Source of the DNA: Candidatus Atabeyarchaeum deiterrae
GTDB taxonomy: Archaea > Asgardarchaeota > Atabeyarchaeia > Atabeyarchaeales > Atabeyarchaeaceae
DNA length: 64,000 nt
Assembly (NCBI GenBank): GCA_037310415.1
Contig: CP147780.1
Span: 992,001-1,056,000, forward strand
Reading direction: 5' to 3'
The notes under the pieces were generated by a model. That model was given only the letters and a program-made list of their open reading frames with translations, ran no database searches and was not told where the DNA came from. Positions 1 through 64,000 of the stretch are shown one piece after another (within the stretch, counting starts at the first letter, position 1; every line of letters starts with the position of its first letter). Both the position numbers and the translations under genes were made by a program.

Positions 1-86
1 ATCCTGGAGTCAGTTTGATGGAGAATGATTCATAACTTCTCCTTTTTTTGTAGCAGCCTTGGATCGACTGCATAGATCGGACGCCA

Positions 87-926
87 TTGATCTTGCGGCA
101 GCAGAATCCTGTTTTGAGCGAGATAGCCCAATCTGGGGAGAAAATGAGAATTACAGAGGGAATCGAAATTGTTGAGAACTACCCGGCTGTCTTCATAGAG
201 CCCTTGGACACTCTCGTTGTGGCAGATCTACATCTTGGTTTCGAACGAGAACTGGCAGAAAGCGGTATTTTCCTTCCTCACTTCCAATATCAAGACATAA
301 AGGAATCAGTGGCATCGATCGTCAGCCGAGTATCACCAAGACAAGTCATAATCAATGGAGATTTGAAACACAAGTTTGGCGAAAGAACCACACAGGAATT
401 GAATGAAGTCATCGACTTACTCGACTATCTTACTCAAAATTCTGAGAAGGTTGTTGTGGTAAGAGGAAATCATGACAACTTCGTCAAGGGACTGTTCGCA
501 AGATACCCGAAGGTAGAGTTTGTGGAAACATTCTACTCTGAAGGCAGTTTCATTTTCACCCATGGACATGAGATCTGGGGTGGGATCGAATCGGAGAGGT
601 CCGGCGTTTTGGTGATAGCGCATGAGCACCCGGCCATAGCACTCAGAGATGATGTCGGAGTCAAAGTGAAACTGAGGGCCCTCCTCGCCGGCAAGACAGA
701 TACGAATAAGGACTTAATAGTGCTGCCAGCATTCTCACCGATCTCGCTAGGCGGCGAAGTCAACTTGGTGACTGACAACGAGCAGATACTATCGCCATTC
801 CTGAAAACCCGAGGAACTCTCATGAGGATGAGGGCATATGCAATAGATGCAAGATCTGGTATCTTCAGCTTCCCAGAACTGAGATACTGGTCTGGCACTG
901 AACCAAGAAGAAAGGTTTCGCGCTGA
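87..926 (+). CDS. Metallophosphoesterase (ICC-like, calcineurin-like superfamily; type usually associated with Lhr); likely start ATG 144
   Basis: Motifs ADLHLG, INGDLKH, RGNHD, THGH, AHEHP, VLPAFSP. Confidence 0.85.
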   Translation: MILRQQNPVLSEIAQSGEKMRITEGIEIVENYPAVFIEPLDTLVVADLHLGFERELAESGIFLPHFQYQDIKESVASIVSRVSPRQVIINGDLKHKFGERTTQELNEVIDLLDYLTQNSEKVVVVRGNHDNFVKGLFARYPKVEFVETFYSEGSFIFTHGHEIWGGIESERSGVLVIAHEHPAIALRDDVGVKVKLRALLAGKTDTNKDLIVLPAFSPISLGGEVNLVTDNEQILSPFLKTRGTLMRMRAYAIDARSGIFSFPELRYWSGTEPRRKVSR

Positions 927-1063
927 TGTTGTAAACACTTCTTCTGGGCTATTGAGATCGCGACCAACCTTTGGTGTAGTATGTTCCTTTTCTGGTACAA
1001 AACAGTAAAATCCCAGTGCAGTCCTCATTAATAACCCAGAATCATCTGTAAGGTAGATTCAGC

Positions 1064-1990
1064 TTGCGCGCAAAGGCATTTTGCCCAGGTCACATAACAG
1101 GTTTCTTCGAGATCTGCGACGAACTCAGTGATCCACTTAGACGTGGATCACGTGGCGCAGGTGTATCGATAACAAAGGGAGTACTTACAGAGGTGACAAT
1201 CGAGGAATCAAGTTCAACTAAGGTGCAGAGTTACATAAATGGTAAACTATCTCTAGCTCCAGTAACAAGAAAAGTAGTCAGCCAGATGTTTGCGTTACGG
1301 AAGGATAGAAGGGATTGGCAAGTGTCAGTCAGACACGATTCACAGGTGCCTGTCGGATGTGGTATCGGCTCAAGCGGTGCGGGAGCATGGGGTACTGCTC
1401 TTGCTCTGAATTACCTATTCCAACTGAATTTGACTCATGACAGGATTGGACAAGTAGCTCATCAAGCCGAAGTTGATGAGAAGACGGGACTTGGCACAGT
1501 TCTTGCGCAGCAAAAAGGAGGAATTGAAATACGAACGAGTCCAGGTGCTCCAGGAATCGGTCATGCGGATCAACTGCCATTCAACCCAGATCTACGAATA
1601 GTCTACAGTTCGATTGGTCCCATCTCAACAAGAGCCATGCTCTCCGATCCTGCCGTAAAAGCAAAAATCAACGAGTTTGGTGCAGAATACGTTCAACAAT
1701 TATCGAACAATGCTTCTCCCAAAGAACTTATGAGTCTATCCAGACGATTCGCAGAACAAACTCAACTACTGTCAAGAGAATTGAGAATAGGCTTGGAGTT
1801 GCTTGATGAACATGGATTCCGTGACTCCAGCATGGCCTTATTTGGAGAGACGATCTTCAGCCTCGTGTGGATAGAAGAGGTTGAGACCGTAGCTGACGTC
1901 CTCAGACAATGGAACCAAAAAGGTGAAACTCATTCAGCTGAGATCGACGTGATTGGAGCAAGGTTAGTGGAGTGCGAAAGAGATGTCTGA
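1064..1990 (+). CDS. pok: Pantoate kinase (GHMP family)
   Basis: N-terminal AFCPGHITGFF, GSRGAG, PVGCGIGSSGA, AHQAEV..TGLGTV; overlaps pps. Confidence 0.9.
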   Translation: MRAKAFCPGHITGFFEICDELSDPLRRGSRGAGVSITKGVLTEVTIEESSSTKVQSYINGKLSLAPVTRKVVSQMFALRKDRRDWQVSVRHDSQVPVGCGIGSSGAGAWGTALALNYLFQLNLTHDRIGQVAHQAEVDEKTGLGTVLAQQKGGIEIRTSPGAPGIGHADQLPFNPDLRIVYSSIGPISTRAMLSDPAVKAKINEFGAEYVQQLSNNASPKELMSLSRRFAEQTQLLSRELRIGLELLDEHGFRDSSMALFGETIFSLVWIEEVETVADVLRQWNQKGETHSAEIDVIGARLVECERDV

Positions 1991-2777
1991 GATCCCTGAA
2001 ACACATCCTAGATCAGCTTCGCTGAGAATAAGGGAGCGTCTAATAGAAGGATTCAAACAAGGTTATGTCGCAATGGCAGGTTTGATCGCTCATGGTCGGG
2101 GTGAAGCATTCGACTATTTAATTGGAGAGTTAAGCATCGACGCGGCTCTGGTTGCAGCGAAGGTGGGCGCAGCTGCGCTATTGATTGCGAAGCATCCAGT
2201 CATAAGTGTCAATGGCAACTTAGCAGCTCTGGCGGCGAGGGAAACGATCGAGCTCGCACAGCTGACTAACTCGAAGACTGAAGTCAACCTCTTTTACAGA
2301 ACGCCTGAACGCGAATTGATCATTGAAGGTGTCTTGAAGGAAGCAGGCGCTTCTGAGGTTCTGGGAGTTCAAGACTCAGCAAGCGCGACCATACCAGAAC
2401 TTGATAGCAGAAGGAGAAGAGTGGATCCCCGCGGAATTCTTGTTGCGGACGTTGTTCTCGTCCCTATGGAGGATGGAGACAGAACTGAGGCCTTGCGAAA
2501 AATGGGTAAGACTGTGATAGCGATTGATTTGAATCCAATTAGTCGGACAGCTAAGGCTGCAAGCATAACTATCGTTGACAATGTTGTGAGAGCCATGCCA
2601 AACCTCGTACTCGAGGCAAGCAAGTTGAAAAGCGAAGGAAAGAAGTCAGAACTCGAGAGGCTGGTCAAAGGATTCGACAATAGGAAGAATCTTGTAGATT
2701 GTCTTTCTCAAATCTGGAATGGAATTTCAAGATTAAAGAAGGACGGTTTTCCTTCCACATTTGATGAAGATGTTTAA
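1983..2777 (+). CDS. pps: 4-phosphopantoate--beta-alanine ligase (archaeal phosphopantothenate synthetase)
   Basis: HPRSASL, GLIAHGRGEAFDYLIGE, SVNGN, VNLFYRT, VPMEDGDR, IDLNPISRT. Confidence 0.93.
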   Translation: MSEIPETHPRSASLRIRERLIEGFKQGYVAMAGLIAHGRGEAFDYLIGELSIDAALVAAKVGAAALLIAKHPVISVNGNLAALAARETIELAQLTNSKTEVNLFYRTPERELIIEGVLKEAGASEVLGVQDSASATIPELDSRRRRVDPRGILVADVVLVPMEDGDRTEALRKMGKTVIAIDLNPISRTAKAASITIVDNVVRAMPNLVLEASKLKSEGKKSELERLVKGFDNRKNLVDCLSQIWNGISRLKKDGFPSTFDEDV

Positions 2778-2842
2778 TACTGATTCTGGCAATAGTATTG
2801 TACCTTCAGTAATTGAACGAATAAGGAATATGTTCACAATCC

Positions 2843-4183
2843 GTGATTCTGGGAGGCGTCAGACTAGCAATGGGTGAATCCAAAGAGCAACGAAAACCCA
2901 TTCTTCAAGTCGCTCTTGACTTTGAGAACCTGCACCGTGCGGTCCAAATAGCATCTGAAGCGGTCAAGGGCGGAGCTGACTGGCTTGAAGCTGGGACCCC
3001 CCTGATCAAGAGCGAAGGTTTGCAGGCCGTAAGAGAATTTAGAAAGCGATTCCCTGACAAGGTGATAGTCGCTGACATGAAGACCATGGACACTGGCAGG
3101 TTTGAGGTAGAGATAGCTGCCAAGGCTGGAGCTCAAATAGTGATTATACTCGCGACCGCCGATGACAGCACAATCAAGGAGGCAGTTGAAGCTGGTCGCA
3201 ACTACGGCGCTCAAATAATGGTCGACTTGCTTAATGTCAACGATATGGTGTCTAGGGCGGTAGAATTGGAAAAGTTGGGTGTTGACTACATTTGCGTGCA
3301 CATAGGCATCGACCAACAGATGCGAGGCATGAAAGCTGAGAATGTGATCAAGCAAGTTGCAGAGGTTGTCCATACTCCCATAGCTGCAGCCGGTGGCGTG
3401 AACTCTGAAAACGCTCCGACCTTGGTTGAGGCTGGTGCCCAGATAGTGATTGTTGGGGGCGCAGTGACAAAAGCTGAAAACGCTGAGGAAGCGGCTCGAA
3501 CGCTGAAGAAGACAATGCTGACAGGGAAGCCAATAGCCACGAAACTCTACAAGAAGTACGCTGAGGAAGAGATTGTGAAAGTGTTCAAGATGTGTTCAAC
3601 GCCAAACATATCTGACGCTATGCACAGACGCGGCGAGATGAAAGGTATCGTTCCGATTGCGCCTGGTTTCAAAATGGTTGGAAAAGCATTGACTGTGAGA
3701 ACATATCCAGGCGATTGGGCAAAGCCTGTTGAAAGCATAGATGTTGGTAGCAGGGGGGACGTCATAGTCATTGAAGCTGGTGGGCAGGGTCCAGCCGTGT
3801 GGGGAGAACTTGCATCATGGAGCTGCAAGACACAGGGTATCGAAGGAGTCGTGATAGACGGTGCCATAAGAGACGTTGAAGACATTAGAGAGCTGAAGTT
3901 ACCTGCATTTTCACGACTAATCAGTCCAACGGCAGGCGAACCGAAAGGATTCGGCGAAATAAACATTGACATAACATGCGGAGGAGTCAAGGTTAGACCC
4001 GGCGACTACATTATTGGTGACGACAACGGAGTCGTAGTAGTCCCAAAAGAATCGGCTGTAGAAATCGCCAACAGGTCAATTGACGTAAGAGAGAAGGAAA
4101 ACAGACTGCGAGAAGAGATCAAGAGAGGCAGTACTCTCTCGAAAGTCCAGAAATTGAGGCAGTGGGAAAAAGTTATCGGGTGA
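2843..4183 (+). CDS. 3-hexulose-6-phosphate synthase (HPS) fused to an RraA/HMG-aldolase-like domain; likely start ATG 2870
   Basis: HPS barrel: LQVALD, EAGTPLIKSEG, ADMKTMD, HIGIDQQ, AAGG. RraA-like C-domain: NISDAM, WGE-x20-RD, PGDYIIGDDNG. Confidence 0.88.
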   Translation: MILGGVRLAMGESKEQRKPILQVALDFENLHRAVQIASEAVKGGADWLEAGTPLIKSEGLQAVREFRKRFPDKVIVADMKTMDTGRFEVEIAAKAGAQIVIILATADDSTIKEAVEAGRNYGAQIMVDLLNVNDMVSRAVELEKLGVDYICVHIGIDQQMRGMKAENVIKQVAEVVHTPIAAAGGVNSENAPTLVEAGAQIVIVGGAVTKAENAEEAARTLKKTMLTGKPIATKLYKKYAEEEIVKVFKMCSTPNISDAMHRRGEMKGIVPIAPGFKMVGKALTVRTYPGDWAKPVESIDVGSRGDVIVIEAGGQGPAVWGELASWSCKTQGIEGVVIDGAIRDVEDIRELKLPAFSRLISPTAGEPKGFGEINIDITCGGVKVRPGDYIIGDDNGVVVVPKESAVEIANRSIDVREKENRLREEIKRGSTLSKVQKLRQWEKVIG

Positions 4184-4251
4184 AGTTGACTCTCAGAGCT
4201 ACTCACTTCGCTTTCGTTCTATTCGCCAGACAATAATGGTCTATCGGTGAA

Positions 4252-5211
4252 GTGGTTTTGCGATTAGTTGTTCTTGGAGCAGGCGCTATAGGCAGCTTGT
4301 TCGGCGGTCTGCTATCAGAGGCTGGTTTAGATGTTGTATTGATAGGAAGGTCTTCGCATGTTAAAGCCATCAAATCCCATGGACTACACATCAATGGAGT
4401 CAGCGGCCGCAGAATACTGAAACTCAGGTCTGAGGCGAAGGTTTCAGCAATAAAGGAAAAGTCGGATATCGTTTTATGCACAGTCAAGGCTTATGATACG
4501 AAACAAGCAGCCATCGATGCGAAGCCTCTGATTGGAGAAGACTCTCTGTTTTTATGCATCCAGAATGGTCTCGATGTCGAGAGAGAAGCTGCCGAAGTGT
4601 TCGGAGCAAGTAGAACAGAACGAGGAGTCACTAACAATGGCGTCCTATTCACAAAACCAGGTTACATCAATCACACAGGCTTGGGAGACACCCTCATCGG
4701 CTGTTCCAATAAACAATGGCAAAAAAGAATCGATGGGCTGGTAGAATCCCTGAACAAAGTGGGTCTACCTTCCAAGGTGACCGGCGATATTCAGAAAGTC
4801 GTCTGGTCAAAGGTTCTCATCAATGTAGGTATAAACGCAATAGGCGCATTAACACACCTCAGGAATGGAGACCTTCTAGCGAGACCGCACCTGAAGGACT
4901 TAATGAGGTCGGCTGTAAATGAGGGATTGAATGTCGCTGACAAGCTTGGGCTTAACTTTAGAGAAGAGGACATCGTCGAGAAAACCTTTAAGGTTGCTAA
5001 GGCAACATCCTTGAATAAGAATTCGATGCTTCAGGACTTGGAAAAAGGTCGAAGAACAGAAATAGATTTCATAAACGGAGCCATCGAGAAGACTGGGAAG
5101 ACCATCGGAGTGCCCACACCAGTCAATAGTACGCTCACAGCATTGTTGAAGGGACTAGAATCTAGGATCGGGAAAGAGCAGACGCAGACAGGAACAATTT
5201 CAGCCTTTTGA
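4252..5211 (+). CDS. panE: 2-dehydropantoate 2-reductase (ketopantoate reductase)
   Basis: GAGAIG, VKAYD, QNG, WSKVLIN, NSMLQD, RTEIDFINGAI. Confidence 0.92.
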   Translation: MVLRLVVLGAGAIGSLFGGLLSEAGLDVVLIGRSSHVKAIKSHGLHINGVSGRRILKLRSEAKVSAIKEKSDIVLCTVKAYDTKQAAIDAKPLIGEDSLFLCIQNGLDVEREAAEVFGASRTERGVTNNGVLFTKPGYINHTGLGDTLIGCSNKQWQKRIDGLVESLNKVGLPSKVTGDIQKVVWSKVLINVGINAIGALTHLRNGDLLARPHLKDLMRSAVNEGLNVADKLGLNFREEDIVEKTFKVAKATSLNKNSMLQDLEKGRRTEIDFINGAIEKTGKTIGVPTPVNSTLTALLKGLESRIGKEQTQTGTISAF

Positions 5212-5227
5212 AAAGGAGAGAAGGTTC

Positions 5228-6394
5228 TTGGAAGAAGCGGGTATTGCGACAGAGAGAGTCCTAAAAGAACTAGAGGAACACACCAGAGACGACTTCACAA
5301 ATGACTCAGGTAGAATACTTGGCTCCATGATATGTAAGCCTCACGAATTCGCGGTCGAAGTCTACATGAAGTACATTGAGAAGAATCTTGGAGATCCAGG
5401 ACTGTACCCAGGCGTAGGTAAGATTGAAAAAGAGGCTATTCGAATGATAGGGTCGCTACTCAGTCACCCCAAAGCTTACGGTAACATTGTGACTGGAGGT
5501 TCTGAGGCCAATTTGATGGCGATGGCAGTTGCTCGGAATATGAGAAAAGACATACGCAGACCGGAGGTCATTCTTCCAAGATCAGCCCATGTTTCCTTTG
5601 CAAAAGCGGGTTGTCTACTTGGTCTCCGCGAAAGAAAGGTCGGACTGACTAGATTCTTTGAAATGAATGTAGACGAATTACGAAAATCAATCACGAAGAA
5701 CACTGTCGCCATTGTTGCCGTGGCAGGCACGACGCTTCTGGGCGTGGTTGACCCAATTAAAGAGATCTCCGAGATAGCTGACGAAAACCAGATATATCTC
5801 CATATAGACGCTGCTTTCGGTGGATTCGTAATTCCTTTTCTTAAAGAGCTCGGCTATTCTGCGCCAGAGTTTGACTTCAAACTCAGAGGAGTCTCTTCGA
5901 TAACTGCAGATCCACATAAGATGGGCTTTTGCCCGATTCCTTCAGGAGGAATACTCTTCAGGAAACAGAACTACGTCAAATACAACAGTGTCAAGGTTCC
6001 ATATCTTGCCGGAGGGATTGCAACCCAAGGAACGATAGTAGGTACGCGGAGCGGGGCATCCGCGTGTGCTGTTTGGGCCCTTATGAAGCACCTTGGTCGA
6101 GAAGGATTTAGGGAACCTGTTAAACACTGCATGGAACTCACGCACTACCTTGCAGATGAAATCGAACGCTTGGATGGTGTTGAACTCACGGTTCCACCCA
6201 CAGTTAACATTATAGGGATCAGATCAAAGGACTACGCAATCCGATCCATCTGGAAGAAACTGAGAGACATAGGTTGGGCCGTTGGTGGACTTAGAGAGTC
6301 ACTTCGCGTCGTGATTCTCCCCCACCATCGGCGCGAGCATATTGACGCTTTCCTTACGGATCTGAAAACTGTGCTGCGCGACATGGGAAAATAG
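5228..6394 (+). CDS. mfnA: Group II PLP-dependent decarboxylase (MfnA family); by context probably aspartate 1-decarboxylase
   Basis: GSMIC, NLGDPGLYPG, TGGSEAN, HIDAAFGGF, DPHKMG, GTRSG; last gene of the CoA operon. Confidence 0.85.
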   Translation: MEEAGIATERVLKELEEHTRDDFTNDSGRILGSMICKPHEFAVEVYMKYIEKNLGDPGLYPGVGKIEKEAIRMIGSLLSHPKAYGNIVTGGSEANLMAMAVARNMRKDIRRPEVILPRSAHVSFAKAGCLLGLRERKVGLTRFFEMNVDELRKSITKNTVAIVAVAGTTLLGVVDPIKEISEIADENQIYLHIDAAFGGFVIPFLKELGYSAPEFDFKLRGVSSITADPHKMGFCPIPSGGILFRKQNYVKYNSVKVPYLAGGIATQGTIVGTRSGASACAVWALMKHLGREGFREPVKHCMELTHYLADEIERLDGVELTVPPTVNIIGIRSKDYAIRSIWKKLRDIGWAVGGLRESLRVVILPHHRREHIDAFLTDLKTVLRDMGK

Positions 6395-6450
6395 AATAGT
6401 CCTTCTTAGAATTAGGATGTCGTTCACGGAGTGCACCAGTTCTTCGGATA

Positions 6451-7155
6451 CTAAATGAATGTCTCAACACAGTCTGCCGCAAGTTTGATGTGCTCGTTGC
6501 CATGATTCATGACAGGATTCATGTGTCCTGGCAACAAGTGTTTTACATTTAGTTTCGCGAGCATCTTTATCGATCTTATCAGAGCTTCTGGATCGCCCGT
6601 TGGAAAGTCGACCCTTCCAAAGCCTCCATCGGCGAAGACCGTGTCTCCTGAGAAGAGTATGCTGTTTTTCACATCAAATAGGCAAATGCTCCCAGCAGTG
6701 TGACCTGGGGTACTCATGACCTTGAGTTTCATTCCGCCAGCTTCGATGATCTCCCCGTCCTTGAGTCTGACGTCGACTTTAGTTGGAGGAAAACTGACTC
6801 CCATCATCGTCGCTAAAAGAACTGGTCCCTTCCCGGACTCAATATATGGTGCCTCCAAATCATACACATATACCTTGGGCGAACAATCAGACACAATCTT
6901 TGGGAGTCCACCCGAGTGGTCTATGTGAACATGCGTGAGTACAGCCCTCTTAACATTCTGTCTCGTCAACCCAAGCGATTCGACAAGTCTGTAGATATTG
7001 GAAACGAAGAGTCCGGTTCCAGTATCAATCAGGGTGATTTCTTTTCCATCTTTGAGGACATAGACATTGGCATCGAATCCAACACCTTGGACTAAGTACA
7101 CTCCTTCAAGCAGCTGCAAGAATAGATACCTCCAATTAGATTGCGATCTACGCAT
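6451..7155 (-). CDS. MBL-fold metallo-hydrolase (glyoxalase II-like)
   Basis: THVHIDHSGG, TPGHTAGS, FSGDTVF, PGH. Confidence 0.85.
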   Translation of the reverse strand: MRRSQSNWRYLFLQLLEGVYLVQGVGFDANVYVLKDGKEITLIDTGTGLFVSNIYRLVESLGLTRQNVKRAVLTHVHIDHSGGLPKIVSDCSPKVYVYDLEAPYIESGKGPVLLATMMGVSFPPTKVDVRLKDGEIIEAGGMKLKVMSTPGHTAGSICLFDVKNSILFSGDTVFADGGFGRVDFPTGDPEALIRSIKMLAKLNVKHLLPGHMNPVMNHGNEHIKLAADCVETFI

Positions 7156-7282
7156 TGATTCACAGTCAAGAATTGATTTTTGAACTCAAGGTAGATAAAC
7201 AGATAAGATATATCTAAGTCATGGATTAAAGAAGTTACGCAACAGACTGCAGATATAGAGATCTAATCGGAGTGAGTTTACA

Positions 7283-7615
7283 ATGCCAAAAAGCGAACCG
7301 TTTGTCGAGGAAGTAGAGCGAAAACTAACCAAGTTGAAAAATGGTTCTGGTGTAGAAGGCGTTTTCATAATATCAAAAGAAGGGTTGCCTATAGTGAGCG
7401 TCGGCCCTCAGGGTGAGGATGCTCTTGAGGTTATTGGTCCAATCTCCTCAACACTTCTCCAAGTTCTTAATGAGAACAGGAGAAAACTGTTCTGCTACTT
7501 CTTGGGCGATGGAGTTCTGTTGGCAGCAACATCAGACGACAGAGGAAAATTGAACAAAGTCGAGAAATGGGTTAGAAAGAACTCTAGGGAGATTTATGAG
7601 CGGTTCCTGAAGTAA
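7283..7615 (+). CDS. Roadblock/LC7-like small protein
   Basis: Helix, then GVEGVFIISKEGLPIVS, helix and LLAAT strand; typical roadblock pattern but shortened. Confidence 0.55.
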   Translation: MPKSEPFVEEVERKLTKLKNGSGVEGVFIISKEGLPIVSVGPQGEDALEVIGPISSTLLQVLNENRRKLFCYFLGDGVLLAATSDDRGKLNKVEKWVRKNSREIYERFLK

Positions 7616-7689
7616 GGCATCCAGAATACACCTGAAAGTCTGTGACTGCAAAAGGAAGACGCCATCATTATCCTAAATGAGGTGGAATT

Positions 7690-8079
7690 GTGAGTGGGCC
7701 ATTCGGTGCCGAAGACATAATTGAAGCCCCGCTGGAAACAATACGGAAAGCTGCCGAAGAAGTTCTGGGCGGAGATCCAAAAGAAGAGACACTGAAGGAC
7801 GGTTCCACGACTTTCACGAAGAATGTAACGCAATGTCCTCCCCAGATCAGAGTAATACCTCTAGGAAAAACTAAGTTCCGCATTATATCTACGTCTCTAT
7901 GCAATATCAAGGATTGCGACTACTGGCGGCGCTGTGCAGAACTTGATAGCGGGAATATGCAAGAGCTTAAGGAGGCAGTCGCCAAGCTTCAAGGGAAGAC
8001 ACTACCGCACGCAGAGAAGAAATGGACAATAGCACAGGGTAAGAGCGGGCACGTCGTTGATGATGCATTGAGGAAGTAA
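7690..8079 (+). CDS. Hypothetical protein with Cys cluster
   Basis: SD-like GAGGTGG upstream of GTG; CNIKDCDYWRRC. Confidence 0.55.
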   Translation: MSGPFGAEDIIEAPLETIRKAAEEVLGGDPKEETLKDGSTTFTKNVTQCPPQIRVIPLGKTKFRIISTSLCNIKDCDYWRRCAELDSGNMQELKEAVAKLQGKTLPHAEKKWTIAQGKSGHVVDDALRK

Positions 8080-8140
8080 GCAGAAAAGTGTGGATATCAG
8101 AAGTAGGACAGGATGAGTTGACACGGCAGAGACCTGGGCC

Positions 8141-8902
8141 TTGCATGTTAGTCCTCCAGAGGGAAGTGACATGGAACGTCACATTGAGAGACTCACGTAC
8201 GTCGAAGTTAAGAAGCTAATCGAAGAAGGCAAAGACACGGTAGTTCTTCCGATCGGGACAATTGAAGCACACGGACCGCATTTGCCGCTCGCGACTGATG
8301 TCCTTATTCCTGTCAGCTTGGCAGAGAGGATAGCGGATACCTTGGATGCTCTGATTGCTCCGCCGATTAGCTATGGGATAACGCGCTCATTGCTAGCATA
8401 CTCTGGTTCTTTGACTGTATCATCGCAAGTGTTCAAGGAATACGTAAAGGGAATTCTGGAGAGTCTTGCTAGGCACGGGTTCAAAAAGGTTATCGTAGTC
8501 AATGGACATGGCGGTCACCTGAACGAGCTGAAAGAAGTTGGTATGGAGATTTGGTCCGGGTTCCGACTGAAAACAGTGATGTTTCATTGGTGGCTTGCTC
8601 TAGGCGAGTTTACGAAAGAGTTCTTCGGGGAGCAAAGTGGACATGCGGCCATTGATGAGACCGCTATGATAATGGCAATTGACGAGAACCTCGTAAAAGA
8701 GGAGCTCTACTCAGAACAGGCGGTTGCAACAAACATGCAGGGTGTAGATGTCTACCCCTTTCATGGGTCGGTTATCTTGTACAAGAAGGGTGAGGGGTTC
8801 CCAGTCTTCGACGCGTCCAAGGCAACTGAATATTATGAAGGCGTCGTGAAGAACACCATTGAACTATTGAAAGAGATCTTGGATAAATGGAACAGTATAT
8901 AG
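8141..8902 (+). CDS. Creatininase/creatinine amidohydrolase family protein; likely start ATG 8171
   Basis: PIGTIEAHGPHLPLATD, NGHGG, GHAAIDET. Confidence 0.88.
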   Translation: MHVSPPEGSDMERHIERLTYVEVKKLIEEGKDTVVLPIGTIEAHGPHLPLATDVLIPVSLAERIADTLDALIAPPISYGITRSLLAYSGSLTVSSQVFKEYVKGILESLARHGFKKVIVVNGHGGHLNELKEVGMEIWSGFRLKTVMFHWWLALGEFTKEFFGEQSGHAAIDETAMIMAIDENLVKEELYSEQAVATNMQGVDVYPFHGSVILYKKGEGFPVFDASKATEYYEGVVKNTIELLKEILDKWNSI

Positions 8903-8939
8903 TTGCAGTGGTTACGTGCCTCTTTCTTTCTGGTGAACC

Positions 8940-9956
8940 TCAATCGGTGTTCGTCTGAGGCAGACTGAGAGTCTGTTTGAATGTTGTCTCATACCTCTGT
9001 TTGACTTCTTTATATGTGAAGAGGTGTTCTTGTGGGCCTTCCCCCTCAACCACGAATGAGCCAACTATTGCTCCGAGCTTAGCTGAGTCCTCAAGAGAAA
9101 GTGAATTCAGTAGTCCAGCTAGAATCCCAGAACGGTAGCCGTCTCCTGCTCCAGTGGAGTCATGGAAAACTCTGGGTTTTGCTATTGGTATCTGCTTAAC
9201 ATAGCCGCGTCCGTATAGTTTTGACCCCTTTGATCCTTCCGTGACAATTACATTTGGTACATCCGACAGAATCTTCTCTATCGACGTATTCAACTTCCTT
9301 TTCACCAACTCAATCTCGTGAGTATTTGCTATCAGTAGCATAGACTTCGGGATTATCTCCATAAGCTGTTCGGGAGTGAATGCGGGAACAACCTGTCCAG
9401 GGTCGAATACAAACGGTATGCGAAGCTTGGCCAGTTCCTGCGTGTGGCTGACAAAAGCATCGACTGGGTTGGGAGCCACGATGGCGAGTTTGACTTTGTT
9501 GAGGTCACTCCCAAGCGCCTTTTTCAATGAAATTGCGCCTGCGTGCTTAAGCGCACCTGGGTGGAATATGGTAAGCTGGTTGTTCGTCGAATCGCTGATA
9601 ATGTAAGCAGCGGCTGTATGTTCATCGGGTTGCACAGTTAGCCTCACATCAACTCCCACTTTTCGAAGATGGCTATCATATTTCATTGCTACAAGATCTT
9701 GGCCGGCAGAAGAAACAGCGATCGCCCTTGTCCCAAGAAGCGCAAGGTTGTACGAGATGTTCCCAGCAGTTCCTCCAAACCTGACTCTCAAACTGCCCAC
9801 GTTGAATGAACCGACCAAGTTCTGGTCGGCATCTGGGACTATCACGTCTCTGAATCGGCCGTCGAACTTCATTATGTAATCGAAGGCGATTGAACCAAGA
9901 ACTAGGACGGCATTATCCATTCTTCTCACCATTTCTGGGAAATGTGATTCACGCAT
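8940..9956 (-). CDS. PfkB-family nucleoside/carbohydrate kinase; likely start ATG 9920
   Basis: GSIAFD, GGTAGNISY, FDPGQ, VTEGSKGS, DSTGAGDGYRSG. Confidence 0.88.
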   Translation of the reverse strand: MRESHFPEMVRRMDNAVLVLGSIAFDYIMKFDGRFRDVIVPDADQNLVGSFNVGSLRVRFGGTAGNISYNLALLGTRAIAVSSAGQDLVAMKYDSHLRKVGVDVRLTVQPDEHTAAAYIISDSTNNQLTIFHPGALKHAGAISLKKALGSDLNKVKLAIVAPNPVDAFVSHTQELAKLRIPFVFDPGQVVPAFTPEQLMEIIPKSMLLIANTHEIELVKRKLNTSIEKILSDVPNVIVTEGSKGSKLYGRGYVKQIPIAKPRVFHDSTGAGDGYRSGILAGLLNSLSLEDSAKLGAIVGSFVVEGEGPQEHLFTYKEVKQRYETTFKQTLSLPQTNTD

Positions 9957-10118
9957 GGTGATGAGACTGTATTATGAAACATTCCTCAACTCTGATTCCA
10001 CAAGTAATAATACTTTTCGGAAAAATTCAGACGTGATCTGCTTCGGAAACGCGGCATCTGTACAGAAGCTGGTGTTGGGAGTTCTGTGGGAAGAACTGCA
10101 ATGAAGTATTATCTCGTT

Positions 10119-10823
10119 CTATTTCTCTTTGCCATCAGACTTGTCAAGCTGTTTGAGAACAGAGAAGATTTCTGAGAGTCTGTTTATTTCGAACCTTGGT
10201 ATGCAATCTGATGTGGAAGGTTCCTCCGTCCGAAACTCCCCTCTGCGTATTCTAACGGATACGACTCCAGTTTCGTTAGCCGCCTTGATCTCTTTCTGAA
10301 TTTTCGCGCCAACGAAGACAGTTTCGTCAGCACTTACATTAAGAGCTTTTAGAATGTCCTTGAAGTTCTCACGTGAGAGCATGTCTCCTTCTGCGACGGT
10401 GACATGGTGAAATAGGTGTTGAAGACCGAGTCTGATGAGTTTTTCCCACTCTTTCACTGCTCTACCATAGGAAATCGCGCCAATACCGAATTTCTTGTCG
10501 CGCAAAGCAAGCAATGTGGGAATGGTTTCAGGAAAAGGTCTCAAGAAAGCAGCCTTAGTATCATGATAAGCTGCTATCGCAGCGGCTATGACTCTGTCTG
10601 TTCTGTTAACGCCGAGCTTTTGAAGAGTGACATCGAAGTGTTTGTCGAAATTGTCACCATATTCGGTTACGACAGTTTTCAATGCGTTGAAAGTGCTCTC
10701 GAAATCAAGAGGTATGCCAGCCTCCAACATTGCTCGGACAGCGTTGATTCTCGCCATGTAAGTCTGAAGCGAGGCATCATACAACGAGTCGTTGAGTCCA
10801 AAAAGCACACATTTTACTTTCAA
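10119..10823 (-). CDS. HAD-superfamily hydrolase homolog (archaeal subfamily IA type) with catalytic motifs substituted
   Basis: Fold pattern retained (AAIAAYHDTK, PFPETIPTL, EKLIRLGL); motif I reads FGLND and motif IV reads GAKIQKEI. Confidence 0.8.
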   Translation of the reverse strand: MKVKCVLFGLNDSLYDASLQTYMARINAVRAMLEAGIPLDFESTFNALKTVVTEYGDNFDKHFDVTLQKLGVNRTDRVIAAAIAAYHDTKAAFLRPFPETIPTLLALRDKKFGIGAISYGRAVKEWEKLIRLGLQHLFHHVTVAEGDMLSRENFKDILKALNVSADETVFVGAKIQKEIKAANETGVVSVRIRRGEFRTEEPSTSDCIPRFEINRLSEIFSVLKQLDKSDGKEK

Positions 10824-10825
10824 TT

Positions 10826-11920
10826 CTAGTATTTCACCACTTTAGTTAGCTTTTCGGGTTTGTCTGGGTCAAGGCCTTTCTTGATAGCTGCGTGAAAGGC
10901 GAACAGCTGAATAGGAACGATATAGACTATTGGGGTAAATATCTCATCAACTTTGCTTTCAACATTAATGCACTCAAACGATCGTCCATCGATGTCCCTT
11001 TCTTCTCCGTAGCATGTAACTAACACCATGCGGGCACCAAGTTCCCTGATGTTAGTAATACTCCTGATCGATTCCTCTCTTCCCTCTGAATGAGGCATAA
11101 ACACTAGAATGGGTGTCCCCTCATGAACCAACTGCATAGGTCCGTGAATGAATTCTCTCGTTGCAAAGCCTTCAGCAAAGATTTCTGCAGCCTCTTTGAG
11201 CTTGAGTGCTCCCTCAAGCGCGGTGGCATAGTTCGGTCCGCTACCCAACAGGAAGATGAACTTGTTAGATTTCAGCCTCTCCGCCAACCTGGTTACTTGG
11301 GTCTCAGTTGCAGAGAGCGTGTCCTTAACCCACTGCGGAACTTCCATTATTGTTTTCTTCAATCTGGACAAGGTTCCCTCATCAGACACTCTGAGTCTCT
11401 CGGCAGATGCAATTGCTATAGTAAACATTGTCGCGAGTTGGGCCGTATAGGTTTTTGTTGCCGTCAACGCCTTCTCTTCGCCAGCATATGTGTGAACACT
11501 CAAGTGAGCGAGTCTTGTCAGCGAGCTTCCAGGAGTATTCGTTATTGCAACCACAACGGAACCATTGTCGCGAGCGACTGTTGCAGCACTTAGGACGTCT
11601 GCGCTCTCACCAGACTGAGAAACAGCGAAAACCAATGACTTCTTACCCACTGCGCGAGGAACCCAGTATTTGAACTCAGAGGAAGGTATAACTGACGTTG
11701 AAGTCTTCGTTATTCCAGCCATGGCATATTGCCCAGCAAGTCCTGCGTGATAGCTTGTCCCACTACCAGTAATATAGATCAGATCAAAGTCCTTTGTTGG
11801 GTAGAGTTCTAAGAGCCTCTCCGCCTCAGGCGTACTTTTCTGAAGCGTTCTTGCAATCGCCTCAGGCTGCTCATAAATCTCTCTAAGCATCAAGTGGGAT
11901 GAGCCATCCTTCCCGCTCAT
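10826..11920 (-). CDS. SIS-domain sugar-phosphate isomerase/deaminase (GlmS C-terminal/GlmD-like, no glutaminase domain)
   Basis: MLREIYEQP, GSGTSYHA, SQSGES, ATKTY, EGALKLKE, HGP, GLDPDKPEKLTKVV. Confidence 0.88.
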   Translation of the reverse strand: MSGKDGSSHLMLREIYEQPEAIARTLQKSTPEAERLLELYPTKDFDLIYITGSGTSYHAGLAGQYAMAGITKTSTSVIPSSEFKYWVPRAVGKKSLVFAVSQSGESADVLSAATVARDNGSVVVAITNTPGSSLTRLAHLSVHTYAGEEKALTATKTYTAQLATMFTIAIASAERLRVSDEGTLSRLKKTIMEVPQWVKDTLSATETQVTRLAERLKSNKFIFLLGSGPNYATALEGALKLKEAAEIFAEGFATREFIHGPMQLVHEGTPILVFMPHSEGREESIRSITNIRELGARMVLVTCYGEERDIDGRSFECINVESKVDEIFTPIVYIVPIQLFAFHAAIKKGLDPDKPEKLTKVVKY

Positions 11921-12056
11921 GAACTCAAATCCTGTACGATTGTGGGAATAAAGTAATTATGCAATGACTGCACATCTCATCTCTAGATAAATCAACGAAA
12001 TGACTTAATAACGGTTTACATCGGAGGAGGCAATTGCCTTCTGGCTTTTCAGATGG

Positions 12057-12209
12057 CTATTTCTTTTCCCCCTGCTTTATCCAGTTTCTTATGGCTTCCT
12101 CGATGGCTTTGGTTATGTTTCCTTTTTTCATGCCGTAGCGCTTGAAGACGGCTTCCCTAAATTTCTGTTCGAGTTCCTCTGGGAGCATCACGTAGATTCT
12201 GACGTTCAC
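12057..12209 (-). CDS. Ribbon-helix-helix (CopG/MetJ-like) DNA-binding protein, 50 aa, not in the ORF track
   Basis: Manual translation from GTG 12209 to TAG 12057: MNVRIYVMLPEELEQKFREAVFKRYGMKKGNITKAIEEAIRNWIKQGEKK; alternating N-terminal strand plus two helices. Confidence 0.75.
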   Translation of the reverse strand: MNVRIYVMLPEELEQKFREAVFKRYGMKKGNITKAIEEAIRNWIKQGEKK

Positions 12210-12260
12210 TTTTTCTCACTGCCCCTTCTGTAGGCGTATGCCTTTATATGCTTAACCGTT

Positions 12261-12306
12261 TAAGGGTAAAAGATTTATGCCCGTAAGAGTATAAGGGTAT
12301 AAGGTG
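12261..12306 (+). repeat. 8-bp direct repeats TAAG(G/A)GTA in the divergent promoter region
   Basis: TAAGGGTA 12261, TAAGAGTA 12284, TAAGGGTA 12292, partial TAAGGTG 12300. Confidence 0.6.
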
Positions 12307-13302
12307 CTGAGAATGATTGAGCCAAACCCACCAATGGACCCTATGGCTTTGAGCCAGGAGGAGAGGAGCTACCTGCTTGGGCTGTACCTGACAGACGGCC
12401 ACGCGTGCAAGGAGGGAAGAAAAGAGTCCCGAGGCAAGATCTACTATTTCTTCCAGCCGAATGAGGGGGAAATAGCAGAAAGAGTTGTCAAACTCCTTGC
12501 GCGAGCCTCCTTGAAGCCTCACGTCTACCACTATGGGAACACGATTAGGGTCGCCGCCAGCTCTAAGAACCTCGACGAGTTCTACCCTGACAAGGCGGCT
12601 CTCTCAGAAGATGCCTCAGCCAGAAGGAGATTCTTCGAGGGCAACGACTTAGTATCCAACCTGCAGAGCCGCATTGCCTTCTGCGCTGGTCTTCTCGACG
12701 GCGACGGGACATGCAAAGCCCGCTTCCACAAGGTTCCCCCCGCAAACAGGAACAAGAGACTAAGTAGGATTGGGTGCTTCCACATTCAATGGTCTTTCTA
12801 CCAAATCAAGTACCATTTTCTAGTACACTACTTCCGCGATTTTGTGGAATCCCTAGCCCCAGATTCTATAGGCTTTGCTTACCGTGAAGGTATGCTGGAA
12901 GCAACATACATCAGAAGGCGAGGGAGGGAAGCCTTGATCAAGGCAGGAATCGCGAACTGGTCTTGGAAAGTTAGAAAATGCATCGAGTCAATTCCCAAGC
13001 TGCTTGAGGAGAGGAGGAGAGTCAGGGAAAAGGAAGAGTTAGAGAGAGCGAAAGAAATCGGCGAAGTTGGGATGAAACTCAAGGATGTGGCAAAAACGCT
13101 TGGTCTGCAACGGAAACTTCTTGCGAAGTGGCACTGTCGAGGGGCGTTTTGCGCTACACTTGTTCGTGAGGGCACTGGCATAGGGTACTTGGTGATACCG
13201 TGGGAAGAAGTTAAGCGCCTCAAATTGAGAGTCGGGAGGGCGCCGCAGATGGTTAATATCAGAGCTAAACGGACGGAGTCATCAGAAGGCGGCAGGAAGT
13301 GA
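12304..13302 (+). CDS. Free-standing two-motif LAGLIDADG homing-endonuclease-like protein with C-terminal HTH
   Basis: SYLLGLYLTDGH and AFCAGLLDGDGT; C-terminal MKLKDVAKTLGLQRKLLAKW..YLVIPWEEV resembles an excisionase/MerR-type HTH. Confidence 0.75.
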   Translation: MLRMIEPNPPMDPMALSQEERSYLLGLYLTDGHACKEGRKESRGKIYYFFQPNEGEIAERVVKLLARASLKPHVYHYGNTIRVAASSKNLDEFYPDKAALSEDASARRRFFEGNDLVSNLQSRIAFCAGLLDGDGTCKARFHKVPPANRNKRLSRIGCFHIQWSFYQIKYHFLVHYFRDFVESLAPDSIGFAYREGMLEATYIRRRGREALIKAGIANWSWKVRKCIESIPKLLEERRRVREKEELERAKEIGEVGMKLKDVAKTLGLQRKLLAKWHCRGAFCATLVREGTGIGYLVIPWEEVKRLKLRVGRAPQMVNIRAKRTESSEGGRK

Positions 13303-13627
13303 TTTGCGTGATCAATCAGAAAAAGACAAATAGGGGCTTAGTCGAGGTGCACGTGAATGGTGGGAGCAGACTTGACATGTCCAAATGCAGGGCGATCGAT
13401 CTCAGCCGGAATCGGAGGAATAAGACTGGCTTTTCAACAGGCGTTCATGAAAGAGATCGAATTCGTGTTCTCCAGCGAGATTCATTAGTGTTCGTTTTTT
13501 AACTGTGTGATTATAGTTACGCGTCTGTCTGAAAGCGACAAGTGCCGCCTAAGCTAGGTATATTAGCATAAGTTAGCTTCAAAGGGGTGGAGATCAGTTG
13601 GCTTTCATATGGTCTTGGAGTTGATAA

Positions 13628-14374
13628 GTGATGGAGAAAGACAAACCCTTCCCTGCACCAGAAGGAGTTCCTAATTTTGACTCTGGATCTCGGTCATCTC
13701 AGCTCCTAGTGTTTGGTGCTCATCCTGATGATGAAGTTGTGGGCATGGGTGGAACTATCGCGAAGTTTGCCAGAGCTCGTCATAATGTTTTCGTGGTCAT
13801 CTTCACGAAGGGTGAGGAGGGATATGCGCACCTGAATCTCAAAGACACAATAGCCCAAGTCCGGCAGAAGGAGATCGAGAAAGTGAGTGAGATTCTTGGA
13901 GTAAAGAAATATGAACTCCTTGGTAGACCAGACATGGGGCTGAAAAATGATAAAGAGACATTCAAGGAGACTATTCGAATGATCAGGATGTTCAAACCGG
14001 ACGCCGTTTTTACCCACTACAGGGTTGACAGGCACCGCGATCACATTGCAGCCTCAAGACTCGTAACGGAAGCTTTCTGGCAAGCAGGCGAATCAGTCTC
14101 AATGGAGCTGGGGCATCCATGGAAAAGTAAGGCGCTCTACTATTACGAGGAAGTTTGCCCTTTCAAGTTTCCTTCACATATAGTAGACATAAGTGAGACG
14201 TTCGAAGCTAAGATCGAGTCGATGAAGACTTACATGTCCCAGATTCCAGTGGTTCCTTTCATACTGAAAGGAATGGAGGGCCAAGCGATGGGAAGGGGGA
14301 CGGTGATTGGGGCGAAGTATGGTGAAGCCTTCCTTAGATCGAACGTGAATCCAAGAAGGGAGCTTGAATTCTAG
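13628..14374 (+). CDS. PIG-L/LmbE family N-acetyl-sugar deacetylase
   Basis: AHPDDE, FTKGEEG, HRDH, VDISETFEAKIES...SQ, YGEAF. Confidence 0.88.
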   Translation: MMEKDKPFPAPEGVPNFDSGSRSSQLLVFGAHPDDEVVGMGGTIAKFARARHNVFVVIFTKGEEGYAHLNLKDTIAQVRQKEIEKVSEILGVKKYELLGRPDMGLKNDKETFKETIRMIRMFKPDAVFTHYRVDRHRDHIAASRLVTEAFWQAGESVSMELGHPWKSKALYYYEEVCPFKFPSHIVDISETFEAKIESMKTYMSQIPVVPFILKGMEGQAMGRGTVIGAKYGEAFLRSNVNPRRELEF

Positions 14375-14554
14375 TTAGGATGCGCCTATGGTTTCCAGTT
14401 TGAACAGACCGAGCATCACCAGCTATATGACTGATGCGCACATAGGACACGTAATAATATGCGCCTGATTTTCTTCGGGTATCTTGATTAAGTAGCTGAA
14501 GAATAGAAACTTGCCAGTAATGGATCCGCCTTTTTCGGCCCCAGAAACGCTCAT

Positions 14555-16084
14555 ATGATTGAATCTCTCAAAAAGAAACGTCTTCTCCGTTTCACTGGAA
14601 TGGAGAAGAATAGTTTGAGGAGAGTGGAGAGAGTAAAACGATACGTTTTGATAGCGATAGTCATCGCCATGTTTACACTGCTGCCTGTGAGTTCCATCGC
14701 GGTAAACGGTTCAATAGGTCATCTGGACAAGGTGCAGAAACCAGTTAGTGGAGCTTCGTTTTCAAAGAATGCAGTCGCCGCTGAGCTTAAAGGAATCAAG
14801 GTAGAAGGTCTCTGCTTGGAGATTCCTCTCTTTGGGTACAGGATTAGCCTTATAGATCGGTGAATCATCTTGACTGGGACAACAGCGCCCTAATGACTCT
14901 GCGTGGCACTGCGGCGGATTCCCTCAGTGTGCATCTGGATCTCAAATATGGAATCTTCGAATACACGAACGTCTCTGTTGCTGGCAAGGAGTACGCCGAC
15001 TCAATTGGAAACGTCGCATACGATCTGGAGGCGAAGGATGTCCTGAGTGGGTTCTTCATGGGGTTGACGGTGTTGCCTGAGGTGACCTTCGTGGACATGG
15101 CTTTCGATGGAGGTGAGAGCCAGCTCTGTTATCGGGGGGTTGCAAGCGTTGGCAGTTCCTCGGCATATGTTCAAGGTTCTGGTAGTCTTCAAAGCTTGGC
15201 GTTGAATCAGTTCTCATTCTTGCTGCCTGACTACGCTTTTGGATATGCTTCCTTGTCTTACGGGGAGCTGAGTCAAGCGATGCTAGCAGACTGTTATAAC
15301 GGCATCCATGTCAGTGTGGATCCCTCGTACCAGGCGCGGCTTGAGTCTTCCACCAGCCTTGCGAGCGTTTCTCCTAACATTGTGATCCCAGACATCGGCA
15401 GCTACGGCATCGTACACCAGTTTGCCTATTACGGCGTTCTATCGCTTCCCGCGCAATTGGCAACAAATGGTATTTATTGGGGAGGTGTCTGCGTCGACAT
15501 GGGGATTAATCGAAGTCCCGCAAGTAAAGCCGAAGTGTTAAGCGACCTCCGAGAATACAACAAATGGTACACGAGTCCACATTGGGCCTACAGGAATAAT
15601 ATGCGTGTGTACGCGATCTATGCACATAGTGATTATGACGTGAATACTGTGTGGCACTCAAAACCTTATGGCGAAACGGGTGATGAGGTGATAACTTATG
15701 GAGAGGTTGCGGGGCTCTGGTATCACTCGTATAACCCTTCAACTCACGTGGAAATCGACGTGCATCCCAGAAGTACAGTGATTCTCGCCAATGTATGCTA
15801 CGGATACAACGGGACTGATGGAATACCCCATATGGCCAAGGCATTCGTTGACTACGGTGCAGCGGCATTCGTAGGAGCTACCGTCAGCGTGCCAGGTGAT
15901 ATATGCAACGATAATTTCAGTAGGGCCTTCTGGACAAGGTTGTGTAACCATCACGGGACTGTTAACACCGCCGCTAATGACCTCATAATATTCCACAACG
16001 TCTTCTATCAGACGCCCCAGGACCTACGACGTTGACATCAAAATATACGGGAACATCAATTATACGCTTCCCCTATACCCTTGA
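14555..16084 (+). pseudogene. Probable disrupted secreted protein with a C-terminal clan CD (C25/CHAT-like) peptidase domain; pieces 14555-14863, 14860-16035 and a +1-frame tail 16022-16084
   Basis: Signal peptide in the first piece; YAHSD, LANVCYG and MAKAFVDYGAAAFVG in the second; out-of-frame tail TYDVDIKIYGNINYTLPLYP. Confidence 0.55.
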
Positions 16085-16370
16085 AACGGTCGAGCTATCC
16101 TCCATCCCTTTTTTCTTTTGATTTGACGATTCTACTCAAGGTGTCTCCAAGAAAAGTGGCGCAAAAAGTGTCCTTACTGAGGTTTCCCGTCTGGGGAACT
16201 TTTCGTTGTCTCTGAGGGAAGTTGATGCAGGTTAGTTCAGTGTGGATCGTCGCACTCGAATCTCCAGTCCAACCACGGTTGCATGTGCGACGACAAGAAT
16301 AAATACATATGCAGTCTTTATAGATGATGATCATTCTTGAGTCAGGGTTCGCTGGGAGGGAAAACGTGTA

Positions 16371-17051
16371 GTGAACGGGAAACTATGTTCCATGGCAGTC
16401 TTACTTCTGGTACTCGCATCCCTCTCAGGCATACTCAATCCCTTGCTAGCAACAGTCTCGACAGAGGTCGGAGTTGAGGTAGGTGACATAGCGGACTACG
16501 TGTTCATTGAGGGGAATCTCGCTTGGCATTTCCAGCACACCCAAGTCACCAGTGTCTCCGGGGCTATCGTTTCGCTGAACGTGACAAGGTTCTACAAGAA
16601 TGGAACAGTTGATCCTTCTGGGAGCGGTGTTTTGACGGGTAACGTCTCGCGCGGTGACCTCTACTGGAATCTGATCACAGTAGGCTTGTCTGTGGGCGAT
16701 AGATGCGCTCCATCAAACTCTGGCGTTTCCTCCATAAACAAGACATTTACTGCAAGCATTGCTGGTCGGTCTAGAGTTGTCAACGAAGCATCGTTGGACC
16801 CATTTTCGTTATGGTGGGATCAAGCTACTGGGCTGATGGTCAGGATTTTCGATTCCTGGGGTGATTTTGACGTCACCTTGGTATCCACGACTGCTTTCGG
16901 TCTCGACTACTCGGCTATGTTTCTTGTGCTTGGATGCACTTTCGCAGTTATCGTTGCATCGATCGCGGTCGTGTTGGTCATCGTCAAGCGAGGCCAAGCG
17001 AGTAGGCGGATGACATCGGACAACAAGCATCAATACAGCAGGTCATCATAA
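16371..17051 (+). CDS. Secreted, C-terminally membrane-anchored surface protein
   Basis: Signal peptide, GVEVGDIADY, WWDQATGLMV, several N-x-S/T sequons, C-terminal TM plus basic tail. Confidence 0.7.
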   Translation: MNGKLCSMAVLLLVLASLSGILNPLLATVSTEVGVEVGDIADYVFIEGNLAWHFQHTQVTSVSGAIVSLNVTRFYKNGTVDPSGSGVLTGNVSRGDLYWNLITVGLSVGDRCAPSNSGVSSINKTFTASIAGRSRVVNEASLDPFSLWWDQATGLMVRIFDSWGDFDVTLVSTTAFGLDYSAMFLVLGCTFAVIVASIAVVLVIVKRGQASRRMTSDNKHQYSRSS

Positions 17052-17128
17052 GAGAAACGTAAGATGACATCTCATGAGTCTGCGCTAAGCGGAAAATCCC
17101 GATTCGCGCAAGTATCACCCGCGCATAT

Positions 17129-18092
17129 CTAGTCTGGTTGAGTTTCGGATGTGGCATAAAACACTTTGCGGGAATTCCTGACAGTTGGCGCAGTTACAGA
17201 GTCAGGAACACTCTTAGTTGTCAAAATACAGCCAAAGCTCTCCCCAAGAGCATGTGATCCGTAGTTATTGAAACCCTCACCATTAGTGAAGCCAGCTTTC
17301 ATCGCCACATCCTTCATCATGATCTCAATGAGGTTTGTGGCCATACCTTCCCGGTATCTTGCTTTCTGAGATTCCTTCAAGAACAATAGGGTATTGAAAT
17401 CAATAGCTATACCTCTTATTTTCAGGTCAGTTAGATACGCTTTCAATGCTTGAACCGAATCTCTGCCGAGGAAGGTTGTGTAATCGGTATTTGTCTTGGC
17501 CCGATGCAATCTTAGCGTGAGCAGTTGCCTATCTTCCGCAAGACTTCTTTCAACATCGCTATACTCAAGCTCGCAGAGAGTTGATTCATCCATCCCACTC
17601 TGAGACATCACAAGGATCATTGCTCGATCCCTCAGAGAAGCACAAAGTGTTTTACTTCCAAGTCGCTAAGTATTCTTCGAGTGTGGAGAACCTTTGGCTT
17701 TGGTAGCTTGCCTGCTCCCCTCGGCTTCAGGGAGATATCAAATGTCCCATAGAATGATCTAATAGCGTTCACATACATGATTGCAAACTTCGGACTGACG
17801 CCTTCACCAACTATCTCAAAGGTTTGAACCTACCACGAACCTTTCTTCTTGGCGCTTCATTGGTCAACCATTCATGGAATCCGAGCACTCGACGCTTAAC
17901 GATGTTCTGTCTTGTTCTCGGATCTTTCTTCTGGTCTTCTATTGCCTCATCAGCTAGCTCCGAAGGATTCTTATTGGTGAAATCTATGTATCGCCTTAAA
18001 GCACTTTGATAGCTGAGCCGCGTAGATTTCCTTAAGATACCGTCAAGCCATTTGTTGGCATCATCATACACCTCTACAAGCAACCGAAACAC
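17129..18092 (-). pseudogene. Tyrosine recombinase/integrase pseudogene (fragments 17811-18092 and 17129-17620)
   Basis: STRLSYQSALRRY (N-terminal domain); RDRAMILVMSQSG, RAKT..YTTFLG, PLF-like TLLF; HALGESF (HxxR with Arg to Gly); no C-terminal catalytic Tyr region; frames broken. Confidence 0.75.
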
Positions 18093-18131
18093 CTCTAACC
18101 TAATAGAAGCGCCCGTTTAAGCCTAAACCGT

Positions 18132-18686
18132 ATGTTCATCTATATTCTAGTTCACGTTGAAAGCGATGGCAAGGGTGAGAACTCGAAGCAGGTGACTAGA
18201 TTAATGCAAGGATCCAGAGATGGTCTGTTCAAGGAGGAATATAAGACATGGCAGAGGACCAACATTGAGAACATAGTAGCTATGTTGCGGCCAATGCAAA
18301 GCCTCCATGGCGAGAATGTCATTAAACTTGCTTCGGTGGCTTATTTGTCACTGATCCGTCAAAGGTGGAAGAGAATCGGAGACGAATCTGGAAACAGGAG
18401 TATGTCAGAACTCTTCAGTAGACTCTGGGAGACATCCAAGAGCTTGTTTTCTTATGAAGTTGTCCAGAAAGATGAGAACTCGTTGTTGTTGGTCGTCAGC
18501 TCATGTTTTTGGGCAGATGAATTTAGAAGACTTGGCGCCCCAGAAATAGGCTATGAGCTTTGTTGTATGGCTGACTTTTATATTACTGAAGGATTTAACC
18601 CCTCGATTATCTATAGCAGAGACAAAACCATAATGAGAGGGGACAGTTACTGCGACCATCACTATGTGATGGCTAGGAAGCAATGA
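18132..18686 (+). CDS. L-2-amino-thiazoline-4-carboxylic acid hydrolase-like (V4R-related) protein
   Basis: CFWA..F, GYELCCMAD, GFNP, RDKTIMRGDSYCDH. Confidence 0.75.
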   Translation: MFIYILVHVESDGKGENSKQVTRLMQGSRDGLFKEEYKTWQRTNIENIVAMLRPMQSLHGENVIKLASVAYLSLIRQRWKRIGDESGNRSMSELFSRLWETSKSLFSYEVVQKDENSLLLVVSSCFWADEFRRLGAPEIGYELCCMADFYITEGFNPSIIYSRDKTIMRGDSYCDHHYVMARKQ

Positions 18687-18824
18687 GATCATTGTAACGC
18701 TTATTACTTTGCAGGCGTTGGTATGTCACTCTGAGTGTGACAGCGATTACTATACTCAGATTATGGTGTCGCTTGACCACCTGTTCCAACTGTATCTCAA
18801 TGCCAATAACTAGGAGGTTCTTCC

Positions 18825-19796
18825 ATGCAAGAGTTAAGGTGGAATCCCGTGCTTCAAGAGTGGGTAATAGTTGCATCCCACAGGAAGGACAGACCCCTTG
18901 ACGACGAAGGCAACAAGAAATGCCCATTCTGCTCTGGACCAGAAGTCGAGGGCGACTGGGACGTCCTGAGCCTTCCAAACAGATACGCGTCTCTTTCACT
19001 AGACCCTCCCAATCCATCTTCGAAACCGCGTTCGCTGTACGCGGTCGAACCAGCATATGGTGCATGTGAAGTAATCTTGGAAACCAAGCAGCATACCGGT
19101 GACCTAGGTGACCTACCAGTCGAGAGAATAAAGAAGGTGATAGACCTCTTCGCCGAAAGATTTCGTGCTCTGGGCTCCAATCGAAAAATCAAATACGTGC
19201 TTGGGTTTAGAAACAAGGGCAAAGAAATCGGAGTCAGCCTTCATCATCCTCACTCCCAAATATATGCACTGCCATTTATCCCTCCACTAGTCCGGGCGGA
19301 GCTAGATTCAAGCAATGAATACATGAAGAAGGAAGGAGATTGCCTCTTCTGCAGAATCATAGCGGAAGAGAAGGCGGACAATCGTCGAGTGATCTGCGAG
19401 AATAACGAGGCCATATGCTTCCTTCCCTTCTATGCCAGGTGGCCATACGAGACACATATCTATCCGAAGAGACATATTCAGTGTTTGCTAGATATGAAGG
19501 AAAATGAGCGGATGGACTTCGCGGCCATACTGAAGCAGATTATCACATCTTACAACAATCTATTCGATTTCTCTTTTCCATACATAATGGTCATACACCA
19601 GCGACCAACGGATGACGACGACTACAGCTATTATCACACGCACATAGAGTTCTACCCACCTTACAGAAGTAAAGACAAGCTAAAGTTCAGAGCAGGAATC
19701 GAACAGGGAGGCGGAACTTCTACGATGGACTATGAGCCTGAGGAGAAAGCTTTGGAACTCAGAAACCTATGCAAGCGGCTATTTCAAAACAAATAG
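18825..19796 (+). CDS. galT: Galactose-1-phosphate uridylyltransferase
   Basis: ELRWNP..EWV, CPFC, GVSLHHPHSQIY, CLFC, PYE, HTHIEFYPP. Confidence 0.93.
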   Translation: MQELRWNPVLQEWVIVASHRKDRPLDDEGNKKCPFCSGPEVEGDWDVLSLPNRYASLSLDPPNPSSKPRSLYAVEPAYGACEVILETKQHTGDLGDLPVERIKKVIDLFAERFRALGSNRKIKYVLGFRNKGKEIGVSLHHPHSQIYALPFIPPLVRAELDSSNEYMKKEGDCLFCRIIAEEKADNRRVICENNEAICFLPFYARWPYETHIYPKRHIQCLLDMKENERMDFAAILKQIITSYNNLFDFSFPYIMVIHQRPTDDDDYSYYHTHIEFYPPYRSKDKLKFRAGIEQGGGTSTMDYEPEEKALELRNLCKRLFQNK

Positions 19797-19847
19797 TGGC
19801 ACCACCAGTCGGGAAGGATTCCGTACTACTGAATTCTATTCTCCTCG

Positions 19848-20462
19848 TCAGAACCATGGACGAGGAGGAACAGGGTAAAACAAGACATAGACTACGAATG
19901 TCACAAGGATCGCTAGAACAGTACCAGTCGAGACTTGGGAAAACGTGTGGACTTTAAGCTTCAACCTAGCCCATCCAACAGGCAAAAGTAGTAAGTATAT
20001 TAAAGCGGCAATCCACCCGAACACATATGTCAGCCCCGTAACAGGTCCAGCAATCGCCGCAGTATGAACACTAATCTTCCAAGAGAGACTGACTAGAAGA
20101 ATGGAAGACGTGACGCCTACATATGCAAGTGACAGAACCATTAGGGACGTTGCTGAGAGAAGACCAAAAGCTAAGACGCCAAGGCAATAACCAAGAATCG
20201 CCATACCAAAGAGTTTTGGACGTTTCCGTCTATCTGACACATCTATATCCACCTCTCCCTTCTGGGCATAGTACAGAACTGGAGCAACCGGAAGAATCGC
20301 CAGGAACAGAGTCCCAAACAAGATGCTGATTCCTACCCCTAAGAAAGGTCCCAGGCCTATGGGAGACAGGCAGGAGAAAATCACCACGGCTATGACAGCC
20401 ACAGTTGGCGCCGAAAGAATCAGAGATAATCTTTCCGCCAACCTTCTGCGAGAAACGCTCAT
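19848..20462 (-). CDS. PAP2-like integral membrane protein
   Basis: About 6 TM segments; WKISVHT, WARLKLKVHTFSQV. Confidence 0.7.
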   Translation of the reverse strand: MSVSRRRLAERLSLILSAPTVAVIAVVIFSCLSPIGLGPFLGVGISILFGTLFLAILPVAPVLYYAQKGEVDIDVSDRRKRPKLFGMAILGYCLGVLAFGLLSATSLMVLSLAYVGVTSSILLVSLSWKISVHTAAIAGPVTGLTYVFGWIAALIYLLLLPVGWARLKLKVHTFSQVSTGTVLAILVTFVVYVLFYPVPPRPWF

Positions 20463-20634
20463 CCTGACTTACTCCACCTATATCCTTGCCCTAAGAATGT
20501 TCGACACTAATTAACTCTTTGCTTCTTAGTCGCTCGAGATAAGCCTTGAGAAATCTTTGAGAAAGTTCTTCGTGAAAAACAGATCAAGGAATTTCCACAC
20601 CCTCAACTTTATACACATCTGCGGATAACAACAA

Positions 20635-21132
20635 ATGCGAAGTTGGCAGAATCGAAGGAGAGGAGCTTGGAAGTTGACCGGTCGTTCTATTGACAAGAAG
20701 GAAATATCATTGAGGTCGCTTCGAATAGAAGACTATGACAAAATGATCACGTGCTGGAACAAATCAGGTCTGCCGATTAAGATCACAGGGCGAGACAGCA
20801 AAGAGTCGATCGCGAACCAGATGCAGCTTAGCGGGTCATCATTCATAGGAGCCTTTAAGGGACCAAGGTTAGTGGGCCTGGTACTGGCAACTTATGATGG
20901 GCGTAGAGGTTGGATAAATCGAATAGCAATACTCCCAAAGTACAGGAGACAGGGCTTGGCAGCAAAGCTAATAGATAAAGCTGAAGGGTTTTTGAAAGAT
21001 GAAGGTGCGAAGGTAATAGCAGCATTAATAGACCGCTCGAACTCTGCTTCCAGAGCGCTTTTTGAGCGGAAAGGCTACAGCAACAATGAAGATATGCTTT
21101 ATTACAGCAAAAGGGAAAGTGCAGATGCATGA
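20635..21132 (+). CDS. GNAT-family N-acetyltransferase
   Basis: DGRRGWINRIAILPKYRRQGLA, NSASRALFERKGY. Confidence 0.88.
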   Translation: MRSWQNRRRGAWKLTGRSIDKKEISLRSLRIEDYDKMITCWNKSGLPIKITGRDSKESIANQMQLSGSSFIGAFKGPRLVGLVLATYDGRRGWINRIAILPKYRRQGLAAKLIDKAEGFLKDEGAKVIAALIDRSNSASRALFERKGYSNNEDMLYYSKRESADA

Positions 21133-21167
21133 AACGAGTACCTCCTGAGGTTTAGCTAGGGAACAGC

Positions 21168-21902
21168 TTGGAGTTGATTGGTGATTTGTCTTGGGACGGG
21201 AGCGATGAACTCAAAATCGTAGCATTTGACTTTGACGGAGTAATATTCGATGGGGAAAGCGTGGCTGTCGAAATAGGAGAAAAGTTCGGCTTGGGGAGTC
21301 AAATTCGTCAAACGCTTTTTGAACTTCTAACATGGAACATCACTCTCAAAGAAGCGATTCTGAAAGGTGGAGCCCTATGGAAAGGAATCAAGGTTGATGA
21401 TGTTGCCAAGGTAAGTGATAACCTGCATCTCCGTCAGGGGACATTGGGGACTATGAAAGAACTGAAAGTGCATTCGTACAAACTCGCCTTAATCTCTAGC
21501 GGGCTAAGTCAAGTGACATACAACGTCGTCAAGAAGAATCTCGGACTGGACTACGCCTTTGGAAATGAAGCCGAAATAAGGAAAGGAGTCTTTACTGGCA
21601 GACTGGTGGCTCCTCCTGTTGACGCGAATCGCAAGGCCGAAATACTGAAATCGATTGCCAAATCGGAGGGTTTGTCAACGAGAAGCTGCGCGGTCATAGG
21701 AAATGATCCAAACGACATACCAATGATGCTTCTCGCAGGGCTCAGAATAGGGATCAACCCTCATCCAGCTGTGGCAAAGGTATCCAAGATTGTGCTTGAG
21801 AAAATCTCTGACCTCAGAGAGATTCTCCCCCACCTTGTGCCTCCGGAGAAAGGGTTGCCTGAGGATGGAAAGAACGTGGAATTAAACTCTTGTTCTCGGT
21901 GA
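21168..21902 (+). CDS. SerB-like HAD phosphatase (subfamily IB)
   Basis: FDFDGV, ISSG, GVFTG, K, GNDPND. Confidence 0.78.
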   Translation: MELIGDLSWDGSDELKIVAFDFDGVIFDGESVAVEIGEKFGLGSQIRQTLFELLTWNITLKEAILKGGALWKGIKVDDVAKVSDNLHLRQGTLGTMKELKVHSYKLALISSGLSQVTYNVVKKNLGLDYAFGNEAEIRKGVFTGRLVAPPVDANRKAEILKSIAKSEGLSTRSCAVIGNDPNDIPMMLLAGLRIGINPHPAVAKVSKIVLEKISDLREILPHLVPPEKGLPEDGKNVELNSCSR

Positions 21903-21935
21903 ATTGTAGGAAGCCAACTTGCATGAAATGTGATT

Positions 21936-23186
21936 TCAGGTTTTCAACCAACTTGTGATCTTCTCCTGTTTCCTGAAGATCTCTAGTACCTTACTTCTAC
22001 TTGTCCAATTAGGGAGAGGAAGTGTGAGGTGTTTTCCCAGTTCATTCAATGCATCCTTGAGGCTGTTAGCTTTGAATGGAGGTTTCTTCGTTGCTTCGCG
22101 AAGTATCTCCCTCACTCTCCAGACTCCCAGAGGAATCCACTCCTTTTTGACCTCTAATAGTGTGACGATGGCTGCTTGTCTCTTTATGTGTTTCAAGTAT
22201 TCTAGGACTGGTAGCCTTGTCGCGTAGTATGCTCCTCCTACTGTGCTAGCGTATGTCGTTCTTCCGTGAAAGAGCTCGTGGTCCGAGTCAGGATGAGGAC
22301 TGGGCCCGATGAGCCAGCACTCCAAGGCTTCAAACATCCAAGAACTAGGTAGAAACAACGCTTGAACGTTATTGTGCAATGCCTCGTGTCCAACAACCAT
22401 GAACTCGTTTATCCAGGGAAATCTAGTGACCTCTTTGTGGAGTTTCTTTCCCAATATGTCGTCGGTTGCGGTGATACTCCACTCCGTTGGTACGAGTCTT
22501 CTCCTTTTCTTAGTTCCCAGTAGTCCGATTGAGAGCAGACGAGTTATCTGACGCTGGGGAACCATGGCATCATATAAATCGACCATTCCTTCAATCGCTT
22601 TGAGGTCGGTGTCACCCACAACGGAATCAATCTTGCGAGGTATGGACGGGTTTGTAGTTACTTTTAGTTTTTCTATTGTTGCGGATGGGCCTACGGGAAC
22701 CTCGCGGGGTGAGAACATTATCTCAAGCCTTGGTTTCTTCGTGAAGACAGCTTCCGTCTCAGTTGGACGAGAGGCCATGACGATCTCCTGAACGGTTTGC
22801 AGCATTCTATCTGGGTTCTGGGCTGAGGTCACCTTGACTGCAGTCTTTCCTCTAACTAAGCTGAAACGATAGCGAAGGAGATCCTCGATTCTTTTGTCCA
22901 ACCACATCTCTGGAGAATCCATGATGGCAGTCTCTTCACCTACTATTGGTGGGATCAATGGTCCTGCCAAAACCTTCGGGTATCCCCAGCTTCCCACGAA
23001 GACTGCAGGCGGTGATGAGCCGAAAATATCCTCCTTGAGGATTTTATCCAACTCTACGGTGGCTTCAGCTTTGATAAGTATTGGGCAAATCGGCTTCCCG
23101 CAGAGTCTCCTGAACCCTCGGCAAGAAGTACACATGCTGACATGCTCTGTTTCTCTGCTGTAGGTCAAGAGTTTCAGTTGACTCAT
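21936..23186 (-). CDS. Nre-family archaeal DNA repair protein (PCNA-interacting)
   Basis: CTSCRG..LCG..CP, GSSPPAVFVG..GYP, LVPTEWSIT, GGAYYA.RL, PLGVW.VRE, C-terminal PIP box QEKITSW. Confidence 0.88.
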   Translation of the reverse strand: MSQLKLLTYSRETEHVSMCTSCRGFRRLCGKPICPILIKAEATVELDKILKEDIFGSSPPAVFVGSWGYPKVLAGPLIPPIVGEETAIMDSPEMWLDKRIEDLLRYRFSLVRGKTAVKVTSAQNPDRMLQTVQEIVMASRPTETEAVFTKKPRLEIMFSPREVPVGPSATIEKLKVTTNPSIPRKIDSVVGDTDLKAIEGMVDLYDAMVPQRQITRLLSIGLLGTKKRRRLVPTEWSITATDDILGKKLHKEVTRFPWINEFMVVGHEALHNNVQALFLPSSWMFEALECWLIGPSPHPDSDHELFHGRTTYASTVGGAYYATRLPVLEYLKHIKRQAAIVTLLEVKKEWIPLGVWRVREILREATKKPPFKANSLKDALNELGKHLTLPLPNWTSRSKVLEIFRKQEKITSWLKT

Positions 23187-23355
23187 CTTGGGGCTCTCCG
23201 GACATTAACAGCATAGCAAAGTCCTAATATATGCTCCATAGTCCGCTCAGGTTCGGTGGGCGCCTGTCCGGATTGAGGAATCTCCAGTTCACCTAACTGC
23301 AAGGTATATTTGCTGCCTTGATCACAATCATATCGGTGGCATTTGACGTGAGGTT

Positions 23356-24291
23356 TTGATTATGCCTCTCAAGGGTGTAGAGAAATTCCGCAAGAAGCTT
23401 CCAGGATACGCTGGCAAGAGAATCATGCTTCTGGCAATTCTTGCATTGCTATCATTCTCTCTTGGTCTAATGTTTCTTGTGACACTAGACGTGTTGCCCA
23501 GATTTCATCGCGAAATTAGTTTTCTTAGTATAATCGAACCTGCGCTCCCAGCTATGGGGACAGCCGTGTGCGGCATCATTGGTTTTGTGTTGATTTACAT
23601 GGTCTGGCGAAAGAAGGAAAGACTCCTCAGAGAATCTAAAAGACTGGCGTATCAGCGTGGATTCAAGTATGCTGTTATTGGGATTCCATTAATCTTTGCC
23701 GCAGTAGTTCACATCTACTTGCCAATTGAGCAACTGCCATATATCCTATCGCCGATACCACCCGTCAATGGGCTTACCGTTGAATTCTCGTCAACCCTGC
23801 TGGGACTTCTTCCACTTCCAGGATTGACTGTTATTCCGGGGTTGACACTTGCAAGTTTCTTGGTTCAAATCCTTGGAAGCGTTGTTTGTCTCGCATTGGG
23901 TCTCCTCACATTTCGTCGGTCACTCCTTACCTTTGGGATGGATTACATGGGCTTGGTCTACCTCTACTATCCAAAAGAGTCAGAGATTCAAAGGCATGAG
24001 ATCTATTCTGTCCTTCGTCACCCGACTTATGCTGGAGTCCTGTTGATTGGATTCGGGGGCGTGCTCGCGAGGCTCTCAATGTACTCCATCATATTCTTCA
24101 TAATAATCTTGGCTGGCTTGTTGTTGCATATCAGGTTTGTTGAGGAGAAAGAACTCATCGCTAGGTTTGGCAAATCATTTCTGAAATACAGGCGGAAGGT
24201 ACCTGCGCTACTCGTCAGACCTAGAAAGATCGGTGCCTACTTCAGGTTTATAGCAGGTCACAAGGAGAATCCTAAGTCTCGACGAAGGTGA
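23356..24291 (+). CDS. Isoprenylcysteine carboxyl methyltransferase/PEMT-family membrane protein
   Basis: Multiple TM segments; IYSVLRHPTY, EEKELIARFG..F..YRRKVP. Confidence 0.8.
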   Translation: MIMPLKGVEKFRKKLPGYAGKRIMLLAILALLSFSLGLMFLVTLDVLPRFHREISFLSIIEPALPAMGTAVCGIIGFVLIYMVWRKKERLLRESKRLAYQRGFKYAVIGIPLIFAAVVHIYLPIEQLPYILSPIPPVNGLTVEFSSTLLGLLPLPGLTVIPGLTLASFLVQILGSVVCLALGLLTFRRSLLTFGMDYMGLVYLYYPKESEIQRHEIYSVLRHPTYAGVLLIGFGGVLARLSMYSIIFFIIILAGLLLHIRFVEEKELIARFGKSFLKYRRKVPALLVRPRKIGAYFRFIAGHKENPKSRRR

Positions 24292-24351
24292 GAACCAGAC
24301 AATACTTATTAATATGCCCAAGGAAGTAAAGAGCGGAGGTCAAAGCAGAAA

Positions 24352-24831
24352 ATGGCCATTGGCAGATTTCAAGTCATGGCGACACTTCAAGCTGCTAGGG
24401 CACTTGTTCTTGGGCTGCCTGACTCACTCGCAAAGAGTTGGGGTCTAAACCGTGCGATTTTCTACGCGGCAGCCAAACGCGGTTTCAAAGCGAAGCCTCC
24501 GATCGAAAGACCTCAAGCAGAGATTCAGAGAAAACCTGTGTTGGAGACTCCTGATGCCTTTCACTTGGGAGACGAAATGGCCTACAAGACTCAGGAGAAG
24601 GATGGCAAAACATGCTTTACCATCGGTGGAAAAGTTCAGACAGAAAATGATTTCGAGAGACAGATTGAATCACGTTTTAGCGGTATGTTTGATCAGACTT
24701 GGGGAGAAGCTCTCGAACTGGTGAGACAGTTCAGTCGCGAGGTTCTATTGTCGCAGCGGGATTTTTTTGACACGGTGTACAGGCCGAACAGAGATCGACT
24801 GTCGGCAAAGTGGACGGAGTCACTCAGATAA
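24352..24831 (+). CDS. Conserved archaeal hypothetical protein
   Basis: SD GGAGGT upstream; GRFQVMATLQAAR, SWGLNRAIFYAAAKRG. Confidence 0.7.
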   Translation: MAIGRFQVMATLQAARALVLGLPDSLAKSWGLNRAIFYAAAKRGFKAKPPIERPQAEIQRKPVLETPDAFHLGDEMAYKTQEKDGKTCFTIGGKVQTENDFERQIESRFSGMFDQTWGEALELVRQFSREVLLSQRDFFDTVYRPNRDRLSAKWTESLR

Positions 24832-24872
24832 ATAGTACATGAAAGCATTAGTTGACGGCATGATCTCCTGTT

Positions 24873-25760
24873 TTGTCGTTGCTATCTATCTCTGGAAAGG
24901 AGGCTTTCCAAGTGATGATTAGTGAATCCACCCTGTCCGAAGGTATGAGAGCGATCGGACCAATAGCTGGTTACTCGCGAAGTTGCATGAGCACCTCTCT
25001 TTACCTTGAGAAATATAAGCTTCTTCTTGATGCTGGTCCCTTATCATCTTTCACTAAAGGATCGGTAGATGCTAATAAGATTCTAATCAGTCATTTTCAC
25101 CATGACCACTGGTCAGGATTAATCGGTCTCCTAGGTTTGAAGAAGTGTCGGGACAGATTTCATCCCGTTCACATCTATTCGCCTAGGGGGTCAATGTGGT
25201 TTCTCAAATCTCTCTTGATGGAGCTGAAGAATAGGCGCGAACTCAGCATTGTCCTCACGCCGGACCCAAAATCTCTGATCAGTCGGCAGAGACGAATCCC
25301 CGTTGTGTTGCATGCTTTGGAAGGGAATCAGACTGCTGACACTGGAGATGGGTTGATGATTGAGGCATTTGATTCAATCCACCGTTGTGAGAGCATAGGT
25401 TTTAAACTCAGTGCAAGGAGAAATGGCGCAAGCACATGGTCCAGAATCCTGACTTATACTGGCGACACCAACGTTCAAGGACTAAATGATGATGCTCTGT
25501 CATCTCCAGTGTTAATTACTGAATGCACATATCTTGAACATGAGAAAACTAGAAAAGCCATGGAACGTGGGCACATGGCGATGGACAACGTTGTTGAAAT
25601 AGAATCGAAGTTCAGAGGTGATGACATTCTTCTTATTCACTTCAAAGGAAACTACACAGATGAAGAAATATCTGGGGCAATAGAATCACGCAACCACAGA
25701 GGAGTAAAACCTAGAGCCATTTGCACAGAGATTTCAGATGCAAAGTATGCGCCAGAGTAG
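24873..25760 (+). CDS. RNase Z-like MBL-fold hydrolase
   Basis: LDAG, SHFHHDHWSG, SIH, YTGDT, TECT, RGH, LIHF. Confidence 0.8.
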   Translation: MSLLSISGKEAFQVMISESTLSEGMRAIGPIAGYSRSCMSTSLYLEKYKLLLDAGPLSSFTKGSVDANKILISHFHHDHWSGLIGLLGLKKCRDRFHPVHIYSPRGSMWFLKSLLMELKNRRELSIVLTPDPKSLISRQRRIPVVLHALEGNQTADTGDGLMIEAFDSIHRCESIGFKLSARRNGASTWSRILTYTGDTNVQGLNDDALSSPVLITECTYLEHEKTRKAMERGHMAMDNVVEIESKFRGDDILLIHFKGNYTDEEISGAIESRNHRGVKPRAICTEISDAKYAPE

Positions 25761-25776
25761 AGTCTCCTGCGAATTG

Positions 25777-25935
25777 CTAGCCAAACCTGTTTCTGACTTG
25801 GGTCATGATCGATTCGCCGGCAATGTTAACATCGACCAACACGCCAACTGCGAAGATTACTGCCAACGCAGTCAGGCCGTTTCGCAGCTTACTCCTGCGG
25901 AGTCACCGTGAGGCGATTCGGAAATCCAGCCAACC
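25777..25935 (-). pseudogene. N-terminal stub of an FtsX/MacB-type ABC permease
   Basis: Manual translation LDFRIASR*LRRSKLRNGLTALAVIFAVGVLVDVNIAGESIMTQVRNRFG*, directly after the ATPase gene. Confidence 0.65.
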
Positions 25936-25943
25936 TTCACTCT

Positions 25944-26723
25944 TCAGTCTCGGAGTTTTTTGGGCTCAATGATTTGCCCGTCCATGATTCTCAATATCCT
26001 GTCCATCTTGGCGCCCACATTCGGGTCATGAGTCACGATTATGAGTGTGCGTCTTTTCTCCTTCGAAAGTCTTAGGAGCATTTTCACTATTTCCTGTCCA
26101 GTTTTTGTGTCAAGATCTCCTGTGACTTCGTCCCCGAGAATTATTGATGGATTGTTTGCTAGGGCCCTAGCGATTGCGACGCGCTGCTGTTCACCGCCGC
26201 TAAGCTCATCAGGTCTGTGATCCATTCTGTCTCCCAAGCCAACGACTGAGAGTAATCGCCTAGTCCTCTTCGTCCTGATGGTCTTAGGGTATCTGGCGAA
26301 GATCATTGGGAGTTCAACGTTCTCAAATGCGGTGAGTACAGGTATTAGATTGTAGAACTGGAAGATCGGGCCTATCTTGTGCCGCCTTATCATCGTTAGC
26401 TCTTTATCACTCATTCTTGAGATGTCTACACCGTCGATCACTACCCGGCCTGATGTTGGTGTGTCGAGTGCGCCGATCACATTCAGCAAAGTTGTCTTAC
26501 CCGAACCTGAGGGACCCATGATCGCAACGGCTTCTCCTTTCATCACTCTCAGATTAACGCCTCTTAATGCGTTAACGATATTGCCCCCTAGTTTGTAGGT
26601 CTTTACGAGGTCCTTCGTCTCAACAATGACTTTTCTGTTTTGACTCAACGAATATCCCCCATCTTGACTCAGGTGAGGAGACCATGGGATTGTCCAAGAA
26701 CATGAGCCCTGAATCTCCCTCAT
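25944..26723 (-). CDS. LolD/MacB-type ABC transporter ATP-binding protein (true start probably about 75 nt downstream)
   Basis: [41 protein letters not shown]. Confidence 0.9.
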
Positions 26724-26891
26724 AGAAGTTTATACGATTTAAAAGGCTTTCGAGGTAGTTGAAGGCATCTCAGTGTGTTCTTCAGCCTCCCAAAGAGTTA
26801 ACTCAAGACATTTCCAATATGTACTTTAGGTTTGAGTCGCACTCATCTACCAAACTAGAGACTTAAGAGGCGACGCAGAGGTTGGGGTAAA

Positions 26892-28487
26892 GTGGAGTCA
26901 GCCGACTTCATAGTCATAGGCAGCGGAATTGCAGGCCTATACACGAGCATAGAAGCTAGCCGATACTACAAAGTCATAGTAGTCACAAAGAGCAGCCTCG
27001 AGGAATGCAACACTAAATATGCCCAAGGCGGAATCGCTGCAGCTATTGGCCCATTCGATTCTCCCAACTTGCACTACAATGACACCATCAAAGCAGGAGC
27101 AGGTCTGGTTGACCCGATTGCTGCAAGAATACTTGTGGACGAAGCTCCTGATAGGATCGCCGACCTGATCAGTCTTGGAGTTCCGTTCGACACACTTGAT
27201 GGTGAGATAACACTTGCTATTGAAGGAGCCCACACCGTACCACGAGTTCTCCATGCAGGAGGAGACGCCACTGGAGCAAACATCGAGCAGACACTAAGTT
27301 CGTGGGTCAGAAAGAATTCCGAAATCAGCATTCTTGAAGATCATCTTGCTACGAAGATCAGAGTTGAAAACAGACTGGCCACTGGCATCGAGACAGTAGA
27401 CTGCAAGACAGGATCAAAGAGAATCTTCGCAGGAAAGCATATCGTTGTGGCGACTGGAGGTAGTGGGATGCTTTTTGAACACACAACGAACCCGCCAGTG
27501 GCTACTGGAACGGGAATAGCAGTAGCCTACCTGGCTGGTGCACTGATTTCAGACATGGAGTTCTATCAGTTTCATCCAACGGCATTATTCATGCCAGGGG
27601 TTCCAAGATTCCTTATCTCGGAAGCAGTTAGAGGGGAAGGCGGAATCCTCCGGAACTCAAAGGGCGAAGCATTCGCCCGCAATTATCATCCAGATGGCGA
27701 GTTGGCTGCTAGAGACATCGTTTCCAGAGCAATACTAGCGGAGATGGATAGAACCAAATCTGACCACGTCTACTTGGACGTTACCCATCTGCCTGGGCAA
27801 AGGATCGTCACCAGATTTCCGAGTATCTATAGGTTCTGTCTGAGCCAAAAACTCGACATAACCAAGGAGATGATTCCTGTGGCCCCAGCTGCACACTACA
27901 TGATCGGGGGCGTCAAGACCAATGTATGGGGTGAAACCAGCATCGAGGGATTGTATGCGTGTGGGGAAGCAGCTGACACGGGAGTCCACGGTGCTAACAG
28001 ACTCGCAAGCAATTCACTGATGGAGACGCTCGTATTCGGGAAAAGAATAGTAAAGAGAGTACTTTCAGGAGAGGAATGGACAGGGTGTTCGGCAGCACCG
28101 ACTGATATAGTCACCTCACTTGATCCGCAAGTCGCGGAAGCTGAGACTCATTCAGCTCCTAGAGACAATTACAGAGATCAGATCTCTTTGTCAGACCTGC
28201 AGAACCTTATGTGGGAGAAGGTTGGAATAATTAGATCAGGGGTGAATTTGAGGCAGGCAGTAAAGCAACTCACTGGATGGCGACGTGAAGGTCGAGAAGC
28301 GAAGAATGAGGCCCCGGAATCAACGGAGCTACATCTCATGAATATGGAGGCGCTTCTGATCTCGACAGCAGCTTTAATGCGCACCGAGAGTCGAGGGACA
28401 CATTACCGATCAGATTATCCATTCGAATCGGAAGAATGGATAAGACATATTGTCTTCCAGCGCAAAGAAAACTCTTGGGAGAGATAG
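26892..28487 (+). CDS. nadB: L-aspartate oxidase
   Basis: GSGIAG, AQGGIAA, EGAH, GDATG, MEFYQFHPT, SEAVRGEG, AHYMIGG, HGANRLASNSL, ESRGTHYR. Confidence 0.92.
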   Translation: MESADFIVIGSGIAGLYTSIEASRYYKVIVVTKSSLEECNTKYAQGGIAAAIGPFDSPNLHYNDTIKAGAGLVDPIAARILVDEAPDRIADLISLGVPFDTLDGEITLAIEGAHTVPRVLHAGGDATGANIEQTLSSWVRKNSEISILEDHLATKIRVENRLATGIETVDCKTGSKRIFAGKHIVVATGGSGMLFEHTTNPPVATGTGIAVAYLAGALISDMEFYQFHPTALFMPGVPRFLISEAVRGEGGILRNSKGEAFARNYHPDGELAARDIVSRAILAEMDRTKSDHVYLDVTHLPGQRIVTRFPSIYRFCLSQKLDITKEMIPVAPAAHYMIGGVKTNVWGETSIEGLYACGEAADTGVHGANRLASNSLMETLVFGKRIVKRVLSGEEWTGCSAAPTDIVTSLDPQVAEAETHSAPRDNYRDQISLSDLQNLMWEKVGIIRSGVNLRQAVKQLTGWRREGREAKNEAPESTELHLMNMEALLISTAALMRTESRGTHYRSDYPFESEEWIRHIVFQRKENSWER

Positions 28488-28574
28488 GGGATCTGCAGAC
28501 GAACCAGCAACTGCACATTCAAACTCACTAAGGCAGTTTGCTTTCTTTCCAAGCAAGCACAAATCAACATTCAA

Positions 28575-29141
28575 TTGGTGATCGAGTTGGAGAGGAAACC
28601 TCCTTCATCACTCACAAGCCCGAAGTTCGTCGAAATAATCAAGATCCTGATGATTGGAGATGGTGGTGTCGGGAAGACAACGCTATTACATCGACTAGTA
28701 ACTGGTGGATACTCAGAACAGTCAATGACGATCGGGGTTGGATTTGCTTCCAAGGTCATGAGAACTCTTGATGGCAGGGAAGTGAAGTTGCAGGTGTGGG
28801 ATGTCGCTGGGCAAAGCAGGTTCAGACTTCTTGTCCCTTCTGCAAGGGGTGGTGCAAAGGGCATAATTCTTGTTTTTGATCTCTCCAGACCGTCAACGTT
28901 TGTGCGGCTCGATGATTGGGTAAGACTCGCGAGAAGCGATTTGCCACCGGAAAGACATGTTCCGATTGTTCTTGTTGGTGCAAAATGCGACCTTGCAAGA
29001 AAAGTGTTGACCGAAGAAGCCAGAAGTTTCACAGCCAGGATGAAACTGGATGAATATATCGAGACGAGTTCCAAGGGTAATATCAATGTGGAGAGACCAT
29101 TTGAAAAGCTCCTTCAGCTCCTTGTTCAAAAACCGAGATAA
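28575..29141 (+). CDS. Rab-like Ras-superfamily small GTPase
   Basis: G1 GDGGVGKT, G2 TIG, G3 WDVAGQ, G4 GAKCD, G5 ETSSK. Confidence 0.88.
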   Translation: MVIELERKPPSSLTSPKFVEIIKILMIGDGGVGKTTLLHRLVTGGYSEQSMTIGVGFASKVMRTLDGREVKLQVWDVAGQSRFRLLVPSARGGAKGIILVFDLSRPSTFVRLDDWVRLARSDLPPERHVPIVLVGAKCDLARKVLTEEARSFTARMKLDEYIETSSKGNINVERPFEKLLQLLVQKPR

Positions 29142-29157
29142 CTGGTCTTATTGACTG

Positions 29158-29886
29158 CTAAGCTGGGGCTAGTTGCATCTTCCTAACGGCATTCATCGTC
29201 AATAGGTGGTAGTTCCGCATGAACTTCGCTCTGATGATTGCGTCGTCAATTCCACCTATGCCTGCCAGGTCTCCAATGAGGTCTCCTAGTGCGTGGTACA
29301 ACGAGTCTTCATTTGGTCCTTTTATGAAGGCTGTAACGGACTTTCCCACTTTCGACCTTAGTTCTGCGGGCAATCCAGACTCGGGATCGAATATCGCTTT
29401 AAGAGGGCCGAGACTAGCTAAATAGAGTTCAATGTCAAGTCCAGTTCCTTTTCGGGCTGGTCTTATCTCCAATCTGCCTCCATCCTCCGTCGTCACGACG
29501 ATGTCTTTGTCTATGGTCTTCTCGTCCCTTACGGCACCAGTATCAAAGACGTTCTCATTTGCTGTCAGTTCCACTAATCCTCCGCTTATAGTGCCGTCAG
29601 GTCCACCCAGCACTGCCGAGGGCTTCAGCATGAGTGAATACGCGGCCCGATGCTGGGGTCTGGAGAAGTCCCATTCTTGCTCGATCCCATCCACCAATGC
29701 ATCATGAATCCCACATATCCTCAAGGCCGCCAATGGATGTTCGACCGTGAAAGCATAGTTACCTCCGTCTCGTAGCGTAACGTTACTGTCTCCTCTCACG
29801 ACATATTTTGGGGAAGCCAAAATGTGGTTCATTACGATCCCAGTATTAGCCTCCGCTGGCAAGACATTGACGACAATGGTTTGCAC
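29158..29886 (-). CDS. LpxC-like zinc deacetylase; possible ATT start at 29913
   Basis: PAEANTGI, TVEHPLAAL..GI, HALGDLIGDL, late His in NYHLL; in-frame TLKKAV upstream of the GTG. Confidence 0.65.
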   Translation of the reverse strand: MQTIVVNVLPAEANTGIVMNHILASPKYVVRGDSNVTLRDGGNYAFTVEHPLAALRICGIHDALVDGIEQEWDFSRPQHRAAYSLMLKPSAVLGGPDGTISGGLVELTANENVFDTGAVRDEKTIDKDIVVTTEDGGRLEIRPARKGTGLDIELYLASLGPLKAIFDPESGLPAELRSKVGKSVTAFIKGPNEDSLYHALGDLIGDLAGIGGIDDAIIRAKFMRNYHLLTMNAVRKMQLAPA

Positions 29887-29919
29887 TGCTTTTTTTAAAG
29901 TATGAAGATGAATACCTTC

Positions 29920-31101
29920 TCACCTCCCCCCTGATTCTTGTCGGTCTTCTAGGGCTGCCACTTCGCACGGTATCCTAGCGAGGATCCTGGATGCCCGAAA
30001 AGCTTCTCCTACAATACCTAACTCGTTTTGCTCGTTGGTCAGAGTTAGATCTCCTGGACCAAATGCTACGACATCCTTTGCGAAACCAGTTGATTTCAAT
30101 TCCCTAGCTGAGATGGGAAAAGGTAGCCATTCAAAGATAGGATCAAACCCCGTTGACTTGAGAAATGCCTGAGACAGGGCAGCAACGATGGGGGAATGAG
30201 AATCTTCCCGGAATGGTTCTTCTTCGAATATTTCTTCGATGGATGTTTCGCACCCACTCCCCTTCGTAACTTCAACCACAACACTTGACAACTTGTCCTT
30301 AAAGTCGGTGTGCGAGAACTCTGGAGGAGTTGACGCGTAATACTCAATCTCAACAGGAATAGACTCTCCAATTATCGCGGGGTCGGTCGCCTTGATATGT
30401 GTGGGTGTCATCGTTGGATACCCGAGGAGGAATCTTGAAAGAATCAGGGGGGGCGCTTCACCCACCTCGACTGGATATATGCTGTGCTTCGGTCTCATTA
30501 TTTCATTCAAGTTCTCGCCAAATCTCATGAGTGCGTTCCAGGGGTTCTGGCCGAGCCACGGAAAAGCAGGGTGGTGTAGTTTGCCTTTAATGCATAACTT
30601 GAAGACTATGCATCCCTTCTGGACACTGCATGCTCTCAGACCTGTTGACTCCACGACAACGAGATGCGTTCCAAATATCGTGTTACCATAATCGCCTGCT
30701 GACGCTCCCTTGACAGGATCTACAGTATGTCTTTGATACTTGCGTTTCTCTGCCTCATCTCCCAAGATGACCAAGAACACGTCAGTCTGCGGGGGGCGGT
30801 CCTCAGATAATGTTTTCAAGGCAAGAGTTGCTGAAGCAATGTTGGCTGCGAGCAAACGTGAGTAAGTCTCGTTGTTGACTTGCCTATCTTCCCCTGAAGA
30901 AGATGCTACTGAGAATGTTTTCCTGGCAGTCACAAGGAAAGCCGTGGAAGGAGAGCGATCATGCCCTCTCACGACAAAATAACTCGCATTGCCGGTGCAT
31001 TTCGCTGGAATTCTCTGAATCCCCTTAAGAGATGAAAGATAGTCGTCAACCAAGAACCTGGCTTCGCCTTTCCCTAACGAATTCAAGATCTCGTGATACA
31101 A
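29920..31101 (-). CDS. M20/ArgE-DapE-like protein lacking metal ligands
   Basis: M20 dimerisation motif QKGC...KGKLHHPAFPWLGQNP, SPIVAAL, VAFGPG; HxD, DxK, EE and final His absent. Confidence 0.65.
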   Translation of the reverse strand: MYHEILNSLGKGEARFLVDDYLSSLKGIQRIPAKCTGNASYFVVRGHDRSPSTAFLVTARKTFSVASSSGEDRQVNNETYSRLLAANIASATLALKTLSEDRPPQTDVFLVILGDEAEKRKYQRHTVDPVKGASAGDYGNTIFGTHLVVVESTGLRACSVQKGCIVFKLCIKGKLHHPAFPWLGQNPWNALMRFGENLNEIMRPKHSIYPVEVGEAPPLILSRFLLGYPTMTPTHIKATDPAIIGESIPVEIEYYASTPPEFSHTDFKDKLSSVVVEVTKGSGCETSIEEIFEEEPFREDSHSPIVAALSQAFLKSTGFDPIFEWLPFPISARELKSTGFAKDVVAFGPGDLTLTNEQNELGIVGEAFRASRILARIPCEVAALEDRQESGGR

Positions 31102-31418
31102 CTTGAGGGTTTCTTCTCTGAACGTCGTATCGGCTACGTCTATTTCGACAGTGCTGATTGTTCAACACTCCCCTTCGAGCATCGTCTTCAATTAAGATGA
31201 GTGAAACCAAACTTATAACGATCGCACGGGTCTGCCACCTTGCTATTCCTCTGAATTGGGTGAATTACAAGAACAACGGGATTCAAACCACTGAGATAGA
31301 TTGAGTCGCAGGATTGTGCTCTTTGTATAGCTAAAGCTCCCCAAAAAAGTTAAATACCGCTCTACTCATCAATTATCTTCGCTTACTCGGATCAGAAAAC
31401 CTTGGTTGATGAGCTAGA

Positions 31419-31853
31419 ATGCGCAAGTCGCCTCGTGGAGAGTTCGCCGCAAAAAGGATTGTCGAGAAACGAAAGCATTTCAGGTGGCGCAGCGCCAAGT
31501 ACAAGGTTAGAGCACTGCACATCAGAGAAATGACTCCAACAGAGGGCACTCCGCAGGCATCCGGCATCGTCCTAGAAAAAGTAGGACGAGAACCCAGAAA
31601 ACCCAGCTCCGGAGTAAGAAAATGCGTAAGAGTCCAACTCATCAAAAACGGCAAAACCGTCACAGCCTTCATCCCCTACGACGGAGCCCTAGACTACATC
31701 GACGAACACGATGAAGTAATGATCGAAGGCATTGGGGGCAGAAAAGGGGGGTCAATGGGGGATTTGCCGGGCGTGAGGTATCGGGTTATTAAGGTGAATG
31801 GGATTTCGATCCAGGCCTTGTGGTTGGGCAAGAAGGAGAAGCCCATGAAGTAG
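31419..31853 (+). CDS. rps12: 30S ribosomal protein uS12 (archaeal S12/S23), divergent and not in an operon
   Basis: [47 protein letters not shown]. Confidence 0.93.
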
Positions 31854-31994
31854 GGTTTCCTTTCTCTCCGTGTTTCTTCTTCTGCTGCTGTTCTCTACTT
31901 TCTGTTTAGTCAGATGGTCTTGATCGTGCATATCGGTTGTCCGTTTTGATGGGTGGTCATGGCGGATGTGAGTCGTTCGTTCTCTTTTATGTTT

Positions 31995-32312
31995 TTATGG
32001 CCAAGGCTTTTTGAGGAATTCTTTTTCCTGTTCTTTGTCATCTTCTAGGTCTCTTTTTGTGACTATTTCGTAGCAGCGGTCTCCATGTATTTCTTCAATG
32101 TGATCCCCATGCCTCTCATCTATGTATGGGAATGATACTCGTATTACGTACTTGTCCTCTGCGATTGAGATTGCTTGTTTTGCTTCTTCTGGTGTCAGAC
32201 CTTCCTGAACGAGTAGTTGTTCCATCTTGTCTGCTTTACAGAATTTGCTTTTGGTCTTGGTGAATACTTGTTTTACCGTTGAAATAAGTTGGTCTTCGTT
32301 AACGGCTACCAC
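31995..32312 (-). CDS. Hypothetical protein, possible small winged helix; overlaps the LAGLIDADG gene by 14 nt
   Basis: Overlap with 32299-34980; three helices plus hairpin pattern; acidic tail. Confidence 0.6.
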   Translation of the reverse strand: MVAVNEDQLISTVKQVFTKTKSKFCKADKMEQLLVQEGLTPEEAKQAISIAEDKYVIRVSFPYIDERHGDHIEEIHGDRCYEIVTKRDLEDDKEQEKEFLKKPWP

Positions 32313-34980
32313 TCTCCATCATACTCTTGAGTTTTTCCTGTTTCCTGCTCTGTGGAAATCCGATTTCGTCGCAGAACACTCTATTATCTCGTTTCGAAGT
32401 TATTTGAAGAGCCCATGAGACGCTATAGCCATCTTCTCGCTTGTATATCTCTATTGGGTGTTTATTGACCGTTATGCCGAAATCCTCATGGAGCATTCTT
32501 GCCTCCGACTCCAAAAGTCGTGGACGCTCAGGTTGCAGTGCGTTTCGGATGTCTAGGGGTAAGTCTTTGAACATGCAATACCTCACATGTTTCTCACGGA
32601 CAACGACTTTGGGTACCTTTTCTCTCCAGTGTTCGCTCATTGCGTCGAGTCGGTTCCTCTGCCCGTCTGACAGTCCCTGGGTCACGTCTACAGCTCTCGT
32701 GAGGGTGGTTATCCCGCAGTGAGGTGAGGGTGATCCTTCGTCGCCGAAGGCTTGTTTTAGCCACTCTCGTTTCATTTCGATTGACCCGTTGCGTATGAAC
32801 GTGGGTATGTCTGGGTTTTGCAGAATGATTCTACCGGTTATTGCTCCTGATCTCTGCAGGACGTGTCCAACTATGTCTGTTGTTGCACGCACTCTCGCGA
32901 TTCTGCCGTCGGTGTATTCTCTGTCGAGTATGTTTGGCCTGCCGAATACGTTTGTTAGTGATTCTGCGATTCTGTTTCTTTGTTCTGCGTCCTTGTTTGT
33001 GTAGTCGAATCTTGGTCCTGCGCCTTTTGGTGTGTGGATTGATCCGTCTGAGAATCTTGCAGCGTGGAGTCTCGCTCCGTCGGTGGTGTTCAGTTTGAAG
33101 GGGAGGTTTGGGTTCTCAACCGCTCTGCGGTTTCCTATTGCCGTGATGTGGCTGTTCGACTCATCGAGGTCTCTGCCGAGGTATCGTAAGATCGGGATCA
33201 GTTTGTTAGCCACCATGCCGTCCATTCGTTCACTCAGTTGGTCGTTTAGATATTTGATGCAGATTTGTGTTCCTCTGTCTTTTAGCTCCTGTCGGAGTGG
33301 GGTTTTCCCTCCTGCTTTATTGATTGCAGCTTGGAGTAGTTCTTGTTTGTACTCTTTGTCAAGATATACCATTGTGGTTAGTGGTAGTGCGTACCATGGT
33401 GTTTCGTAGGGTGGGGCTGTCTTGTTTTCTTTTGGTATGCGGAGGAATTCTTCTCCTTGGTCTGTTTTGTATCTGTAGAGTTCTAAGTTTCCTATTCTTT
33501 CTTGCTCTACTGTTGTGATCTTGTAGTTTTGGTTTTCGTGGGTTATTGTGTGTCCTTCTCCTTCGAGCTTTAGTACTGTTTTGTCTTTTCGCTTTTCTCG
33601 TGGGCTTGTTCTTTCTTTGAGTGGTTCTGGTGAGAGGACTATGCTGTTTGTTTTCACTCTAAAAGTGTTGGCTTCTCCGTCTCCTCCATTTGTGAGTAGT
33701 TCTTCTGCAATTTTCTTGCTAAGGTTTATTGCTCCGTCTTCGATTCTTGCTACTACGAGTCTTTCTCCTCTTTCTGTTTGGATAACCATCTTCGCGTAGT
33801 CCCCATTTCTAACGTTGAACCCTAGTTCTCCAAGTTTGTCGTGGAGTTGTATCTTCGTCTCGCCATTGGTCGTGGCTGGTTCGACTTGGATGCTTTGCTT
33901 CCAGGGTTGGCCCTCAGGTCCCCTCACATTTAGAACATTAACATCTACTTTGTCTCCCACTTTGATGCCCATGGATTCAACGTCCGCTCTCGTGGTGTTT
34001 GCTCTTGTCCCTTTGACCGCTTTGAGCTCAGCGATGGCTTGAACCCCATTCTTCTCGAGAAGTGTCGTTATTATGTCTCTTCGGTGGAACTCCACATTTG
34101 TCATGGGGTTAAGCTTTAGGTAGTATGTCTGTTGAGCTTGGCTGTAGTCTATTGTTGCGTCGGGGTTTCGGGTACTCTCAATGAACGCATCAATGCTGTA
34201 GATTGCTCCTTTCCACTTTATGGCTATGTTTTGGCTTTCGGATGAGCGAAACTCCCTCAGTTCTTGCTCTAAGTCCTTCCCAGTCATGTGGGATAGTTGT
34301 TGTAGATCATGTAAGGCGGTGTGTTCTTTGTTGCTCTCCAGGTAGGATAGTTGGCTTTCACTGTATCCAAGCTCATCTGCAAGTTCGCGTCTGCTGAGAC
34401 CCAGTTCTGTGCGCCACTCTCTAACTAGTTCGCCTGCACCAACTACCCTAGCATCGTAAACCCTTATCTTTCCCAGCTCGGTTGCGTAGGTTGCTTGTTC
34501 CGCTTCCGCTCTGTCGGGGTTACTATGGTGCTCCTTCTTGGTCCTTGTGGAGGCGTCACCGTCACCTCGTATCTTGGTGTTGTCTTTTGTCTCCCCCTGC
34601 CCGCGCATGTCCACATTATTGGGATGTTGCTGTCGTTGCTGCTCTGATCTTTGCGGGTGTTCTCCTATTGCTTCTCTTTTCCTATCTGCGTCTTCTTCTT
34701 TTTGCTTCAGTCTGTCACCATCGGCGCTGGGATTCTCTGATTCAGTGTTAGTCGACTGGTTTCTTATCTCTGCACTTATCCTATGTCCCTCCATCTCGTC
34801 TACCTTGATCGTTGTTTCATTGCTCTCGACAGGACTATTCATTGACCTCTCATATTCTTCCAAGCACCATTCTGACAGGTAGTCCCATTCGCCATCTTCT
34901 TCGCGCGGGTTTTCCGCTTTTTCCCGTAGCTTTTCTCCCTTTTCACCAGGCAACCTCTCGCCCTCCAACAGCCTTGTCAT
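32299..34980 (-). CDS. Large free-standing protein: disordered charged N-terminus, XRE-HTH, and C-terminal two-motif LAGLIDADG (DOD-type) endonuclease domain
   Basis: VREWRTELGLSRRELADELGYSESQLSYLE; GARLHAARFSDGSI, YTNKD, KREWLKQAFGDEGS, FCDEIGFPQSRKQEKL; no intein splice residues. Confidence 0.75.
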   Translation of the reverse strand: MTRLLEGERLPGEKGEKLREKAENPREEDGEWDYLSEWCLEEYERSMNSPVESNETTIKVDEMEGHRISAEIRNQSTNTESENPSADGDRLKQKEEDADRKREAIGEHPQRSEQQRQQHPNNVDMRGQGETKDNTKIRGDGDASTRTKKEHHSNPDRAEAEQATYATELGKIRVYDARVVGAGELVREWRTELGLSRRELADELGYSESQLSYLESNKEHTALHDLQQLSHMTGKDLEQELREFRSSESQNIAIKWKGAIYSIDAFIESTRNPDATIDYSQAQQTYYLKLNPMTNVEFHRRDIITTLLEKNGVQAIAELKAVKGTRANTTRADVESMGIKVGDKVDVNVLNVRGPEGQPWKQSIQVEPATTNGETKIQLHDKLGELGFNVRNGDYAKMVIQTERGERLVVARIEDGAINLSKKIAEELLTNGGDGEANTFRVKTNSIVLSPEPLKERTSPREKRKDKTVLKLEGEGHTITHENQNYKITTVEQERIGNLELYRYKTDQGEEFLRIPKENKTAPPYETPWYALPLTTMVYLDKEYKQELLQAAINKAGGKTPLRQELKDRGTQICIKYLNDQLSERMDGMVANKLIPILRYLGRDLDESNSHITAIGNRRAVENPNLPFKLNTTDGARLHAARFSDGSIHTPKGAGPRFDYTNKDAEQRNRIAESLTNVFGRPNILDREYTDGRIARVRATTDIVGHVLQRSGAITGRIILQNPDIPTFIRNGSIEMKREWLKQAFGDEGSPSPHCGITTLTRAVDVTQGLSDGQRNRLDAMSEHWREKVPKVVVREKHVRYCMFKDLPLDIRNALQPERPRLLESEARMLHEDFGITVNKHPIEIYKREDGYSVSWALQITSKRDNRVFCDEIGFPQSRKQEKLKSMMESGSR

Positions 34981-35096
34981 TGCTGTCGGTGTGCGTCGGC
35001 AGGTAGATTGGCGCGTGTAGTTTGGCTGGCCGATTGTCTTATTGCTGGTTCTCTTTCAACAATGCTGACAAGCTCTATGTGTGCAAGTGGATTCGC

Positions 35097-35288
35097 TCAC
35101 TCGTTGTACTTATTGGTGGCTTTCTTGAAGATCTTTAATGCCAGCGTCGCCATCCTATCGGGTTCCCCTGTGTAACTTGCTGCCTCGACCACGATAAGAT
35201 CCACCAATCGCTCAACGTTCCTTGCTTTATAAGCCTTAGAAACGGCTTCACATGGGTTCTTGGTTTTCTTCTGGACCAAATCCAGCAT
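35097..35288 (-). CDS. Small hypothetical protein
   Basis: ATG ORF with AAGGT upstream, divergent from lhr; weak support. Confidence 0.35.
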   Translation of the reverse strand: MLDLVQKKTKNPCEAVSKAYKARNVERLVDLIVVEAASYTGEPDRMATLALKIFKKATNKYNE

Positions 35289-35394
35289 AGTTACCTTTTG
35301 TTGTATTCAGATTGGTTAACGCAAGATTTTTTATCCAGTCTCGACATAGCTAGATTTTTGCGACGAAGTATGCTCTCAGCGAGTGACGTAGCAG

Positions 35395-38300
35395 ATGACT
35401 ATTAGCTTCATCAAGGAGCCTCCATACTCAGAGAAAGAGACGCTCGATAGGTTGCGCCCATATGTGGCTCAATGGTTCAGAGAGACGTTTCAAGAGATGA
35501 CTCCCCCTCAGACATACGCCATTCCATTGATTCACGAGGACAGAAATACGCTTATATTCTCGCCCACCGGCTCTGGAAAGACGCTAGCTGCGTTTCTTTC
35601 AATGATTGACAAACTCTTCGCAATGGGAGAAAAAGGAGAGCTAGATGAGACCATCTATGTCCTCTATGTCAGCCCTCTGAGAGCACTAAACAATGATATC
35701 AGACGCAACTTGATGATTCCACTCGAAGGCATAAGAGAAATCTCACGCAAGGGCAATCTAGAGTTACCCCTCATCAACCTAGCTGTGAGGACTGGGGACA
35801 CACCTCAAAATGAGCGCAGCAAGATGCTTCGACATCCCCCTCACATATTGATAACAACTCCCGAGACGCTGTCGATTATACTTACTTCACCCAAATTTAG
35901 CCAGAAATTGAAGACGGTCAAATGGGTGATTGTTGACGAGATCCATGAGTTATGTGACTCAAAGAGAGGGGTTCACTTATCCTTAAGCCTTGAGAGACTG
36001 CAAAACCTCATCGGGGTTGACAAAGAGTTCGTGAGAGTAGGTTGCAGTGCGACTCAGGCTCCCGTGGAAGAAATAGCAAGGTTCCTAGTGGGATACCGTG
36101 ATGATGACTCATTCAGAGACTGCGACATTGTCGACGTTTATTCGACTAAATCCCTTGACATAAGAGTTCTGTGTCCGGTAGCAAATCTTGCGTATGCTAG
36201 CTACGACTCTGCGACTGATAGCATGTACGACCTTCTCAAGAAGCAAATCGACTCTCACAGAACAACTTTGATATTTACAAATACTAGAAGTGGAACTGAG
36301 AGAGTCTCTTTCAGGCTTAAGGAACTGTACGGAGAAGAGCATGTCGACCAACTGGCGGCTCACCACGGCAGCTTGAGCCGTGACACTAGACTCGATGTTG
36401 AGGAACGCCTGAAAAAGGGAATGTTGAAAGCCGTCGTAAGCTCAACTTCACTTGAACTCGGAATAGATATAGGATACGTTGATCTTGTCTCTCAAATTGG
36501 AAGCCCAAAGAGCGTCGCCAAAGGCCTACAGCGAATTGGGAGAGCGGGTCATGCTCTGCATGAGACATCAATTGGACGACTACTGGTCTTTGATCTAGAC
36601 GACCTTGTAGAGTGCACTGTTCTGGTCAAATCAGCTTATGAAGGCAAGATCGACAGAGTTGCAATCCCAAGGAACTGCTTGGATGTTCTATGTCAGCACA
36701 TAGTGGGCATGAGCATCCAATCTAGATGGTCCGTTGCTGACGCATACCAACTCGTCAAGCGTTCATATTGCTACCATGAACTATCATTTCAGGATTTCAT
36801 GAGCGTGGTGAAATACCTTTCCGGCGAACATGTGAGTCTCGAGGAGCGAGGAGTCTACAGGAAGATCTGGTTTGACGAGGAACAACAAGTCTTCGGGCGG
36901 AAGAGAGGCGCCCGAATGATATACTTCTTGAATGTGGGAACTATTCCAGAAGAAGCTAATTATAGAGTTCTCCTTGAGGAATACAGGAATCCGCTAGGTC
37001 AGCTGTCTGAGAGCTTTGTTGAACGACTCCAACCCGGCGACATTTTCGTTCTCGGCGGCAGGGCGTATGAGTTCAAAAGGACAAGCGGAATGAAAGTTTA
37101 TGTTGGACCAGCCTTCGGTAGACGTCCAACTGTTCCGTCATGGAGTGGCGAGATGCTTCCAAGAAGCTTCGACTTGTCATGCGAAATCGGCAAATTCCGC
37201 CAGGAACTATCAGACAGAATAAGGAAGGAAGGGCTAGATGTTGCTCGAAGATGGCTTCTGGAGGAGTACAAAGTAGATGAGAGATCAGCCGAGAGCATTC
37301 TGGTTTATTTCAGAAATCAACTTGCGATCACTGGAACTGTGCCAACCGATAAGAGGATCATAATTGAAGGATACATCGACAAAAAAGGTCGGCTCAATAT
37401 AGTCTTCCATAGCGTGTATGGCCGACGGGTGAATGATGCTTTAAGCAGAGTATATGCCTATGCTGTAAGCAAGCTCGCAAGAGCTAACGTGGCTACCGCA
37501 ATTCTCGATGATGGATTTGTGATAACCCTCCCAGCTGGGCGCATGATTGATCTAGCAGGAATCCCTCCACTTGTGACACCTGATAATGTCGGGGTATACA
37601 TACGCAAAGCGATCAGAAGAACTGAACTCTTCAAGCAGAGATTCCGCCACTGTGCAGTCAGAAGCTTCATGGTTCTGAAAATGTACAAAGGGTGGGAAAT
37701 CTCTGTCAGTAGACAGCAAACAAGAGCCGTGAAGGTTCTTGACTTGTTGGAAGGGACGGATGACTTTCCGGTGGTGAAGGAGACCTACAGAGAGATACTT
37801 GAGGACGTAATGGACCTACCGAACGCCACGAGCATTGTCAAGGGAATATATGACGGTGAGATAGATATCCGAGTTCTTCCCCTTACTGATGTTCCATCCC
37901 CATTCTCCCATAGCTTGATCCTTGTGGGCGCGGAAGACGTTGTCCTGATGGAGGATCGCGGAGCGCTCCTTAGGGAGTTGCACCGCCAGGTTCTCGCGCG
38001 AGTTGTCGGTGAAGCGGGTGAGGCGCTATTCTCAGAAGAGATAGTCCAAACTCTGTATAATCAGAGGCAGCATGTTACTCCCGAGAGCCACGGGAAAGTT
38101 AAAGAAGATATTCCAAGAATACTTCACGATATAGGACCATCCGAACTCTTCCGAGACACCTACCCAACAATCCTAAACAGAATGGTTGTCGACCCTGACA
38201 CTACTAGGAACTGGGCAAGAGAGCTTGTTGCCGACAGACAGCTGATTATAATTCGAACAGCGAAAGGAGAACTGGATGGCGTCACAATAGACGACTTCCC

Positions 38301-41300
38301 GATGTATTATCATGTCTTCAAAACCTCGTTGAGTGACCCTGACGAGCTTGAGAACAGAATTATCAGAACCCTTAATGAGAATCCTCTTCAGACGAATGAA
38401 CTTCAGGAAATCTTGAATGTCAAAGACGCTGAGCTCAGGAGGGCTTTGCGAAGACTTGAAAGAGCAATGTTGATAGTCAGATCCAAATACGTGCCAGAAG
38501 GATCTGCCAAGGATGAAGTCCGCGAGACAACGTGGAATCTGCTATCAAAGCATATGCCAAAAGAGATCATACTCCGACTTGACGAAACGGATCCTGAAGA
38601 TGAAAAGGAAAAAGCTGCAAGACAATTCCTTTGGTCCCACGGTCCTTGCATCTCATCAGAAGTGGGACTCTGCCTCAACATGACAGAAGAAGAAGCTGAA
38701 AGAATTCTCAAACGACTAGAAAGAACTGGCGAGGTCTTCAGCGGCAACTTCATAGCTTCAAAACCCCCCGCCCAATACCTAATTGCCGAAGACCGAGAGC
38801 TACTGAAGCAGTTAGAAAAGGGAAGAGAGCCAACAAGATTCTCCGAAGCCGTTGTTACGCAATTGGTACTGGAGAAACAGCATCTGACTTCAACAACTAA
38901 GGGACGAGGAGAAGAAGATGTCATAAGAATCATTGGTGAAATCGGGCCGATACAGACACACAGAGCGCTATACCACCGAATTGAAGGATTCGACTGGGAT
39001 TCGCTCCGACGACTTCGCGCTGGCGATAGGAGAATAGTCGTTGGAAGATTCACAGAAAGAGGATTATCATACATAAGCACGAGCGATCTTCCAATTTACT
39101 TGGCTCTACACGAAACCTCACAGAGCAACCTCTCAAACATTGATCAGATGATACTGAACACGATCATACGCGAGAATCCGATAACTAAAGGCAGGATAAT
39201 CGCGTTAATGGCGGTGGACAAGCCAACTGCGGAGGAGAGCTTGGAGAGACTGGAAGAGTCCCTTTTAATCGTCAGAACTGTTCCTCCCGAGACAGAGATG
39301 GAAATCCAGCAAATAACTCTCTATGAACCTATGGAGAACTACGCCTCTCAGTTCAAGAAACTGAGTAGAGAGGAGGCGCTCAGAGCGATTGCCCTTAAGA
39401 CCATTGAGACGCATGGACCGATTACTATCCAGGGAATAATATCACTGACTAATCTCCCATACGACGAAATAGAAGGCACTCTCACTACACTCAGAAGAGA
39501 AGGGTTGATCTTATCAGGGCAATTCATTGAAGGCATACCCATCGAAACTTACGTCATCGCACGCGACCTTCCAATGCTAAGAGAACTCAGCGACCGATTA
39601 TCCGCGAACACTCCAAGAGATGACGAGATCCCCTACGATGGCAGAATAATGGTAGACGTACTTAGCAACCTAGATCCATATACATGGAGAGTTGCCCAAC
39701 AGTTAACTGATCTATATGGAAGCTCATTCCTCAACCCAATAATTGTTGATGGAACGCTTGTAGGTGCAGCTGATGTTCGCGTAACCCAGGATCTTCTGCA
39801 TGTGGCAGATATGAAGTTGTCAGATGTCTTATCCGAGAGACTCAATTTGGTTAAGAGAATAGGGCAGCGATTCATCGACATCGCATTATATTATGGACTC
39901 ATGGCAGTGGAGGTCGAGTTCATTTGGGGTCAACCTGCGGTATCGGACAAGAATGAGAAGATCGTGAAGACCTTCACTGAACTCGGCTTTGAGATCGTTG
40001 GCGACAGGCTATGCTGGGGAGAGACGCCATCAGAGATTTTCGACGAACATGTTGTCAGAGAATTCCAGTTGAAAAAGCAACACGTTCACCCAGAGACACG
40101 AGGCAAGACGAAGCAAGACATAAGCAGAATAATAGATGACATAGTTGGCGTACGACTCCCATGGGAAGACAAGCTCAACATAAGAGTTGAAGGACTAAAA
40201 CGAGAATGGGTGGAGGAACTACTGAAGAAAGATAGGGTCCTTGTTCAAGACGCCCTGTTCAGTTTGAAACCAATGATTGTACCTGTAGCGGATTGGTCAA
40301 CCTATTGGTGGGCTAGCAAGACACCTTTGAAGTTGGGCATTGACCATATTAGCCTTCTCAAGATCATCAGGGAGACTGGTCCAATCTCAAAGAAGGCACT
40401 GATCAGAAGATCTCTGATGCATCAACTCGATGCCGAGCAGATTCTTTCAGTTCTGTCTGACATGAGACTGGCCCTGAGCATAGGCGGCTTAGCAGCTGCA
40501 AGCGTCTGGGTCGCGACAGACAAATGGTTTCCACCGACTGTAAAAGCACGAGAATATGTCGAGCCCCATGACGCAAGAAGAAAGATCATCCTCAGGTTTC
40601 TTAGGAGTCTGGGTCCTCTCACCGTATCACAGCTTCGTGAACTTACAGGATTTCATTCAAGGCAAGTGAGACTCTGTCTCATGGAACTCAGAGACCAAGG
40701 AAAGATTGGACTAGGAAGATTCTCAAGATCTGCAAGGACCCAAATACAATTTGTAGCTCTTGACGACTTGGACGAACTTCACTCACTTTCGTCTACCCTG
40801 AACAGAGGTTCAAAGCGGCTAGGTAGGAGCCTTACAATCCCTCCAGGAGACCCACTCTACTATGCGATTAGGGAGGAGATCAAAGACAACTTCAAAACAT
40901 CTTGGTGCTACTCAATCTGCTTAGATGACGGTTCAGTGGCGGCGGTTTACAAATCGAAAGGTGTTAAGAAAAGACACTTCGTGGTAACAGATCTCCTAAT
41001 ACTCTCCATTCATTGTGACAACAAAGATGTCATCAATAACGTCATTGACCAAATTGATGAAGTCGCCCGGTATAGCGGATCACTCGACATTGAACTCAAG
41101 ATGATCAATGAAAAAGCAGTCACCTATGAGGGTAACCAGGGTATTGTGGAACTCTTCAAACTAAGAGGATACAAAGTTGGAGGGACAGTTCTCTACAAGG
41201 CCTTCTCAGTAGCTGTTCAGCCCAGTGGTAAGGAAGTGTTTGCAGAAGATGTCTGCATAGAGTTCCTCATGCAGAGACAACATCTCGCTCCACTCTACCA

Positions 41301-42453
41301 GGGAAAAACAAAAGAAGACATTTTGACAATCCTCCACGACATAGGACCAATCCAATGGTCTGATTCGATAGCAATTAGAGTTGAGAAGTTTAACCCGAAT
41401 GACTTGGACGAACTGAAGTGGAGAGAGCGAAAAATAGCACATGGGAAGTTTCTAGGCGAAAACATAACTCAAGTACCAGTAGATGAGCTGCTCGATTACT
41501 ATTATGCTTCAAGACCACGCTTTCTCGTCCTTGGGTACGACGAACAAAGGGTGTTGGACATACTACAGGAATTCGGACCATTGGCTGAGAAGGAGATCGC
41601 AGCGAAAATGAATCTGGACATAGACTCTGCACAAAGAGCTATCGAGAACACAGAGAAAGCTGCCAGAATCGTCAGAGTTAGGAGAAGTGAATCACTTTAC
41701 TCATCTGATGTTTGGCTTTACGACGTGATAGACCACTATTTGCCGAATGGCATAGCGGAATTTGAAAGCACAAATCCCAAAGAATCACGGAAGAAGATAA
41801 TACTGAAATTCCTTGCCGCAAATGGACCGGTCAGCCTGAGACAGATTGAAGAATGGTCCCACATCGAACCTTCGGAGATAAAACCAGCGCTGTCAGAGCT
41901 CGAGGCGGAAGGAAAGATAACATCAAACGTCTACATTGAAGGAATCGCAGGAAGAAGGTACGCCAGAAAAGAAGACTTGTCAGAGCTCCGAAACCTTGAA
42001 GAACTATATGTTTCGCAGAAATTGAGTGGCGAACCACCCTATTATGTCATAGTCCCAAGCTATGACTCTATGGTTAGAACATGGAAAGACGAGCTTCTCA
42101 GAAGATTCTCTATGGGGTTAATAGAGCTGGGAGCAGACTATTACATGCTTGCACTCAGATCGGGTAAATCTGCAGCAGCGATGCAGGTGCACTACGACAT
42201 AAACACTCTACGAATACATGACATGGAGATACTTAGTGACTTTGAAAGTGAGACCACGTCTTCAGTCATCAAGGAAATCGAAAAAGTAGCGCGTGAATCA
42301 AGAAAAATGGAGATTCAAATCGAACACATAGACGGCAGAGCAGTTGAAGATAAACTGAACAGACAACTACATGATCGATTTCTCGGAAGCGGGTTCCAAA
42401 CTGATAATAAGGGAGTTCTGCACAAAGATGTTGCGAAGCCCGATCGCGCCTAA
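35395..42453 (+). CDS. lhr: Lhr-family SF2 helicase with four C-terminal tandem AlkZ/HTH_42-like winged-helix modules
   Basis: PTGSGKT, SPLRAL, RTGDT, TTPE, DEIH, SAT, HHGS, LELGID, QRIGRAGH, GTIP, PSW.GE, PSPF; repeats beginning xxQH. Confidence 0.9.
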   Translation: MTISFIKEPPYSEKETLDRLRPYVAQWFRETFQEMTPPQTYAIPLIHEDRNTLIFSPTGSGKTLAAFLSMIDKLFAMGEKGELDETIYVLYVSPLRALNNDIRRNLMIPLEGIREISRKGNLELPLINLAVRTGDTPQNERSKMLRHPPHILITTPETLSIILTSPKFSQKLKTVKWVIVDEIHELCDSKRGVHLSLSLERLQNLIGVDKEFVRVGCSATQAPVEEIARFLVGYRDDDSFRDCDIVDVYSTKSLDIRVLCPVANLAYASYDSATDSMYDLLKKQIDSHRTTLIFTNTRSGTERVSFRLKELYGEEHVDQLAAHHGSLSRDTRLDVEERLKKGMLKAVVSSTSLELGIDIGYVDLVSQIGSPKSVAKGLQRIGRAGHALHETSIGRLLVFDLDDLVECTVLVKSAYEGKIDRVAIPRNCLDVLCQHIVGMSIQSRWSVADAYQLVKRSYCYHELSFQDFMSVVKYLSGEHVSLEERGVYRKIWFDEEQQVFGRKRGARMIYFLNVGTIPEEANYRVLLEEYRNPLGQLSESFVERLQPGDIFVLGGRAYEFKRTSGMKVYVGPAFGRRPTVPSWSGEMLPRSFDLSCEIGKFRQELSDRIRKEGLDVARRWLLEEYKVDERSAESILVYFRNQLAITGTVPTDKRIIIEGYIDKKGRLNIVFHSVYGRRVNDALSRVYAYAVSKLARANVATAILDDGFVITLPAGRMIDLAGIPPLVTPDNVGVYIRKAIRRTELFKQRFRHCAVRSFMVLKMYKGWEISVSRQQTRAVKVLDLLEGTDDFPVVKETYREILEDVMDLPNATSIVKGIYDGEIDIRVLPLTDVPSPFSHSLILVGAEDVVLMEDRGALLRELHRQVLARVVGEAGEALFSEEIVQTLYNQRQHVTPESHGKVKEDIPRILHDIGPSELFRDTYPTILNRMVVDPDTTRNWARELVADRQLIIIRTAKGELDGVTIDDFPMYYHVFKTSLSDPDELENRIIRTLNENPLQTNELQEILNVKDAELRRALRRLERAMLIVRSKYVPEGSAKDEVRETTWNLLSKHMPKEIILRLDETDPEDEKEKAARQFLWSHGPCISSEVGLCLNMTEEEAERILKRLERTGEVFSGNFIASKPPAQYLIAEDRELLKQLEKGREPTRFSEAVVTQLVLEKQHLTSTTKGRGEEDVIRIIGEIGPIQTHRALYHRIEGFDWDSLRRLRAGDRRIVVGRFTERGLSYISTSDLPIYLALHETSQSNLSNIDQMILNTIIRENPITKGRIIALMAVDKPTAEESLERLEESLLIVRTVPPETEMEIQQITLYEPMENYASQFKKLSREEALRAIALKTIETHGPITIQGIISLTNLPYDEIEGTLTTLRREGLILSGQFIEGIPIETYVIARDLPMLRELSDRLSANTPRDDEIPYDGRIMVDVLSNLDPYTWRVAQQLTDLYGSSFLNPIIVDGTLVGAADVRVTQDLLHVADMKLSDVLSERLNLVKRIGQRFIDIALYYGLMAVEVEFIWGQPAVSDKNEKIVKTFTELGFEIVGDRLCWGETPSEIFDEHVVREFQLKKQHVHPETRGKTKQDISRIIDDIVGVRLPWEDKLNIRVEGLKREWVEELLKKDRVLVQDALFSLKPMIVPVADWSTYWWASKTPLKLGIDHISLLKIIRETGPISKKALIRRSLMHQLDAEQILSVLSDMRLALSIGGLAAASVWVATDKWFPPTVKAREYVEPHDARRKIILRFLRSLGPLTVSQLRELTGFHSRQVRLCLMELRDQGKIGLGRFSRSARTQIQFVALDDLDELHSLSSTLNRGSKRLGRSLTIPPGDPLYYAIREEIKDNFKTSWCYSICLDDGSVAAVYKSKGVKKRHFVVTDLLILSIHCDNKDVINNVIDQIDEVARYSGSLDIELKMINEKAVTYEGNQGIVELFKLRGYKVGGTVLYKAFSVAVQPSGKEVFAEDVCIEFLMQRQHLAPLYQGKTKEDILTILHDIGPIQWSDSIAIRVEKFNPNDLDELKWRERKIAHGKFLGENITQVPVDELLDYYYASRPRFLVLGYDEQRVLDILQEFGPLAEKEIAAKMNLDIDSAQRAIENTEKAARIVRVRRSESLYSSDVWLYDVIDHYLPNGIAEFESTNPKESRKKIILKFLAANGPVSLRQIEEWSHIEPSEIKPALSELEAEGKITSNVYIEGIAGRRYARKEDLSELRNLEELYVSQKLSGEPPYYVIVPSYDSMVRTWKDELLRRFSMGLIELGADYYMLALRSGKSAAAMQVHYDINTLRIHDMEILSDFESETTSSVIKEIEKVARESRKMEIQIEHIDGRAVEDKLNRQLHDRFLGSGFQTDNKGVLHKDVAKPDRA
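38062..42450 (+). repeat. Protein-level tandem repeats within lhr (270, 400, 400 and about 390 aa)
   Basis: Conserved His codons of QRQH, EKQH, KKQH and QRQH at 38071, 38881, 40081 and 41281. Confidence 0.85.
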
Positions 42454-42561
42454 CGGCGAGTTCTGGGGAACGTAGTTCATTGACATGTATTCTCCAGTAA
42501 CGAAAGGCGCCAGGAAAAAATAAATATCAAAGCAGGGAATATAGGAGAGCTTTATCCAAAA

Positions 42562-43185
42562 ATGTCGGTATGGTTGAGATACAAGGAAGAGATGTCTCAT
42601 GTTAAGAGCTATCTCATAGAAACCGCTCCAAGTGCCACGGAACTATATTTTCCGTTCACCGACCCACAATACAAGTGGCAACACACTCTGCTCGTGTTGA
42701 AAAGCGGATTGCTTCTTGCAAGAGAGGAAAAAGCGAACACGGATGTAGTTGCACTTGCAGCAATCTTCCATGATGTTTGTTACTATACTGCTGAATATAA
42801 GGACCATGGGCACGAAGGGGCTAAATACGCAACAGAATACTTGAAAAAGAGAAACTGCTCGAATGAGTTAATCGCAAACGTGTCCTACGCGATAGATGTC
42901 CATGTAGGAGAAATGAATCCAAGAACAGTTGAGGCAAGAATAATCCAAGACGCAGACACGATAGACAAGGTCGGTGCGATAGGTGCAACCTTAATACTAT
43001 TGAATGCTGGGGCAAACAAGCTTCTCTTCCTCGACGCAATTAAGAAATACAAGACTGATTACCTTGGAAAGCTCGACTTCATGGTAAACTCGATATGGAC
43101 GAACAAAGCCAAGCAAATAATATCTGAGCGAACGAGCTTCTTGATCGGATTTTTCAAACAGTTGGAGGCTGAGTTGACAGATTGA
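42562..43185 (+). CDS. HD-domain metal-dependent phosphohydrolase
   Basis: HT..V, AAIFHD, HGHEG, AIDVH, EARIIQDADTIDKVG. Confidence 0.85.
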   Translation: MSVWLRYKEEMSHVKSYLIETAPSATELYFPFTDPQYKWQHTLLVLKSGLLLAREEKANTDVVALAAIFHDVCYYTAEYKDHGHEGAKYATEYLKKRNCSNELIANVSYAIDVHVGEMNPRTVEARIIQDADTIDKVGAIGATLILLNAGANKLLFLDAIKKYKTDYLGKLDFMVNSIWTNKAKQIISERTSFLIGFFKQLEAELTD

Positions 43186-43427
43186 CTTGAATCGGCTTCT
43201 TCAACTAGTATTCTCGTTTCCAAGAGTCAGAGAAATCATCGCCAAAACATTAATTGGAGACACTAAACTAGGGTATTGTTGAATTTCTGCGTCCTGAAAA
43301 TAGTCAAAGTTATTAGGAGTGGGAGTTAGACGTGCCGAGAGAGGTTGTTACCTCTAATCCCCTGATACCTTCAGCAGATAACAAGAGAATCAGTTCACAG
43401 AGAATGAAGCATTGGAGGAAATCGTAA

Positions 43428-44888
43428 ATGCCAGTACCACGTCACGTTCAGAAGATAGTTGATTCATGGGCGGTCTACAAGAATGACGTTGACGATCCGA
43501 CGTTCAAATCCTGGAGAGAGATTGAAGAAATCCGAAGCAAGAGCCTGCAAAAACAGATCAAGCTCTGTAATCAGTATAGTAAGTTTTACAAGGAGTTTTT
43601 CAAGCGACACAGAATCAGCCCAGACACCATCAAGACCACAGATGACTTGCAGAAAATGCCTCTGTCATTCAAGAAGGACTATATGGCCGACCCATTGGCA
43701 TTCAAACTCGAATTCGATAGGCTTGGCCTGTATGATGCAATCTGGGACATTTCCTACACAACGGGCACGACTTCGGGACGCCCTTCACCTTTCTACAGTA
43801 CAGTCCACGATCACTACTCATCAATGCTGCAAGCCATAAGATCATTCAAAATCGGCGGTGGACCAACACCGGACGACCTCATGATCAATCTTTTCCCCTT
43901 AGGTCCAATTCCACACATTGGATGGGGTAAGACCGTTGAGTACCCTATCGCATGCGGGATACCTGTTGTATGCGCGAATGTTGGATCCCCAAATCCCGAG
44001 TTTCCAGTCCATCGTAAGATGCAGTTCGCAATAGAGCTTATTGAGAAGTACTCAAAGATGCAGAAGGAGAGTAACCGCTCGGTAATCTTCATGGGAGTCG
44101 CCTCATTCATAAGAAGACTACTAATGCTCGCCGAGAAACAAGGTCGAGACTTCAGCGCCGTTCGCATGGTGAGAGCACTCGGTGAAGCTGCGCCCAAGGA
44201 ACTGCGTGACGATATCAGAACGAGACTACAGAATATGGGTGCAGGCGAGGTATTTGTAGGCAACGATTACGGTTTCACTGAACTACAGGGCTCAACAACT
44301 GAATGTGTTGAACTCGGCGGATGTCACAACCCCTCGCCAGAACTATATTACCTCGAGGTTGTTAACCCAGAGACCGGGGAGCGTCTGGAAGACGGGAAAG
44401 AAGGCGCACTAGCAATAACCCATCTTAACCGACGAGGAACAGTCCTGCTTCGATATGTCATAGGCGACTTGGTAGCTATAACGAGAGAAACATGTCCGAA
44501 CTGTGGAAGAAACGGAGAACGCATAATAGTCGTTGCAGGGAGCACGTATGCGACGAGACAAAGCGAACTGCTCAAGGTAAAGGGAGTACTGATCAACCCC
44601 GAAATATTGAGAAACGAGGTTGCCACAACTGCTGGTGTGGGAGAGTACTGTTTCGTCTTGAAGAAAGAGGATCCAAGTGATCCCTACTCCGCAGATGTGC
44701 TAGAACTAAGGGTTGCTCTACTTGAAGGAGTCAACAAGAGCGACTTGGAAAAGGAACTGTCCGAAAAGGTCTTCAACGCTGTCGAGGTTCGACCAAAGGT
44801 GGTGTTCCAAGACATGAACGCAATCTTCGACCCAACCGTCAGTTTGAAAGCCCAACGCGTACTTGACTTCAGACCCAAGACCAAGTAG
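43428..44888 (+). CDS. Phenylacetate--CoA ligase-family adenylate-forming enzyme
   Basis: TTGTTSGRP, GE, YGFTE, YLEVVNPETG, LLRYVIGD, KVKGVLINP, KAQRVLD. Confidence 0.82.
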   Translation: MPVPRHVQKIVDSWAVYKNDVDDPTFKSWREIEEIRSKSLQKQIKLCNQYSKFYKEFFKRHRISPDTIKTTDDLQKMPLSFKKDYMADPLAFKLEFDRLGLYDAIWDISYTTGTTSGRPSPFYSTVHDHYSSMLQAIRSFKIGGGPTPDDLMINLFPLGPIPHIGWGKTVEYPIACGIPVVCANVGSPNPEFPVHRKMQFAIELIEKYSKMQKESNRSVIFMGVASFIRRLLMLAEKQGRDFSAVRMVRALGEAAPKELRDDIRTRLQNMGAGEVFVGNDYGFTELQGSTTECVELGGCHNPSPELYYLEVVNPETGERLEDGKEGALAITHLNRRGTVLLRYVIGDLVAITRETCPNCGRNGERIIVVAGSTYATRQSELLKVKGVLINPEILRNEVATTAGVGEYCFVLKKEDPSDPYSADVLELRVALLEGVNKSDLEKELSEKVFNAVEVRPKVVFQDMNAIFDPTVSLKAQRVLDFRPKTK

Positions 44889-45096
44889 TAGAGAGAGTAA
44901 GACATCGTGGACCCTAGATTAGGGCAATTCTCATTCTCACTTTTCTCTATTTCACAACCGTCATGCTTCCAGATTTGCTCTGAAGGGTGGAAATACCCAA
45001 TAAACTGAGACTCACGCAACCGGATGGATTCCTGTTCTTCTCTGAAAAATCATAAATAGAGGTCAGAAGCCAATGTTCTTCACAGTATAGTGCCAG

Positions 45097-46101
45097 TTGG
45101 TGTCAAGCAATATGTCGCTCCTTACCGAGGCTATCATCATTACCATAATTGTTCTTAGCTGCCTAGTAGTAGCGTATGCTACAGATCATAAGATTCGTCA
45201 AGCCCAAAAGCGAATCGCAGAGACAAGCACGCGTATCGCAACGCTGAGGCGCAGTAGCCAAGAAGGCTCAAAAGCAAACATGCGAGAACTAGAGCGCTCT
45301 TTAGGCAAGTTAAGAGAGGGGCTCAGAGAAGCGGAGAATTCATCGCTATTTCCACTTGATACAAAGAGCGGCTCCCTTTCGGAAAAGATACGTTCCTCGC
45401 TCCCGTATATTATTGGAATCACAATAGGTTCAGTTCTTGGAGTTTTGCTGATAGTGTATTTCCACCTGCCCGTAATTCTCCTTGTTGGACTATTTACTTT
45501 GGCCACGTTCGTGGGCTCAATGGGATTCTTCCTTGAATTCACCCGTGGCGAAAGAAAGGCCGTGGCATTGTCAACAATTCCAGCAGGGCTTTACGTGTTG
45601 ACTCAGATCCTCGTCATTTTGGGACTCTTTGACTACGTATTCTGGTTATTTGACATAGTGGTAATAATAACGATAATTGGCGCATCGATAATAATCGGGA
45701 AGGAACTTCCCCTTGAGGTTGTCATTATTATTGTGGCAATTCTGTCAATATGGGACATCTACGCTGTTTTGGCAACCAATATCATGGAGAACGCTGTGCT
45801 GAGCCTGCCTAACACCCTCTTCAGTATCATGATTCCAGCAGGACTCACCAATAGTGGTTTGTACTATGGCTTGATAGGAGGTGGAGACCTTTTCTTCTCG
45901 TACTTGCTAGTTACAACATTTACGCGAAGACTGAAGGCGGTTCCAGTCGCTCTCGTGGCACTAATAGCCGCCTCCATACTTGGATTGACAGTTGTCATGG
46001 TGATTTTCGCTGCGAGGTTTGCTCCCGCCTTGCCCTCGGTTCTGACAGCAGGACTGCTTTCAAGTGCATACTACCTCAAGAGGCTGAAGAAATCGGTTTA
46101 G
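45097..46101 (+). CDS. Presenilin/signal-peptide-peptidase-like GxGD intramembrane aspartyl protease
   Basis: WDIYAV, IGGGDLFF, PALP; multiple TM segments. Confidence 0.8.
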   Translation: MVSSNMSLLTEAIIITIIVLSCLVVAYATDHKIRQAQKRIAETSTRIATLRRSSQEGSKANMRELERSLGKLREGLREAENSSLFPLDTKSGSLSEKIRSSLPYIIGITIGSVLGVLLIVYFHLPVILLVGLFTLATFVGSMGFFLEFTRGERKAVALSTIPAGLYVLTQILVILGLFDYVFWLFDIVVIITIIGASIIIGKELPLEVVIIIVAILSIWDIYAVLATNIMENAVLSLPNTLFSIMIPAGLTNSGLYYGLIGGGDLFFSYLLVTTFTRRLKAVPVALVALIAASILGLTVVMVIFAARFAPALPSVLTAGLLSSAYYLKRLKKSV

Positions 46102-46288
46102 CTAGGAAGATATAGCATCCATATTCTCGTATGATGTCCAGAGAACGGACATGCAAATGGACACTTTATATTCGATCCTTACCATTCTGAAAACACTAGC
46201 AACTGTTTAAGAGAAACCCAAGCTTACTTCAAGCAGAGGCACTAAACCCTGCTTTATGCAAGGCATTGAACTGTCGGTAGGATAGAAC

Positions 46289-47662
46289 ATGTCGGATGGC
46301 TTTGATAACAAGAATGACATTACAAACGAAAGCCATTGGCTCCTATCCTTGCTCAAGGGTACTGGGGTCCCAGCTTCAGACCTATCCTACGACTTGAATC
46401 TACTCCGAGGCAGAGCTTCGAAGAGCAACATGTGCGTTTTGTGCAAAGGGGGAAAGTTTCTCTGCGGCAAACTGAGATGCTCAGTCTTAGCCAAAGCTTT
46501 GACCTACAGGAGGATTGCAAAATCCATTGACAGAGTTGACCTTAACGGAGCATCACCACCGGGAGTTTTCATAGGCAGAATGGGATACCCCCATGTATAC
46601 GCTGGACCACTCGTGCCGCCGATCCATGGCGACACCTACATCATGGATGTTCCCGAACTCTGGGGTCCTTGCGGATTCAGGAAATCGATAGATGACATAA
46701 TTGACTTCAGGTTGAATCTCGTAAGGGGCAAGACTCGCATGAACGTAAATGCAGCCTCAATGAATTCGGCCGGGAAGTCGATGGATGTGATCACCGAACT
46801 CGCATTAGCGAGGAATCCTGTCGAGACTGAGATGCTGCTGAGACATAAGCCAAGTGGATCAATAGTCTTGGATGACGACATACAACCTTTTGGTCCTTCT
46901 GCTCTAATCGAGAAAGTGAAAGTCGGGAATGTCTATTGGGATCCTCAGATCGAGAAGGCCTACTACGACCATGACTTGAAGGCATCCGACGCAGTTTTCT
47001 CCACATATGATAAAGGCACTCTGGTCTCAAGGATCCAGAAGGCTTTCAGCGTAGGAGCATTCGGAGTCAAAGAAAGGAGAAAACTCGTACCAACGCGCTG
47101 GAGCATAACTGCCGTTGACAGCATAATATCAAAGACCTTACTTGAGAAAGTAAAGACTCAACCACTAATCAACGAGTATAGGATCTACGAGTCAAGCTAT
47201 CTGGACAATCGCTGGATCATCCTAATGGCTCCACTTTCATGGACCTATGAACTTGTTGAAGCATGGTACCCTGGCACCACATGGAACCCGGACAGCAGGA
47301 ATATTGTAATATTCTCAGACCATGAAATGTTCGAAGGTCGCACAGCCTATCCAGACATAGGCGGATGCTATTTTGCAGCGAGACTTGCGATCGCAGAGAA
47401 ACTCGCTGCTGATCAACGCCAGGCAACTGCAATCGTGCTCAGAGAATCTCACCCAGGGTACATAGTACCCGCGGGAGTGTGGAATGTCCGGGAAAGCGTC
47501 AGAGGCGCGATGAGAGATCCACCCACAAAATACAGCAACCTTCGAGACGCAATGAACTACATATCCTCCAAGTTCGACATACCGTTACCAAAATGGGTTA
47601 AGACCAGCAAGCTGCTCTATGAACTGCTCCACCAAACAAGGATCGACGAGTTTCGATCCTGA
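46289..47662 (+). CDS. Second Nre-family DNA repair protein
   Basis: CVLCKGGKFLCG, SPPGVFIG..GYP, LVPTRWSITAVD, GGCYFAARL, GVWNVRESVR, PIP box QTRIDEF. Confidence 0.88.
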   Translation: MSDGFDNKNDITNESHWLLSLLKGTGVPASDLSYDLNLLRGRASKSNMCVLCKGGKFLCGKLRCSVLAKALTYRRIAKSIDRVDLNGASPPGVFIGRMGYPHVYAGPLVPPIHGDTYIMDVPELWGPCGFRKSIDDIIDFRLNLVRGKTRMNVNAASMNSAGKSMDVITELALARNPVETEMLLRHKPSGSIVLDDDIQPFGPSALIEKVKVGNVYWDPQIEKAYYDHDLKASDAVFSTYDKGTLVSRIQKAFSVGAFGVKERRKLVPTRWSITAVDSIISKTLLEKVKTQPLINEYRIYESSYLDNRWIILMAPLSWTYELVEAWYPGTTWNPDSRNIVIFSDHEMFEGRTAYPDIGGCYFAARLAIAEKLAADQRQATAIVLRESHPGYIVPAGVWNVRESVRGAMRDPPTKYSNLRDAMNYISSKFDIPLPKWVKTSKLLYELLHQTRIDEFRS

Positions 47663-47741
47663 AAGCGTCTCACAAACTCAGTCCACTGACGGGACGCAAG
47701 TGACAGACGCTTTATATAGATTCTCTTATTGGTAGAAACAT

Positions 47742-48176
47742 ATGAGCGTCAACACGGCAGAGTTCATGGAACTTGAAAAAGAAGTATCCTCGTCGGGCAA
47801 ATCATTCAGGGAACTTCTTGCTCCCGAATTAGGGAAGGTTTACATTGTTGCCATTACTCGGGATGGTTGCCCTGCATGCGCAAGACAGAAACCCAGATTT
47901 GATAACTTGGCAAGCGACATGCTAAGGAAGCATAGGAACAAGCTTGTTTTTGTTCGGATTCATGTCAACAGACTGCCCGATTCGGAAGATGAATCACTTA
48001 GAAGCAAGAACTTGCTCGGTCATTATTTCTATCCGACAAACCTGATCCTGATTAGAACGAAGGATAGAGGAGCGATAGAATGCTACAGAAACATCGCAAC
48101 AAGAATGACTGAGCTAAGAAACAATGTCGAAGCGTTAATAGAGACCGCGACCGCAATGGCAAAGGACATGGGTTGA
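47742..48176 (+). CDS. Thioredoxin-fold protein
   Basis: CPAC after a beta strand; YPT cis-Pro motif. Confidence 0.7.
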   Translation: MSVNTAEFMELEKEVSSSGKSFRELLAPELGKVYIVAITRDGCPACARQKPRFDNLASDMLRKHRNKLVFVRIHVNRLPDSEDESLRSKNLLGHYFYPTNLILIRTKDRGAIECYRNIATRMTELRNNVEALIETATAMAKDMG

Positions 48177-48400
48177 GATCCACTCAAGAAACCACATGAT
48201 TATCACAGGATCCACTGAAGATGGCAACCTTGCTCACTGGAACTATGGGTAGCGTCAAGGAGGGACGTGCGTCTCTGCTTCTCCCCAACTCGTTTCAAAC
48301 TGGTCACATTGAGCATTTCCCACTTCGCATTTACAGCAGTGTTTCACGGCAATAAAGTATTTTACAGCCATAAAACATATATTCTCACGATGTACATCTG

Positions 48401-49498
48401 ATGAAGGGAGTGTTAAAAATGGTGAAAGAGATACGTGTAGCCATAGTTGGCCTTGGAAACTGCGCATCCACTTTGGTTCAGGGCCTCACTTACTACAAGA
48501 ATGTTGGAAAGAATGATAGCGTCCCTGGGTTGATGCACAGCGAGCTTGGAGGATACAAGTTAAGCGATGTCAAGGTTGTTGCGGCTTTTGACGTTAACAA
48601 GTACAAGATAGGGCATGATATAAGCGAAGCCATCTTTGCCAATCCAAACGTTGCTGAACGCTTTGCTGAGGTAAAGAAGCTGGGAGTTCAAGTACAGGCT
48701 GGTCCCATTCTTGATGGCGTAGCTCCCCACATGTTCGATTCATTTCACGTATATGGTGATGGAGTCAAACCTGTCGATGCAGTTAAAGTGTTGAAAGATT
48801 CAGGCGCTGAAATACTCATCAACTATCTTCCAGTTGGAAGCAAAGATGCTACTAGGTTCTACGCCCAAGCATGCCTTGATTCTGGGTGCGCCATGGTGAA
48901 TTGCATCCCAGAGTTCATAACGTCTGATCCTGCTTGGGCAAACAAGTTCTTGGAGAAAAAGCTGCCAATAGCCGGTGACGACGTTAAGAGCCAAGTAGGG
49001 GCGACGATTATTCACAGGGCATTAGTGAACCTGATGATAGAGCGAGGCGCGCGGATAGAGGAGACGTATCAATTGAACGTGGGTGGGGATACCGACTTCG
49101 AGAACATGTTGGACGAAAACAGACTTGTCTCAAAGAGAATCAGCAAGACGCAGGCAGTCACAAGCCTTTCCGAGTACAGCTTCCCGACAAGAATTGGTCC
49201 ATCCGACTATGTGAGCTTCCTTGGAGACAAGAAGATTTGCTACATATACATTAAGGGGCGACTGTTCGGCGATAGACCAGTAACAATCGACCTCAAGTTG
49301 TCGGTCGAAGACTCACCTGACAGCGCAGGCGTGGTTGTGGATGTTGTCAGAGGAACCAAGGTGGCACTAGATCGAGGAATCGCTGGACCACTCGAAAGTA
49401 TATCTTCATATGCGTTCAAACACCCACCCGTGATGGTTCCTGACGCAGTCGCGAGACAGTGGTTCCAAGACTTCGTTGATGGGAAGAGAGAAAGATAA
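48401..49498 (+). CDS. ino1: myo-Inositol-1-phosphate synthase
   Basis: GLGNCAS, YLPVGS, GDDVKSQVGAT, QLNVGG, SKRISKT, GPSDYV, EDSPDSAG, FKHPP. Confidence 0.93.
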   Translation: MKGVLKMVKEIRVAIVGLGNCASTLVQGLTYYKNVGKNDSVPGLMHSELGGYKLSDVKVVAAFDVNKYKIGHDISEAIFANPNVAERFAEVKKLGVQVQAGPILDGVAPHMFDSFHVYGDGVKPVDAVKVLKDSGAEILINYLPVGSKDATRFYAQACLDSGCAMVNCIPEFITSDPAWANKFLEKKLPIAGDDVKSQVGATIIHRALVNLMIERGARIEETYQLNVGGDTDFENMLDENRLVSKRISKTQAVTSLSEYSFPTRIGPSDYVSFLGDKKICYIYIKGRLFGDRPVTIDLKLSVEDSPDSAGVVVDVVRGTKVALDRGIAGPLESISSYAFKHPPVMVPDAVARQWFQDFVDGKRER

Positions 49499-49794
49499 CG
49501 TCAACATTGCCAGATTTGAGTCACCGACTTCATTGTGTCTTAGAGAACGATTCCGATCGTTCTACCTGCCAGACCATGGAAGGGAGGAGACTATGAACCA
49601 TGCTCAGCAGTTTCGGATCTTTCTGCTCTTCTCCACCACTTCGGACTTTGACCGAATGAAAACTTCGCAATATTCCGATTCAGCTGAAGGCACGGAGGAG
49701 CAACTCTATTAAAGTCGCGGTCTCCGTACTTTATATTCAGCCAATATACAATACTTAGCCATAAATCATTTCATAATTGTCGGAGAGATGACCA

Positions 49795-50613
49795 TTGAGT
49801 GCAGGAAACGTAACTGAGAAGAGCATTCTGAAGTCAAAGCTGATCCTCATACCTATGGCGATAATGGTGTACTTGATCGCTGTCTATGCTATTCGGCCGT
49901 TCGTAGTCGAAGGATTTGCCTGGTTTATTCTTGACTTGAATTCCGTGGTTCTTGCGTTAGTTGCTGTCCTTGTGTTCGCTATTGTTGCCCATCGATTTGG
50001 ATGGCTTAAGACCAGACCAGGCCAGATATCTGTGATTCTCGTTATCGGGTTCATCCTTTGGACTTTGGCGGAGACATTCTGGTTATGGTACGAATCAGTT
50101 GGCTTGAATCCATTCCCCTCGATAGCAGATTTCTTCTATATTGCGGGATACTTCCCATTTGCCATCGCTTTATTGCTGAATATAAGAACAATTCATGTAA
50201 AATTCAAATTGCCAATACTAATTCTTTGGATCGCACTTTCTCTTATTGCATTTGCAGTCATAGCAATCATAGATGTTGCGCCAATTCTTCAAGGCGCGGT
50301 TAACCCGGAAGACATCATTGGTATAGTCTATCCCTTGGAAGACCTTGTGATTATTGTCCTTGCTTTGGTTATAGTGCTCAAGTTCCGAGCCGGGGAAATT
50401 GCAAAGGCTTGGGGTGTGCTGGTACTTGGTTTCATCCTGGAAGCGATAGGCGACATCTTGTTCTTGTACGAGCAGAATACTGGAATCTACCAGACTACCG
50501 GGCCCTATGACATAGTAGACCTCATTCTTAGCCTAGGGTACGTAGCTTTTATTGCAAGTGGACTGCTCTTTATCTCGACATTCGGTGCGCGAGGTGGACG
50601 CAAGAGTGCTTAG
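49795..50613 (+). CDS. Polytopic (about 8 TM) membrane protein resembling stand-alone membrane sensor domains
   Basis: W..AETFW, PFPSIADFFYIAGY, YP..D, W..L..G...IGD. Confidence 0.7.
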   Translation: MSAGNVTEKSILKSKLILIPMAIMVYLIAVYAIRPFVVEGFAWFILDLNSVVLALVAVLVFAIVAHRFGWLKTRPGQISVILVIGFILWTLAETFWLWYESVGLNPFPSIADFFYIAGYFPFAIALLLNIRTIHVKFKLPILILWIALSLIAFAVIAIIDVAPILQGAVNPEDIIGIVYPLEDLVIIVLALVIVLKFRAGEIAKAWGVLVLGFILEAIGDILFLYEQNTGIYQTTGPYDIVDLILSLGYVAFIASGLLFISTFGARGGRKSA

Positions 50614-51331
50614 GGGACTGCTAATCATCCACGAGAGTGGAGCTCCCATCTACTCTTTTTCTATGCAGAAGATGAGTGATGACCAGCAATTGCTGCTCTC
50701 AGGATTCCTGTCGGCCATAGAGTCTTTTGCTAGTGAGACATCCGTCTCCCCAGATGGTGGCTCAATTCACTCAATAGAATTGTCTCAGTTGCTGCTCACG
50801 TTTAGGATCCTCAATCTTCAGAATGATAAAGGTGGGCTGATCCAATACTATTTTGTGCTTATCTCGGATGTAGCGAAGAAGACTCTGCCCGACAATGAGT
50901 CACTTTTGGAGTACGTGATTCTGAACTTCTTGAGCTACAAGAACGGGGACTTTCGAAGGAAGATGAAGCAGACTGGTTACAAGAGAGAAGAGTTCTCGGA
51001 ATTCGACGAGTTCATGAAGAAGATTATGAACCAGGATTGGAATTCAATCAGGAAGAAGGTTAAGCCGGTACCTGGGTCTCTAGTTCAAGGTGTTCTCAAC
51101 GAGATTCGGGACTATATTCCTCTGGATCAGATATTACAACTGCATCCAAAGATAGTTCGTCTTGGTACGTCGTATGCTTTGCTGTCGGATGACCTTCCAG
51201 AGACTGAAGTAGAGGATTTGCTTGATAGAATAAGGCAGAAGCTCTCTCGACTTTTTGGGGAGGACCTTTACAATTCAATTGTAGATGAAGTCAAAAAACA
51301 GTTGAATGCACAGGTCGGAACGTCAGTATAG
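50606..51331 (+). CDS. Longin-like domain protein; GTG start overlapping the upstream gene (ORF open from 50552)
   Basis: LLIIHESGAPIYS and LLSGFLSAIESFASE, then IHSIEL; pattern of Asgard longin-like proteins. Confidence 0.6.
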   Translation: MLRGLLIIHESGAPIYSFSMQKMSDDQQLLLSGFLSAIESFASETSVSPDGGSIHSIELSQLLLTFRILNLQNDKGGLIQYYFVLISDVAKKTLPDNESLLEYVILNFLSYKNGDFRRKMKQTGYKREEFSEFDEFMKKIMNQDWNSIRKKVKPVPGSLVQGVLNEIRDYIPLDQILQLHPKIVRLGTSYALLSDDLPETEVEDLLDRIRQKLSRLFGEDLYNSIVDEVKKQLNAQVGTSV

Positions 51332-51440
51332 ACCAACGATTGTGTTCTTTTTCTCCACGATCGGGCGTTGGGTTGTCAAAAAAAGTAGGTTGTGGAGGTT
51401 AACTGCTTCTTGTATCTATTGAGTCCAAATTCTGTAGGTT

Positions 51441-51806
51441 CTAAGCGAGAGGCAATGCCCATCCGATCGAGGAGCCTGCGAGCACTAAGTGGAGTATGTA
51501 CAATACTATTTCGGCTATGAAAGCTATGATAATAGACTTGTCCCATGCGATGTCAATGAGTACATGTGCGAGTACTATGATTGCAGTATACGCAATTATT
51601 GCGAGTAAGCCGCCTAGATAGAATATGCTAGCAACGTATCCGAGCGCGTAGACTATGGGTATGGTAACCAAAGCAGTCAATAGTATCATAAGCAACTTAT
51701 CGCTACTCTTTCGTGCTCCAGCCACGATCCGAGTTGCCAACCAAAGAACAATGAATAGCACCAGAACCTGTATTAAGAACTCAACCCATCCTAATTCTCC
51801 AGCCAT
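51441..51806 (-). CDS. Small 4-TM membrane protein
   Basis: Four hydrophobic segments; ATG start. Confidence 0.65.
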   Translation of the reverse strand: MAGELGWVEFLIQVLVLFIVLWLATRIVAGARKSSDKLLMILLTALVTIPIVYALGYVASIFYLGGLLAIIAYTAIIVLAHVLIDIAWDKSIIIAFIAEIVLYILHLVLAGSSIGWALPLA

Positions 51807-51976
51807 TCTTCACACACCAGCTGTTTGAATTATCTTGTGGTTTCAAGCTACTTGATCTGAAGCGTTTGATAAGCTTTTTGTTTTAGGGTCACGACTCGCT
51901 CAAGATAGTTTCACACCGAATTGACTCTTCCTTTTTGCTGGAATATTCTGTTTGGTGCATCTTGACTCTCATTTGG

Positions 51977-52921
51977 CTAGAAGGTTCGGATATCAGGTAA
52001 AAGGGAGTCGACACTGTCGATTTTCTTTGACAGATCTGTGTCAATATATGCTCTCTTCCAATCTGGTCTGCCATATTTTGCCGAGAATACAGTAAGTACG
52101 CTTTTTGAGACGACCGTGTAACCCGCCCCATCGTTGCACTCATGCGCTCTGATCAGGACTTTTGCGCCAATTCGTTTCAGGAAGCTCTCAGCGGCATCTT
52201 CACCAAAGTACCGTATCTTGGCGAGTCCGAGGGGATCCCTTCCGTAGTTTTGTTGAAATCCGTGTATCTCGGGCCGTGGATCATTCCAGAGCAGTTGTTC
52301 CAAGTCTTCGCTTTCAAGGTTTGCGACTTGCTCAAGGGCAGATACGTTTTCTGGTATGCCGCCATGTACAGCAAAGATTCCATTAGCAGTGAGAACAGCG
52401 TGTGGGAATTCTGCAAAAAGTCTGTTGCACAATGCGTAGATTTCGTTGCCCACGTGAGGATATTTGCTCATGACTTCATCTATGAAGCCATAGCGCGAGT
52501 TGACGTCGGGCAACTCATGGTTGCCTCTAAGCATGATCACGCTTACTTTATGTTGGATTTTCAATCTGAAAATTCTTATCAAGACTTCCACAGATTTTGT
52601 TCCTCTATCAACGAGGTCACCTAGGAATACGAGGTATTTTCTCTTAGAGTCTGACGTCTTTACGGCAGATCCTGTCCGACGTAGTACTTCATCTACACTT
52701 TCGAGTTCACCATGAATATCCCCGACAAACACTACTCTACCATGTGCAGGCAGTTTGATAAGTCTGTTATCAACTATAGCCTCAGCGCCGAGCCTGCCTC
52801 GCTCTCGCTCCTCATGAAGAGTCTTCATAACCTTTACTATCAATTCCTCAAATTCATCTGATGACACAAGAACCATTCCCAACCTGCTCTCCCAATCTTG
52901 TCCAAGCTCAGAGCCGTTCAT
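51977..52921 (-). CDS. PPP-family Ser/Thr protein phosphatase
   Basis: GDIHG, GDLVDRG, LRGNHE, VHGG, LLWNDP, IRAHE, TVFSA. Confidence 0.9.
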   Translation of the reverse strand: MNGSELGQDWESRLGMVLVSSDEFEELIVKVMKTLHEERERGRLGAEAIVDNRLIKLPAHGRVVFVGDIHGELESVDEVLRRTGSAVKTSDSKRKYLVFLGDLVDRGTKSVEVLIRIFRLKIQHKVSVIMLRGNHELPDVNSRYGFIDEVMSKYPHVGNEIYALCNRLFAEFPHAVLTANGIFAVHGGIPENVSALEQVANLESEDLEQLLWNDPRPEIHGFQQNYGRDPLGLAKIRYFGEDAAESFLKRIGAKVLIRAHECNDGAGYTVVSKSVLTVFSAKYGRPDWKRAYIDTDLSKKIDSVDSLLPDIRTF

Positions 52922-53152
52922 GACCAGCGTACAAATTCGACGCCGAGCTGTCTTGTCTCCTGTACTGAAGGTGTTAGAAAATCGTGCTTAAATACGAATG
53001 CGTGACCAGTCGCATTAAGTTCCGGGACATAATCAGCTCGATTGCAGCAGACGGAATGGCCAATAAGCAGAAGAAAATGTAGAACTTGAAATGATTGGAG
53101 GTCTTGAGGCGAATCAAGAATCTTCCCTCCCTATCGTTTTCCTCCCTTCTGT

Positions 53153-54010
53153 TCAGAGGCACCATTCGCAAATACCCTGACTTGTAACACAGTGGTTGCA
53201 CCCATTCTTGCCACATTTCCTGCAAGTTATGCTTGTGGCACAGTTCCTGCAGTAGACTTCTTCCTCAACCTCGCAGAATATCGCGTCGTCCATGCAAACC
53301 TGTGTTCCGCAAACCTTGCAGCCGAAAACATCGGTCACCCTATTACAGATCTCACATCTGGCTCTACCGGTGGAAGGATTCTCCTTAGCGAAGGACGACA
53401 ATGTCATAAGTTTAGCGGTCCCATTCAGGAGCAGACCAACGGCTTTGACGTAGCCATCTGTATTCAAGTTCGTTCTGATCGCGTAGTCTTCATTTTCTTT
53501 CTTCACTGTCTCAAGAAGTTGCTTTTCACTCACTCCAAGATCGGTTACAAGTTTCGGAGACAATAGGGATTTAGAGAAAAGGAACCATCTAGTCTTTGAC
53601 CTCCAAGCTACGAGCAGGTCGTCAAGATTCAGCGCATCTACAAGCCAGGACTGCCTCTCAACTCTTGCCTTTGATATCAGGAGAGGATCATGCCTGCTCT
53701 TACACTCTACTGCCCATCGTTTGTTGCCAGATAAGAGGAGGTAATCGAACACGTCTCCACGATCGATTATTTGTGTCTTGGCTAAATGCGGGGACAACTT
53801 CAGGCACAGAAAACCCTGTTCATGCATCACTTTCGCGAACTCAGATTCCCACTCGAATCCAACTAGAAACGTCTTAGTAAACATTGTTAGGTCATCCAAG
53901 TTCAAAGTCACATTGGTATCTTTGAAGTAACGGACTAGGCGGTAGAGCAAGTCTAGGAGCAAGTACTCCTCTTCTCGCGGGACTCTAGATACCAAAGTCT
54001 CAGACCACAC
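53153..54010 (-). CDS. PD-(D/E)xK nuclease-like protein with Cys-rich C-terminal zinc-binding region
   Basis: WESEFA..FDYLL..AVECKS; C-terminal CEIC, CKVC, CRNC, CRKC, CNHC, CEWC. Confidence 0.6.
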   Translation of the reverse strand: MWSETLVSRVPREEEYLLLDLLYRLVRYFKDTNVTLNLDDLTMFTKTFLVGFEWESEFAKVMHEQGFLCLKLSPHLAKTQIIDRGDVFDYLLLSGNKRWAVECKSRHDPLLISKARVERQSWLVDALNLDDLLVAWRSKTRWFLFSKSLLSPKLVTDLGVSEKQLLETVKKENEDYAIRTNLNTDGYVKAVGLLLNGTAKLMTLSSFAKENPSTGRARCEICNRVTDVFGCKVCGTQVCMDDAIFCEVEEEVYCRNCATSITCRKCGKNGCNHCVTSQGICEWCL

Positions 54011-54315
54011 ATCAGTTATACTAATAAACCCAACTTGTTCGGATTATCCAACTCCCATGCTCCGAGCAGTTGAGCACACAACATTTTTCAGTTCCTGTCT
54101 GATAAGTATTTCTCATTATAGTAGAAAATAAATGATTGCGGTATTAAAACTAATGTTTTCCTGCCGAGAAAAGGAGTCCACATATAGCAAACGATATAGC
54201 GAATCATTTCCTAGTTCATCTCAGAACTCGTTTGACCATCTAGCTTTTTCTTCCGATGGCTTGTTCTCTCTGATCTCTCCCATAGAGAACAGAACTGGTA
54301 CGCTTATTAGTTTCA

Positions 54316-57300
54316 ATGATTAGATGTACCCTCACTGTATGTAGAAACAAAGACTTGGAAGGTTTGAGGACTTTGGCAGAGAAACCTGCACTGACTCAGA
54401 TGCTTAAGGCAAATGCTGGCCTCAGCGACCAATCGGCAAGCGTGTATAAGTATATTCTGATGGTAGGATCCCTTACCGTCGGAGAGGTCTGCGAATATAC
54501 TGGCTTTGACTATCAAACAGCTTCTAAAGCACTAAAAGAGCTGACCGAAGGAAAGCTGATTCGGAAACTCACGCACGTAGTGGAGCGATACGTCGCCGTA
54601 GCGCCTTACAAGGCTTTTGCGGAGCGTCTAGTTGAGTTTCAGAGGACAATGAAGCAAGTAGAAGAGAACGCAAGGAAAACTACCGAGTCGACTCTCGCAG
54701 AAATCTCCAGGGTCAATGAGGAATGGAAAAAGAGCGCAAACAAAATGAAAGAGGACCAAGTGAGCCAGGCAAAGCGCGAAATCGCAACTCTCAAAGACGA
54801 AGCCGAGAACACTCGCAGCAGTCTCATGGAGAAACTGAAGCAGGAAACAGAGACAAAGAAGACAAGCGTCAGCGAAATGCTCAAGAGCCATATGGATGAA
54901 CATGCTTCAAGAGTTACAGAAACGAAAAAAGATATTGCAGTCAGAATGGATAATTCTGTGGCGAAGTTTGATGAGGTCGCCACAAAACTCAAAGAGGAAG
55001 CCACTCAAACAACTTCGAGATACATCACCAGTCTCGATGTAAAGATACAGTTGTTTATCAAAGCAGTGAAAGACAACCTGACCGTGTTCCAGTCAGGGTT
55101 TTCCTCCCTTATTGAAGATCTTCAAGGGGAGACTTCCACGTTTCTTGATGATTCCAGCTCGAAGATAGACCAACTCGTGGCAGACGTGAAGACCGGCGCT
55201 GACAAGTTGATGCGTGAAGCTGATCAATCCTACCTTCAACTCCTAACACAGCTGAAGAGAACCATATCAGAAAACGTCGAATCAACAACTGGAGCGGTCT
55301 CCACAGAGAACAACCAACTACAGTCAGATTTAGCGAATGGGCTTCGAATATACGGAGAAAAAGCCGCCGAATCAATTGACAACTTCCAGAAGAAAACAAG
55401 GGAAGCAATAGAAGGATGGAAATCCCTTCACAGAGACGAGTTAGGAAACCGATTCACAGCTCTAAAAGAGGTGACTGACAAGCATCTTGAGGATCTCGGT
55501 CAGAAACTGGAGTTGACAAGAGAGCAGATGCCTGAAACCCTGAACGCCTATTCGACAAGTGCGATTAGAGTCTCAGGCGAATTCAGCTCCAATATTAGTG
55601 TGATGATCGATTCCCTAAAGAATGACTTCTTCTCGGGGACAACTCCAGTCGGCGATGAGTTGCAAAGGTCGTGTGACGCTGTTGGGAAAGACTGTTCTTC
55701 ACTTGCTTCCGTGATGGAATCTCTGTCAAAAAAGAATGTGCCTCTGGCTTCGAAGGCTATTTCGGATTTTACTTCTGATCTTAGTAGCAGACTGTCAAAA
55801 ACCATGGCGCGCGCCGTTGAGAATGCCAAATCTTATGCTCAGGAAGCAAAACAAGATGTCTTGAAGGCGATCTCAACCGCTGAAAAAGGAAGGCAACTCT
55901 CAGGCGACGGTACGGCCAGAGCAGAAACTCTGAAGAAAGAGATATCTGGTATGATAGATGACGCTGTGAAGACTTACATCGAGGGTGCAAAGAAAAATGT
56001 CGAAGACCTGGAGAAACTGACTTCTGAAAGAATATCAAGCATCGCAAAATTCGAGGAAGAACTGGAAAAGAAATGGGGAAGCATCACTCCCATACTTGGG
56101 AGAATCGCCGATCTAGCTGATAGCATCAGATCATTTCCCCAAAGAATCGGCAAAGTCACCAGTGAACTGGTCAAACAATATGGCAAGAAGGCAGATTCCG
56201 CTGTATCATCGATGAAGAGAATGCTCAACGTTCACTCAACCCAACTCGGAGACGCGGTAACAAACACGCTCAAAAAATGGAATGCCACACTTGAAAAAAC
56301 TAAGAAAGAGTTGGGGGATCTATCTTCAAGAAGACAAAGGGAACTAGAAGAACTCTTCTCTCAACATATTAGCGCCGCAGAAAAGATTACAGATGACCGA
56401 ATCAAAGAGCTGGCAGACTTGGTATTCACGAGAATCGAAGCCTTCAAGGCGGAGAATTCAAACGCGCAGGCAAACATATCTAAGTACGTTGCTTCGAACA
56501 TGGACAAAAGCAGAACATCATTCAAGAATCTTGAGAGCAATTTGAAGAATGCCCTTGATTCAAGTGGAGTATCTTTCAAGACGGTTGTCGAGTCGAAATG
56601 CACCGAAAACGAACAACTGTCTGCAACCATCATTGATCAGATCACAAAGACTACAACGAGCCTTAAAGAAAGGTTTGAATCGATCGCCAAGGAAGGAAAG
56701 GAGCAAATCAAACAAGTATGTGAGGACACCGTGTCAAGGCTGAGTGAATCAGCCTCGGAAAGTAGCAAGGAGTTACATGACATCGTATCATCATTAACCG
56801 GTTCTTTCAATGGAATAGTCGATACAGCAAATGAAAGTTACAGGAACGAATGTGTAACGACTAAAACGATTGTGGTCAACCTTCTCTCGCAACACCTCAA
56901 GGACTACACTGAAGCCGTAAACAAGGTCATCAATGAAGTGAATCTTATGCTCTCAGAGCACTTCGAGGACTGCAACCAAGTAACAAGCGAGTTCAACAGG
57001 AAACTAGGTGAAATGCTGACTTCGCATCAGAACAAATTCGAGGAATCATCGAGCAAGATGGTTGCAGAATTGACAAATTGCATAGACCGCGATGAGACTA
57101 CGGTAAAGGGCAACTCAAACAGAATGCTTAAGGAGTTCACCGACAACACAACAAAGGTTGGCAAAGAAGCAAACTCAATTGAGACGGTCATGAGGACAGC
57201 ATGGGTAGAGATAACAGACACTCAGCAGATCAACGCTGACAAGACATGGCACTATGTAACAAAACAAGCAATACTAAACCATTTGAAAGACATGGTAAGA

Positions 57301-57666
57301 AGATCCAAGTCGACTGTCACGATTGTGGTGCCGACTTTGGAGGAAGCGCCGTTGGATGAAATCAAAGCTATAAGCAAAGCAATAAGAATCAATATAGTTG
57401 CTGGAGTTGACGAGACACTGCAGAAGAAGCTACTCCAGGATCTACTTACGCAAGGCAACATAAGAATATGGTCTCTTACCGAAAAAGCATATATAAGTTG
57501 CACGAGGGACGCCGAAGAAGTGCTTGTCGCTCCTGTCGCACGAAAAGACACTGACTGTGTAGCAACTGTAAGCGTGGAGGAAAACTACGTCAAGCTCTAT
57601 CACAAATTCATAGGACCAATGTGGATGGCATCCTCAAGAGAGATAAAAGAGAGAGCGTTGAGGTGA
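54316..57666 (+). CDS. TrmB-like protein: N-terminal winged HTH, about 870-aa helical insert, C-terminal TrmB/PLD-like domain
   Basis: GLSDQSASVY...LTVGEVCEYTG...SKALKELTEGKLI...YVAVAP; C-terminal WHYVTKQAILNHLKDMVRRSKSTVTIVVP...RDAEEVLVAP. Confidence 0.72.
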   Translation: MIRCTLTVCRNKDLEGLRTLAEKPALTQMLKANAGLSDQSASVYKYILMVGSLTVGEVCEYTGFDYQTASKALKELTEGKLIRKLTHVVERYVAVAPYKAFAERLVEFQRTMKQVEENARKTTESTLAEISRVNEEWKKSANKMKEDQVSQAKREIATLKDEAENTRSSLMEKLKQETETKKTSVSEMLKSHMDEHASRVTETKKDIAVRMDNSVAKFDEVATKLKEEATQTTSRYITSLDVKIQLFIKAVKDNLTVFQSGFSSLIEDLQGETSTFLDDSSSKIDQLVADVKTGADKLMREADQSYLQLLTQLKRTISENVESTTGAVSTENNQLQSDLANGLRIYGEKAAESIDNFQKKTREAIEGWKSLHRDELGNRFTALKEVTDKHLEDLGQKLELTREQMPETLNAYSTSAIRVSGEFSSNISVMIDSLKNDFFSGTTPVGDELQRSCDAVGKDCSSLASVMESLSKKNVPLASKAISDFTSDLSSRLSKTMARAVENAKSYAQEAKQDVLKAISTAEKGRQLSGDGTARAETLKKEISGMIDDAVKTYIEGAKKNVEDLEKLTSERISSIAKFEEELEKKWGSITPILGRIADLADSIRSFPQRIGKVTSELVKQYGKKADSAVSSMKRMLNVHSTQLGDAVTNTLKKWNATLEKTKKELGDLSSRRQRELEELFSQHISAAEKITDDRIKELADLVFTRIEAFKAENSNAQANISKYVASNMDKSRTSFKNLESNLKNALDSSGVSFKTVVESKCTENEQLSATIIDQITKTTTSLKERFESIAKEGKEQIKQVCEDTVSRLSESASESSKELHDIVSSLTGSFNGIVDTANESYRNECVTTKTIVVNLLSQHLKDYTEAVNKVINEVNLMLSEHFEDCNQVTSEFNRKLGEMLTSHQNKFEESSSKMVAELTNCIDRDETTVKGNSNRMLKEFTDNTTKVGKEANSIETVMRTAWVEITDTQQINADKTWHYVTKQAILNHLKDMVRRSKSTVTIVVPTLEEAPLDEIKAISKAIRINIVAGVDETLQKKLLQDLLTQGNIRIWSLTEKAYISCTRDAEEVLVAPVARKDTDCVATVSVEENYVKLYHKFIGPMWMASSREIKERALR

Positions 57667-57676
57667 TTCTACAGAC

Positions 57677-58882
57677 ATGTCAGATCTTGATTACGAACTA
57701 GGACTACTTGAGAAACTCGTGTCTTTGGATACGGATTCAAATGAAAAAAGGAACTATGAGGAGTGTAGCAGACTAATATCAGGCGAAGCCAAAAGCGCAG
57801 GTCTGAAGGCCGAGATATTAGATGGAATTGAGGTTTTAAAGGATGATAAGCGACCTAGACCGAACGTAATTGTCGACCTAGATAAGAACTCGGATACTAC
57901 GCTCCTGCTTGTCACTCACTTTGATATTGTCCCCCCAGGAGGGGAATGGACTCATGACCCATTCAAACTTACAATCGAAAATGATAAAGCGTATGGCAGA
58001 GGAGCCAGCGACGACAAAGGCGCAATAGTCTCTTGCCTAGGTGCTCTCTCCAAACTTGCAGACGATAAGACGGCTGACGTAAACGTCAAGCTAATCATAA
58101 CGTGTGATGAGGAAGTTGGAGGAGAAGCCGGCATAGAATACCTCACTGACAGAGTCAAAATCAGAGGAGACGCAGCGCTAGTTGTTGATAGCGGACCTGA
58201 ATACGTGAGTTGTGGAGCAAGCGGAGTGATCTGGGGAAAGATAAAGGTAAAGGGTAAACAGGGTCATGCTGGATATCCGCACAGAGCAGTAAACGCAATT
58301 GAAGAAGCATTAAGGATGCTGTCCTCAATCCAGGACTACAAGAAGAAATTGGCGTCTGAGAAATCGAAGCTCAGAGCGCCACCTGACAGCCCTGAGAAGA
58401 ATGTCTGGCGGCGACTAACAGTTACAATGATACACGCAGGTGAGAAGGAGAACATTATCCCGGGTGAATGTGAGATCCGTTTCGATTTACGTGCGTTACC
58501 AGATGAGGATTTCAACATCATTAAAGGCAACACCGAGAGATTCATCACAAACGAAATTCGCAAGAAAGGTCTCGACGCTGAGTTTCAGATTGTACACTCC
58601 ATGTCTGGCTACTACACGGATCCAAATCATCCGTTACTGAGATCATTAGTTGAGGCTACTAGGAAAGTTTCGGGTCACGAGCTTCCTGTGGCGGCAGATC
58701 TTGGTGGCAATGATGGCACGTTCTTAGCTCGGGTCGGCGTGCCAGTCGCATGCTTCGGTCCTCTCCGGGAAGGAACCAACTACCATGGCAAAGATGAGTT
58801 TGTCTATCCAGCAGACATAGCATTCGCTCGTGATGTGATTGTGAAGCTATGCCAAGAAGGCAGAAGCAAGTTGAAAAGGTAG
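57677..58882 (+). CDS. M20-family metallopeptidase/deacylase (ArgE/DapE-like)
   Basis: THFDIVP, GRGASDDKG, DEEVGG, GKQGHAG, NYHGKDE. Confidence 0.88.
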   Translation: MSDLDYELGLLEKLVSLDTDSNEKRNYEECSRLISGEAKSAGLKAEILDGIEVLKDDKRPRPNVIVDLDKNSDTTLLLVTHFDIVPPGGEWTHDPFKLTIENDKAYGRGASDDKGAIVSCLGALSKLADDKTADVNVKLIITCDEEVGGEAGIEYLTDRVKIRGDAALVVDSGPEYVSCGASGVIWGKIKVKGKQGHAGYPHRAVNAIEEALRMLSSIQDYKKKLASEKSKLRAPPDSPEKNVWRRLTVTMIHAGEKENIIPGECEIRFDLRALPDEDFNIIKGNTERFITNEIRKKGLDAEFQIVHSMSGYYTDPNHPLLRSLVEATRKVSGHELPVAADLGGNDGTFLARVGVPVACFGPLREGTNYHGKDEFVYPADIAFARDVIVKLCQEGRSKLKR

Positions 58883-58945
58883 GCAGGCTCTGCCGAGCCA
58901 ATGGTGATAATTGTAACTTTTCCTGTTATACCTCTGCACGCCTCA

Positions 58946-59794
58946 TCAGGCGACCCCACGCCACTCCTTGAGCGCCTTCTCATATCTTTCAGGCGTTCCC
59001 GTGTCAAACCACTGACCCGAGAACACGTAGCCGTACAATTCACCCTTTTCAGCTATCCGCGGGAAGACGTCTTTCTCTATAAACGACATCCTTCCATCAG
59101 AGATCAAATCGATGACTGATGGCTCAAGAATATACAATCCAGTGTTTATGAGTTTTGAGGGCGCATCCTCCTTGCGGGGTTTTTCAACGAACTTGATTAT
59201 CTTGTTTCCTTCGAGTACTGCCACGCCATAGCTTGAGGGGTCGTCAACAGTGGTCAGAGCAATTGTTGCAGTGGCCCTGTTCTCACGGTGAGTTTGATAC
59301 ATCTTGTATAAATCGATGCTCATCAGGTTATCTCCATTCACCATTATGAAAGTATCTTTGAGAAGGTGCTTAGCAAGTCTGAGAGGTCCGCCTGTACCGA
59401 GTTCCTGCTCTTCCTCCACGAAAGTTATCTTAACGCCAAACCTCTTCTCATCGCGGAAATACTCCTTTATCTTTTCGCCAAGATATCCAATGCTTATGAC
59501 GATATCCCGAACCTCGTATGTCCGGAGCAAATCAATGACATGCTCAAGGATCGGCTTTCCTTGAAGCGGGACCAGTGGCTTGGGAATCTCATAGGTTATT
59601 GGGCGGAGCCGAGTTCCTTTGCCGCCAGCCAAGATGAAAGCTTTGAGAGGCATTTTCTCAACCAAGGCCCTCACAAGCAATGATTCGACTGCTTGAGAAA
59701 GATTCCTCAACTTAACACCATCAATCATTGAACTGATCTTCCGCACAACATCACTGTCGAGGGTTATTGAAAGCTTCTTTTTTCGTCTCATCAT
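58946..59794 (-). CDS. Sugar-phosphate nucleotidyltransferase with N-terminal ribbon-helix-helix domain
   Basis: KKLSITLD...NLSQAVE; ILAGGKGTRLRP, PKPL, GTGG, NGD, FVEKP, WFDTGT. Confidence 0.88.
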   Translation of the reverse strand: MMRRKKKLSITLDSDVVRKISSMIDGVKLRNLSQAVESLLVRALVEKMPLKAFILAGGKGTRLRPITYEIPKPLVPLQGKPILEHVIDLLRTYEVRDIVISIGYLGEKIKEYFRDEKRFGVKITFVEEEQELGTGGPLRLAKHLLKDTFIMVNGDNLMSIDLYKMYQTHRENRATATIALTTVDDPSSYGVAVLEGNKIIKFVEKPRKEDAPSKLINTGLYILEPSVIDLISDGRMSFIEKDVFPRIAEKGELYGYVFSGQWFDTGTPERYEKALKEWRGVA

Positions 59795-60038
59795 GTCAAT
59801 GCCAGCCCTGCCGTGGTTCTTCGGTATACGTTTACGAATCAGCTAGCTAACCATTGAAACGTCACGCACCAAACTATCTGAGCTTCAACAATACCTTGGT
59901 TGACAAGTTGAATTGAAGAGTAGAAAACCGATATAAGATTCACGTAATATAAATAGGTATCTTAACGGAAAAAGTGCTTAACTTGTCAGATACAAGCAAC
60001 CCTGACGCGATAGCAAAATTGGGGCGCGTGTTACTCAG

Positions 60039-60329
60039 ATGAACTTCTTGTCAGGCGAGCTGATCCTTGCAGGCATGCTCATCCTCTTGGTAGGCATTGC
60101 ATTCACAATCGCAGGGATAATTGCGGCATTATCTAGGCGAAGTTCTGGAGAAAACAGTGGCAAGAAAAAGAATAAGGGAAGTAACAGAAAGTCGCGAGGT
60201 GGTGGAGTAATACTCATAGGTCCTATTCCGATCCTTTTCGGAACCGATAGAAAGGCGCTAGCGATAACTATTTGTCTCGTGATATTGCTAGTGTTCCTTT
60301 ACCTCATGTTCCTTCTAGGTCATGGTTAG
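60039..60329 (+). CDS. DUF131-like membrane protein
   Basis: GGGVILIGPIPILFGTD between TM segments. Confidence 0.8.
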   Translation: MNFLSGELILAGMLILLVGIAFTIAGIIAALSRRSSGENSGKKKNKGSNRKSRGGGVILIGPIPILFGTDRKALAITICLVILLVFLYLMFLLGHG

Positions 60330-60398
60330 GTTCGGCTCTTGAGTATCATAATTGATGTGGCAGACAAAGGATAATCGATCGCAGCAAAGAAACCCTAG

Positions 60399-60725
60399 GT
60401 GACGTTTACTTTGACTAGAAGCATAAGACGACTCGGAATTGTTGGAATTACCTTTGCGTTCATCGGCATCCTGACTATCTTCTCAGGGTTCTTGCTTGAT
60501 TATCTCCTGCAAGGAAGCGGGGAATTGAATGTCTCTTTCGGCGGAGTCGTCATGATAGGACCCATTCCCGTAATATTTGGAACCGATAGAACATCTGTCT
60601 TAATTGCTGTCATCGGGGCTGCAATCTTGATGGTGTCTATGCTCATCCTGATGTGTGCAGGTTACAGGAAGAGAACGTACTCTTACTCATATCATCGACC
60701 TGCTCGTGCAATGAAGAACTTGTAG
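60399..60725 (+). CDS. DUF131-like membrane protein (second copy)
   Basis: GGVVMIGPIPVIFGTD. Confidence 0.78.
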   Translation: MTFTLTRSIRRLGIVGITFAFIGILTIFSGFLLDYLLQGSGELNVSFGGVVMIGPIPVIFGTDRTSVLIAVIGAAILMVSMLILMCAGYRKRTYSYSYHRPARAMKNL

Positions 60726-60847
60726 AAGGTATCAAAGAAAACGTTTTAAGAGCCATTGGTCGACGAGAACTTTTGTGCTTCACCAGTGTTTACGGAACCA
60801 GTGACGAACCATGAGCGGCGAACACGATGTCGTTTTTCTGCCAACTA

Positions 60848-63424
60848 CTAAGTGAAGCTGACTTGCGCTGTCGCATAGATGCTTCCATAGTAGCTTGAGA
60901 CAAGCCTCAAGTTTGCTAGCGTGCCATTCACAAAGGGGGAAGCTTGTATCTGGATAATGGCTGACTGCCCTGGGTTCAGGTAATAGGTTTCGGAATGTGA
61001 TACATATGCAGTCCCGTTCCAGACCTTGATTGGGGTGTCAATACTCCACTGATACGTATTGTTCAACCACAAAGCTCCCGTGTGTACTCTACCGGTCCAA
61101 TCTGTGAATCGGTTCAATGGGATAGCTGGAGTGGAGTTTCCGCCAATGTTCTTGACATTCAGTGTCACAGTTCCGTTGTTCTTGTAGAACGTTGTGTTTG
61201 CGGGCAGTATTTGGAGGTTGCCCATCATCTGAAGCGGCGTGTAGTCGACTTTGTAGATCTTTACAAGGTGGTTGTTGGATGCAAATGCCACTTTGAAGAA
61301 CTGAGGGCCATACGCATCTATGGACGTCACAGGAGTGAAATCATATAATTGTTGCGTTGTTTGCCAATAATCGTTTAGAGCTAGAAGGGTCGTGTCAGTG
61401 TTCGAGACACCCACCGCCGGGAACGACTCGGTTGCAATCTTGTTGTGATACTGTGAAGAAGACGTTCCCATCGCTGCGATCAAGTACGCATCGAGAGTGG
61501 TTTGCCCCAGCGGCTCAAGATTGTACATCAAGCGATATAGAGTCGTATCAAAGAATTTCGGTTGGATCAGACCACTTGATTCATCGAAGTATTGGGTTTC
61601 GTCAATGAGACCCTTCGATGCAAAGTTGTCTGCGGCAATTCTTAACATCCACAGCCACTTACCTTCATCGCCACCAATACTCGATTGCATATGCCCAAAG
61701 TACACTAGAACATAGCTGGCATTCCATCTCTGTAAGATCTGCAGCGTCGCAGTTTCATTGGTTTGCATGAACGCTAATCCTACTAATGCGATCTGCGTGC
61801 TATTGATAGTTCCATTATCATCTACCGATGTCCTGTTTCCAACGCACGTAATATAGTATCCGTAGTCCCACCAGCTGGCAACGACTGCACCTGGAGGAGC
61901 TTCATTGTTCAACCACGCCATTGCCTGTAACCAATCACGATAGGCCCCTCCAGGGAGAATGTCAGGGGGAGATAGCAATTGAATCAGCGGATAGCTTTGT
62001 CCGGGCGAATTAGAGATAATGGTACCACCATAAGCGAAAACAATGATCCCGATCAAGAAGAATGCGACAGCTGAGTAATCGCGGCCGACGCTCGGGGTTA
62101 TCCGCACTCTCTTCCTATGGACGATTTCTTCTTTGGGAGTTGACATTATTCTGGCAAACGGTTTTAGTGTGCTGGATAGCCCGTAGCCAGCAAGCACCGC
62201 CAGTATAGGTGAGAGAGTTATCACTATTCTCACCATCGATCCAGCAAAATAAATGAGGGTAATGGCCGAGATTATGATGAAGATATCTGCATCCTGGAGT
62301 CTCTTGAAAGCGAACCAGAGCCCCACGACGGCTAGAACCAAGACCACGCTTACATACCAGAAGAATGTTCCCCACTCTGTCGGCTGCTGTTCACCGACGG
62401 AAGCAAGAATTCTTGCCTGTTGATCTCTGAAGATTGGTATGATCACCGTGAGGAACTTCGGCCCAATGGGGCTAAGCGCGAATATAACAATGAACCCAGC
62501 AGCCACCAATGTGAAAAGAATGAACGGGTTGAATGTCTTTATCTTCATTCCTAATCTGCTGAACAGAGGTACCTTGGTAAGATACTTCACGCTTTCGTAT
62601 ACGATCAGGACGCCCAGCAGAAATATCGCTGGAAGAATCTCTGCTTGTTTCAATATGCTTGGAGTATTGCGGGGTGCGAGAACTGCTATGAACAGTCCGA
62701 TCAGCATTGTTATACTATATGTGTTGAAGAGTTTGACACTATAACGACGCATTATAAGCATAAGAAAGGCGAATAGGGTGAATATGTCGATGACATACAC
62801 ATAGGTTCCCCAGCTAATGCATATGAATCCTAAGGACAGACCAGCTGCGATGGCTGATGGTACTGAACCTCTTTTCAGAGATCTGACGAAGAAGTAGAAT
62901 GTGACGAGCATTACGAAAATACCAAAAGGCTCGTTGTCGAAGAATCCTGCGACTTGCCTCTGTATTATCGCTGGAGAAACTGCTATGAAGAATGCTGCAA
63001 GAACCCCTGCGCGACTGTCAAACAACTCCTTCGCAAGAAAGTATACTACAATTGGTGTCAGGGCTCCGAACACAACAGGCATGTAGTAACACACAGCGAA
63101 AGTCGAAACATGAATCCCTATCGCGTTGACAAAGTAATGGAGAATCACAGCCGTGAAAACCATTCCGGGATAAGTAGTTCCAGGTACGTCTCTTCCAAAT
63201 GGATACCAAGCAGAGTAGTCTCGCCAGCTGAACCAAGCGGGAAATCCATTGTTGACGATGTAGTCAACATTCCGCATGAAGTAGAAGGGATCAAATTCTT
63301 TGAGAAGAGGTTCGTAGAGAAATACCGGGGAGAGTCTAATAAGAAGTGCAATGACGAAGATAATTATTAGCGAACCTGCAAGTATGGCGCTGCTGCGAGG
63401 GATCTTCGCTCCGGCAGCTTTCAC
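60848..63424 (-). CDS. aglB: Oligosaccharyltransferase AglB/STT3; possible ATT start at 63490
   Basis: EFDP, YPFGR, GFFDNE, SVGEQQP, SWWDYG, DNGT, DEGKWLWMLRIA. Confidence 0.93.
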   Translation of the reverse strand: MKAAGAKIPRSSAILAGSLIIIFVIALLIRLSPVFLYEPLLKEFDPFYFMRNVDYIVNNGFPAWFSWRDYSAWYPFGRDVPGTTYPGMVFTAVILHYFVNAIGIHVSTFAVCYYMPVVFGALTPIVVYFLAKELFDSRAGVLAAFFIAVSPAIIQRQVAGFFDNEPFGIFVMLVTFYFFVRSLKRGSVPSAIAAGLSLGFICISWGTYVYVIDIFTLFAFLMLIMRRYSVKLFNTYSITMLIGLFIAVLAPRNTPSILKQAEILPAIFLLGVLIVYESVKYLTKVPLFSRLGMKIKTFNPFILFTLVAAGFIVIFALSPIGPKFLTVIIPIFRDQQARILASVGEQQPTEWGTFFWYVSVVLVLAVVGLWFAFKRLQDADIFIIISAITLIYFAGSMVRIVITLSPILAVLAGYGLSSTLKPFARIMSTPKEEIVHRKRVRITPSVGRDYSAVAFFLIGIIVFAYGGTIISNSPGQSYPLIQLLSPPDILPGGAYRDWLQAMAWLNNEAPPGAVVASWWDYGYYITCVGNRTSVDDNGTINSTQIALVGLAFMQTNETATLQILQRWNASYVLVYFGHMQSSIGGDEGKWLWMLRIAADNFASKGLIDETQYFDESSGLIQPKFFDTTLYRLMYNLEPLGQTTLDAYLIAAMGTSSSQYHNKIATESFPAVGVSNTDTTLLALNDYWQTTQQLYDFTPVTSIDAYGPQFFKVAFASNNHLVKIYKVDYTPLQMMGNLQILPANTTFYKNNGTVTLNVKNIGGNSTPAIPLNRFTDWTGRVHTGALWLNNTYQWSIDTPIKVWNGTAYVSHSETYYLNPGQSAIIQIQASPFVNGTLANLRLVSSYYGSIYATAQVSFT

Positions 63425-63913
63425 TGCACCACGAATGAACCCACCTATCTTACCTACACCTTTCTTGAAGGCTCTCCAGACAACCGAAATAGCTCAGAAA
63501 CCCCCGACGCATTTGACATCTCAAATTTGAGGAAAGGGTTGAAATCGGATTGTGAACAGTTACTCATATACTTTATGGTATGACTTTGATTCTGTGCAAC
63601 CCTTCTTGGATTCAGTCCATGCGACGATCATATGGCTGACTAGTATAATAGTCAAGCCCCTCCTTGCTGCGAAGATATAATCTACCGAAGATAATCTCGG
63701 CTGGTCGGTTCTAAAACCTTAACTTCATCAAAACACAGTCGCTGTAAAGGCAACAAGATTTAAGTCTGAAAAAGAATATTCCCTCTTCAACTTAAAACAG
63801 ATGACCTTTGTTTCGAGTAGCACACTAGTCTCGTAGCTCTTCATGTTCACCAAGTCAGGTGCCTACAGAGGGTGTTGCATCCAATCGAATTGTGAGCCTC
63901 AGAGGTCATAAAC

Positions 63914-64000
63914 ATGCTTGACATAAAACTGATTAGAGAAAACCCTGAAGCGGTGAAAAACAACCTCAGGAAAAGAGGAGACAATGAAAAGCTAGCCTGG
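63914..64000 (+). CDS. serS: Seryl-tRNA synthetase, N-terminal fragment running off the window
   Basis: GAGGT SD, then MLDIKLIRENPEAVKNNLRKRG, the characteristic SerRS N-terminus. Confidence 0.8.
   Translation, partial: MLDIKLIRENPEAVKNNLRKRGDNEKLAW

Follow-up and report, generated by a model that had tools for sequence, protein, structure and literature searches.

The window, the whole 64-kb stretch of DNA that was analysed, carries at positions 1064-6394 five co-oriented genes, all on the + strand and at the coordinates that an earlier note on this DNA had given. The first, pok (1064..1990), codes for a GHMP kinase that resembles pantoate kinase (conversion of pantoate to 4-phosphopantoate) and has PF00288 and NCBIfam matches; its best NCBIfam matches are both pantoate kinase (NF041122, 175.8 bits; NF040725, 148 bits), with both scores under the strict equivalog cut-offs and other GHMP kinases at 42 bits or less, and orthologues lie at the equivalent position in L004, L018 and L121. 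It overlaps by 8 nt with pps (1983..2777), coding for a 4-phosphopantoate--beta-alanine ligase (phosphopantothenate synthetase, PPS), which matches PF02006 (239 bits) and scores over the cut-offs for both NF010324 (351 bits; cut-off 227) and NF041123 (303.4 bits). A gap of 65-92 nt separates pps from an HPS-RraA fusion gene (2843..4183; NF005442/PRK07028), a candidate ketopantoate synthase, whose probable start is the ATG at 2870 with GGAGG ahead of it. Then follow, after 68 nt, panE (4252..5211), the 2-dehydropantoate 2-reductase gene (TIGR00745, 270.7 bits, cut-off 141; PF02558 and PF08546 both matched) and, after 16 nt more, a gene for an mfnA-type PLP decarboxylase (5228..6394; TIGR03812, 478.3 bits, cut-off 299), assigned to beta-alanine supply from aspartate. 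Judged by these profile matches, the operon supplies all the enzymes needed to go from ketopantoate and aspartate to 4'-phosphopantothenate and leaves only ketopantoate formation uncovered, as had been proposed. A wetland RNA library contains two short contigs that map to 3245-3432 (in the fusion) and 6018-6229 (in mfnA), which hints weakly at expression.

The window lacks panB, and a search of the whole source genome, a single contig of 2,756,679 bp that is 97% complete, gave no PF02548 match at E<=1; the same procedure detected panB in 11 of 14 control genomes. No panC is present in the complete source genome either. Three IlvD homologues, assigned to the supply of 2-oxoisovalerate, are encoded. 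A search of this genome for the fusion recovers it at E=8.3e-198, and a separate Fae-HPS (L002) and a 6-phospho-3-hexuloisomerase (PHI) are also present; the fusion is thus a spare HPS, with pentose synthesis already covered by Fae-HPS and PHI.

The fusion protein scores 656.9 bits against NF005442/PRK07028 (cut-off 593) over profile positions 2-428 of 430 and belongs to this family, with a mean column identity of 64% among 34 archaeal and bacterial members. Its HPS (3-hexulose-6-phosphate synthase) domain, an OMPDC-type barrel (2900..3517, residues 21-225), exceeds the TIGR03128 cut-off of 200 with 223.6 bits, has the catalytic and metal residues of that family, and matches 3ajx in Foldseek (TM 0.91); the D-x-K-x-x-D motif (ADMKTMD), E40, H144, and D148 do not vary among 34 homologues. 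The RraA-like/class II aldolase domain (3599..4039, residues 253-399; PF03737, 161 bits) is followed by a conserved C-terminal helix extending to 4180, and its Foldseek matches are 3k4i (TM 0.85) and 3noj (TM 0.80), the latter an HMG/CHA aldolase whose D102/R123/D124 align to the E/R/D of WGEL...IRD in the fusion. Both the fold and the acidic-x20-Arg-Asp motif of the PF03737 superfamily are present; none of the 34 homologues departs from E313, R334, or D335 (numbered from Met10), and the AF2 model has a pLDDT of 89. The motifs quoted earlier (VADMKTMD, VHIGIDQQ, and WGEL-x-IRDVED, giving E-x20-R-D-x2-D) are all in the translation, and at the level of sequence both active sites are intact. We rejected three more specific identities: LigK/PcmE 4-carboxy-4-hydroxy-2-oxoadipate aldolase (TIGR02798, 109.3 against a cut-off of 304.5; NF006731, 122.7 against 179), the RraA ribonuclease E regulator (TIGR02998, 42 bits against 241; NF006875, 60.5 against 136), and PanB, as PF02548 is missing from the Pfam matches of the fusion.

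The two-domain architecture is shared with NF005442/PRK07028 members and, as far as its described architecture goes, with Mhun0647 of Methanospirillum hungatei, called 'HPS-MenG', for which the function of the second domain was given as unknown (PMC5241800). The HPS activity of 'HPS-MenG' is 0.21 U/mg, about 30 times lower than the 6.05 U/mg of Fae-HPS (PMC5241800), and such low activity fits a low-flux cofactor role. Methanosarcina acetivorans, a control, also has an NF005442-type fusion member. Fae-HPS (PF08714+PF00215), found in methanogens, in Asgard archaea, and here at L002, similarly joins HPS to a domain consuming or delivering formaldehyde, and fusion to such a formaldehyde-handling domain means that the aldehyde need not diffuse freely; the partner domains differ, in that Fae-HPS combines formaldehyde with tetrahydromethanopterin and the fusion has an RraA-fold aldolase with a 2-oxo acid as its proposed acceptor. 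The RraA fold and the metal/enolate residues are those of HMG/CHA aldolase/oxaloacetate decarboxylase (LigK/PcmE, 3noj) and RraA-like proteins, but unlike LigK/PcmE the window protein is HPS-fused, and its proposed donor and acceptor are 2-oxoisovalerate and formaldehyde. The fusion protein is therefore already known, as 'HPS-MenG' and as NF005442, and the caution about novelty in the earlier note was justified; the ketopantoate role is a proposal. It departs both from the NF005442 name, 'bifunctional hexulose-6-phosphate synthase/ribonuclease regulator', and from PMC5241800 in proposing a link to pantoate, and our literature search found no paper tying the HPS-RraA fusion or 'HPS-MenG' to ketopantoate or pantoate.

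To see how the fusion and panB are distributed, we used a comparative sample of about 600 genomes, in which counts are phylogenetically non-independent and many genomes are incomplete MAGs. Among the 80 genomes with the closest fusion homologues, panB is present in only 6, and the 54 archaeal genomes all lack it; PPS is present in 48 of those 54, and PanC in 22 of the 26 bacterial genomes, with panD and folK also present in the panC neighbourhoods inspected in bacterial carriers. The exclusion is strong in Thermoplasmatota (n=301), where 192 genomes have the fusion only, 82 panB only, 1 both, and 26 neither (Fisher p=3e-49, uncorrected for phylogeny), and in one class of Actinomycetota, in which 47 of 51 genomes carry the fusion and none carries panB, with panC in the members tested. 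The corresponding counts for Asgard genomes (n=201) are 20 with the fusion only, 157 with panB only, 2 with both, and 22 with neither. Each of the 21 Asgard families in which PPS occurs also has panB or the fusion; the four without PPS (f2, f10, f11, and f15) lack both. Nine genomes have both genes: G097, G558, G597, three Pirellulales, one Clostridia MAG, G076 (an unclassified bacterium), and G029 (a Deltaproteobacteria-labelled MAG). The predicted anticorrelation thus holds in three large samples and in bacteria. HPS in some form is present in 141 of the 201 Asgard genomes, including those of panB-rich families (f4, 24/24; f12, 14/14; f20, 11/12), so HPS per se is not anticorrelated with panB, and the exclusion signal is that of the RraA fusion.

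The predicted clustering of the fusion with pok, pps, panE, or mfnA is likewise borne out in several unrelated archaeal lineages, and the fusion lies inside pantothenate operons in at least five. The order pok-pps-fusion-panE occurs in Atabeyarchaeia and Hecatellales, fusion-panE adjacency in Nezhaarchaeales, a Nitrososphaerota-labelled MAG, and Asgard families f8 and f18, and pps-fusion adjacency in Methanofastidiosia; panE is directly 3' of the fusion in L003, L004, L005, L007, L018, L108, L111, L112, and L115. One of the genomes with both genes, G558, has the order pok-fusion-panB-panE-pps-mfnA. Asgard family f9 has a block of genes consisting of mfnA, DUF2100, Zn-ribbon, Ras-GTPase, a variable slot, and a class IV (branched-chain type) aminotransferase, with flanking genes that are 46-74% identical; five genomes carry panB in the slot, two (L120 and L123) carry the fusion there, and a further fusion carrier of this family (L119) has only the mfnA-side flank in common. 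In f9, then, the fusion displaces panB in situ, between orthologous flanks. This switch is seen even inside a single genus (g47), with the fusion in G600 and panB in G528 and G534. Most fusion loci in Thermoplasmatota and bacteria are away from pantothenate genes, with neighbours that are either DUF362/4Fe-4S genes or UPF0047, FolD, pterin-binding, and 2-oxoacid:ferredoxin oxidoreductase genes.

The genomic pattern is one of replacement between panB and the fusion, and what is expected of a functional analogue was found: the fusion is present where PanB is absent and the rest of the pathway is kept, and in Asgard family f9 it takes PanB's genomic position. Comparative genomics thus supports the proposal that the fusion stands in PanB's stead as a candidate folate-independent ketopantoate synthase. 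We think it probable that it is a non-homologous PanB replacement feeding ketopantoate to PanE, PoK, and PPS, with formaldehyde released by HPS joined to 2-oxoisovalerate at the RraA domain. In the proposed route, PHI, coded by a separate gene, would convert fructose-6-phosphate to D-arabino-3-hexulose-6-phosphate, which the N-terminal HPS domain would cleave to ribulose-5-phosphate and formaldehyde, a step we propose from homology and from the HPS activity of the Methanospirillum fusion with the same architecture. The metal-dependent C-terminal RraA-fold domain would bind 2-oxoisovalerate and form its C3 enolate at the conserved Arg-Asp/Glu site, and attack on the released formaldehyde at this domain would give ketopantoate, to be taken on to 4'-phosphopantothenate by PanE, PoK, PPS, and MfnA. 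The C1 carrier would then be a sugar phosphate, and a folate or methanopterin carrier would be unnecessary. Formation of a quaternary carbon is demanding chemistry, and we know of no RraA-fold aldolase that accepts formaldehyde, nor of one that uses 2-oxoisovalerate or enolises a 3,3-disubstituted 2-oxo acid.

The suggested hand-over of formaldehyde from HPS to RraA is possible in the source genome, since a PHI gene is present, but it is weakened as a general claim: none of five bacterial fusion carriers checked has a bona fide PHI, and their HPS domain is therefore not fed from fructose-6-phosphate in a known way. Yet the HPS catalytic residues are invariant in bacteria. We considered that the fusion makes ketopantoate with the HPS domain trapping free formaldehyde on ribulose-5-phosphate, which would act as a catalytic C1 carrier, and releasing it at the aldolase site; the formaldehyde could arise when methylene-tetrahydrofolate or methylene-methanopterin breaks down spontaneously; as a variant, the C1 unit of the aldolase domain would come from elsewhere and HPS would be a buffer only. 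The bacterial copies do lie among C1/folate genes (FolD, pterin-binding methyltransferase, and Wood-Ljungdahl-type), and the phyletic and synteny evidence fits equally well. We nevertheless regard this as unlikely, although the data are compatible with either direction of HPS action: the source genome and many archaeal carriers have PHI, making the sugar-fed route available there, and bacteria may have an unrecognised isomerase, for which the abutting UPF0047 gene is a candidate.

It is quite improbable, in our assessment, that the fusion is simply an HPS of the ribulose-monophosphate pathway, serving pentose synthesis or formaldehyde fixation, with an RraA-like domain for regulation or for some unrelated activity, oxaloacetate decarboxylase for example, and with the panB anticorrelation reflecting lineage and the type of C1 carrier. 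The M. hungatei fusion has measured HPS activity and was placed by its authors in the hexulose-phosphate pathway (PMC5241800), a genome paper on the present lineage places HPS genes in the ribulose-monophosphate pathway (PMC11291895), and most fusion copies are unclustered with pantothenate genes. Against this stand the general lack of anticorrelation between HPS and panB in the Asgard sample, the separate Fae-HPS and PHI of the source genome, the fusion's place in pantothenate operons of five or more lineages and in the panB slot within one family, even one genus, and the invariant aldolase-type Arg-Asp/Glu residues; moreover, the bacterial carriers checked have folate synthesis (folK by panC), panC, and panD, but neither panB nor PHI. 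That the aldolase domain instead joins formaldehyde to pyruvate, the donor that RraA-fold aldolases usually take, giving 4-hydroxy-2-oxobutanoate for formaldehyde assimilation or detoxification with an indirect pantothenate link, is very doubtful indeed, for although the closest relatives of solved structure are HMG/CHA aldolases, which enolise pyruvate, and the bacterial copies have C1-metabolism neighbours, it leaves unexplained why panB is lacking precisely where the fusion occurs and PPS or PanC is kept, why the fusion displaces panB in the same slot, next to a branched-chain aminotransferase gene, and why the fusion sits between pps and panE.

A PanB replacement remains our preferred reading. 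The fusion would resemble PanB (EC 2.1.2.11, PF02548) in using metal-dependent enolate chemistry to make 2-dehydropantoate from 2-oxoisovalerate and a C1 unit, and it resembles PanB in its place in pantothenate operons and in the f9 genomic slot; it differs in having no sequence or fold relationship to PanB and in its proposed C1 source, hexulose-6-phosphate or formaldehyde rather than the 5,10-methylene-tetrahydrofolate of PanB. On balance we lean towards a new type of ketopantoate synthase, with hexulose-6-phosphate/ribulose-5-phosphate as the hydroxymethyl carrier, that serves as the main pantoate route in most PanB-less archaea. If this is true, pantoate and hence coenzyme A would be made mainly through the fusion in Methanosarcina and Methanospirillum-type methanogens, in most Thermoplasmatota, and in several lineages of Asgard and TACK archaea, with a role in several anaerobic bacterial phyla as well.

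Five genes lie at 1064-6394 of the window (992001-1056000 of a 2.76-Mb genome, one contig), and ORF listing and family scans place them all on the + strand with intergenic distances of -8 to ~90 nt, bearing out the co-oriented, closely spaced CoA operon described in the earlier note. The first, pok (1064-1990), codes for a GHMP kinase whose top matches are two pantoate-kinase models, although it scores below the strict cut-offs of both, and pps (1983-2777; PF02006) exceeds the cut-off of NF010324 and NF041123. There follow the HPS-RraA fusion (2843-4183; 446 residues, with a probable start at ATG 2870 preceded by GGAGG), panE (4252-5211; TIGR00745), and an MfnA-type decarboxylase gene (5228-6394; TIGR03812, 478 bits). 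One wetland metatranscriptome run contained 6% of the sampled words, and four runs yielded two ~200-nt contigs on the operon (3245-3432 and 6018-6229), which may reflect DNA carry-over and are too little to show co-transcription. A promoter and terminator scan gave nothing exceeding shuffled expectation, using a bacterial consensus unsuited to an archaeon. The flanking genes code for a metallophosphoesterase of the SbcD-related archaeal type (87-926), an MBL-fold hydrolase (6451-7155, - strand), a Roadblock/LC7 domain protein (7283-7615), a creatininase-family amidohydrolase (8141-8902), and a PfkB-family sugar/nucleoside kinase (8940-9956, - strand), none with an evident link to CoA synthesis.

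The fusion matches NCBIfam NF005442 at 656.9 bits (cut-off 593); its N-terminal half exceeds the TIGR03128 cut-off for HPS, and the C-terminal half is RraA-like (PF03737). The motifs ADMKTMD, HIGIDQQ, and E-x20-R-D-x2-D, reported earlier from the sequence, are all present in the translation. Among 34 archaeal and bacterial homologues the mean column identity is 64%, and the putative active-site residues of both halves are invariant in all 34 (HPS: D-x-K-x-x-D, E40, H144; RraA: E313, R334, D335, numbered from Met10). The halves of an AF2 model (pLDDT 89, pTM 0.70) resemble HPS 3ajx (TM 0.91) and the HMG/CHA aldolases 3noj or 3k4i (TM 0.80-0.85), and sequence alignment to 3noj sets D102, R123, and D124, which we take to be its metal and enolate residues, opposite the E, R, and D of the fusion. 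It is neither a LigK aldolase nor an RraA regulator, scoring far under the equivalog cut-offs of each, and its closest named relatives are from Atabeyarchaeia, which belong to the Asgard archaea.

The earlier note had found the window to lack panB, and this holds for the entire genome: there is no PF02548 match at E≤1, in a search that was positive in 11 of 14 control genomes. The genome also has no PanC, as expected because the archaeal route runs through PoK and PPS, and it carries three IlvD homologues, so 2-oxoisovalerate can be made. Since it also codes for a Fae-HPS adjoining GAPDH (locus L002) and for a PHI exceeding the curated cut-off, the reverse RuMP pentose route is served by other genes, which makes the operon's HPS-RraA an extra copy. 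A second PHI-like frame (G000:C1:965093-965650), ~27 kb before the window begins, scores 114 bits, below the cut-off, and contains a single in-frame TGA, which could mark a pseudogene, an error in the sequence, or a site of recoding. The genome's second RraA-like gene, standalone and coding for 232 aa (L104:1366-2064; G000:C1:1960852-1961337), sits between LarA-like (lactate racemase family) and aldehyde:ferredoxin oxidoreductase genes and has no linkage to CoA genes.

A scan with one genome per species identified more than 570 relatives of the fusion, from which we took the best 80 loci. The genomes carrying these 80 loci have panB in only six cases, and in none of the 54 that are archaeal; PPS is present in 48 of the 54. 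PanC is present in 22 of the 26 bacterial genomes, and panD and folK also occur in the panC neighbourhoods inspected; these carriers therefore make pantothenate and folate, yet without PanB. Counts in two larger archaeal samples bear out the proposed anticorrelation. Among 301 Thermoplasmatota genomes, 192 have only the fusion, 82 only panB, one both, and 26 neither (Fisher's test, p=3e-49, which overstates the significance because related genomes are not independent), and among 201 Asgard genomes the corresponding numbers are 20, 157, 2, and 22. One Actinomycetota class, sampled with 51 genomes, has 47 with the fusion and none with panB. Methanosarcina acetivorans, which served as a control, likewise carries the fusion and lacks panB.

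Avoidance of panB is a property of the RraA fusion, not of HPS as such. At E≤1e-30 with TIGR03128, an HPS domain is found in 141 of the 201 Asgard genomes, including families in which nearly all members carry panB (24/24 in f4, 14/14 in f12, and 11/12 in f20), and in 45 of 45 members of family f9. All 21 Asgard families with PPS have panB or the fusion, and families lacking PPS (f2, f10, f11, and f15) have neither; the other genomes with neither are scattered single MAGs whose family mates carry panB. We considered a standalone RraA as a substitute in genomes with neither gene, and family f15 does encode such a protein (233 aa, 42% identical to the RraA domain of the fusion; L127:6948-7649 in G428 and L128:6987-7688 in G439), adjoining two 691-aa GH57-like genes and HMG-CoA reductase; because f15 also lacks PPS, it is uninformative on pantoate. 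A longer HPS fusion (HPS ~215-221 bits, frames of ~590-860 aa) occurs in Asgard families with panB, namely in f20 and f21 and in single members of f4 and f24 (G506, G562, G488, G595, G529, G465, G603, G526, and G498).

The strongest single evidence for replacement is displacement of panB within the same slot in Asgard family f9. The block conserved there comprises mfnA, DUF2100, a Zn-ribbon protein, a Ras-like GTPase, a variable gene, and a class IV aminotransferase; the variable gene is panB in five genomes (L131-L135), and in two (L120 and L123) it is the fusion, beside which lies a gene for a RagA-like GTPase. A third fusion locus, L119, shares the mfnA-side flank and has different genes downstream of the fusion. 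With identities of 63-69% for mfnA, 46-47% for the GTPase, and 71-74% for the aminotransferase, the flanks of the panB and fusion slots are orthologous. The branched-chain aminotransferase, which makes 2-oxoisovalerate, the substrate of PanB, belongs to class IV. Exchange is also seen within genus g47, where G600 has only the fusion, and G528 and G534 have only panB. Nearest to one another in the protein tree are three fusions: that of G558, where panB is adjacent, that of G597, where panB lies apart, and that of G600, which has no panB. These genomes resemble consecutive stages: acquisition, coexistence, and then loss. The small GTPases flanking the f9 slot are eukaryote-like, some of Ras/Roc type, 470-600 aa long and carrying a zinc ribbon at the C-terminus, and others Gtr1/RagA-like (L119:4028-5695; L106:4079-5497 and 7358-8314; L120:7566-8507).

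Clustering with pantothenate genes such as pok, pps, and panE, which the earlier note had proposed to test across archaea, is found in at least five lineages. Among the 80 loci, panE directly follows the fusion in Atabeyarchaeia, a Nitrososphaerota-labelled MAG, Nezhaarchaeales, and Hecatellales, the last with the complete order pok-pps-fusion-panE, and pps lies ahead of the fusion in a Methanofastidiosia MAG. In 19 additional Asgard loci, panE again adjoins the fusion in families f8 and f18, and G558 of f9 has the order pok-fusion-panB-panE-pps-mfnA, with panB confirmed at 369 bits. The Asgard fusions form three separate clades in the protein tree (f1, f8 with f18, and f9 with f21), so the linkage to pantothenate genes does not go back to a single inherited arrangement.

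Other neighbourhoods limit the ketopantoate reading, as none of their recurrent genes is a pantothenate gene. A co-oriented gene for a DUF362/4Fe-4S protein lies downstream of the fusion in 26 Thermoplasmatota loci (for example, L010:1551-2555; 334 aa, two 4Fe-4S motifs), bacterial fusions have C1/folate and 2-oxoacid:ferredoxin oxidoreductase genes nearby, and a UPF0047/YjbQ gene is near the fusion in 15 bacterial loci (within L016-L080), mostly directly or one gene upstream; in L019 (6575-6994; 139 aa) its stop abuts the fusion start. The Thermoplasmatota DUF362 gene is followed by a GPR1/FUN34/YaaH-type or putative carbonic-anhydrase gene, an MFS transporter, and a class I (Leu/Ile/Val-type) tRNA synthetase.

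Nine genomes carry both the fusion and panB. Five bacterial examples (three Pirellulales, a Clostridia MAG, and an unclassified bacterium) fall within a single subclade of the protein tree. The sixth comes from a 2.7-kb contig labelled "Deltaproteobacteria"; it falls inside the Actinomycetota clade and is probably a binning error. None of the five bacterial carriers checked has a bona fide PHI, so hexulose-6-phosphate cannot form there from fructose-6-phosphate through the known enzyme; either HPS acts in these bacteria as a formaldehyde trap with ribulose-5-phosphate as the carrier, or an unknown isomerase exists. Since a recognisable PHI is lacking, UPF0047/YjbQ could be that isomerase or a partner of the fusion in bacterial carriers. 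It is not an obligatory partner: the two copies in the window's genome are both far from the operon, and the family is not specific to the fusion because many organisms with PanB also have it.

Four genomic lines support the view that the fusion functionally replaces PanB: complementarity in four taxonomic samples, specificity to the RraA fusion, clustering in at least five lineages, and same-slot displacement. From these sequence comparisons we think it fairly probable that the fusion is the ketopantoate-forming enzyme, and we hold with somewhat less confidence that sugar-derived formaldehyde is handed between its domains. To our knowledge, the origin of pantoate in archaea without PanB has been a gap in CoA biosynthesis since the first comparative reconstructions. 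The fusion of M. hungatei has been expressed as "HPS-MenG" (Kono et al. 2017; PMC5241800), the Atabeyarchaeia genome paper places the HPS genes in the RuMP pathway, with no discussion of pantothenate (PMC11291895), and a description of the archaeal CoA pathway as complete was based on Thermococcus, an archaeon with PanB (PMC6650551). A full-text search of openly accessible literature found no paper tying the fusion or any RraA-fold enzyme to ketopantoate. If the assignment is true, it would fill the CoA gap across a large fraction of archaea as well as in some bacteria, and would correct the widespread database name "ribonuclease regulator"; the fusion would be an additional folate-independent C-C bond-forming enzyme making a quaternary carbon, of interest for biocatalysis, and cofactor synthesis would be tied to the hexulose-phosphate pool.

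Follow-up and report, generated by a model that had tools for sequence, protein, structure and literature searches.

Why does an archaeon that makes no lipid A encode a homolog of the deacetylase catalyzing the committed step of lipid A synthesis? LpxC (EC 3.5.1.108; solved structures include PDB 1yh8 and 4mdt) is regarded as a dedicated lipid A enzyme, as a Gram-negative-specific drug target, and as having a fold of its own. In a 64,000-nucleotide stretch of the genome of the Asgard archaeon Candidatus Atabeyarchaeum deiterrae (contig CP147780.1, positions 992,001 to 1,056,000; hereafter the window, to which all coordinates refer), an LpxC-like ORF follows a gene related to the M20 hydrolases (Table 1). 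A sequence-only reading of this locus had proposed a repurposed zinc deacetylase with a different substrate, perhaps a non-acylated N-acetyl sugar destined for glycolipids or N-glycans.

Table 1. Coordinates of the LpxC-like gene, its partner and related features within the window.
Feature	Position	Strand	Basis or remark
LpxC-fold hydrolase CDS, predicted catalytic subunit	29158..29913	-	251 aa + stop; open frame
Probable near-cognate ATT start (29913-29911) and GGAGGTGA (29927-29920)	29911..29927	-	Sequence read; starts of relatives
E58-H59, equivalent to E. coli LpxC E78 (general base) and H79 (Zn ligand)	29737..29742	-	hhalign; invariant
Family-specific insert, residues 81-95, WDFxRPxHRxA	29629..29673	-	Gap in LpxC alignment; predicted partner docking surface
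T194, equivalent to LpxC T191 (gem-diolate stabilization)	29332..29334	-	Aligned to LpxC ARTF; Thr/Ser in family
Stump at site of LpxC Insert II (acyl tunnel)	29296..29331	-	12 residues vs. 46 in E. coli; hhalign gap
H207-A208-x2-D211-x3-D215, equivalent to LpxC H238 (Zn), K239 (Ala here), D242 (Zn) and D246	29269..29295	-	H207, D211 and D215 invariant
H236, equivalent to LpxC H265 (general acid)	29206..29208	-	Invariant; hhalign
Degenerate M20/ArgE-DapE-like protein, probable non-catalytic subunit	29920..31101	-	Upstream, codirectional; 393 aa from TTG, start uncertain
CoA operon, context outside the unit of the pair	1064..6394	+	NCBIfam matches; 23 kb from the pair
Separate PIG-L gene	13628-14374		

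The minus-strand frame of the LpxC-like gene was open from position 29919 to a TAG stop at 29160-29158, with the first canonical start codon, a GTG that would give a protein of 242 aa, at 29886. Relatives of 252 to 253 aa begin M-HLHTL exactly at the codon matching position 29913, where they carry ATG or another start codon; the same codon is ATT here, ATA in the sister genome G003, and ATG in the sister genome G002. Because relatives start at this position, GGAGGTGA lies 6 nt upstream, and a sister genome has ATA, the ATT is probably the true, near-cognate start. GGAGGTGA overlaps the TGA stop codon of the upstream partner gene, suggesting that the two genes are translationally coupled. Residues were numbered from the Ile at 29913. 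All of the LpxC motifs picked out by the sequence-only reading were present in the order it had given, namely TLKKAV (residues 5 to 10), PAEANTGI (19 to 26), TVEHPLAAL (56 to 64), HALGDLIGDL (207 to 216), and a late His (H236).

The resemblance of these motifs to LpxC is far beyond chance, given concordant Pfam, profile–profile, and structural matches. Pfam LpxC (PF03331) scored 29 bits, just above its gathering score of 27, with the match covering residues 13 to 77 only, and hhalign aligned the family profile with canonical LpxC over 222 columns (probability 98.2%, E = 5.5e-14). Identity to LpxC was 17 to 23%. A profile of the close family gave no match among PDB sequences at E values up to 1, homology being reached through Pfam, a broader profile, and hhalign. 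An AF2 model built from just the 18 close relatives was unusable (pLDDT 38), and a 49-sequence alignment that included six canonical LpxC sequences was used instead, yielding a high-confidence model (pLDDT 96.9). With VIA-align, this model superposed on LpxC (PDB 1yh8) with a Z of 23.7 and an rmsd of 2.2 Å over 212 residues, compared with a Z of about 7 for the best non-LpxC structures, and the top 50 Foldseek matches were all LpxC (E about 1e-13). An ESM Atlas feature search led only to further clusters annotated as LpxC, with proteins of about 250 aa. The LpxC fold and catalytic residues suspected from the sequence were thus confirmed by hhalign, structure comparison, and residue conservation.

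Catalytic roles were transferred from those described for LpxC (PMC13342928). E58, H59, H207, D211, D215, and H236 were invariant in 37 family members, down to 23% identity, as well as in alignments of 49 to 51 sequences that included canonical LpxC. Judged by these alignments, the protein is shown to keep the whole predicted catalytic apparatus of LpxC, comprising the same His-His-Asp zinc site, the Glu base, the His acid with its Asp partner, and the oxyanion Thr. The Insert I region was also kept.

In contrast, the parts of LpxC that hold its substrate were missing. Insert II, whose residues I198, C207, F212, and V217 form the hydrophobic tunnel for the 3-O-acyl chain together with L18, has gone, leaving 12 residues between the equivalents of T191 and H238 where E. 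coli LpxC has 46. This deletion of the acyl-binding insert bears out the idea of repurposing. The GxGLHTG hairpin carrying L18 and H19 was deleted, F192 was not retained, and K239, which serves UDP/pyrophosphate binding in the basic patch of LpxC, was replaced by Ala208 (mostly Ala across the family, also Ser, Thr, Cys, Val, or Trp). In agreement with the size noted from the sequence, the protein is about 50 residues shorter than the roughly 300-aa bacterial enzyme. Conversely, LpxC has no counterpart of an insert of about 20 residues that is specific to the archaeal family and contains a helix (residues 86 to 93 in the AF2 model). The protein had no match to PF02585, the PIG-L/LmbE family of GlcNAc deacetylases, and it scored 15 to 17 bits against the NCBIfam LpxC equivalogs, whose cut-offs are 423 to 465.

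Canonical LpxC belongs with the other enzymes of the Raetz pathway (LpxA, LpxD, LpxB, and LpxK), a pathway that the host genome lacks. The earlier observation that the window holds no lpxA, lpxB, or lpxD extended to the whole closed 2.76 Mb genome, where searches for the LpxA C-domain, LpxB, and LpxK gave nothing and a single LpxD-N match, 20 bits below the cut-off, was a plain hexapeptide transferase. With Insert II, the H19 hairpin, and the pyrophosphate lysine gone, and with no LpxA, LpxB, or LpxK in the genome, the protein is, on sequence grounds, not an LpxC orthologue, and the pair has no part in lipid A synthesis. A bacterial chimera was ruled out: the genome is a single closed contig, GC content was even over the window, and the gene kept its syntenic position throughout the three genomes of the host's family. 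The LpxC-like family is small and mostly archaeal: a set of 1.8 billion proteins contained 42 clusters of it, and it occurred in 12 of 400 genomes of the host phylum. Its broad alignment had no conserved stretch of 7 to 10 columns. Searches for fused or longer forms found none, which is weak evidence, and a literature search on LpxC-like or archaeal LpxC proteins returned nothing relevant.

We also scrutinized the upstream partner. It matched M20_dimer at 27.7 bits (gathering score 21) and TIGR01910 at 57 bits (E = 1.7e-15, below the cut-off), and overall scored far below the cut-offs of the M20 families; against PDB sequences, nothing better than DapE and LysK at E = 0.1 to 0.4 was obtained. 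The partner could nevertheless be aligned with true M20 proteins, with the EPT, QKG, and FGPG landmarks recognizable, and it has the homologous catalytic-plus-lid domain architecture of this family, which includes ArgE, DapE, LysK, aminoacylase-1, carnosinase, and beta-ureidopropionase. The His/Asp/Glu/His metal ligands of M20 enzymes were, however, not conserved: in MAFFT alignments of very divergent sequences, the positions of HxD, the bridging Asp, and the C-terminal His all varied, the only family invariants being T153, F224, G227, W325, and G348. In Odin-type partner proteins, the Glu of EPT is Ala or Gln. Hence, the partner is probably catalytically dead.

The two genes travel together. 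The partner adjoined the LpxC-like gene in 14 of 16 loci from Njord-, Odin-, and Loki-type lineages and other contigs, and two loci of likely bacterial origin, L035 and L038, also carried it in truncated or full form (hhalign 92.5% and 97.9%). Across the 400 genomes of the phylum, partner matches at E < 1e-60 occurred only in 10 of the 12 genomes with the LpxC-like gene, and beside it; the remaining two had weaker or partial matches. The predicted complex of the two proteins reached an ipSAE of 0.83, compared with 0.00 for the best of three controls. Of 80 solved complexes, 58 score at least this high, as do 2 of 110 mismatched pairs, counts that apply roughly since the complex prediction used its own alignments. 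Contacts agreed in at least 92% across three runs, with a partner pLDDT of at least 90. The predicted interface joins insert 81-95 to F224, G227, P321, and W325, among the few invariant residues of the partner, and residues 196 to 199 of the Insert II stump touch the partner as well. The insert and the stump would accordingly dock onto the dead M20-like protein, which would form one wall of the substrate site.

We also compared the gene neighborhoods of the pair. In Odin-type genomes, the order was partner, membrane protein, LpxC-like gene, pantoate-kinase-like gene, gamma-CA-like gene, and CoaBC. The intervening Odin protein, with five transmembrane segments, is unrelated to a 203-aa lipoprotein encoded upstream in loci L009 and L035. 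In family f29, partner and LpxC-like gene were followed by pantoate kinase, while in family f21 and Loki-type genomes, the pair lay between phosphopantothenate synthetase and aRF1, FAH, pantoate kinase, an MfnA-type decarboxylase, and ketopantoate reductase. Locus L008 encoded a true PanF pantothenate symporter (TIGR02119, 534 bits) with YhdT two genes away, an OPT transporter being adjacent, and in L038, an ECF transporter module lay directly upstream; both carried an extra, active M20 peptidase beside the pair. Loci L035 and L009 combined a PanF-like symporter, the LpxC-like gene, a short partner, and a kinase (NF009842, 225 bits) that, by full-length match in L035, is a type II pantothenate kinase and not a sugar kinase; the same operon encoded an RpiR/SIS regulator, a HAD phosphatase, and a xylose-isomerase-like TIM-barrel enzyme. 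A CE4 deacetylase was found near the gene in locus L002. Two deeper subclades lacked the vitamin B5 context: in one (Hydrothermarchaeota and Euryarchaeota contigs), the LpxC-like gene stands alone, and in the other, it is paired, in surroundings resembling mobile elements, with an unrelated protein of about 400 aa.

In the genome studied here and in the sister genome G003, 23 to 26 kb separate the pair from the CoA operon, which in the genome studied here encodes pantoate kinase, phosphopantothenate synthetase, an HPS-RraA fusion, ketopantoate reductase, and an MfnA-type decarboxylase. NCBIfam matches thus place the pantoate kinase/phosphopantothenate synthetase route in this archaeon. No type III pantothenate kinase was found in its genome, and a search for type II gave no signal even for the controls. 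In Odin-type genomes, phosphopantothenate synthetase, PanC, PanB, and ketopantoate reductase were not found. Replacement of a missing PanB was dropped as a main argument, the complementarity being just partial: PanB was absent from three of four pair-positive families, present in f21, and absent also from nine pair-negative families. In the genome studied here, the CoA operon itself includes a candidate substitute for PanB. The idea that the pair feeds phosphopantothenate synthetase failed in Odin-type and f29 genomes, both of which are without that enzyme.

Together, these data led us to an explanation that we favor but hold to be an even call: the LpxC-like protein would be the catalytic subunit of a two-subunit zinc amidohydrolase built on the LpxC fold, hydrolyzing a pantothenate-type amide in vitamin B5/CoA salvage. 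Such an amide, rather than a lipid A precursor, is the probable substrate because the zinc site was kept, the lipid- and UDP-binding parts were lost, a partner was gained, and B5/CoA genes are neighbors; the salvage role itself we infer from the gene neighborhoods only. Candidate substrates are pantothenate and pantetheine-type amides. In reaction A, pantothenate would be split into pantoate and beta-alanine, opening external pantothenate to archaea that, like this one, have the pantoate kinase/phosphopantothenate synthetase route but lack pantothenate kinase. Reaction B would free pantothenate from pantetheine-like conjugates and so supply a downstream kinase that phosphorylates it. Neither reaction by itself accounts for all of the gene contexts. 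Reaction A would lead nowhere in Odin-type genomes, since phosphopantothenate synthetase, PanC, PanB, and ketopantoate reductase are missing, and reaction B is problematic in that archaea with only pantoate kinase and phosphopantothenate synthetase should not phosphorylate its product, pantothenate.

Both reactions have counterparts among known activities. Reaction A corresponds to pantothenase (EC 3.5.1.22), known from Pseudomonas fluorescens as an amidohydrolase of pantothenate. Its role there is catabolic, in contrast to the salvage proposed for the pair. The protein behind this activity is reported to be unknown, leaving an orphan activity with no known sequence (PMC10393543). Reaction B would be shared with vanin/pantetheinase (EC 3.5.1.92), which in CoA recycling precedes pantothenate kinase, a place that the pair would also take in the L035-type operon. 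Vanin, however, is a eukaryotic, extracellular enzyme of the nitrilase superfamily, with an unrelated fold and a Cys-Glu-Lys triad instead of zinc. Only tentatively do we raise the possibility that the pair is the pantothenate amidohydrolase that has long escaped identification, or a first B5-vitamer amidase from prokaryotes, which would let archaea with the pantoate kinase/phosphopantothenate synthetase route salvage external pantothenate by splitting it and returning the products to the pathway.

Other readings of the pair have to be weighed against this one. It could be a zinc deacylase for some other small amide, such as an N-acyl amino acid, a peptide-like compound, or the precursor of another vitamin or cofactor, its CoA and B5 neighbors reflecting a loose clustering of cofactor and transport genes. 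The descent of the partner from M20 hydrolases of N-acyl amino acids and dipeptides fits such a role, as do the extra M20 peptidase and the OPT or ECF transporters in L008 and L038, the distance between pair and CoA genes in this genome, and the lack of one B5 reaction for all contexts. We nonetheless consider it unlikely, as pantothenate-specific genes (pantoate kinase, phosphopantothenate synthetase, CoaBC, PanF with YhdT, and type II pantothenate kinase) recur beside the pair in five or more lineages that differ in gene arrangement, which would be hard to obtain by chance with about 10 CoA genes per genome. The N-acetyl sugar or sugar nucleotide substrate of the sequence-only reading, in glycolipid, N-glycan, or amino-sugar metabolism, draws on the chemistry of LpxC, which is sugar N-deacetylation, on the PIG-L, SIS, GalT, nucleotidyltransferase, and AglB genes that are indeed in the window, on the regulator, phosphatase, and TIM-barrel genes of the L009/L035 operons, and on the CE4 deacetylase of L002. 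Those glycan genes, however, lie 9 to 31 kb from the LpxC-like gene and recur beside the family in none of about 20 loci, Ala replaces the UDP-pyrophosphate lysine, the H19 hairpin is missing, the L035 kinase acts on pantothenate by its family assignment, and the genome already has a PIG-L-type deacetylase. Hence, of the original interpretation, a genuine, repurposed LpxC-fold zinc hydrolase in an archaeon without lipid A stood, while the sugar substrate gained no conserved support and appears distinctly improbable.

Two further readings fared worse. That the protein might be a non-enzymatic or regulatory one with an LpxC-like shape would suit a pseudoenzyme as partner, and is very improbable in view of the six catalytic residues, whose invariance down to 23% identity would not be expected without catalysis. 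Some database entries label relatives as UDP-3-O-acyl-N-acetylglucosamine deacetylase, and these names, with a Pfam score just over the gathering score, are what speaks for a bona fide LpxC on UDP-3-O-acyl-GlcNAc, acquired from bacteria or present as contamination. The absence of Insert II, L18/H19, and K239, equivalog scores of 15 to 17 bits against cut-offs above 420, a closed genome with no LpxA, LpxB, or LpxK, even GC, and synteny in all three genomes of the host's family make that reading barely credible.

If the amidohydrolase proposed here is real, it would give the LpxC fold its first second function and be the first hydrolase with an unrelated M20 pseudoenzyme among its subunits; we know of no described precedent for an M20-like protein in such a non-catalytic role. 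This archaeal branch shows an LpxC fold that appears re-tooled, its catalytic machinery kept, its acyl tunnel exchanged for a protein partner, and its genes set among CoA gene clusters, which calls for caution with the UDP-3-O-acyl-GlcNAc deacetylase names now carried by some members of the family. Should the link to vitamin B5 hold, the gene behind pantothenase-type activity would become directly testable, as would the source of phosphopantothenate in archaea that lack pantothenate kinase, including the genome-reduced Odin-type Asgard archaea that have no pantoate synthesis.

Alignment and structural modelling both indicate that the LpxC-like protein shares the fold and active site of LpxC. 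Pfam LpxC matched it at 29 bits (gathering score 27) over residues 13-77, and the NCBIfam LpxC equivalogs scored 15-17 bits against cut-offs >420. A profile of 37 family members recovered canonical LpxC at E values of 5e-8 to 4e-4 in a search of 5.8 billion proteins, and hhalign matched the family to a set of nine canonical LpxC sequences, that of E. coli placed first, along the full length (probability 98.2%, E 5.5e-14, 222 columns). AlphaFold2 reached pLDDT 96.9 and pTM 0.94 with 49 diverse sequences, six of them canonical LpxC, and pLDDT 38 with 18 close relatives. Foldseek with the model returned LpxC structures only (E about 1e-13, TM 0.65-0.73), and VIA-align superposed it on A. aeolicus LpxC with Z 23.7 (rmsd 2.2 Å over 212 residues), the next-best fold, ribosomal S5 domain 2-like, reaching about Z 7. 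The LpxC resemblance proposed in the sequence-only reading was thus borne out, every motif it listed is present, and its coordinates were kept. Judging by alignment and superposition, the zinc ligands would converge.

In E. coli LpxC, zinc is bound by H79, H238, and D242, with E78 as general base, H265 as general acid, T191 steadying the gem-diolate, and K239 recognising pyrophosphate; the LpxC acyl tunnel comprises Insert II with L18, I198, C207, F212, and V217 (PMC13342928). Down to 23% identity, no family member departs from E58, H59, H207, D211, D215 (for D246), and H236, and the same holds once canonical LpxC sequences are added; T194, the T191 equivalent, is Thr or Ser. Unlike LpxC, the family lacks the GxGLHTG hairpin (L18, H19), and the K239 position is Ala in the LpxC-like protein. 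The spacer between the T191 and H238 equivalents is only 12 residues long, compared with 46 in E. coli, so Insert II, whose possible loss had been raised earlier, is deleted. Relative to LpxC, the family has also gained a segment of ~20 residues (81-95, WDFxRPxHRxA, helix 86-93) after the GIxDA strand. Retention of the catalytic residues alongside loss of the recognition elements argues that LpxC chemistry is conserved and LpxC substrate recognition is not.

The open frame runs on the minus strand from 29919 down to a TAG at 29160-29158, and its first canonical start, a GTG at 29886, gives 242 aa. Relatives of 252-253 aa all start M-HLHTL, aligned to an ATT codon at 29913, 6 nt downstream of GGAGGTGA, which ends with the upstream gene's TGA stop. 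The homologous codon is ATA in the sister closed genome (G003, L014) and ATG in G002 (L011), and in all three genomes it is preceded by AGGTGA overlapping that TGA (29911-29927, minus strand, in the window). Because of the relatives' common start, the ATA or ATG at the homologous codon, and the 38 conserved residues that the next canonical start would cost in G003, the 251-aa product was accepted. From its sequence context, the ATT is probably a near-cognate start coupled translationally to the upstream gene, and the ATT/ATA/ATG plus AGGTGA arrangement resembles near-cognate initiation or termination-reinitiation coupling between the two subunits. The upstream gene itself has its first canonical start at a TTG (31101) with no clear Shine-Dalgarno sequence. 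Its relatives are 15-40 residues longer than the product from this TTG, and ~20 further open codons (to about 31163) offer only ATA or ATC as possible starts, leaving the true start uncertain.

This upstream gene encodes a very divergent M20/ArgE-DapE-like protein, here called the partner, a homologue of which adjoins the LpxC-like gene in 14 of 16 analysed loci. One small membrane-protein gene lies between the two in Odin-type genomes, and a full or truncated homologue lies 3' of the LpxC-like gene in L038 and L035/L009 (hhalign 97.9%, 92.5% and 95%). In a phylum-wide search, partner matches at E <1e-60 were restricted to 10 genomes, all among the 12 that carry the LpxC-like gene, and lay beside that gene. 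Of the other two, G309 has a fragment at a contig end (E 1e-18) and G279 a lower-scoring match at another place (E 8e-30); all remaining hits (E 1e-9 to 1e-13) were ordinary M20 peptidases. Few residues are invariant in the partner family (T153, F224, G227, W325, G348), and, unlike in M20 peptidases, the metal ligands are not conserved; the partner is probably a pseudoenzyme. Against 0.00 for the best of three controls, complex prediction from both family alignments scored 0.83 (ipSAE). Of 80 solved complexes, 58 attained that mark, as did 2 of 110 mismatched pairs; these counts are rough because the analysis used its own alignments. Runs agreed in at least 92% of contacts, with partner pLDDT at least 90. 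The predicted interface brings the insert (81-95), strands 39-48, residues 105-106, and the Insert II stump (196-199) of the LpxC-like protein against partner segments with F224, G227, P321, and W325, and the truncated, likely bacterial, partner keeps just these segments. We know of no solved LpxC-M20 complex, so the prediction is unlikely to copy an existing structure. In the model, the partner would stand in for Insert II and wall off one side of the substrate site. At L008 and L038 a third gene, encoding a fully canonical M20 peptidase, joins the LpxC-like gene and the probably inactive partner, which suggests a two-hydrolase module; transporters lie beside these three-gene sets (OPT with PanF at L008, ECF A/A'/T at L038).

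When 1.84 billion representatives were searched exhaustively with a profile, only 42 clusters came back, almost all 230-300 aa long, with source names Njordarchaeota, Odinarchaeia/Odinarchaeota, Promethearchaeota, Hydrothermarchaeota, one Euryarchaeota MAG, and one Desulfocucumaceae MAG; taxonomy assignment put one contig labelled Bathyarchaeota in the Asgard phylum of this genome. Within this phylum the gene occurs in 12 of 400 species genomes, all members of families f1 (this genome), f21, the small-genome Odin-type f27, and f29, and in no others. Two deep subclades split from the rest in a maximum-likelihood tree. The gene stands alone in one (Hydrothermarchaeota and Euryarchaeota contigs); in the other, with proteins 23-26% identical to that of the window, it overlaps a different conserved gene of ~400 aa. 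The products of the latter in L010 and L039 share 36% identity, are not related to the M20-like partner, and matched nothing in Pfam or the PDB and no known family; the L010 pair lies within a mobile element that also encodes a resolvase, Mrr, a TraG-like ATPase, and a relaxase. Neither an archaeal nor a short LpxC-like family is described in the literature searched, and databases label the relatives hypothetical or, misleadingly, LpxC.

Coordinates and gene orders in the window and at related loci
Feature	Location	Remark
LpxC-like gene	window 29158-29913 (-)	251 aa
Partner	window 29920-31101 (-)	M20-like
Ras/Roc-type small GTPase	window 28575-29141 (+)	Pfam Ras 132 bits; convergent with LpxC-like gene, 16-nt gap
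CoA operon	window 1064-6394	23 kb from pair; pantoate kinase, phosphopantothenate synthetase, HPS-RraA fusion, ketopantoate reductase, MfnA
SIS protein	window 10826-11920	glycan gene of the sequence-only reading
PIG-L	window 13628-14374	as above
GalT	window 18825-19796	as above
Nucleotidyltransferase	window 58946-59794	as above
AglB	window 60848-63424	as above
ATC_hydrolase	window 18132-18686 (+)	small L-2-amino-thiazoline-4-carboxylate hydrolase family protein, 62 bits; adjoins GalT
Nre paralogues (archaeal, N- plus C-domain)	window 21936-23186 (-), 46289-47662 (+)	<25 kb apart
Canonical M20 peptidase	window 57677-58882 (+)	Peptidase_M20 105 bits, M20_dimer 86 bits; 27 kb from partner
Hexapeptide-repeat transferase, 306 aa	G000:C1:2499712-2500632 (L037:413-1333, -)	
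Three-gene sets	L008:6001-9063; L038:2343-5473	
~400-aa genes	L010:4811-6004; L039:4836-6044	
Odin-type order		partner, 5-TM protein, LpxC-like, pantoate-kinase-like GHMP kinase, gamma-carbonic-anhydrase-like protein, CoaBC
f29 order		partner, LpxC-like, pantoate kinase
f21 and Loki-type order		UMP kinase, 4-phosphopantoate-beta-alanine ligase, partner, LpxC-like, aRF1, FAH-family protein, pantoate kinase, MfnA-type decarboxylase, ketopantoate reductase
L008		OPT transporter directly upstream; additional predicted active M20 peptidase; bona fide sodium/pantothenate symporter PanF (534 bits, cut-off 328) and YhdT two genes off
L035/L009 order		HAD phosphatase, CbiR-like TIM-barrel enzyme, PanF-like symporter, lipoprotein, LpxC-like, short partner, type II pantothenate kinase
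L038 order (Desulfocucumaceae MAG)		EcfA, EcfA', EcfT, predicted active M20, LpxC-like, partner

The recurring neighbours of the pair are pantothenate/CoA genes in variously arranged contexts. The type II pantothenate kinase of L035/L009, which are likely bacterial because of the lipobox lipoprotein, matched at 225 bits over its full length. Spacing between the pair and the CoA operon is similar in the sister genome; at this distance, the link to vitamin B5 and CoA is therefore drawn by homology to other lineages and not by adjacency.

Most archaea use pantoate kinase and phosphopantothenate synthetase instead of pantothenate synthetase and pantothenate kinase (PMC6650551), and no type III pantothenate kinase was found in this genome. 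Cells on the archaeal route would be unable to phosphorylate pantothenate directly, and a zinc amidase cutting it to pantoate and beta-alanine (reaction A) would feed both archaeal enzymes; a bacterial pantothenase activity is known, its protein never identified (PMC10393543). Pantothenate might instead be freed from pantetheine-type amides (reaction B), which fits the operons in which a pantothenate kinase or CoaBC comes next. In Odin-type genomes (93-98% complete, two closed or nearly so), PanB, ketopantoate reductase, phosphopantothenate synthetase, PanC, and type III pantothenate kinase were not found, and these genomes nonetheless hold the pair beside a pantoate-kinase-like gene and CoaBC. 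The latter two genes are kept in G300-G303 (f27) and G309 (loci L006, L025, L026, L030, L032), in none of which phosphopantothenate synthetase, PanC, PanB, or type III pantothenate kinase was found; ketopantoate reductase is present in G309 and was not found in G300-G303. Reaction A would be a dead end in Odin-type genomes, where the GHMP kinase may act on pantothenate, and the product of reaction B would be unusable by archaea limited to pantoate kinase and phosphopantothenate synthetase. Since neither reaction fits every context, we adopt only the general reading, giving roughly even chances to the pair acting as an amidohydrolase on a pantothenate-type compound during salvage of B5/CoA precursors; within it, reaction A is more likely than B for this Njord-type genome. 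PanB was not found here and is missing in three of the four pair-positive families (it is present in f21), as well as in nine pair-free families. De novo pantoate synthesis in this genome is plausible, and the pair is not required to explain it.

That the enzyme is a deacylase of some unrelated small amide, its neighbours being coincidental, is unlikely, though the likeliest competitor to pantothenate-type hydrolysis. Less probable still is an N-acetyl-sugar deacetylase serving glycolipid or N-glycan synthesis, as the sequence-only reading had it: RpiR, HAD, and TIM-barrel genes in L009/L035 would also fit a sugar, but the UDP lysine is lost and the recurrent neighbours are pantothenate-specific. 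The glycan genes on which that proposal drew do occur in the window, but 9-31 kb away, and none recurs near the family in the 20 or so loci compared. That proteins keeping all six active-site residues are non-catalytic appears very improbable, and a true LpxC is more improbable again. A search of the genome, a single closed contig of 2.76 Mb, found no LpxA C-domain, LpxB, or LpxK, extending to the whole genome an absence first noticed in the window. The sole lpx-like signal elsewhere, a sub-threshold LpxD N-terminal match (20 bits, cut-off 30.8), comes from an ordinary hexapeptide transferase instead of LpxD. The closed contig, GC content uniform along the window, and a gene order (uS12, partner, LpxC-like, Ras-like GTPase, NadB) fixed in all three f1 genomes and in long metagenomic contigs speak against the bacterial chimera once envisaged. 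Ras/Arf-like genes also adjoin the LpxC-like gene in related contigs L002 and L007; such genes are typical of Asgard archaea, and nothing obvious ties them functionally to the LpxC-like gene.

The family is best described as an LpxC fold that has been re-tooled and has an obligate partner of pseudo-M20 type, and its proposed link to an orphan step in vitamin B5 metabolism is testable.

Follow-up and report, generated by a model that had tools for sequence, protein, structure and literature searches.

A strand-polar third-position switch within rps12 of an Atabeyarchaeia genome and its association with a neighboring predicted LAGLIDADG endonuclease gene

The window analyzed here is a stretch of 64,000 nucleotides, positions 992001-1056000 of the closed 2.76-Mb genome of Candidatus Atabeyarchaeum deiterrae (G000). 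It carries the ribosomal protein gene rps12, an insert with a free-standing endonuclease gene (HEG), and a helicase gene, arranged as follows in window coordinates.

31419-31853, + strand: rps12, archaeal uS12, 144 codons, host of the switch (from translation and orthologue comparison)
31557-31709, + strand: A/C arm, codons 47-97, with 51/51 codons ending in A or C (third-position count)
31710-31751, no strand: transition zone, codons 98-111, with mixed third positions; putative focal point and candidate cleavage region
31731-31853, + strand: G/T arm in rps12, with 32/41 codons ending in G or T (third-position count)
31854-35320, no strand: inserted element of ~3.4 kb, T/G-rich on the + strand (alignment to an empty-site relative)
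31995-32312, - strand: P0003, a small conserved ORF of 105 aa that travels with the endonuclease gene (homologues beside HEG copies)
32299-34980, - strand: P0002, a free-standing HTH-LAGLIDADG endonuclease gene of 893 aa, convergent on rps12 (predicted from its HTH and fold match)
35395-42453, + strand: Lhr-type helicase gene, the conserved and unskewed right flank (Pfam)

The uS12 protein encoded at 31419-31853 on the + strand looks normal for archaea on translation; its orthologues within the same family show 83 to 88% identity and carry the Pfam annotation Ribosom_S12_S23. The gene is solitary, with an M20 peptidase-like gene on one side and the insert and Lhr on the other. The usual rps12-rps7-EF-2 cluster is not present, and EF-2 lies 0.9 Mb from rps12.

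A sequence-only reading of this DNA had reported an abrupt change of third-position composition inside rps12, consisting of 51 consecutive codons that end only in A or C and a tail of 41 codons of which 32 end in G or T. Both counts were reproduced on recounting, and the first 46 codons were found to have mixed third positions. With a third-position A+C of 0.524 over the whole genome, a run of 51 A/C-ending codons is expected ∼3.5e-9 times per genome, and the G/T excess of the tail has a binomial P of 6.6e-5. In a likelihood scan of 2456 ORFs, rps12 ranked fifth among within-gene change-points (LLR 19.9). The T/G-rich top strand, described as running toward about 35060, does continue into the neighboring genes, and its extent had been put slightly short: the excess of T over A, with skew values of +0.2 to +0.7, spans 31750 to ∼35250 and reaches zero by 35275-35350.

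An assembly chimera at ∼31730, raised in the same reading, was looked for and is absent, since independent Logan contigs (31574-32773 and 31200-34685) bridge the switch without differences. Contigs of four runs, which are blind to rare variants, gave no sign of alleles lacking the insert or of accumulated molecule ends. The G/T arm is native rps12 sequence and not a copy brought by the element, the rps12 tail being single-copy. An integrase-type displaced duplicate of the tail was rejected because a whole-genome search found no second copy. Anchoring of the switch at GGCC was also rejected, as the transition zone contains no GGCC and the nearest one lies at 31813.

The left edge of the A/C arm, at codon 46/47, is sharp and coincides with a shift in divergence from relatives, nucleotide identity being 0.67-0.70 over codons 1-46 versus 0.81-0.89 over codons 47-97. 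Alignment to the relatives thus suggests that the left edge of the G000 tract reflects a later recombination.

On each strand, the DNA 5′ of the focal zone is depleted of G and T at free positions and the DNA 3′ of it is depleted of A and C; the pattern is its own reverse complement. Seen as substitutions, this is G>A and T>C on one strand or, equivalently, an accumulation of C>T and A>G, on either side, in the strand whose 5′>3′ direction leads away from the switch. The skew disregards gene borders and gene orientation, includes spacers, and alters amino acid content where the protein tolerates it. Codon selection is therefore no explanation, and the earlier attribution of the A/C-to-G/T pattern to strand-specific mutation and not codon preference is supported. 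Selection in the form of recoding against cleavage, translational codon optimization, or avoidance of mRNA structure was already disfavored, and we regard it as very unlikely. A/C-ending codons are those read by Watson-Crick pairing, and the four genes hosting the strongest switches of the genome, introduced below, are probably highly expressed; however, the bias flips within genes, extends through spacers and, on both strands, over kilobases of unrelated genes, shifts amino acid composition where this is tolerated (as in the EF-2 tail), affects the selfish gene too, and is missing from other ribosomal and housekeeping genes. Moreover, escape of a 20-bp site from cleavage needs no one-directional change over 150 bp to several kb.

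The polarity is also that of an origin, but a chromosomal replication origin, like an assembly artifact, is extremely unlikely to underlie the switch. The extremes of cumulative GC skew lie at 31.7 kb and 1.229 Mb and the locus at 1.0237 Mb, a single bidirectional origin has been published for the group (PMC11291895), and the switch point falls within conserved coding sequence and is one of at least four such points. Against an artifact stand the bridging of the junction by independent contigs and the recurrence of the pattern in about five other assemblies.

The insert takes the place of ∼130 bp of the rps12-Lhr spacer found in an empty-site relative, G002. The G002 spacer can be aligned only to 35321-35423, similarity to a paralogous copy of the element (copy B) stops at 35252, and the end of the skew coincides with the right border of the insert. 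At the DNA level, copy B is 89.7% identical to 34656-35252 and 74.7% identical to 32116-33598. There are three to six HEG copies per genome, at separate loci; searches returned 26 family members, and the few with source names are labeled as Njord- or Atabeyarchaeia.

P0002 has an XRE-type HTH at residues 183-238. Its C-terminal third was modeled as a double LAGLIDADG fold (alpha-beta-beta-alpha-beta-beta-alpha, with twofold pseudo-symmetry), and the model of residues 560-893, which has low pLDDT in the first subdomain, matches TliVMA, PI-PfuI, PI-SceI, I-DmoI, and WhiA (Foldseek E 1e-5 to 1e-4, probability 1.0, TM by target 0.65-0.69). The fold search was needed, as a profile search of PDB sequences with the HEG family gave low-complexity matches only and the Pfam match to LAGLIDADG_3 (E 0.003) was below the cut-off. 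D86 (FSDGS) and D188/E189 (GDEGS) are invariant across 22 family members, and in the model acidic residues lie at the ends of helices 74-84 and 175-189, each of which is followed by a strand. With its modeled fold and acidic residues intact, P0002 is predicted to be a LAGLIDADG endonuclease. The third positions of the gene are 80 to 93% A/C in codons ∼391-750 and less biased at both ends.

In P0003, 70 to 80% of codons are A/C-ending. Its homologues come after the endonuclease gene in contigs L108, L111, and L122 and in copy B, and it has no Pfam or PADLOC match. This ORF of 85-105 aa (31995-32312 in the window, and its homologues) always follows the HTH-LAGLIDADG gene, overlapping it slightly, and may act together with the endonuclease or regulate it.

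The family's second closed genome (G001) is that of a wetland-soil Asgard archaeon labeled Atabeyarchaeia-1 (PMC11291895), and G002 is a congener of G001. The A/C-to-G/T switch of rps12 is also found in G001, L028, L108/L109, and L110 (about five relatives), and in six alleles it is positioned at ∼codons 98-114. In L028, a 1.1-kb metagenome contig, 114 codons are 82% A/C and are followed by a tail in which 31/31 of the last codons are G/T; in G001 and L110, the A/C arm spans almost all of the upstream rps12. Directly downstream of the switched rps12, the same HTH-LAGLIDADG gene lies in convergent orientation in every allele with enough flank. In G002, the site is empty, the Lhr start lying 256 bp past the rps12 stop, and rps12 has no switch (LLR 2.3). 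G002 retains saturated switches in atpB and EF-2, which indicates that the process itself is intact there. The proposed tie between the switch and the neighboring free-standing LAGLIDADG gene was thus upheld among the sampled lineages, which are few and mutually related: the carriers G000, G001, L108/L109, and L110 are switched and the empty-site G002 is not.

Within the A/C tracts of the carriers, fourfold A-versus-C choices agree only at 43 to 73% between lineages. Since the lineages differ at about half of these choices, the tracts are old, and the bias has been maintained separately in each lineage. Tract identity is 0.84-0.91 among carriers versus 0.78-0.83 to G002, and the fourfold agreement could be explained by convergence. 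The protein variants encoded by the arms are those of the respective lineage. In the transition zone, a comparison of carrier alleles showed no conservation of third positions and no conserved DNA site.

The HEG sequences are 82% identical between G000 and L108 and 71% identical between G001 and L108, while the flanking NadB gives 75% and 86% for the same pairs. NadB therefore groups L108 with G001 and not with G000, and the HEG tree conflicts with that of the host flanks. These sequence comparisons, presence or absence at one site together with tree discordance, show the HEG to be mobile.

The possibility that the skewed DNA was imported as a mosaic must be weighed here, its bias having evolved elsewhere (for example in a single-stranded or asymmetrically replicating element) and its edges representing recombination junctions or co-conversion tracts left by a single homing event or a few. 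The sharp edge at codon 46/47 that matches the change in divergence, the discordance of the HEG tree with its flanks, the patchy skew within the HEG, and the 75 to 90% DNA identity of the paralogous copies all speak for such import. It does not readily account for arms of opposite sign about one point in four different host genes, for carrier tracts that diverged in place at about half of the fourfold choices yet remained A/C-only, for arms that encode lineage-specific protein variants, or for the long atpB arm on the side opposite the inserts, and we consider import improbable.

Three further observations were made at this locus. A metagenome search for further relatives of rps12 yielded a single close allele, L028. 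Two distant metagenome alleles, L103 and L090, are ∼58 to 60% identical; one of the pair is 85% A/C up to codon 106 and 38% beyond, and the other, from the same sample, is reversed, with 26% A/C up to codon 87 and then 53%. The same region of rps12 may thus be hit in other lineages too. In G002 (L022, contig C140, 6459-6841), Lhr is broken after ∼45 codons by unrelated DNA that carries an HTH protein on the opposite strand, and the contig stops there; this DNA is probably another mobile insertion.

Housekeeping genes elsewhere had been described as mixed. This holds inside the window, where they are unbiased, as are the other ribosomal genes, but not for the genome at large: atpB, EF-2, and a RuBisCO-like gene show stronger switches than rps12, and together with it they make up the four strongest A/C-to-G/T switches in the scan of G000. 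The additional loci, all outside the window, are listed here in genome coordinates.

129145-131349: EF-2 switch
612273-613775: atpB switch
2663492-2664664: RuBisCO-like switch
123949-124971 and 2656987-2658372, and in G001 101549-103315 (L127 4550-6316): second free-standing nuclease family (P0031-P0035)

Each of the four switches is located toward the 3′ end of its conserved host gene, and the A/C codon runs reach 83 codons in EF-2, 133 in atpB, and 53 in the RuBisCO-like gene. Past the EF-2 switch, a normally conserved stretch moves to G/T-coded residues (W, C, F, and L). An 11-mer, GGCAGAAAAGG, is common to the rps12 and atpB switches. It has four genomic copies versus 1.3 expected, its sharing follows from the common GRKG motif plus A/C codons, and it is not conserved in the atpB of G002; we took it as coincidence. 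Transcription-coupled asymmetry of convergent genes was rejected as well, because genes on the + strand of the atpB island have a G/T-rich sense strand and no bias is seen in the genes convergent with atpB and EF-2.

A nuclease gene adjoins the 3′ side of the switched gene in G000 or in a relative in each case except that of the RuBisCO-like gene. In G001, a convergent copy of the LAGLIDADG family is found 1.3 kb beyond the 3′ end of atpB, and in G000 an HEG copy lies 10 kb off with cassettes intervening. A different nuclease family accompanies EF-2 and the RuBisCO-like gene, so that the phenomenon is wider than LAGLIDADG. In G001, a gene of this second family ends 150 bp away from the stop codon of EF-2; in G000, the distances are 4.2 kb to the EF-2 3′ end and 5.1 kb to that of the RuBisCO-like gene. 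No adjacent nuclease copy was seen at the RuBisCO-like gene of G001. Its members combine three to eight tandem HTH modules with a C-terminal PD-(D/E)xK-like domain, and the copies at 123949-124971 and 2656987-2658372 are the only two in G000. Pfam does not recognize the family as a nuclease. The model of the nuclease domain (pLDDT 89) matches the Bax1 nuclease domain (E 8e-4), the I-Bth0305I catalytic domain, Can2, and Vsr. In the five sequences compared, E, PD, E, and K do not vary; on these grounds, we predict a restriction-endonuclease-like nuclease unrelated to LAGLIDADG. A 712-aa gene between the nuclease gene and EF-2 has no Pfam or PADLOC family and gave weak structural leads only.

Of the five HTH-nuclease genes of G000, four are found 3′ of the four strongest A/C-to-G/T switches, and a strong switch is present at 3/∼9 HEG insertion loci against a background of 4/2456 genes (P about 4e-7). 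Nuclease copies beside switches have an own-sense A/C of 0.63-0.68, compared with 0.51-0.52 for copies elsewhere. The sequence-only reading had asked whether similar switches occur beside other LAGLIDADG genes, and in part they do. This applies to atpB, with its HEG copy in G001, and to a radical-SAM gene in G002, which has a convergent HEG copy and whose last ∼75 codons are ∼90% G/T (LLR 38.6); the HEG copies at MTAP, at a dTMP-kinase-like gene, and at a 504-aa gene have unswitched neighbors. The radical-SAM orthologues of G000 and G001 have neither HEG nor switch, a contrast with G002 that is the reverse of that at rps12 and again ties the switch to the endonuclease gene.

Several irregularities of gene or contig structure were seen at these loci. 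The switched radical-SAM gene (L123 3090-4634, G002) is called as two ORFs with 24 bp between them, and in G000 and G001 the gene is one ORF of 515-523 aa. The MTAP-like gene beside copy B (genome 938184-938810; L120 and L122) ends early in all three genomes, at 208 aa with the stop after a GWDVVG motif, and could be a split or intron-containing gene. The G002 EF-2 contig (L115) stops at codon 610, ∼15 codons past the switch, and the G001 RuBisCO-like gene (L116) is cut off at codon 296, ∼35 codons before the G000 switch position; structural change clusters at the EF-2 and RuBisCO-like switch points.

Pattern, polarity, persistence, and association with nuclease genes are thus observed features of these loci, from which we infer a cleavage site and a repair-synthesis mechanism. 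In our judgment, the rps12 switch is somewhat more probably than not a long-lived, strand-polar scar of recurrent endonuclease cutting and outward repair synthesis. The enzyme would repeatedly break or nick the focal zone, at rps12 codons ∼98-112, either when homing into naive alleles or by acting on resident or sister copies of the chromosome. After a break there, the 5′ ends would be resected, and recombinational repair would resynthesize DNA outward from the break. With the insert on the right-hand side of the cut, its copying would require top-strand synthesis from the left end through the tail of rps12 and onward over the entire insert; rightward, the top strand would be new through the tail and the entire insert, and leftward, the bottom strand would be new over a few hundred bases. 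The new strands would gain G and T either through error-prone synthesis or while single-stranded until second-strand fill-in, possible sources being G:T mispairing and deamination of nascent single strands. Purifying selection would preserve the S12 protein, hence saturation at silent sites only.

The outward DNA synthesis from the switch that had been suggested earlier fits the observed polarity, and a G/T-rich top strand up to the far border of the insert with a shorter left arm matches what such synthesis would produce. Damage to resected template tails predicts the opposite polarity, which favors damage to the new strand. For the mutagenesis of break-induced replication, long single-stranded nascent DNA is described as a main source (PMC9262586). 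Repeated homing into naive alleles, the cause originally proposed, is doubtful as the sole source, given that the A/C tracts differ at about half of the fourfold choices; the separate maintenance of the tracts favors ongoing events in each lineage, such as renewed invasion or the cutting of resident or sister copies, over a few ancient homing events. A broader reading, which we hold only tentatively and place below an even chance, is that two unrelated endonuclease families keep breaking their targets in the Asgard lineages carrying them and transition-biased archaeal repair rewrites every silent site with one outward polarity, in which case the switches would map cut sites and provide a mechanism for skews of the GRINS type discussed below.

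Some observations do not fit the scar explanation. The unswitched neighbors of several HEG copies, the unconserved third positions of the transition zone, and the sharp left edge at codon 46/47 are among them. The end of the HEG nearest rps12 (its last 110-270 codons) is less skewed than the middle, which speaks against a simple gradient from the cut; paralogue conversion might be behind this weaker skew. At atpB, EF-2, and the RuBisCO-like gene, the nuclease genes in G000 are 4-10 kb off with other genes between, and the long arm runs away from the nuclease gene. Among extreme third-position windows of G000, 94 are G/T-rich on the + strand and 12 are A/C-rich. Neither the arm direction away from the nuclease gene nor this strand bias is predicted by the model. 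The four switches lie on both replichores, and in all of them the long arm is to the right on the + strand.

These features bear on another reading, in which another process had turned the switch sites into hot spots before nuclease genes and cassettes accumulated there; recombination-dependent or cryptic replication initiation, a fragile site, or a site-specific integration site would be examples. New cassettes between target and nuclease gene at atpB, EF-2, and the RuBisCO-like gene, contig or gene breaks near the switch in relatives (EF-2 in G002, the RuBisCO-like gene in G001), a polarity identical to that of diverging replication forks, and long arms with a common chromosome orientation are all in its favor. 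However, at two loci the switch and the nuclease gene are co-present or co-absent among close relatives, such that a hot spot would need to arise exactly at the nuclease gene, and at rps12 the skew terminates at the border of the insert. We consider this reading unlikely, albeit one that deserves attention.

The closest described phenomenon is that of GRINS, which show intense local G+T versus A+C skews with abrupt sign changes on one strand (PMC8256042). These skews are strongest at third positions, shift amino acids, recode functional genes, and are tied to gene conversion; beyond PKS clusters, GRINS often occur with transposases, integrases, and endonucleases, and their cause has been unknown since their description in 2021 (PMC8256042). 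The rps12 switch resembles them as an abrupt third-position G+T/A+C skew that recodes a functional gene. GRINS are defined as repeats (>500 bp with >80% identical copies), from a mainly bacterial survey in which eukaryotes were noted (PMC8256042), whereas the recoded rps12 tract is single-copy and archaeal. Within the region, only 34656-35252 exceeds 80% identity to another copy, at 89.7%, and 32116-33598 stays at 74.7%. The skew criterion is a length of >500 bp with mean absolute GC and TA skews >0.15 in 150-nt windows; over 31557-35060, the absolute TA skew is 0.43 and the all-position GC skew 0.143, just below the threshold, and third positions are depleted of both G and T. The correlation between GC and TA skew is r = 0.02 for the whole region, 0.72 in 32116-33598, and 0.98 in rps12, the last from five windows only. 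The rps12 locus further differs in its one fixed polarity, A/C and then G/T, and in its specific free-standing nuclease gene.

By analogy, the closest mechanistic model would be intronless homing by free-standing phage endonucleases (PMC2988022), of which T4 seg and mob, with co-conversion of flanks, are examples (PMC2988022, PMC2790892). Like these, the HEG is a free-standing gene between conserved genes, would be expected to cut the conserved neighbor in genomes without a copy and to be spread, flanks included, through gene conversion, and at the rps12 locus shows presence or absence at one site and a gene tree discordant with its flanks. Unlike the phage systems, for which no strand-polar compositional scar has been described, it resides in a cellular chromosome, and its protein combines a predicted LAGLIDADG domain with an XRE HTH and a long N-terminal region.

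In yeast break repair and break-induced replication, DNA made or exposed as a single strand collects base damage on one strand, leaving polar, strand-coordinated changes beside the break (PMC9262586, PMC6786661). The polar changes on one strand are shared with rps12, where the break is one that we postulate; the clusters of yeast and tumors arise in single events, whereas the rps12 signal is an evolutionary steady state with all silent sites saturated, and at rps12 both C>T and A>G are represented. Replication strand asymmetry, at origins and in vertebrate mitochondrial DNA, involves the same base classes, the polarity of diverging forks, and an explanation in terms of time spent single-stranded, but it extends over whole replichores. 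The scale here is 0.15-4.6 kb, and up to 100% of silent sites are affected, inside genes and away from the skew extremes of the chromosome. No description of an endonuclease-anchored strand bias or compositional scar was found in the literature, and two Atabeyarchaeia genome papers mention neither LAGLIDADG genes nor local skews.

Relative to GRINS, the present locus adds a fixed polarity and a specific nuclease partner, in an archaeon. Tracts of this kind breach stationarity and can mislead dN/dS, codon-usage, and marker-gene phylogenies. The nuclease link is a candidate cause for the atpB switch and, if true, would supply GRINS with an explanation that can be tested; the compositional signal alone would then locate the cut sites of uncharacterized homing endonucleases. 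It would also mean that selfish nucleases reshape essential genes (S12, EF-2, and ATP synthase B) over evolution, amino acids included. The finding bears on how long homing endonucleases stay active after fixation and on double-strand-break repair in Asgard archaea, the closest prokaryotic relatives of eukaryotes.

Follow-up and report, generated by a model that had tools for sequence, protein, structure and literature searches.

A cassette between rps12 and Lhr

The interval between rps12 and the helicase gene Lhr in this Atabeyarchaeia genome holds a cassette of ~3.5 kb with a large nuclease gene. In the window, that is the whole 64,000-nt stretch analysed, this gene is followed on the same strand by a small partner gene and preceded by the remnant of an ATPase gene. 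The cassette genes are convergent on rps12, as the initial annotation had described, and 141 nt separate the stop of the partner gene from that of rps12. The 893-codon frame first reported for the nuclease is a real open frame; because of its homologues and a GGAGG-N10-TTG motif, translation is likely to start at the TTG at 34953, which shortens the protein to 884 aa. The features are, in window coordinates:

31419..31853, plus strand: rps12 (uS12), the conserved neighbour (NCBIfam NF003254, E 3e-65)
31854..35320 (end approximate), minus strand: whole inserted cassette, ~3.47 kb, measured against the empty rps12-Lhr site of LC30
31995..32312, minus strand: gene for the small winged-helix-like partner of 105 aa; 14 nt at its start are shared with the end of the nuclease gene
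32299..34980, minus strand: large multi-domain nuclease gene
35097..35288, minus strand: orf63, a remnant that matches the C-terminal aa 983-1031 of a HerA/VirB4-like membrane ATPase (tblastn)
Within the nuclease gene, from the N-terminus:
34471..34980, minus strand: acidic leader, aa 1-170, with the N-terminal motif EWCLEEYE (composition, A2 consensus)
34228..34449, minus strand: XRE-type helix-turn-helix (HTH), aa 178-251 (Pfam HTH_3 and fold matches)
33904..34131, minus strand: first beta unit, aa 284-359, containing MGIKVGDKVDV (modelled strands)
33625..33894, minus strand: AbrB-like (swapped-hairpin/double-psi type) beta barrel, aa 363-452, including LGFNVRNGDYAKM (fold match)
33361..33576, minus strand: highly conserved beta subdomain, aa 469-540, with GEEFLHIP and PPYETPWYALP (AF2 strands, invariant columns)
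33139..33366, minus strand: second XRE-like HTH, aa 539-614 (fold only)
32302..33096, minus strand: double LAGLIDADG nuclease domain, aa 629-893 (AlphaFold model, fold matches, motifs)
33046-33048, minus strand: codon of catalytic D645, in the first acidic motif FSDGS (LHAARFSDG)
32737-32739, minus strand: codon of catalytic E748, in the second acidic motif FGDEGS (LKQAFGDEG)

Domain architecture of the nuclease protein

The protein is built in the order acidic leader, XRE-HTH, AbrB-like barrel, conserved beta unit, second XRE-like HTH and double LAGLIDADG domain. E, R, K, Q, D and N make up 52% of the leader, which has a net charge of -15, in keeping with the disordered charged stretch noted at first; however, an N-terminal motif, PxExGE..EKAEN..EWCLxEYE, is kept in the A2 consensus, so that the leader is more than plain disorder. 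The first HTH, already recognized in the initial annotation, is matched by Pfam HTH_3 at aa 186-238 (E 6e-9, 36.2 bits against a cut-off of 23), and its five-helix fold agrees with those of SinR, DdrO and C.BclI (VIA Z ~7). For the middle region, which had been described as possible AbrB-like units, the proposal stands only in part. The barrel carrying LGFNVRNGDYAKM matches PhS018 (2GLW; VIA Z 8.5, rmsd 2.1, 79/92 residues) in a moderate model (pLDDT ~73-85), with no Pfam match and without Foldseek support for PhS018, whereas the unit around MGIKVGDKVDV gives a single weak structural match (Z 5.4). PhS018 itself is an AbrB-like swapped-hairpin/double-psi intermediate (PMC4333400).

The conserved beta subdomain (pLDDT ~90) has invariant columns among the relatives and contains a partly conserved T478-x-x-H481 motif, with T in 20/22 and H in 16/22 sequences. 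It may be an adaptor or, given that the alignment with intein endonucleases begins at model residue 29, what is left of a degenerate Hint domain. The protein ends in MMESGSR, and a search for intein splicing motifs found neither a C-terminal HN nor an intron or extein context, which bears out the earlier view of a free-standing gene. The second helical unit of that annotation proves to be an XRE-like HTH, whose model residues 85-160 match many XRE-family repressors with VIA Z scores of 5-6.2.

As modelled by AlphaFold (AF2; pLDDT 88.9, pTM 0.89), the C-terminal domain is a two-motif monomeric LAGLIDADG fold, with two alpha-beta-beta-alpha-beta-beta-alpha lobes that make up a DNA saddle, in which both catalytic acids are kept, as expected of the DOD-type endonuclease that had been annotated. 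Foldseek matches it with probability 1.0 to I-DmoI (TMt 0.61-0.70) and PI-PfuI, VIA gives Z scores of 15.8 to the TliVMA intein endonuclease, 15.6 to PI-PfuI, 13.5 to WhiA and 12.9 to I-DmoI, and I-Tsp061I is also among the structural matches. With these intron and intein enzymes it shares the two lobes and the single acidic residue, of the metal-binding type, that ends each LAGLIDADG helix. However, their genes lie in rRNA introns or inteins and their length is ~180-450 residues, whereas the Asgard protein is free-standing and far longer and has no splicing motifs. The Pfam model LAGLIDADG_3 scores 15.3 bits (E 0.024), under the gathering cut-off of 22.5, because the sequence is too diverged; the fold and the motifs are what place it in the superfamily. 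The position of D645 is D or E in 119/120 relatives and that of E748 is E or D in 120/120. The domain is apparently an active homing-type nuclease.

Partner gene and ATPase gene

The small gene that the initial annotation had placed in one unit with the nuclease overlaps it in the arrangement of a coupled partner, and a homologous partner of ~100 aa lies 3' of the nuclease gene in most of ~20 loci. At times it is repeated in tandem, with two copies each in L034 and L045 and four matches in L044. Its structural neighbours in the atlas are winged-helix proteins (TM 0.5-0.57), which is a lead only. The partner probably restrains or assists the nuclease.

A tblastn search with the intact 1064-aa ATPase of L002 identified orf63. 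L002, L039, L040 and L042 have an intact ATPase gene upstream of their nuclease gene, and L001 has frameshifted remnants of it. In the genome analysed here (G000) a single intact copy lies at 597-600 kb. With the same query, no homologue was found at E<=1e-10 in G001, which has six cassettes, or in G002.

Boundaries and composition

In LC30, a third lineage, the gene order is M20, rps12, a 208-nt spacer and Lhr, without a cassette. The Lhr-proximal block GCAAGATTTTTTATC... is common to the window and LC30 from ~35321 on, and this shared Lhr promoter block fixes the right boundary of the cassette; positions 31854-31994 have no stretch that can be aligned with the LC30 spacer. A mobile unit of roughly 3.2 kb had been proposed earlier. 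The nuclease gene and its partner do form a unit, which behaves as mobile DNA, but measured against the empty site it is ~3.47 kb long and includes the HerA-like ATPase remnant, which had been missed.

The nuclease gene had also been thought to differ from its flanks in composition. Its G+C content resembles theirs, but its strand skew departs from them, with an A+C fraction at fourfold sites of 0.69 vs 0.53-0.56 in host genes. The skew switch reported within rps12 is real: A/C takes up 100% of third codon positions over codons 48-95 and G/T takes up 54-83% of them over codons 96-143, and the switch is missing in cassette-free LC30. Over rps12 codons 58-108 the carriers are 91% identical to each other vs 80-82% with LC30 (p 0.01-0.04), a similarity that skew-driven convergence could explain. 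An rps12 gene-end stump at the cassette was looked for and not found, and no co-conversion gradient was seen into the 3' end of rps12 or the 5' end of Lhr.

Distribution, mobility and age of the family

Three copies of the cassette family are present in this genome and six in Atabeyarchaeia-1, several of them truncated. G000 and G001 carry a cassette at the rps12-Lhr site, which LC30 has empty. At the G000 sites that match those of three G001 copies and of the LC30/L041 copies there is no counterpart. G000 is also empty at the dcd and pyrG sites, cleanly so at dcd, where the spacer is 20 nt. Fixed, vertically inherited homologues away from conserved genes would have spoken against the mobile unit; the homologues are instead patchy and adjoin rps12, pyrG, purA, dcd, tmk, nrdD, RtcB and PNP, in agreement with the spread beside conserved genes that had been suggested. 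Each clade of the nuclease tree keeps one chromosomal site of its own across genomes (rps12, pyrG, dcd, tmk or nrdD/RtcB). The suggestion that a ribosomal protein gene is the target is not supported: rps12 is adjoined by two sister copies only (in G000 and G001) and ~18 other loci lie elsewhere, which makes it one of many sites. A 44-nt duplicate of pyrG codons 1-15 borders the cassette of L035, a member of a sister clade.

Silent-site estimates, which are simple counts near saturation that the odd strand skew of the cassette genes could bias, set the cassettes apart from their surroundings. Between G000 and G001, identity at fourfold sites is 0.59 for the nuclease gene and 0.33, 0.32, 0.32 and 0.35 for Lhr, M20, an LpxC-like gene and a GTPase gene, respectively (cassette vs flanks, Fisher p 5e-13). 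At the paralogous 939-kb locus, compared between G000 and LC30, the cassette reaches 0.81/0.96 and the flanks 0.43/0.37 (p 5e-18). Family members of distant clades saturate at silent sites (identity 0.37-0.42, dS >1.8), which argues that these sites are not generally constrained. By these estimates the cassettes are shown to be younger than the host genes that flank them, and the genome comparisons point to a cassette that passes from one genome to another and comes to lie beside conserved genes, so that the earlier description as a mobile unit is upheld. Estimated dN/dS values of 0.2-0.5 in the family, and of 0.28 at the rps12-Lhr locus, show purifying but relaxed selection on the nuclease genes. 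Many copies are decayed: the nuclease is truncated in G001_981k, G001_1405k and L044 and has an internal stop in L041, and elsewhere ATPase genes are stumps or partners are lost. Such decay is typical of selfish nuclease genes.

A proposed homing-type cassette and its alternatives

We propose, at a probability of roughly 0.5, that the segment from 31854 to ~35320 is an integrase-less, horizontally mobile, homing-type selfish nuclease cassette of Atabeyarchaeia and Njordarchaeia. In its most complete form such a cassette comprises three genes, which encode a HerA/VirB4-like membrane ATPase, a nuclease with an acidic leader and a small partner of winged-helix-like type. In the window copy the ATPase gene has decayed to a stump of 63 codons, and the nuclease has gained the additional XRE-HTH and AbrB-like module. 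The 884-aa protein may read a long DNA site through as many as four DNA-binding units (HTH, AbrB-like barrel, second HTH and LAGLIDADG saddle) and would cut a cassette-free allele adjoining a conserved gene. With a cassette-bearing copy as the source for repair, the cassette would then be installed and the conserved gene left uninterrupted, a form of 'intronless homing'. Copies later decay by loss of the ATPase, the partner or a gene end.

The closest relatives of this scheme are the WHO elements of yeasts and the HO endonuclease (Coughlan et al. 2020, PMC7282813), in which a free-standing, intein-like LAGLIDADG protein with extra DNA-binding domains is likewise encoded just downstream of a conserved housekeeping gene that stays uninterrupted, and which likewise form families with pseudogene copies that move to other loci without an integrase. 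The present cassette differs in being archaeal and chromosomal, in having XRE-HTH, AbrB-like and second HTH modules in place of zinc fingers, and in its accessory genes, namely the small partner and, where copies are fuller, the membrane ATPase. WHO elements replace gene ends, whereas the Asgard cassettes show only the duplication of a pyrG start in the sister clade, and cleavage by the Asgard proteins is only predicted. The free-standing seg and mob homing genes of T4-like phages also lie between conserved genes and vary in presence among relatives; there, the endonuclease-free genome is thought to be broken and repaired from the carrier (PMC2988022, PMC2790892). These are single GIY-YIG or HNH genes active in phage co-infections, in contrast to a LAGLIDADG gene with accessory genes in a cellular chromosome.

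In an alternative that we think rather unlikely, the nuclease would be a toxin paired with its own inhibitor, and the two would form an orphan module from a conflict system. The ATPase would export or deliver leader-bearing proteins with swappable nuclease tips, the partner would be an immunity factor, and the window copy would be a displaced pair that keeps an ATPase stump. The partner is translationally coupled, conserved and sometimes in tandem arrays, and its divergence follows that of the nuclease across loci; the ATPase has 4-5 predicted TM helices and matches mad8/HerA in PADLOC. Compared with the 939-kb paralogue, DNA identity is 89.7% in the leader vs 74.7% in the nuclease modules. 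In P0022, P0188 and P0189 the same N-module is joined to a different C-module with a D...EEK motif (atlas lead Mrr_cat, 0.89), and this pairing of a conserved leader with alternative C-modules looks like a toxin architecture. The closest parallel is the type VII secretion ATPase EssC with the nuclease toxin EsaD and its immunity protein EsaG. Together with polymorphic toxin loci, it shares a membrane FtsK/HerA-type ATPase, a nuclease with a conserved N-terminal part and a small downstream partner with orphan and tandem copies. However, the Asgard cassettes contain no other parts of a type VII system and most are without the ATPase, as are the whole genomes G001 and G002 in the search at E<=1e-10. 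Intact nucleases at G001_1067k, L037 and L035 have no adjacent partner, neither a signal peptide nor a known secretion tag turned up, and the nuclease module matches no PADLOC family. Nor does a toxin model predict cassettes scattered beside housekeeping genes with a site kept in each clade. LAGLIDADG enzymes, moreover, tend to be much too specific for their sites to serve well as general toxins.

It counts against the homing reading that, to our knowledge, homing nucleases need neither a partner protein nor a membrane ATPase, that homing in archaeal cells would need a route for DNA transfer, and that rps12 shows neither a stump nor a co-conversion gradient. Literature searches found no description of the three-gene module. 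An unlikely elaboration of the homing scheme is 'motor-coupled homing': an integrase-free element whose own membrane ATPase (HerA/VirB4/Ced-like) would pass DNA between cells while the multi-domain nuclease opens its site next to a conserved gene and the small protein checks the nuclease. The window copy would then be a stripped rider that depends on the one intact ATPase of the genome, and the rps12 skew switch would be a scar of repeated break repair.

It is improbable that the protein is a domesticated DNA-binding regulator, for instance of the divergently transcribed Lhr or of its own operon, in the manner of bacterial WhiA. Three modules of the classical repressor type, the two XRE HTHs and the AbrB-like barrel, would suit such a role, as would the structural match to WhiA, a transcription factor with a LAGLIDADG scaffold fused to an HTH, and a locus that is syntenic in two genomes under the dN/dS given above. 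WhiA has lost the catalytic residues, whereas they are kept throughout the present family. Its HTH is C-terminal and its gene conserved in single copy, while the Asgard HTH precedes the nuclease and the genes are patchy, with 3-6 copies per genome and many of them decaying; LC30, moreover, has no such gene at this site and an intact Lhr promoter. WhiA-type LAGLIDADG relatives are reviewed in PMC3384342.

About equally improbable is an ancient paralogous family with vertical inheritance and differential loss, in which low silent divergence would be an artefact of strand-biased composition or of DNA or RNA constraint: vertical descent with loss would give the same synteny of all three G000 loci with G001 loci, the 600-kb clade stands at host-level divergence (dS 1.8) and cassette-family genes have skewed silent sites (A+C 0.55-0.75), but the fourfold-site identity expected from composition alone (0.31-0.42) is far below that observed (0.55-0.96), divergence between clades does saturate, flanks are saturated wherever the dS of the adjacent cassette is low, and the pyrG start is duplicated around one cassette.

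Implications

In yeasts, experiments have established free-standing LAGLIDADG elements that settle next to conserved genes (WHO/HO), and intronless homing is known mainly from phages. If the homing reading is correct, cellular archaeal genomes, here of Asgard archaea, would be shaped by homing without introns, inteins or integrases, and homing would be coupled to repressor-type DNA-binding modules, to a partner protein and, through the ATPase, to a membrane DNA motor. It would imply that lineages of Atabeyarchaeia exchange DNA, and the enzymes would form a pool of long-site nucleases with modular DNA-binding additions. The homing reading also offers a testable cause of the odd strand skews in this genome.

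Layout of the rps12 locus

The window is part of a single 2.76-Mb contig, on which the cassette lies between rps12 and an Lhr-like helicase gene:

31419–31853, rps12 (archaeal uS12; NCBIfam E 3e-65), convergent with the partner
31995–32312, partner ORF (105 codons), downstream of the nuclease gene, overlapping its stop by 14 nt
32299–34980 (-), nuclease gene, an open frame of 893 codons
35097–35288, orf63 (63 codons), upstream of the nuclease gene
35395–42453, Lhr-like helicase gene (2352 aa), on the opposite side of the cassette

Since homologues start at MP.E.GEK and the TTG at 34953 has a GGAGG some 10 nt before it, translation probably begins at that TTG, giving a nuclease protein of 884 aa. 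The end of the partner ORF and the stop of rps12 are 141 nt apart. The product of orf63 matches aa 983–1031, at the C-terminus, of a 1064-aa HerA/VirB4-like ATPase, and orf63 is, judged by sequence, a remnant of the ATPase C-terminus and no separate gene. In the window rps12 is solitary, with neither rps7 nor EF-2 downstream, and the Lhr-like helicase carries a long repetitive C-terminal extension and is 73% identical to its orthologue in Atabeyarchaeia-1 (CP147779.1).

Domain architecture of the nuclease

The initial annotation described an HTH-LAGLIDADG protein, and Pfam together with two structure models bore out its domains almost point for point. An XRE HTH at aa 186–238 (E 6e-9) and a sub-threshold LAGLIDADG_3 match are the only Pfam matches, and a PDB sequence search matched the HTH alone. 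With the HTH aside, neither the nuclease module nor the partner nor orf63 was assigned to a family by Pfam, NCBIfam, PHROGs or PADLOC. The first structure model, of aa 455–893 with 22 homologues (pLDDT 88.9, pTM 0.89), contains:

aa 469–540, a beta subdomain
aa 539–614, a second XRE-like HTH (Z 5–6), where a second helical unit had been annotated
aa 629–893, a two-lobed LAGLIDADG domain

The LAGLIDADG domain is structurally similar to the TliVMA intein endonuclease (Z 15.8), PI-PfuI (15.6), WhiA (13.5), I-Tsp061I (13.0) and I-DmoI (12.9), with a Foldseek probability of 1.0 for the nuclease domain match, in agreement with the predicted DOD-type endonuclease. Both of its acidic motifs are also present: D645 and E748 close the two LAGLIDADG helices, and among 120 aligned family members, taken from 265 library matches, the first position is D/E in 119 and the second E/D in all 120. 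As these residues are kept, the family looks catalytically competent. WhiA does not, and a WhiA-like regulator, for which the structural match might speak, is improbable and ranks below the homing and toxin readings discussed below.

The second model (aa 165–470) is of moderate quality only (pLDDT 73) and comprises the XRE HTH and a barrel at aa 363–452 that matches PhS018 (Z 8.5, rmsd 2.1), a protein classed among the AbrB-like swapped-hairpin/double-psi barrels (PMC4333400). The AbrB-like middle proposed earlier may thus be recovered in part; Foldseek did not confirm the barrel match, and the first beta unit has no fold assignment. The leader (aa 1–170), annotated as disordered and charged, is acidic, with a net charge of -15, yet contains a conserved motif. 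The protein had been said to have no Hint domain and intein splicing motifs are indeed absent from it; its beta subdomain contains a TxxH, conserved in part, that may be left over from a Hint domain. The metagenome proteins P0022, P0188 and P0189 share the acidic leader, XRE-HTH and AbrB-like part with the family and end in a different C-module of about 330 aa with a D...EEK motif (GIDRI...VEEKAE), which we guess to be a PD-(D/E)xK nuclease, a weak atlas lead to Mrr_cat being the sole support for this class.

A family of cassettes in Atabeyarchaeia

Three Atabeyarchaeia genomes were compared. The source genome has three copies by tblastn, at 1024 kb (the window copy), 939 kb (L001) and 600 kb (L002), each followed by a homologous partner of about 100 aa, and a family HMM run over this genome found no others. 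Atabeyarchaeia-1 has six copies and LC30, a third lineage, at least four; a further nine loci come from metagenomes, and other Asgard families gave remote matches only (among them G023, G028, G033 and G036, examined as ORF maps). The nearest named relatives belong to Atabeyarchaeia and Njordarchaeota (Asgard archaea), and the proteins closest to the window copy are P0002 and P0004. No relative was found on IMG/VR viral contigs, LAGLIDADG does not appear in the paper on Atabeyarchaeia mobile elements, and literature searches linking LAGLIDADG to arCOG, or to HerA and defence, gave nothing relevant. Rfam had no match within window positions 31000–36000, and no conserved leader RNA precedes the nuclease gene (alifold -4.7 kcal/mol); the conservation there is that of the ATPase stump.

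The gene for the ATPase, which has 4–5 predicted transmembrane helices, lies intact and immediately upstream of the nuclease gene in four loci (L002, L039, L040 and L042), and frameshifted pieces of it are left at the 939-kb locus; at E<=1e-10 no homologue was found in Atabeyarchaeia-1 or LC30. Many copies are damaged, with the nuclease truncated or interrupted by a stop, or the partner lost or truncated. Between the window and 939-kb paralogues (34656–35252 and L001:8891–9487), identity is 89.7% over the 600 nt at the 5' end of the cassette (ATPase stump, spacer and ~108 initial codons) and 74.7% over the nuclease modules, and the Atabeyarchaeia-1 orthologue has no such 5' segment, which suggests that cassette heads were recently exchanged between paralogues.

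Silent-site composition switches sharply within L002, where the intact ATPase gene (L002:4170–7364; genome 597169–600360) has 74% G/T at third positions (A+C 0.25–0.26) and the adjacent co-oriented nuclease gene has an A+C fraction of 0.55–0.58. Partner genes occur in tandem, in 2–4 copies, at L044:5900–8200, L034:2442–2864 and L045:484–894, those of L044 surrounding a truncated nuclease gene; such arrays look like what is left of cassettes that followed one another at a single site.

Occupied and empty sites

The Atabeyarchaeia-1 orthologue of the window copy is syntenic (GTPase, LpxC-like, M20, rps12, nuclease gene, Lhr) but incomplete: it has neither a partner nor orf63, and codons 1–106 are missing. 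In LC30 the site is empty, with rps12 followed by 208 nt and then Lhr. Because the Lhr-proximal 70 nt are common to all three genomes, the right edge of the insert lies near 35320; on the left, the comparison with LC30 gives no alignment past the rps12 stop. In the LC30 contig (L063, G002:C140) the Lhr match ends after 59 codons, at base 2320, and the last ~250 nt do not continue Lhr, perhaps through an assembly break or contig-end rearrangement.

The initial annotation expected homologues beside conserved genes, and the neighbours found are rps12, pyrG/purA, dcd, tmk, nrdD/RtcB, PNP/Endo-dU, a thiolase gene and a radical-SAM gene. Each clade of the nuclease tree holds its own chromosomal site across genomes. 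The source genome has no counterparts, at matching sites, of three Atabeyarchaeia-1 copies and of the LC30_c1/L041 copies; its dcd site is cleanly empty, with a membrane-protein gene and dcd 20 nt apart, and its pyrG site, at ~765.8 kb, is uninterrupted. At L035, pyrG codons 1–15 are present in two copies (4263–4306 and 7331–7374) that flank a sister-clade cassette: the inner copy serves an intact CTP synthase gene, and the outer copy, which has diverged further, is still joined to the original upstream sequence. The thymidylate kinase gene is on opposite strands in L027 and at 857–859 kb of the source genome, where Atabeyarchaeia-1 has a cassette and the source genome none, which points to rearrangement or gene replacement at insertion.

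Silent-site divergence

In simple counts near saturation, four-fold-site identity between the source genome and Atabeyarchaeia-1 at the rps12 locus is 0.59 for the nuclease gene vs 0.33 for Lhr, 0.32 for M20, 0.32 for the LpxC-like gene and 0.35 for the GTPase gene (p 5e-13). At the 939-kb locus, the source genome and LC30 share 0.81 in the nuclease and 0.96 in the partner vs 0.43 and 0.37 in the adjacent genes (p 5e-18). Composition alone would give at most 0.31–0.42. A mosaic or gene conversion was rejected as the source of the high identity within the nuclease module, the pattern being even along its whole length. Distant clades are saturated, the 600-kb clade has a host-like divergence (dS 1.8), and dN/dS of the cassette genes is 0.2–0.5. 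Taken together, the empty and polymorphic sites, the silent-site contrast, the site fidelity, the neighbours and the flanking duplication fit horizontal site-specific spread better than vertical descent with loss. A purely vertical gene family is improbable, less likely than either the homing or the toxin reading.

rps12 as a proposed target

The proposal of a mobile unit targeting rps12 is supported as regards mobility, in view of the empty LC30 site and the silent-site contrast, but not as regards rps12 being the target: only two sister copies adjoin it, and the other ~18 loci are elsewhere. Neither at the 3' end of rps12 nor at the 5' end of Lhr does silent-site identity increase with proximity to the cassette, and no displaced rps12 end or stump was found on the Lhr side. 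Third positions of rps12 are 100% A/C in codons 48–95 and 54–83% G/T in codons 96–143, a skew that is weaker in Atabeyarchaeia-1 and absent in cassette-free LC30. Over codons 58–108 the two carriers share 91% identity, vs 80–82% with LC30 (p 0.01–0.04). As third positions there are limited to A or C, convergence could account for this identity, and what ties the skew to the cassette is hence an association, not a mechanism.

A proposed homing-type selfish cassette

We favour a homing-type selfish cassette, at a probability of roughly 0.5, for which we propose the manner of spread of the yeast WHO elements (PMC7282813) and of T4 intronless homing (PMC2988022). The main rival, a nuclease toxin with its inhibitor, tied to an export ATPase, accounts for the leader, the swappable tip, the partner arrays and the ATPase; however, it leaves unexplained the genomes without the ATPase, the nucleases without a partner and the site fidelity beside housekeeping genes, and we regard it as rather unlikely. 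The two readings can be combined, because the partner may simply restrain a dangerous homing enzyme.
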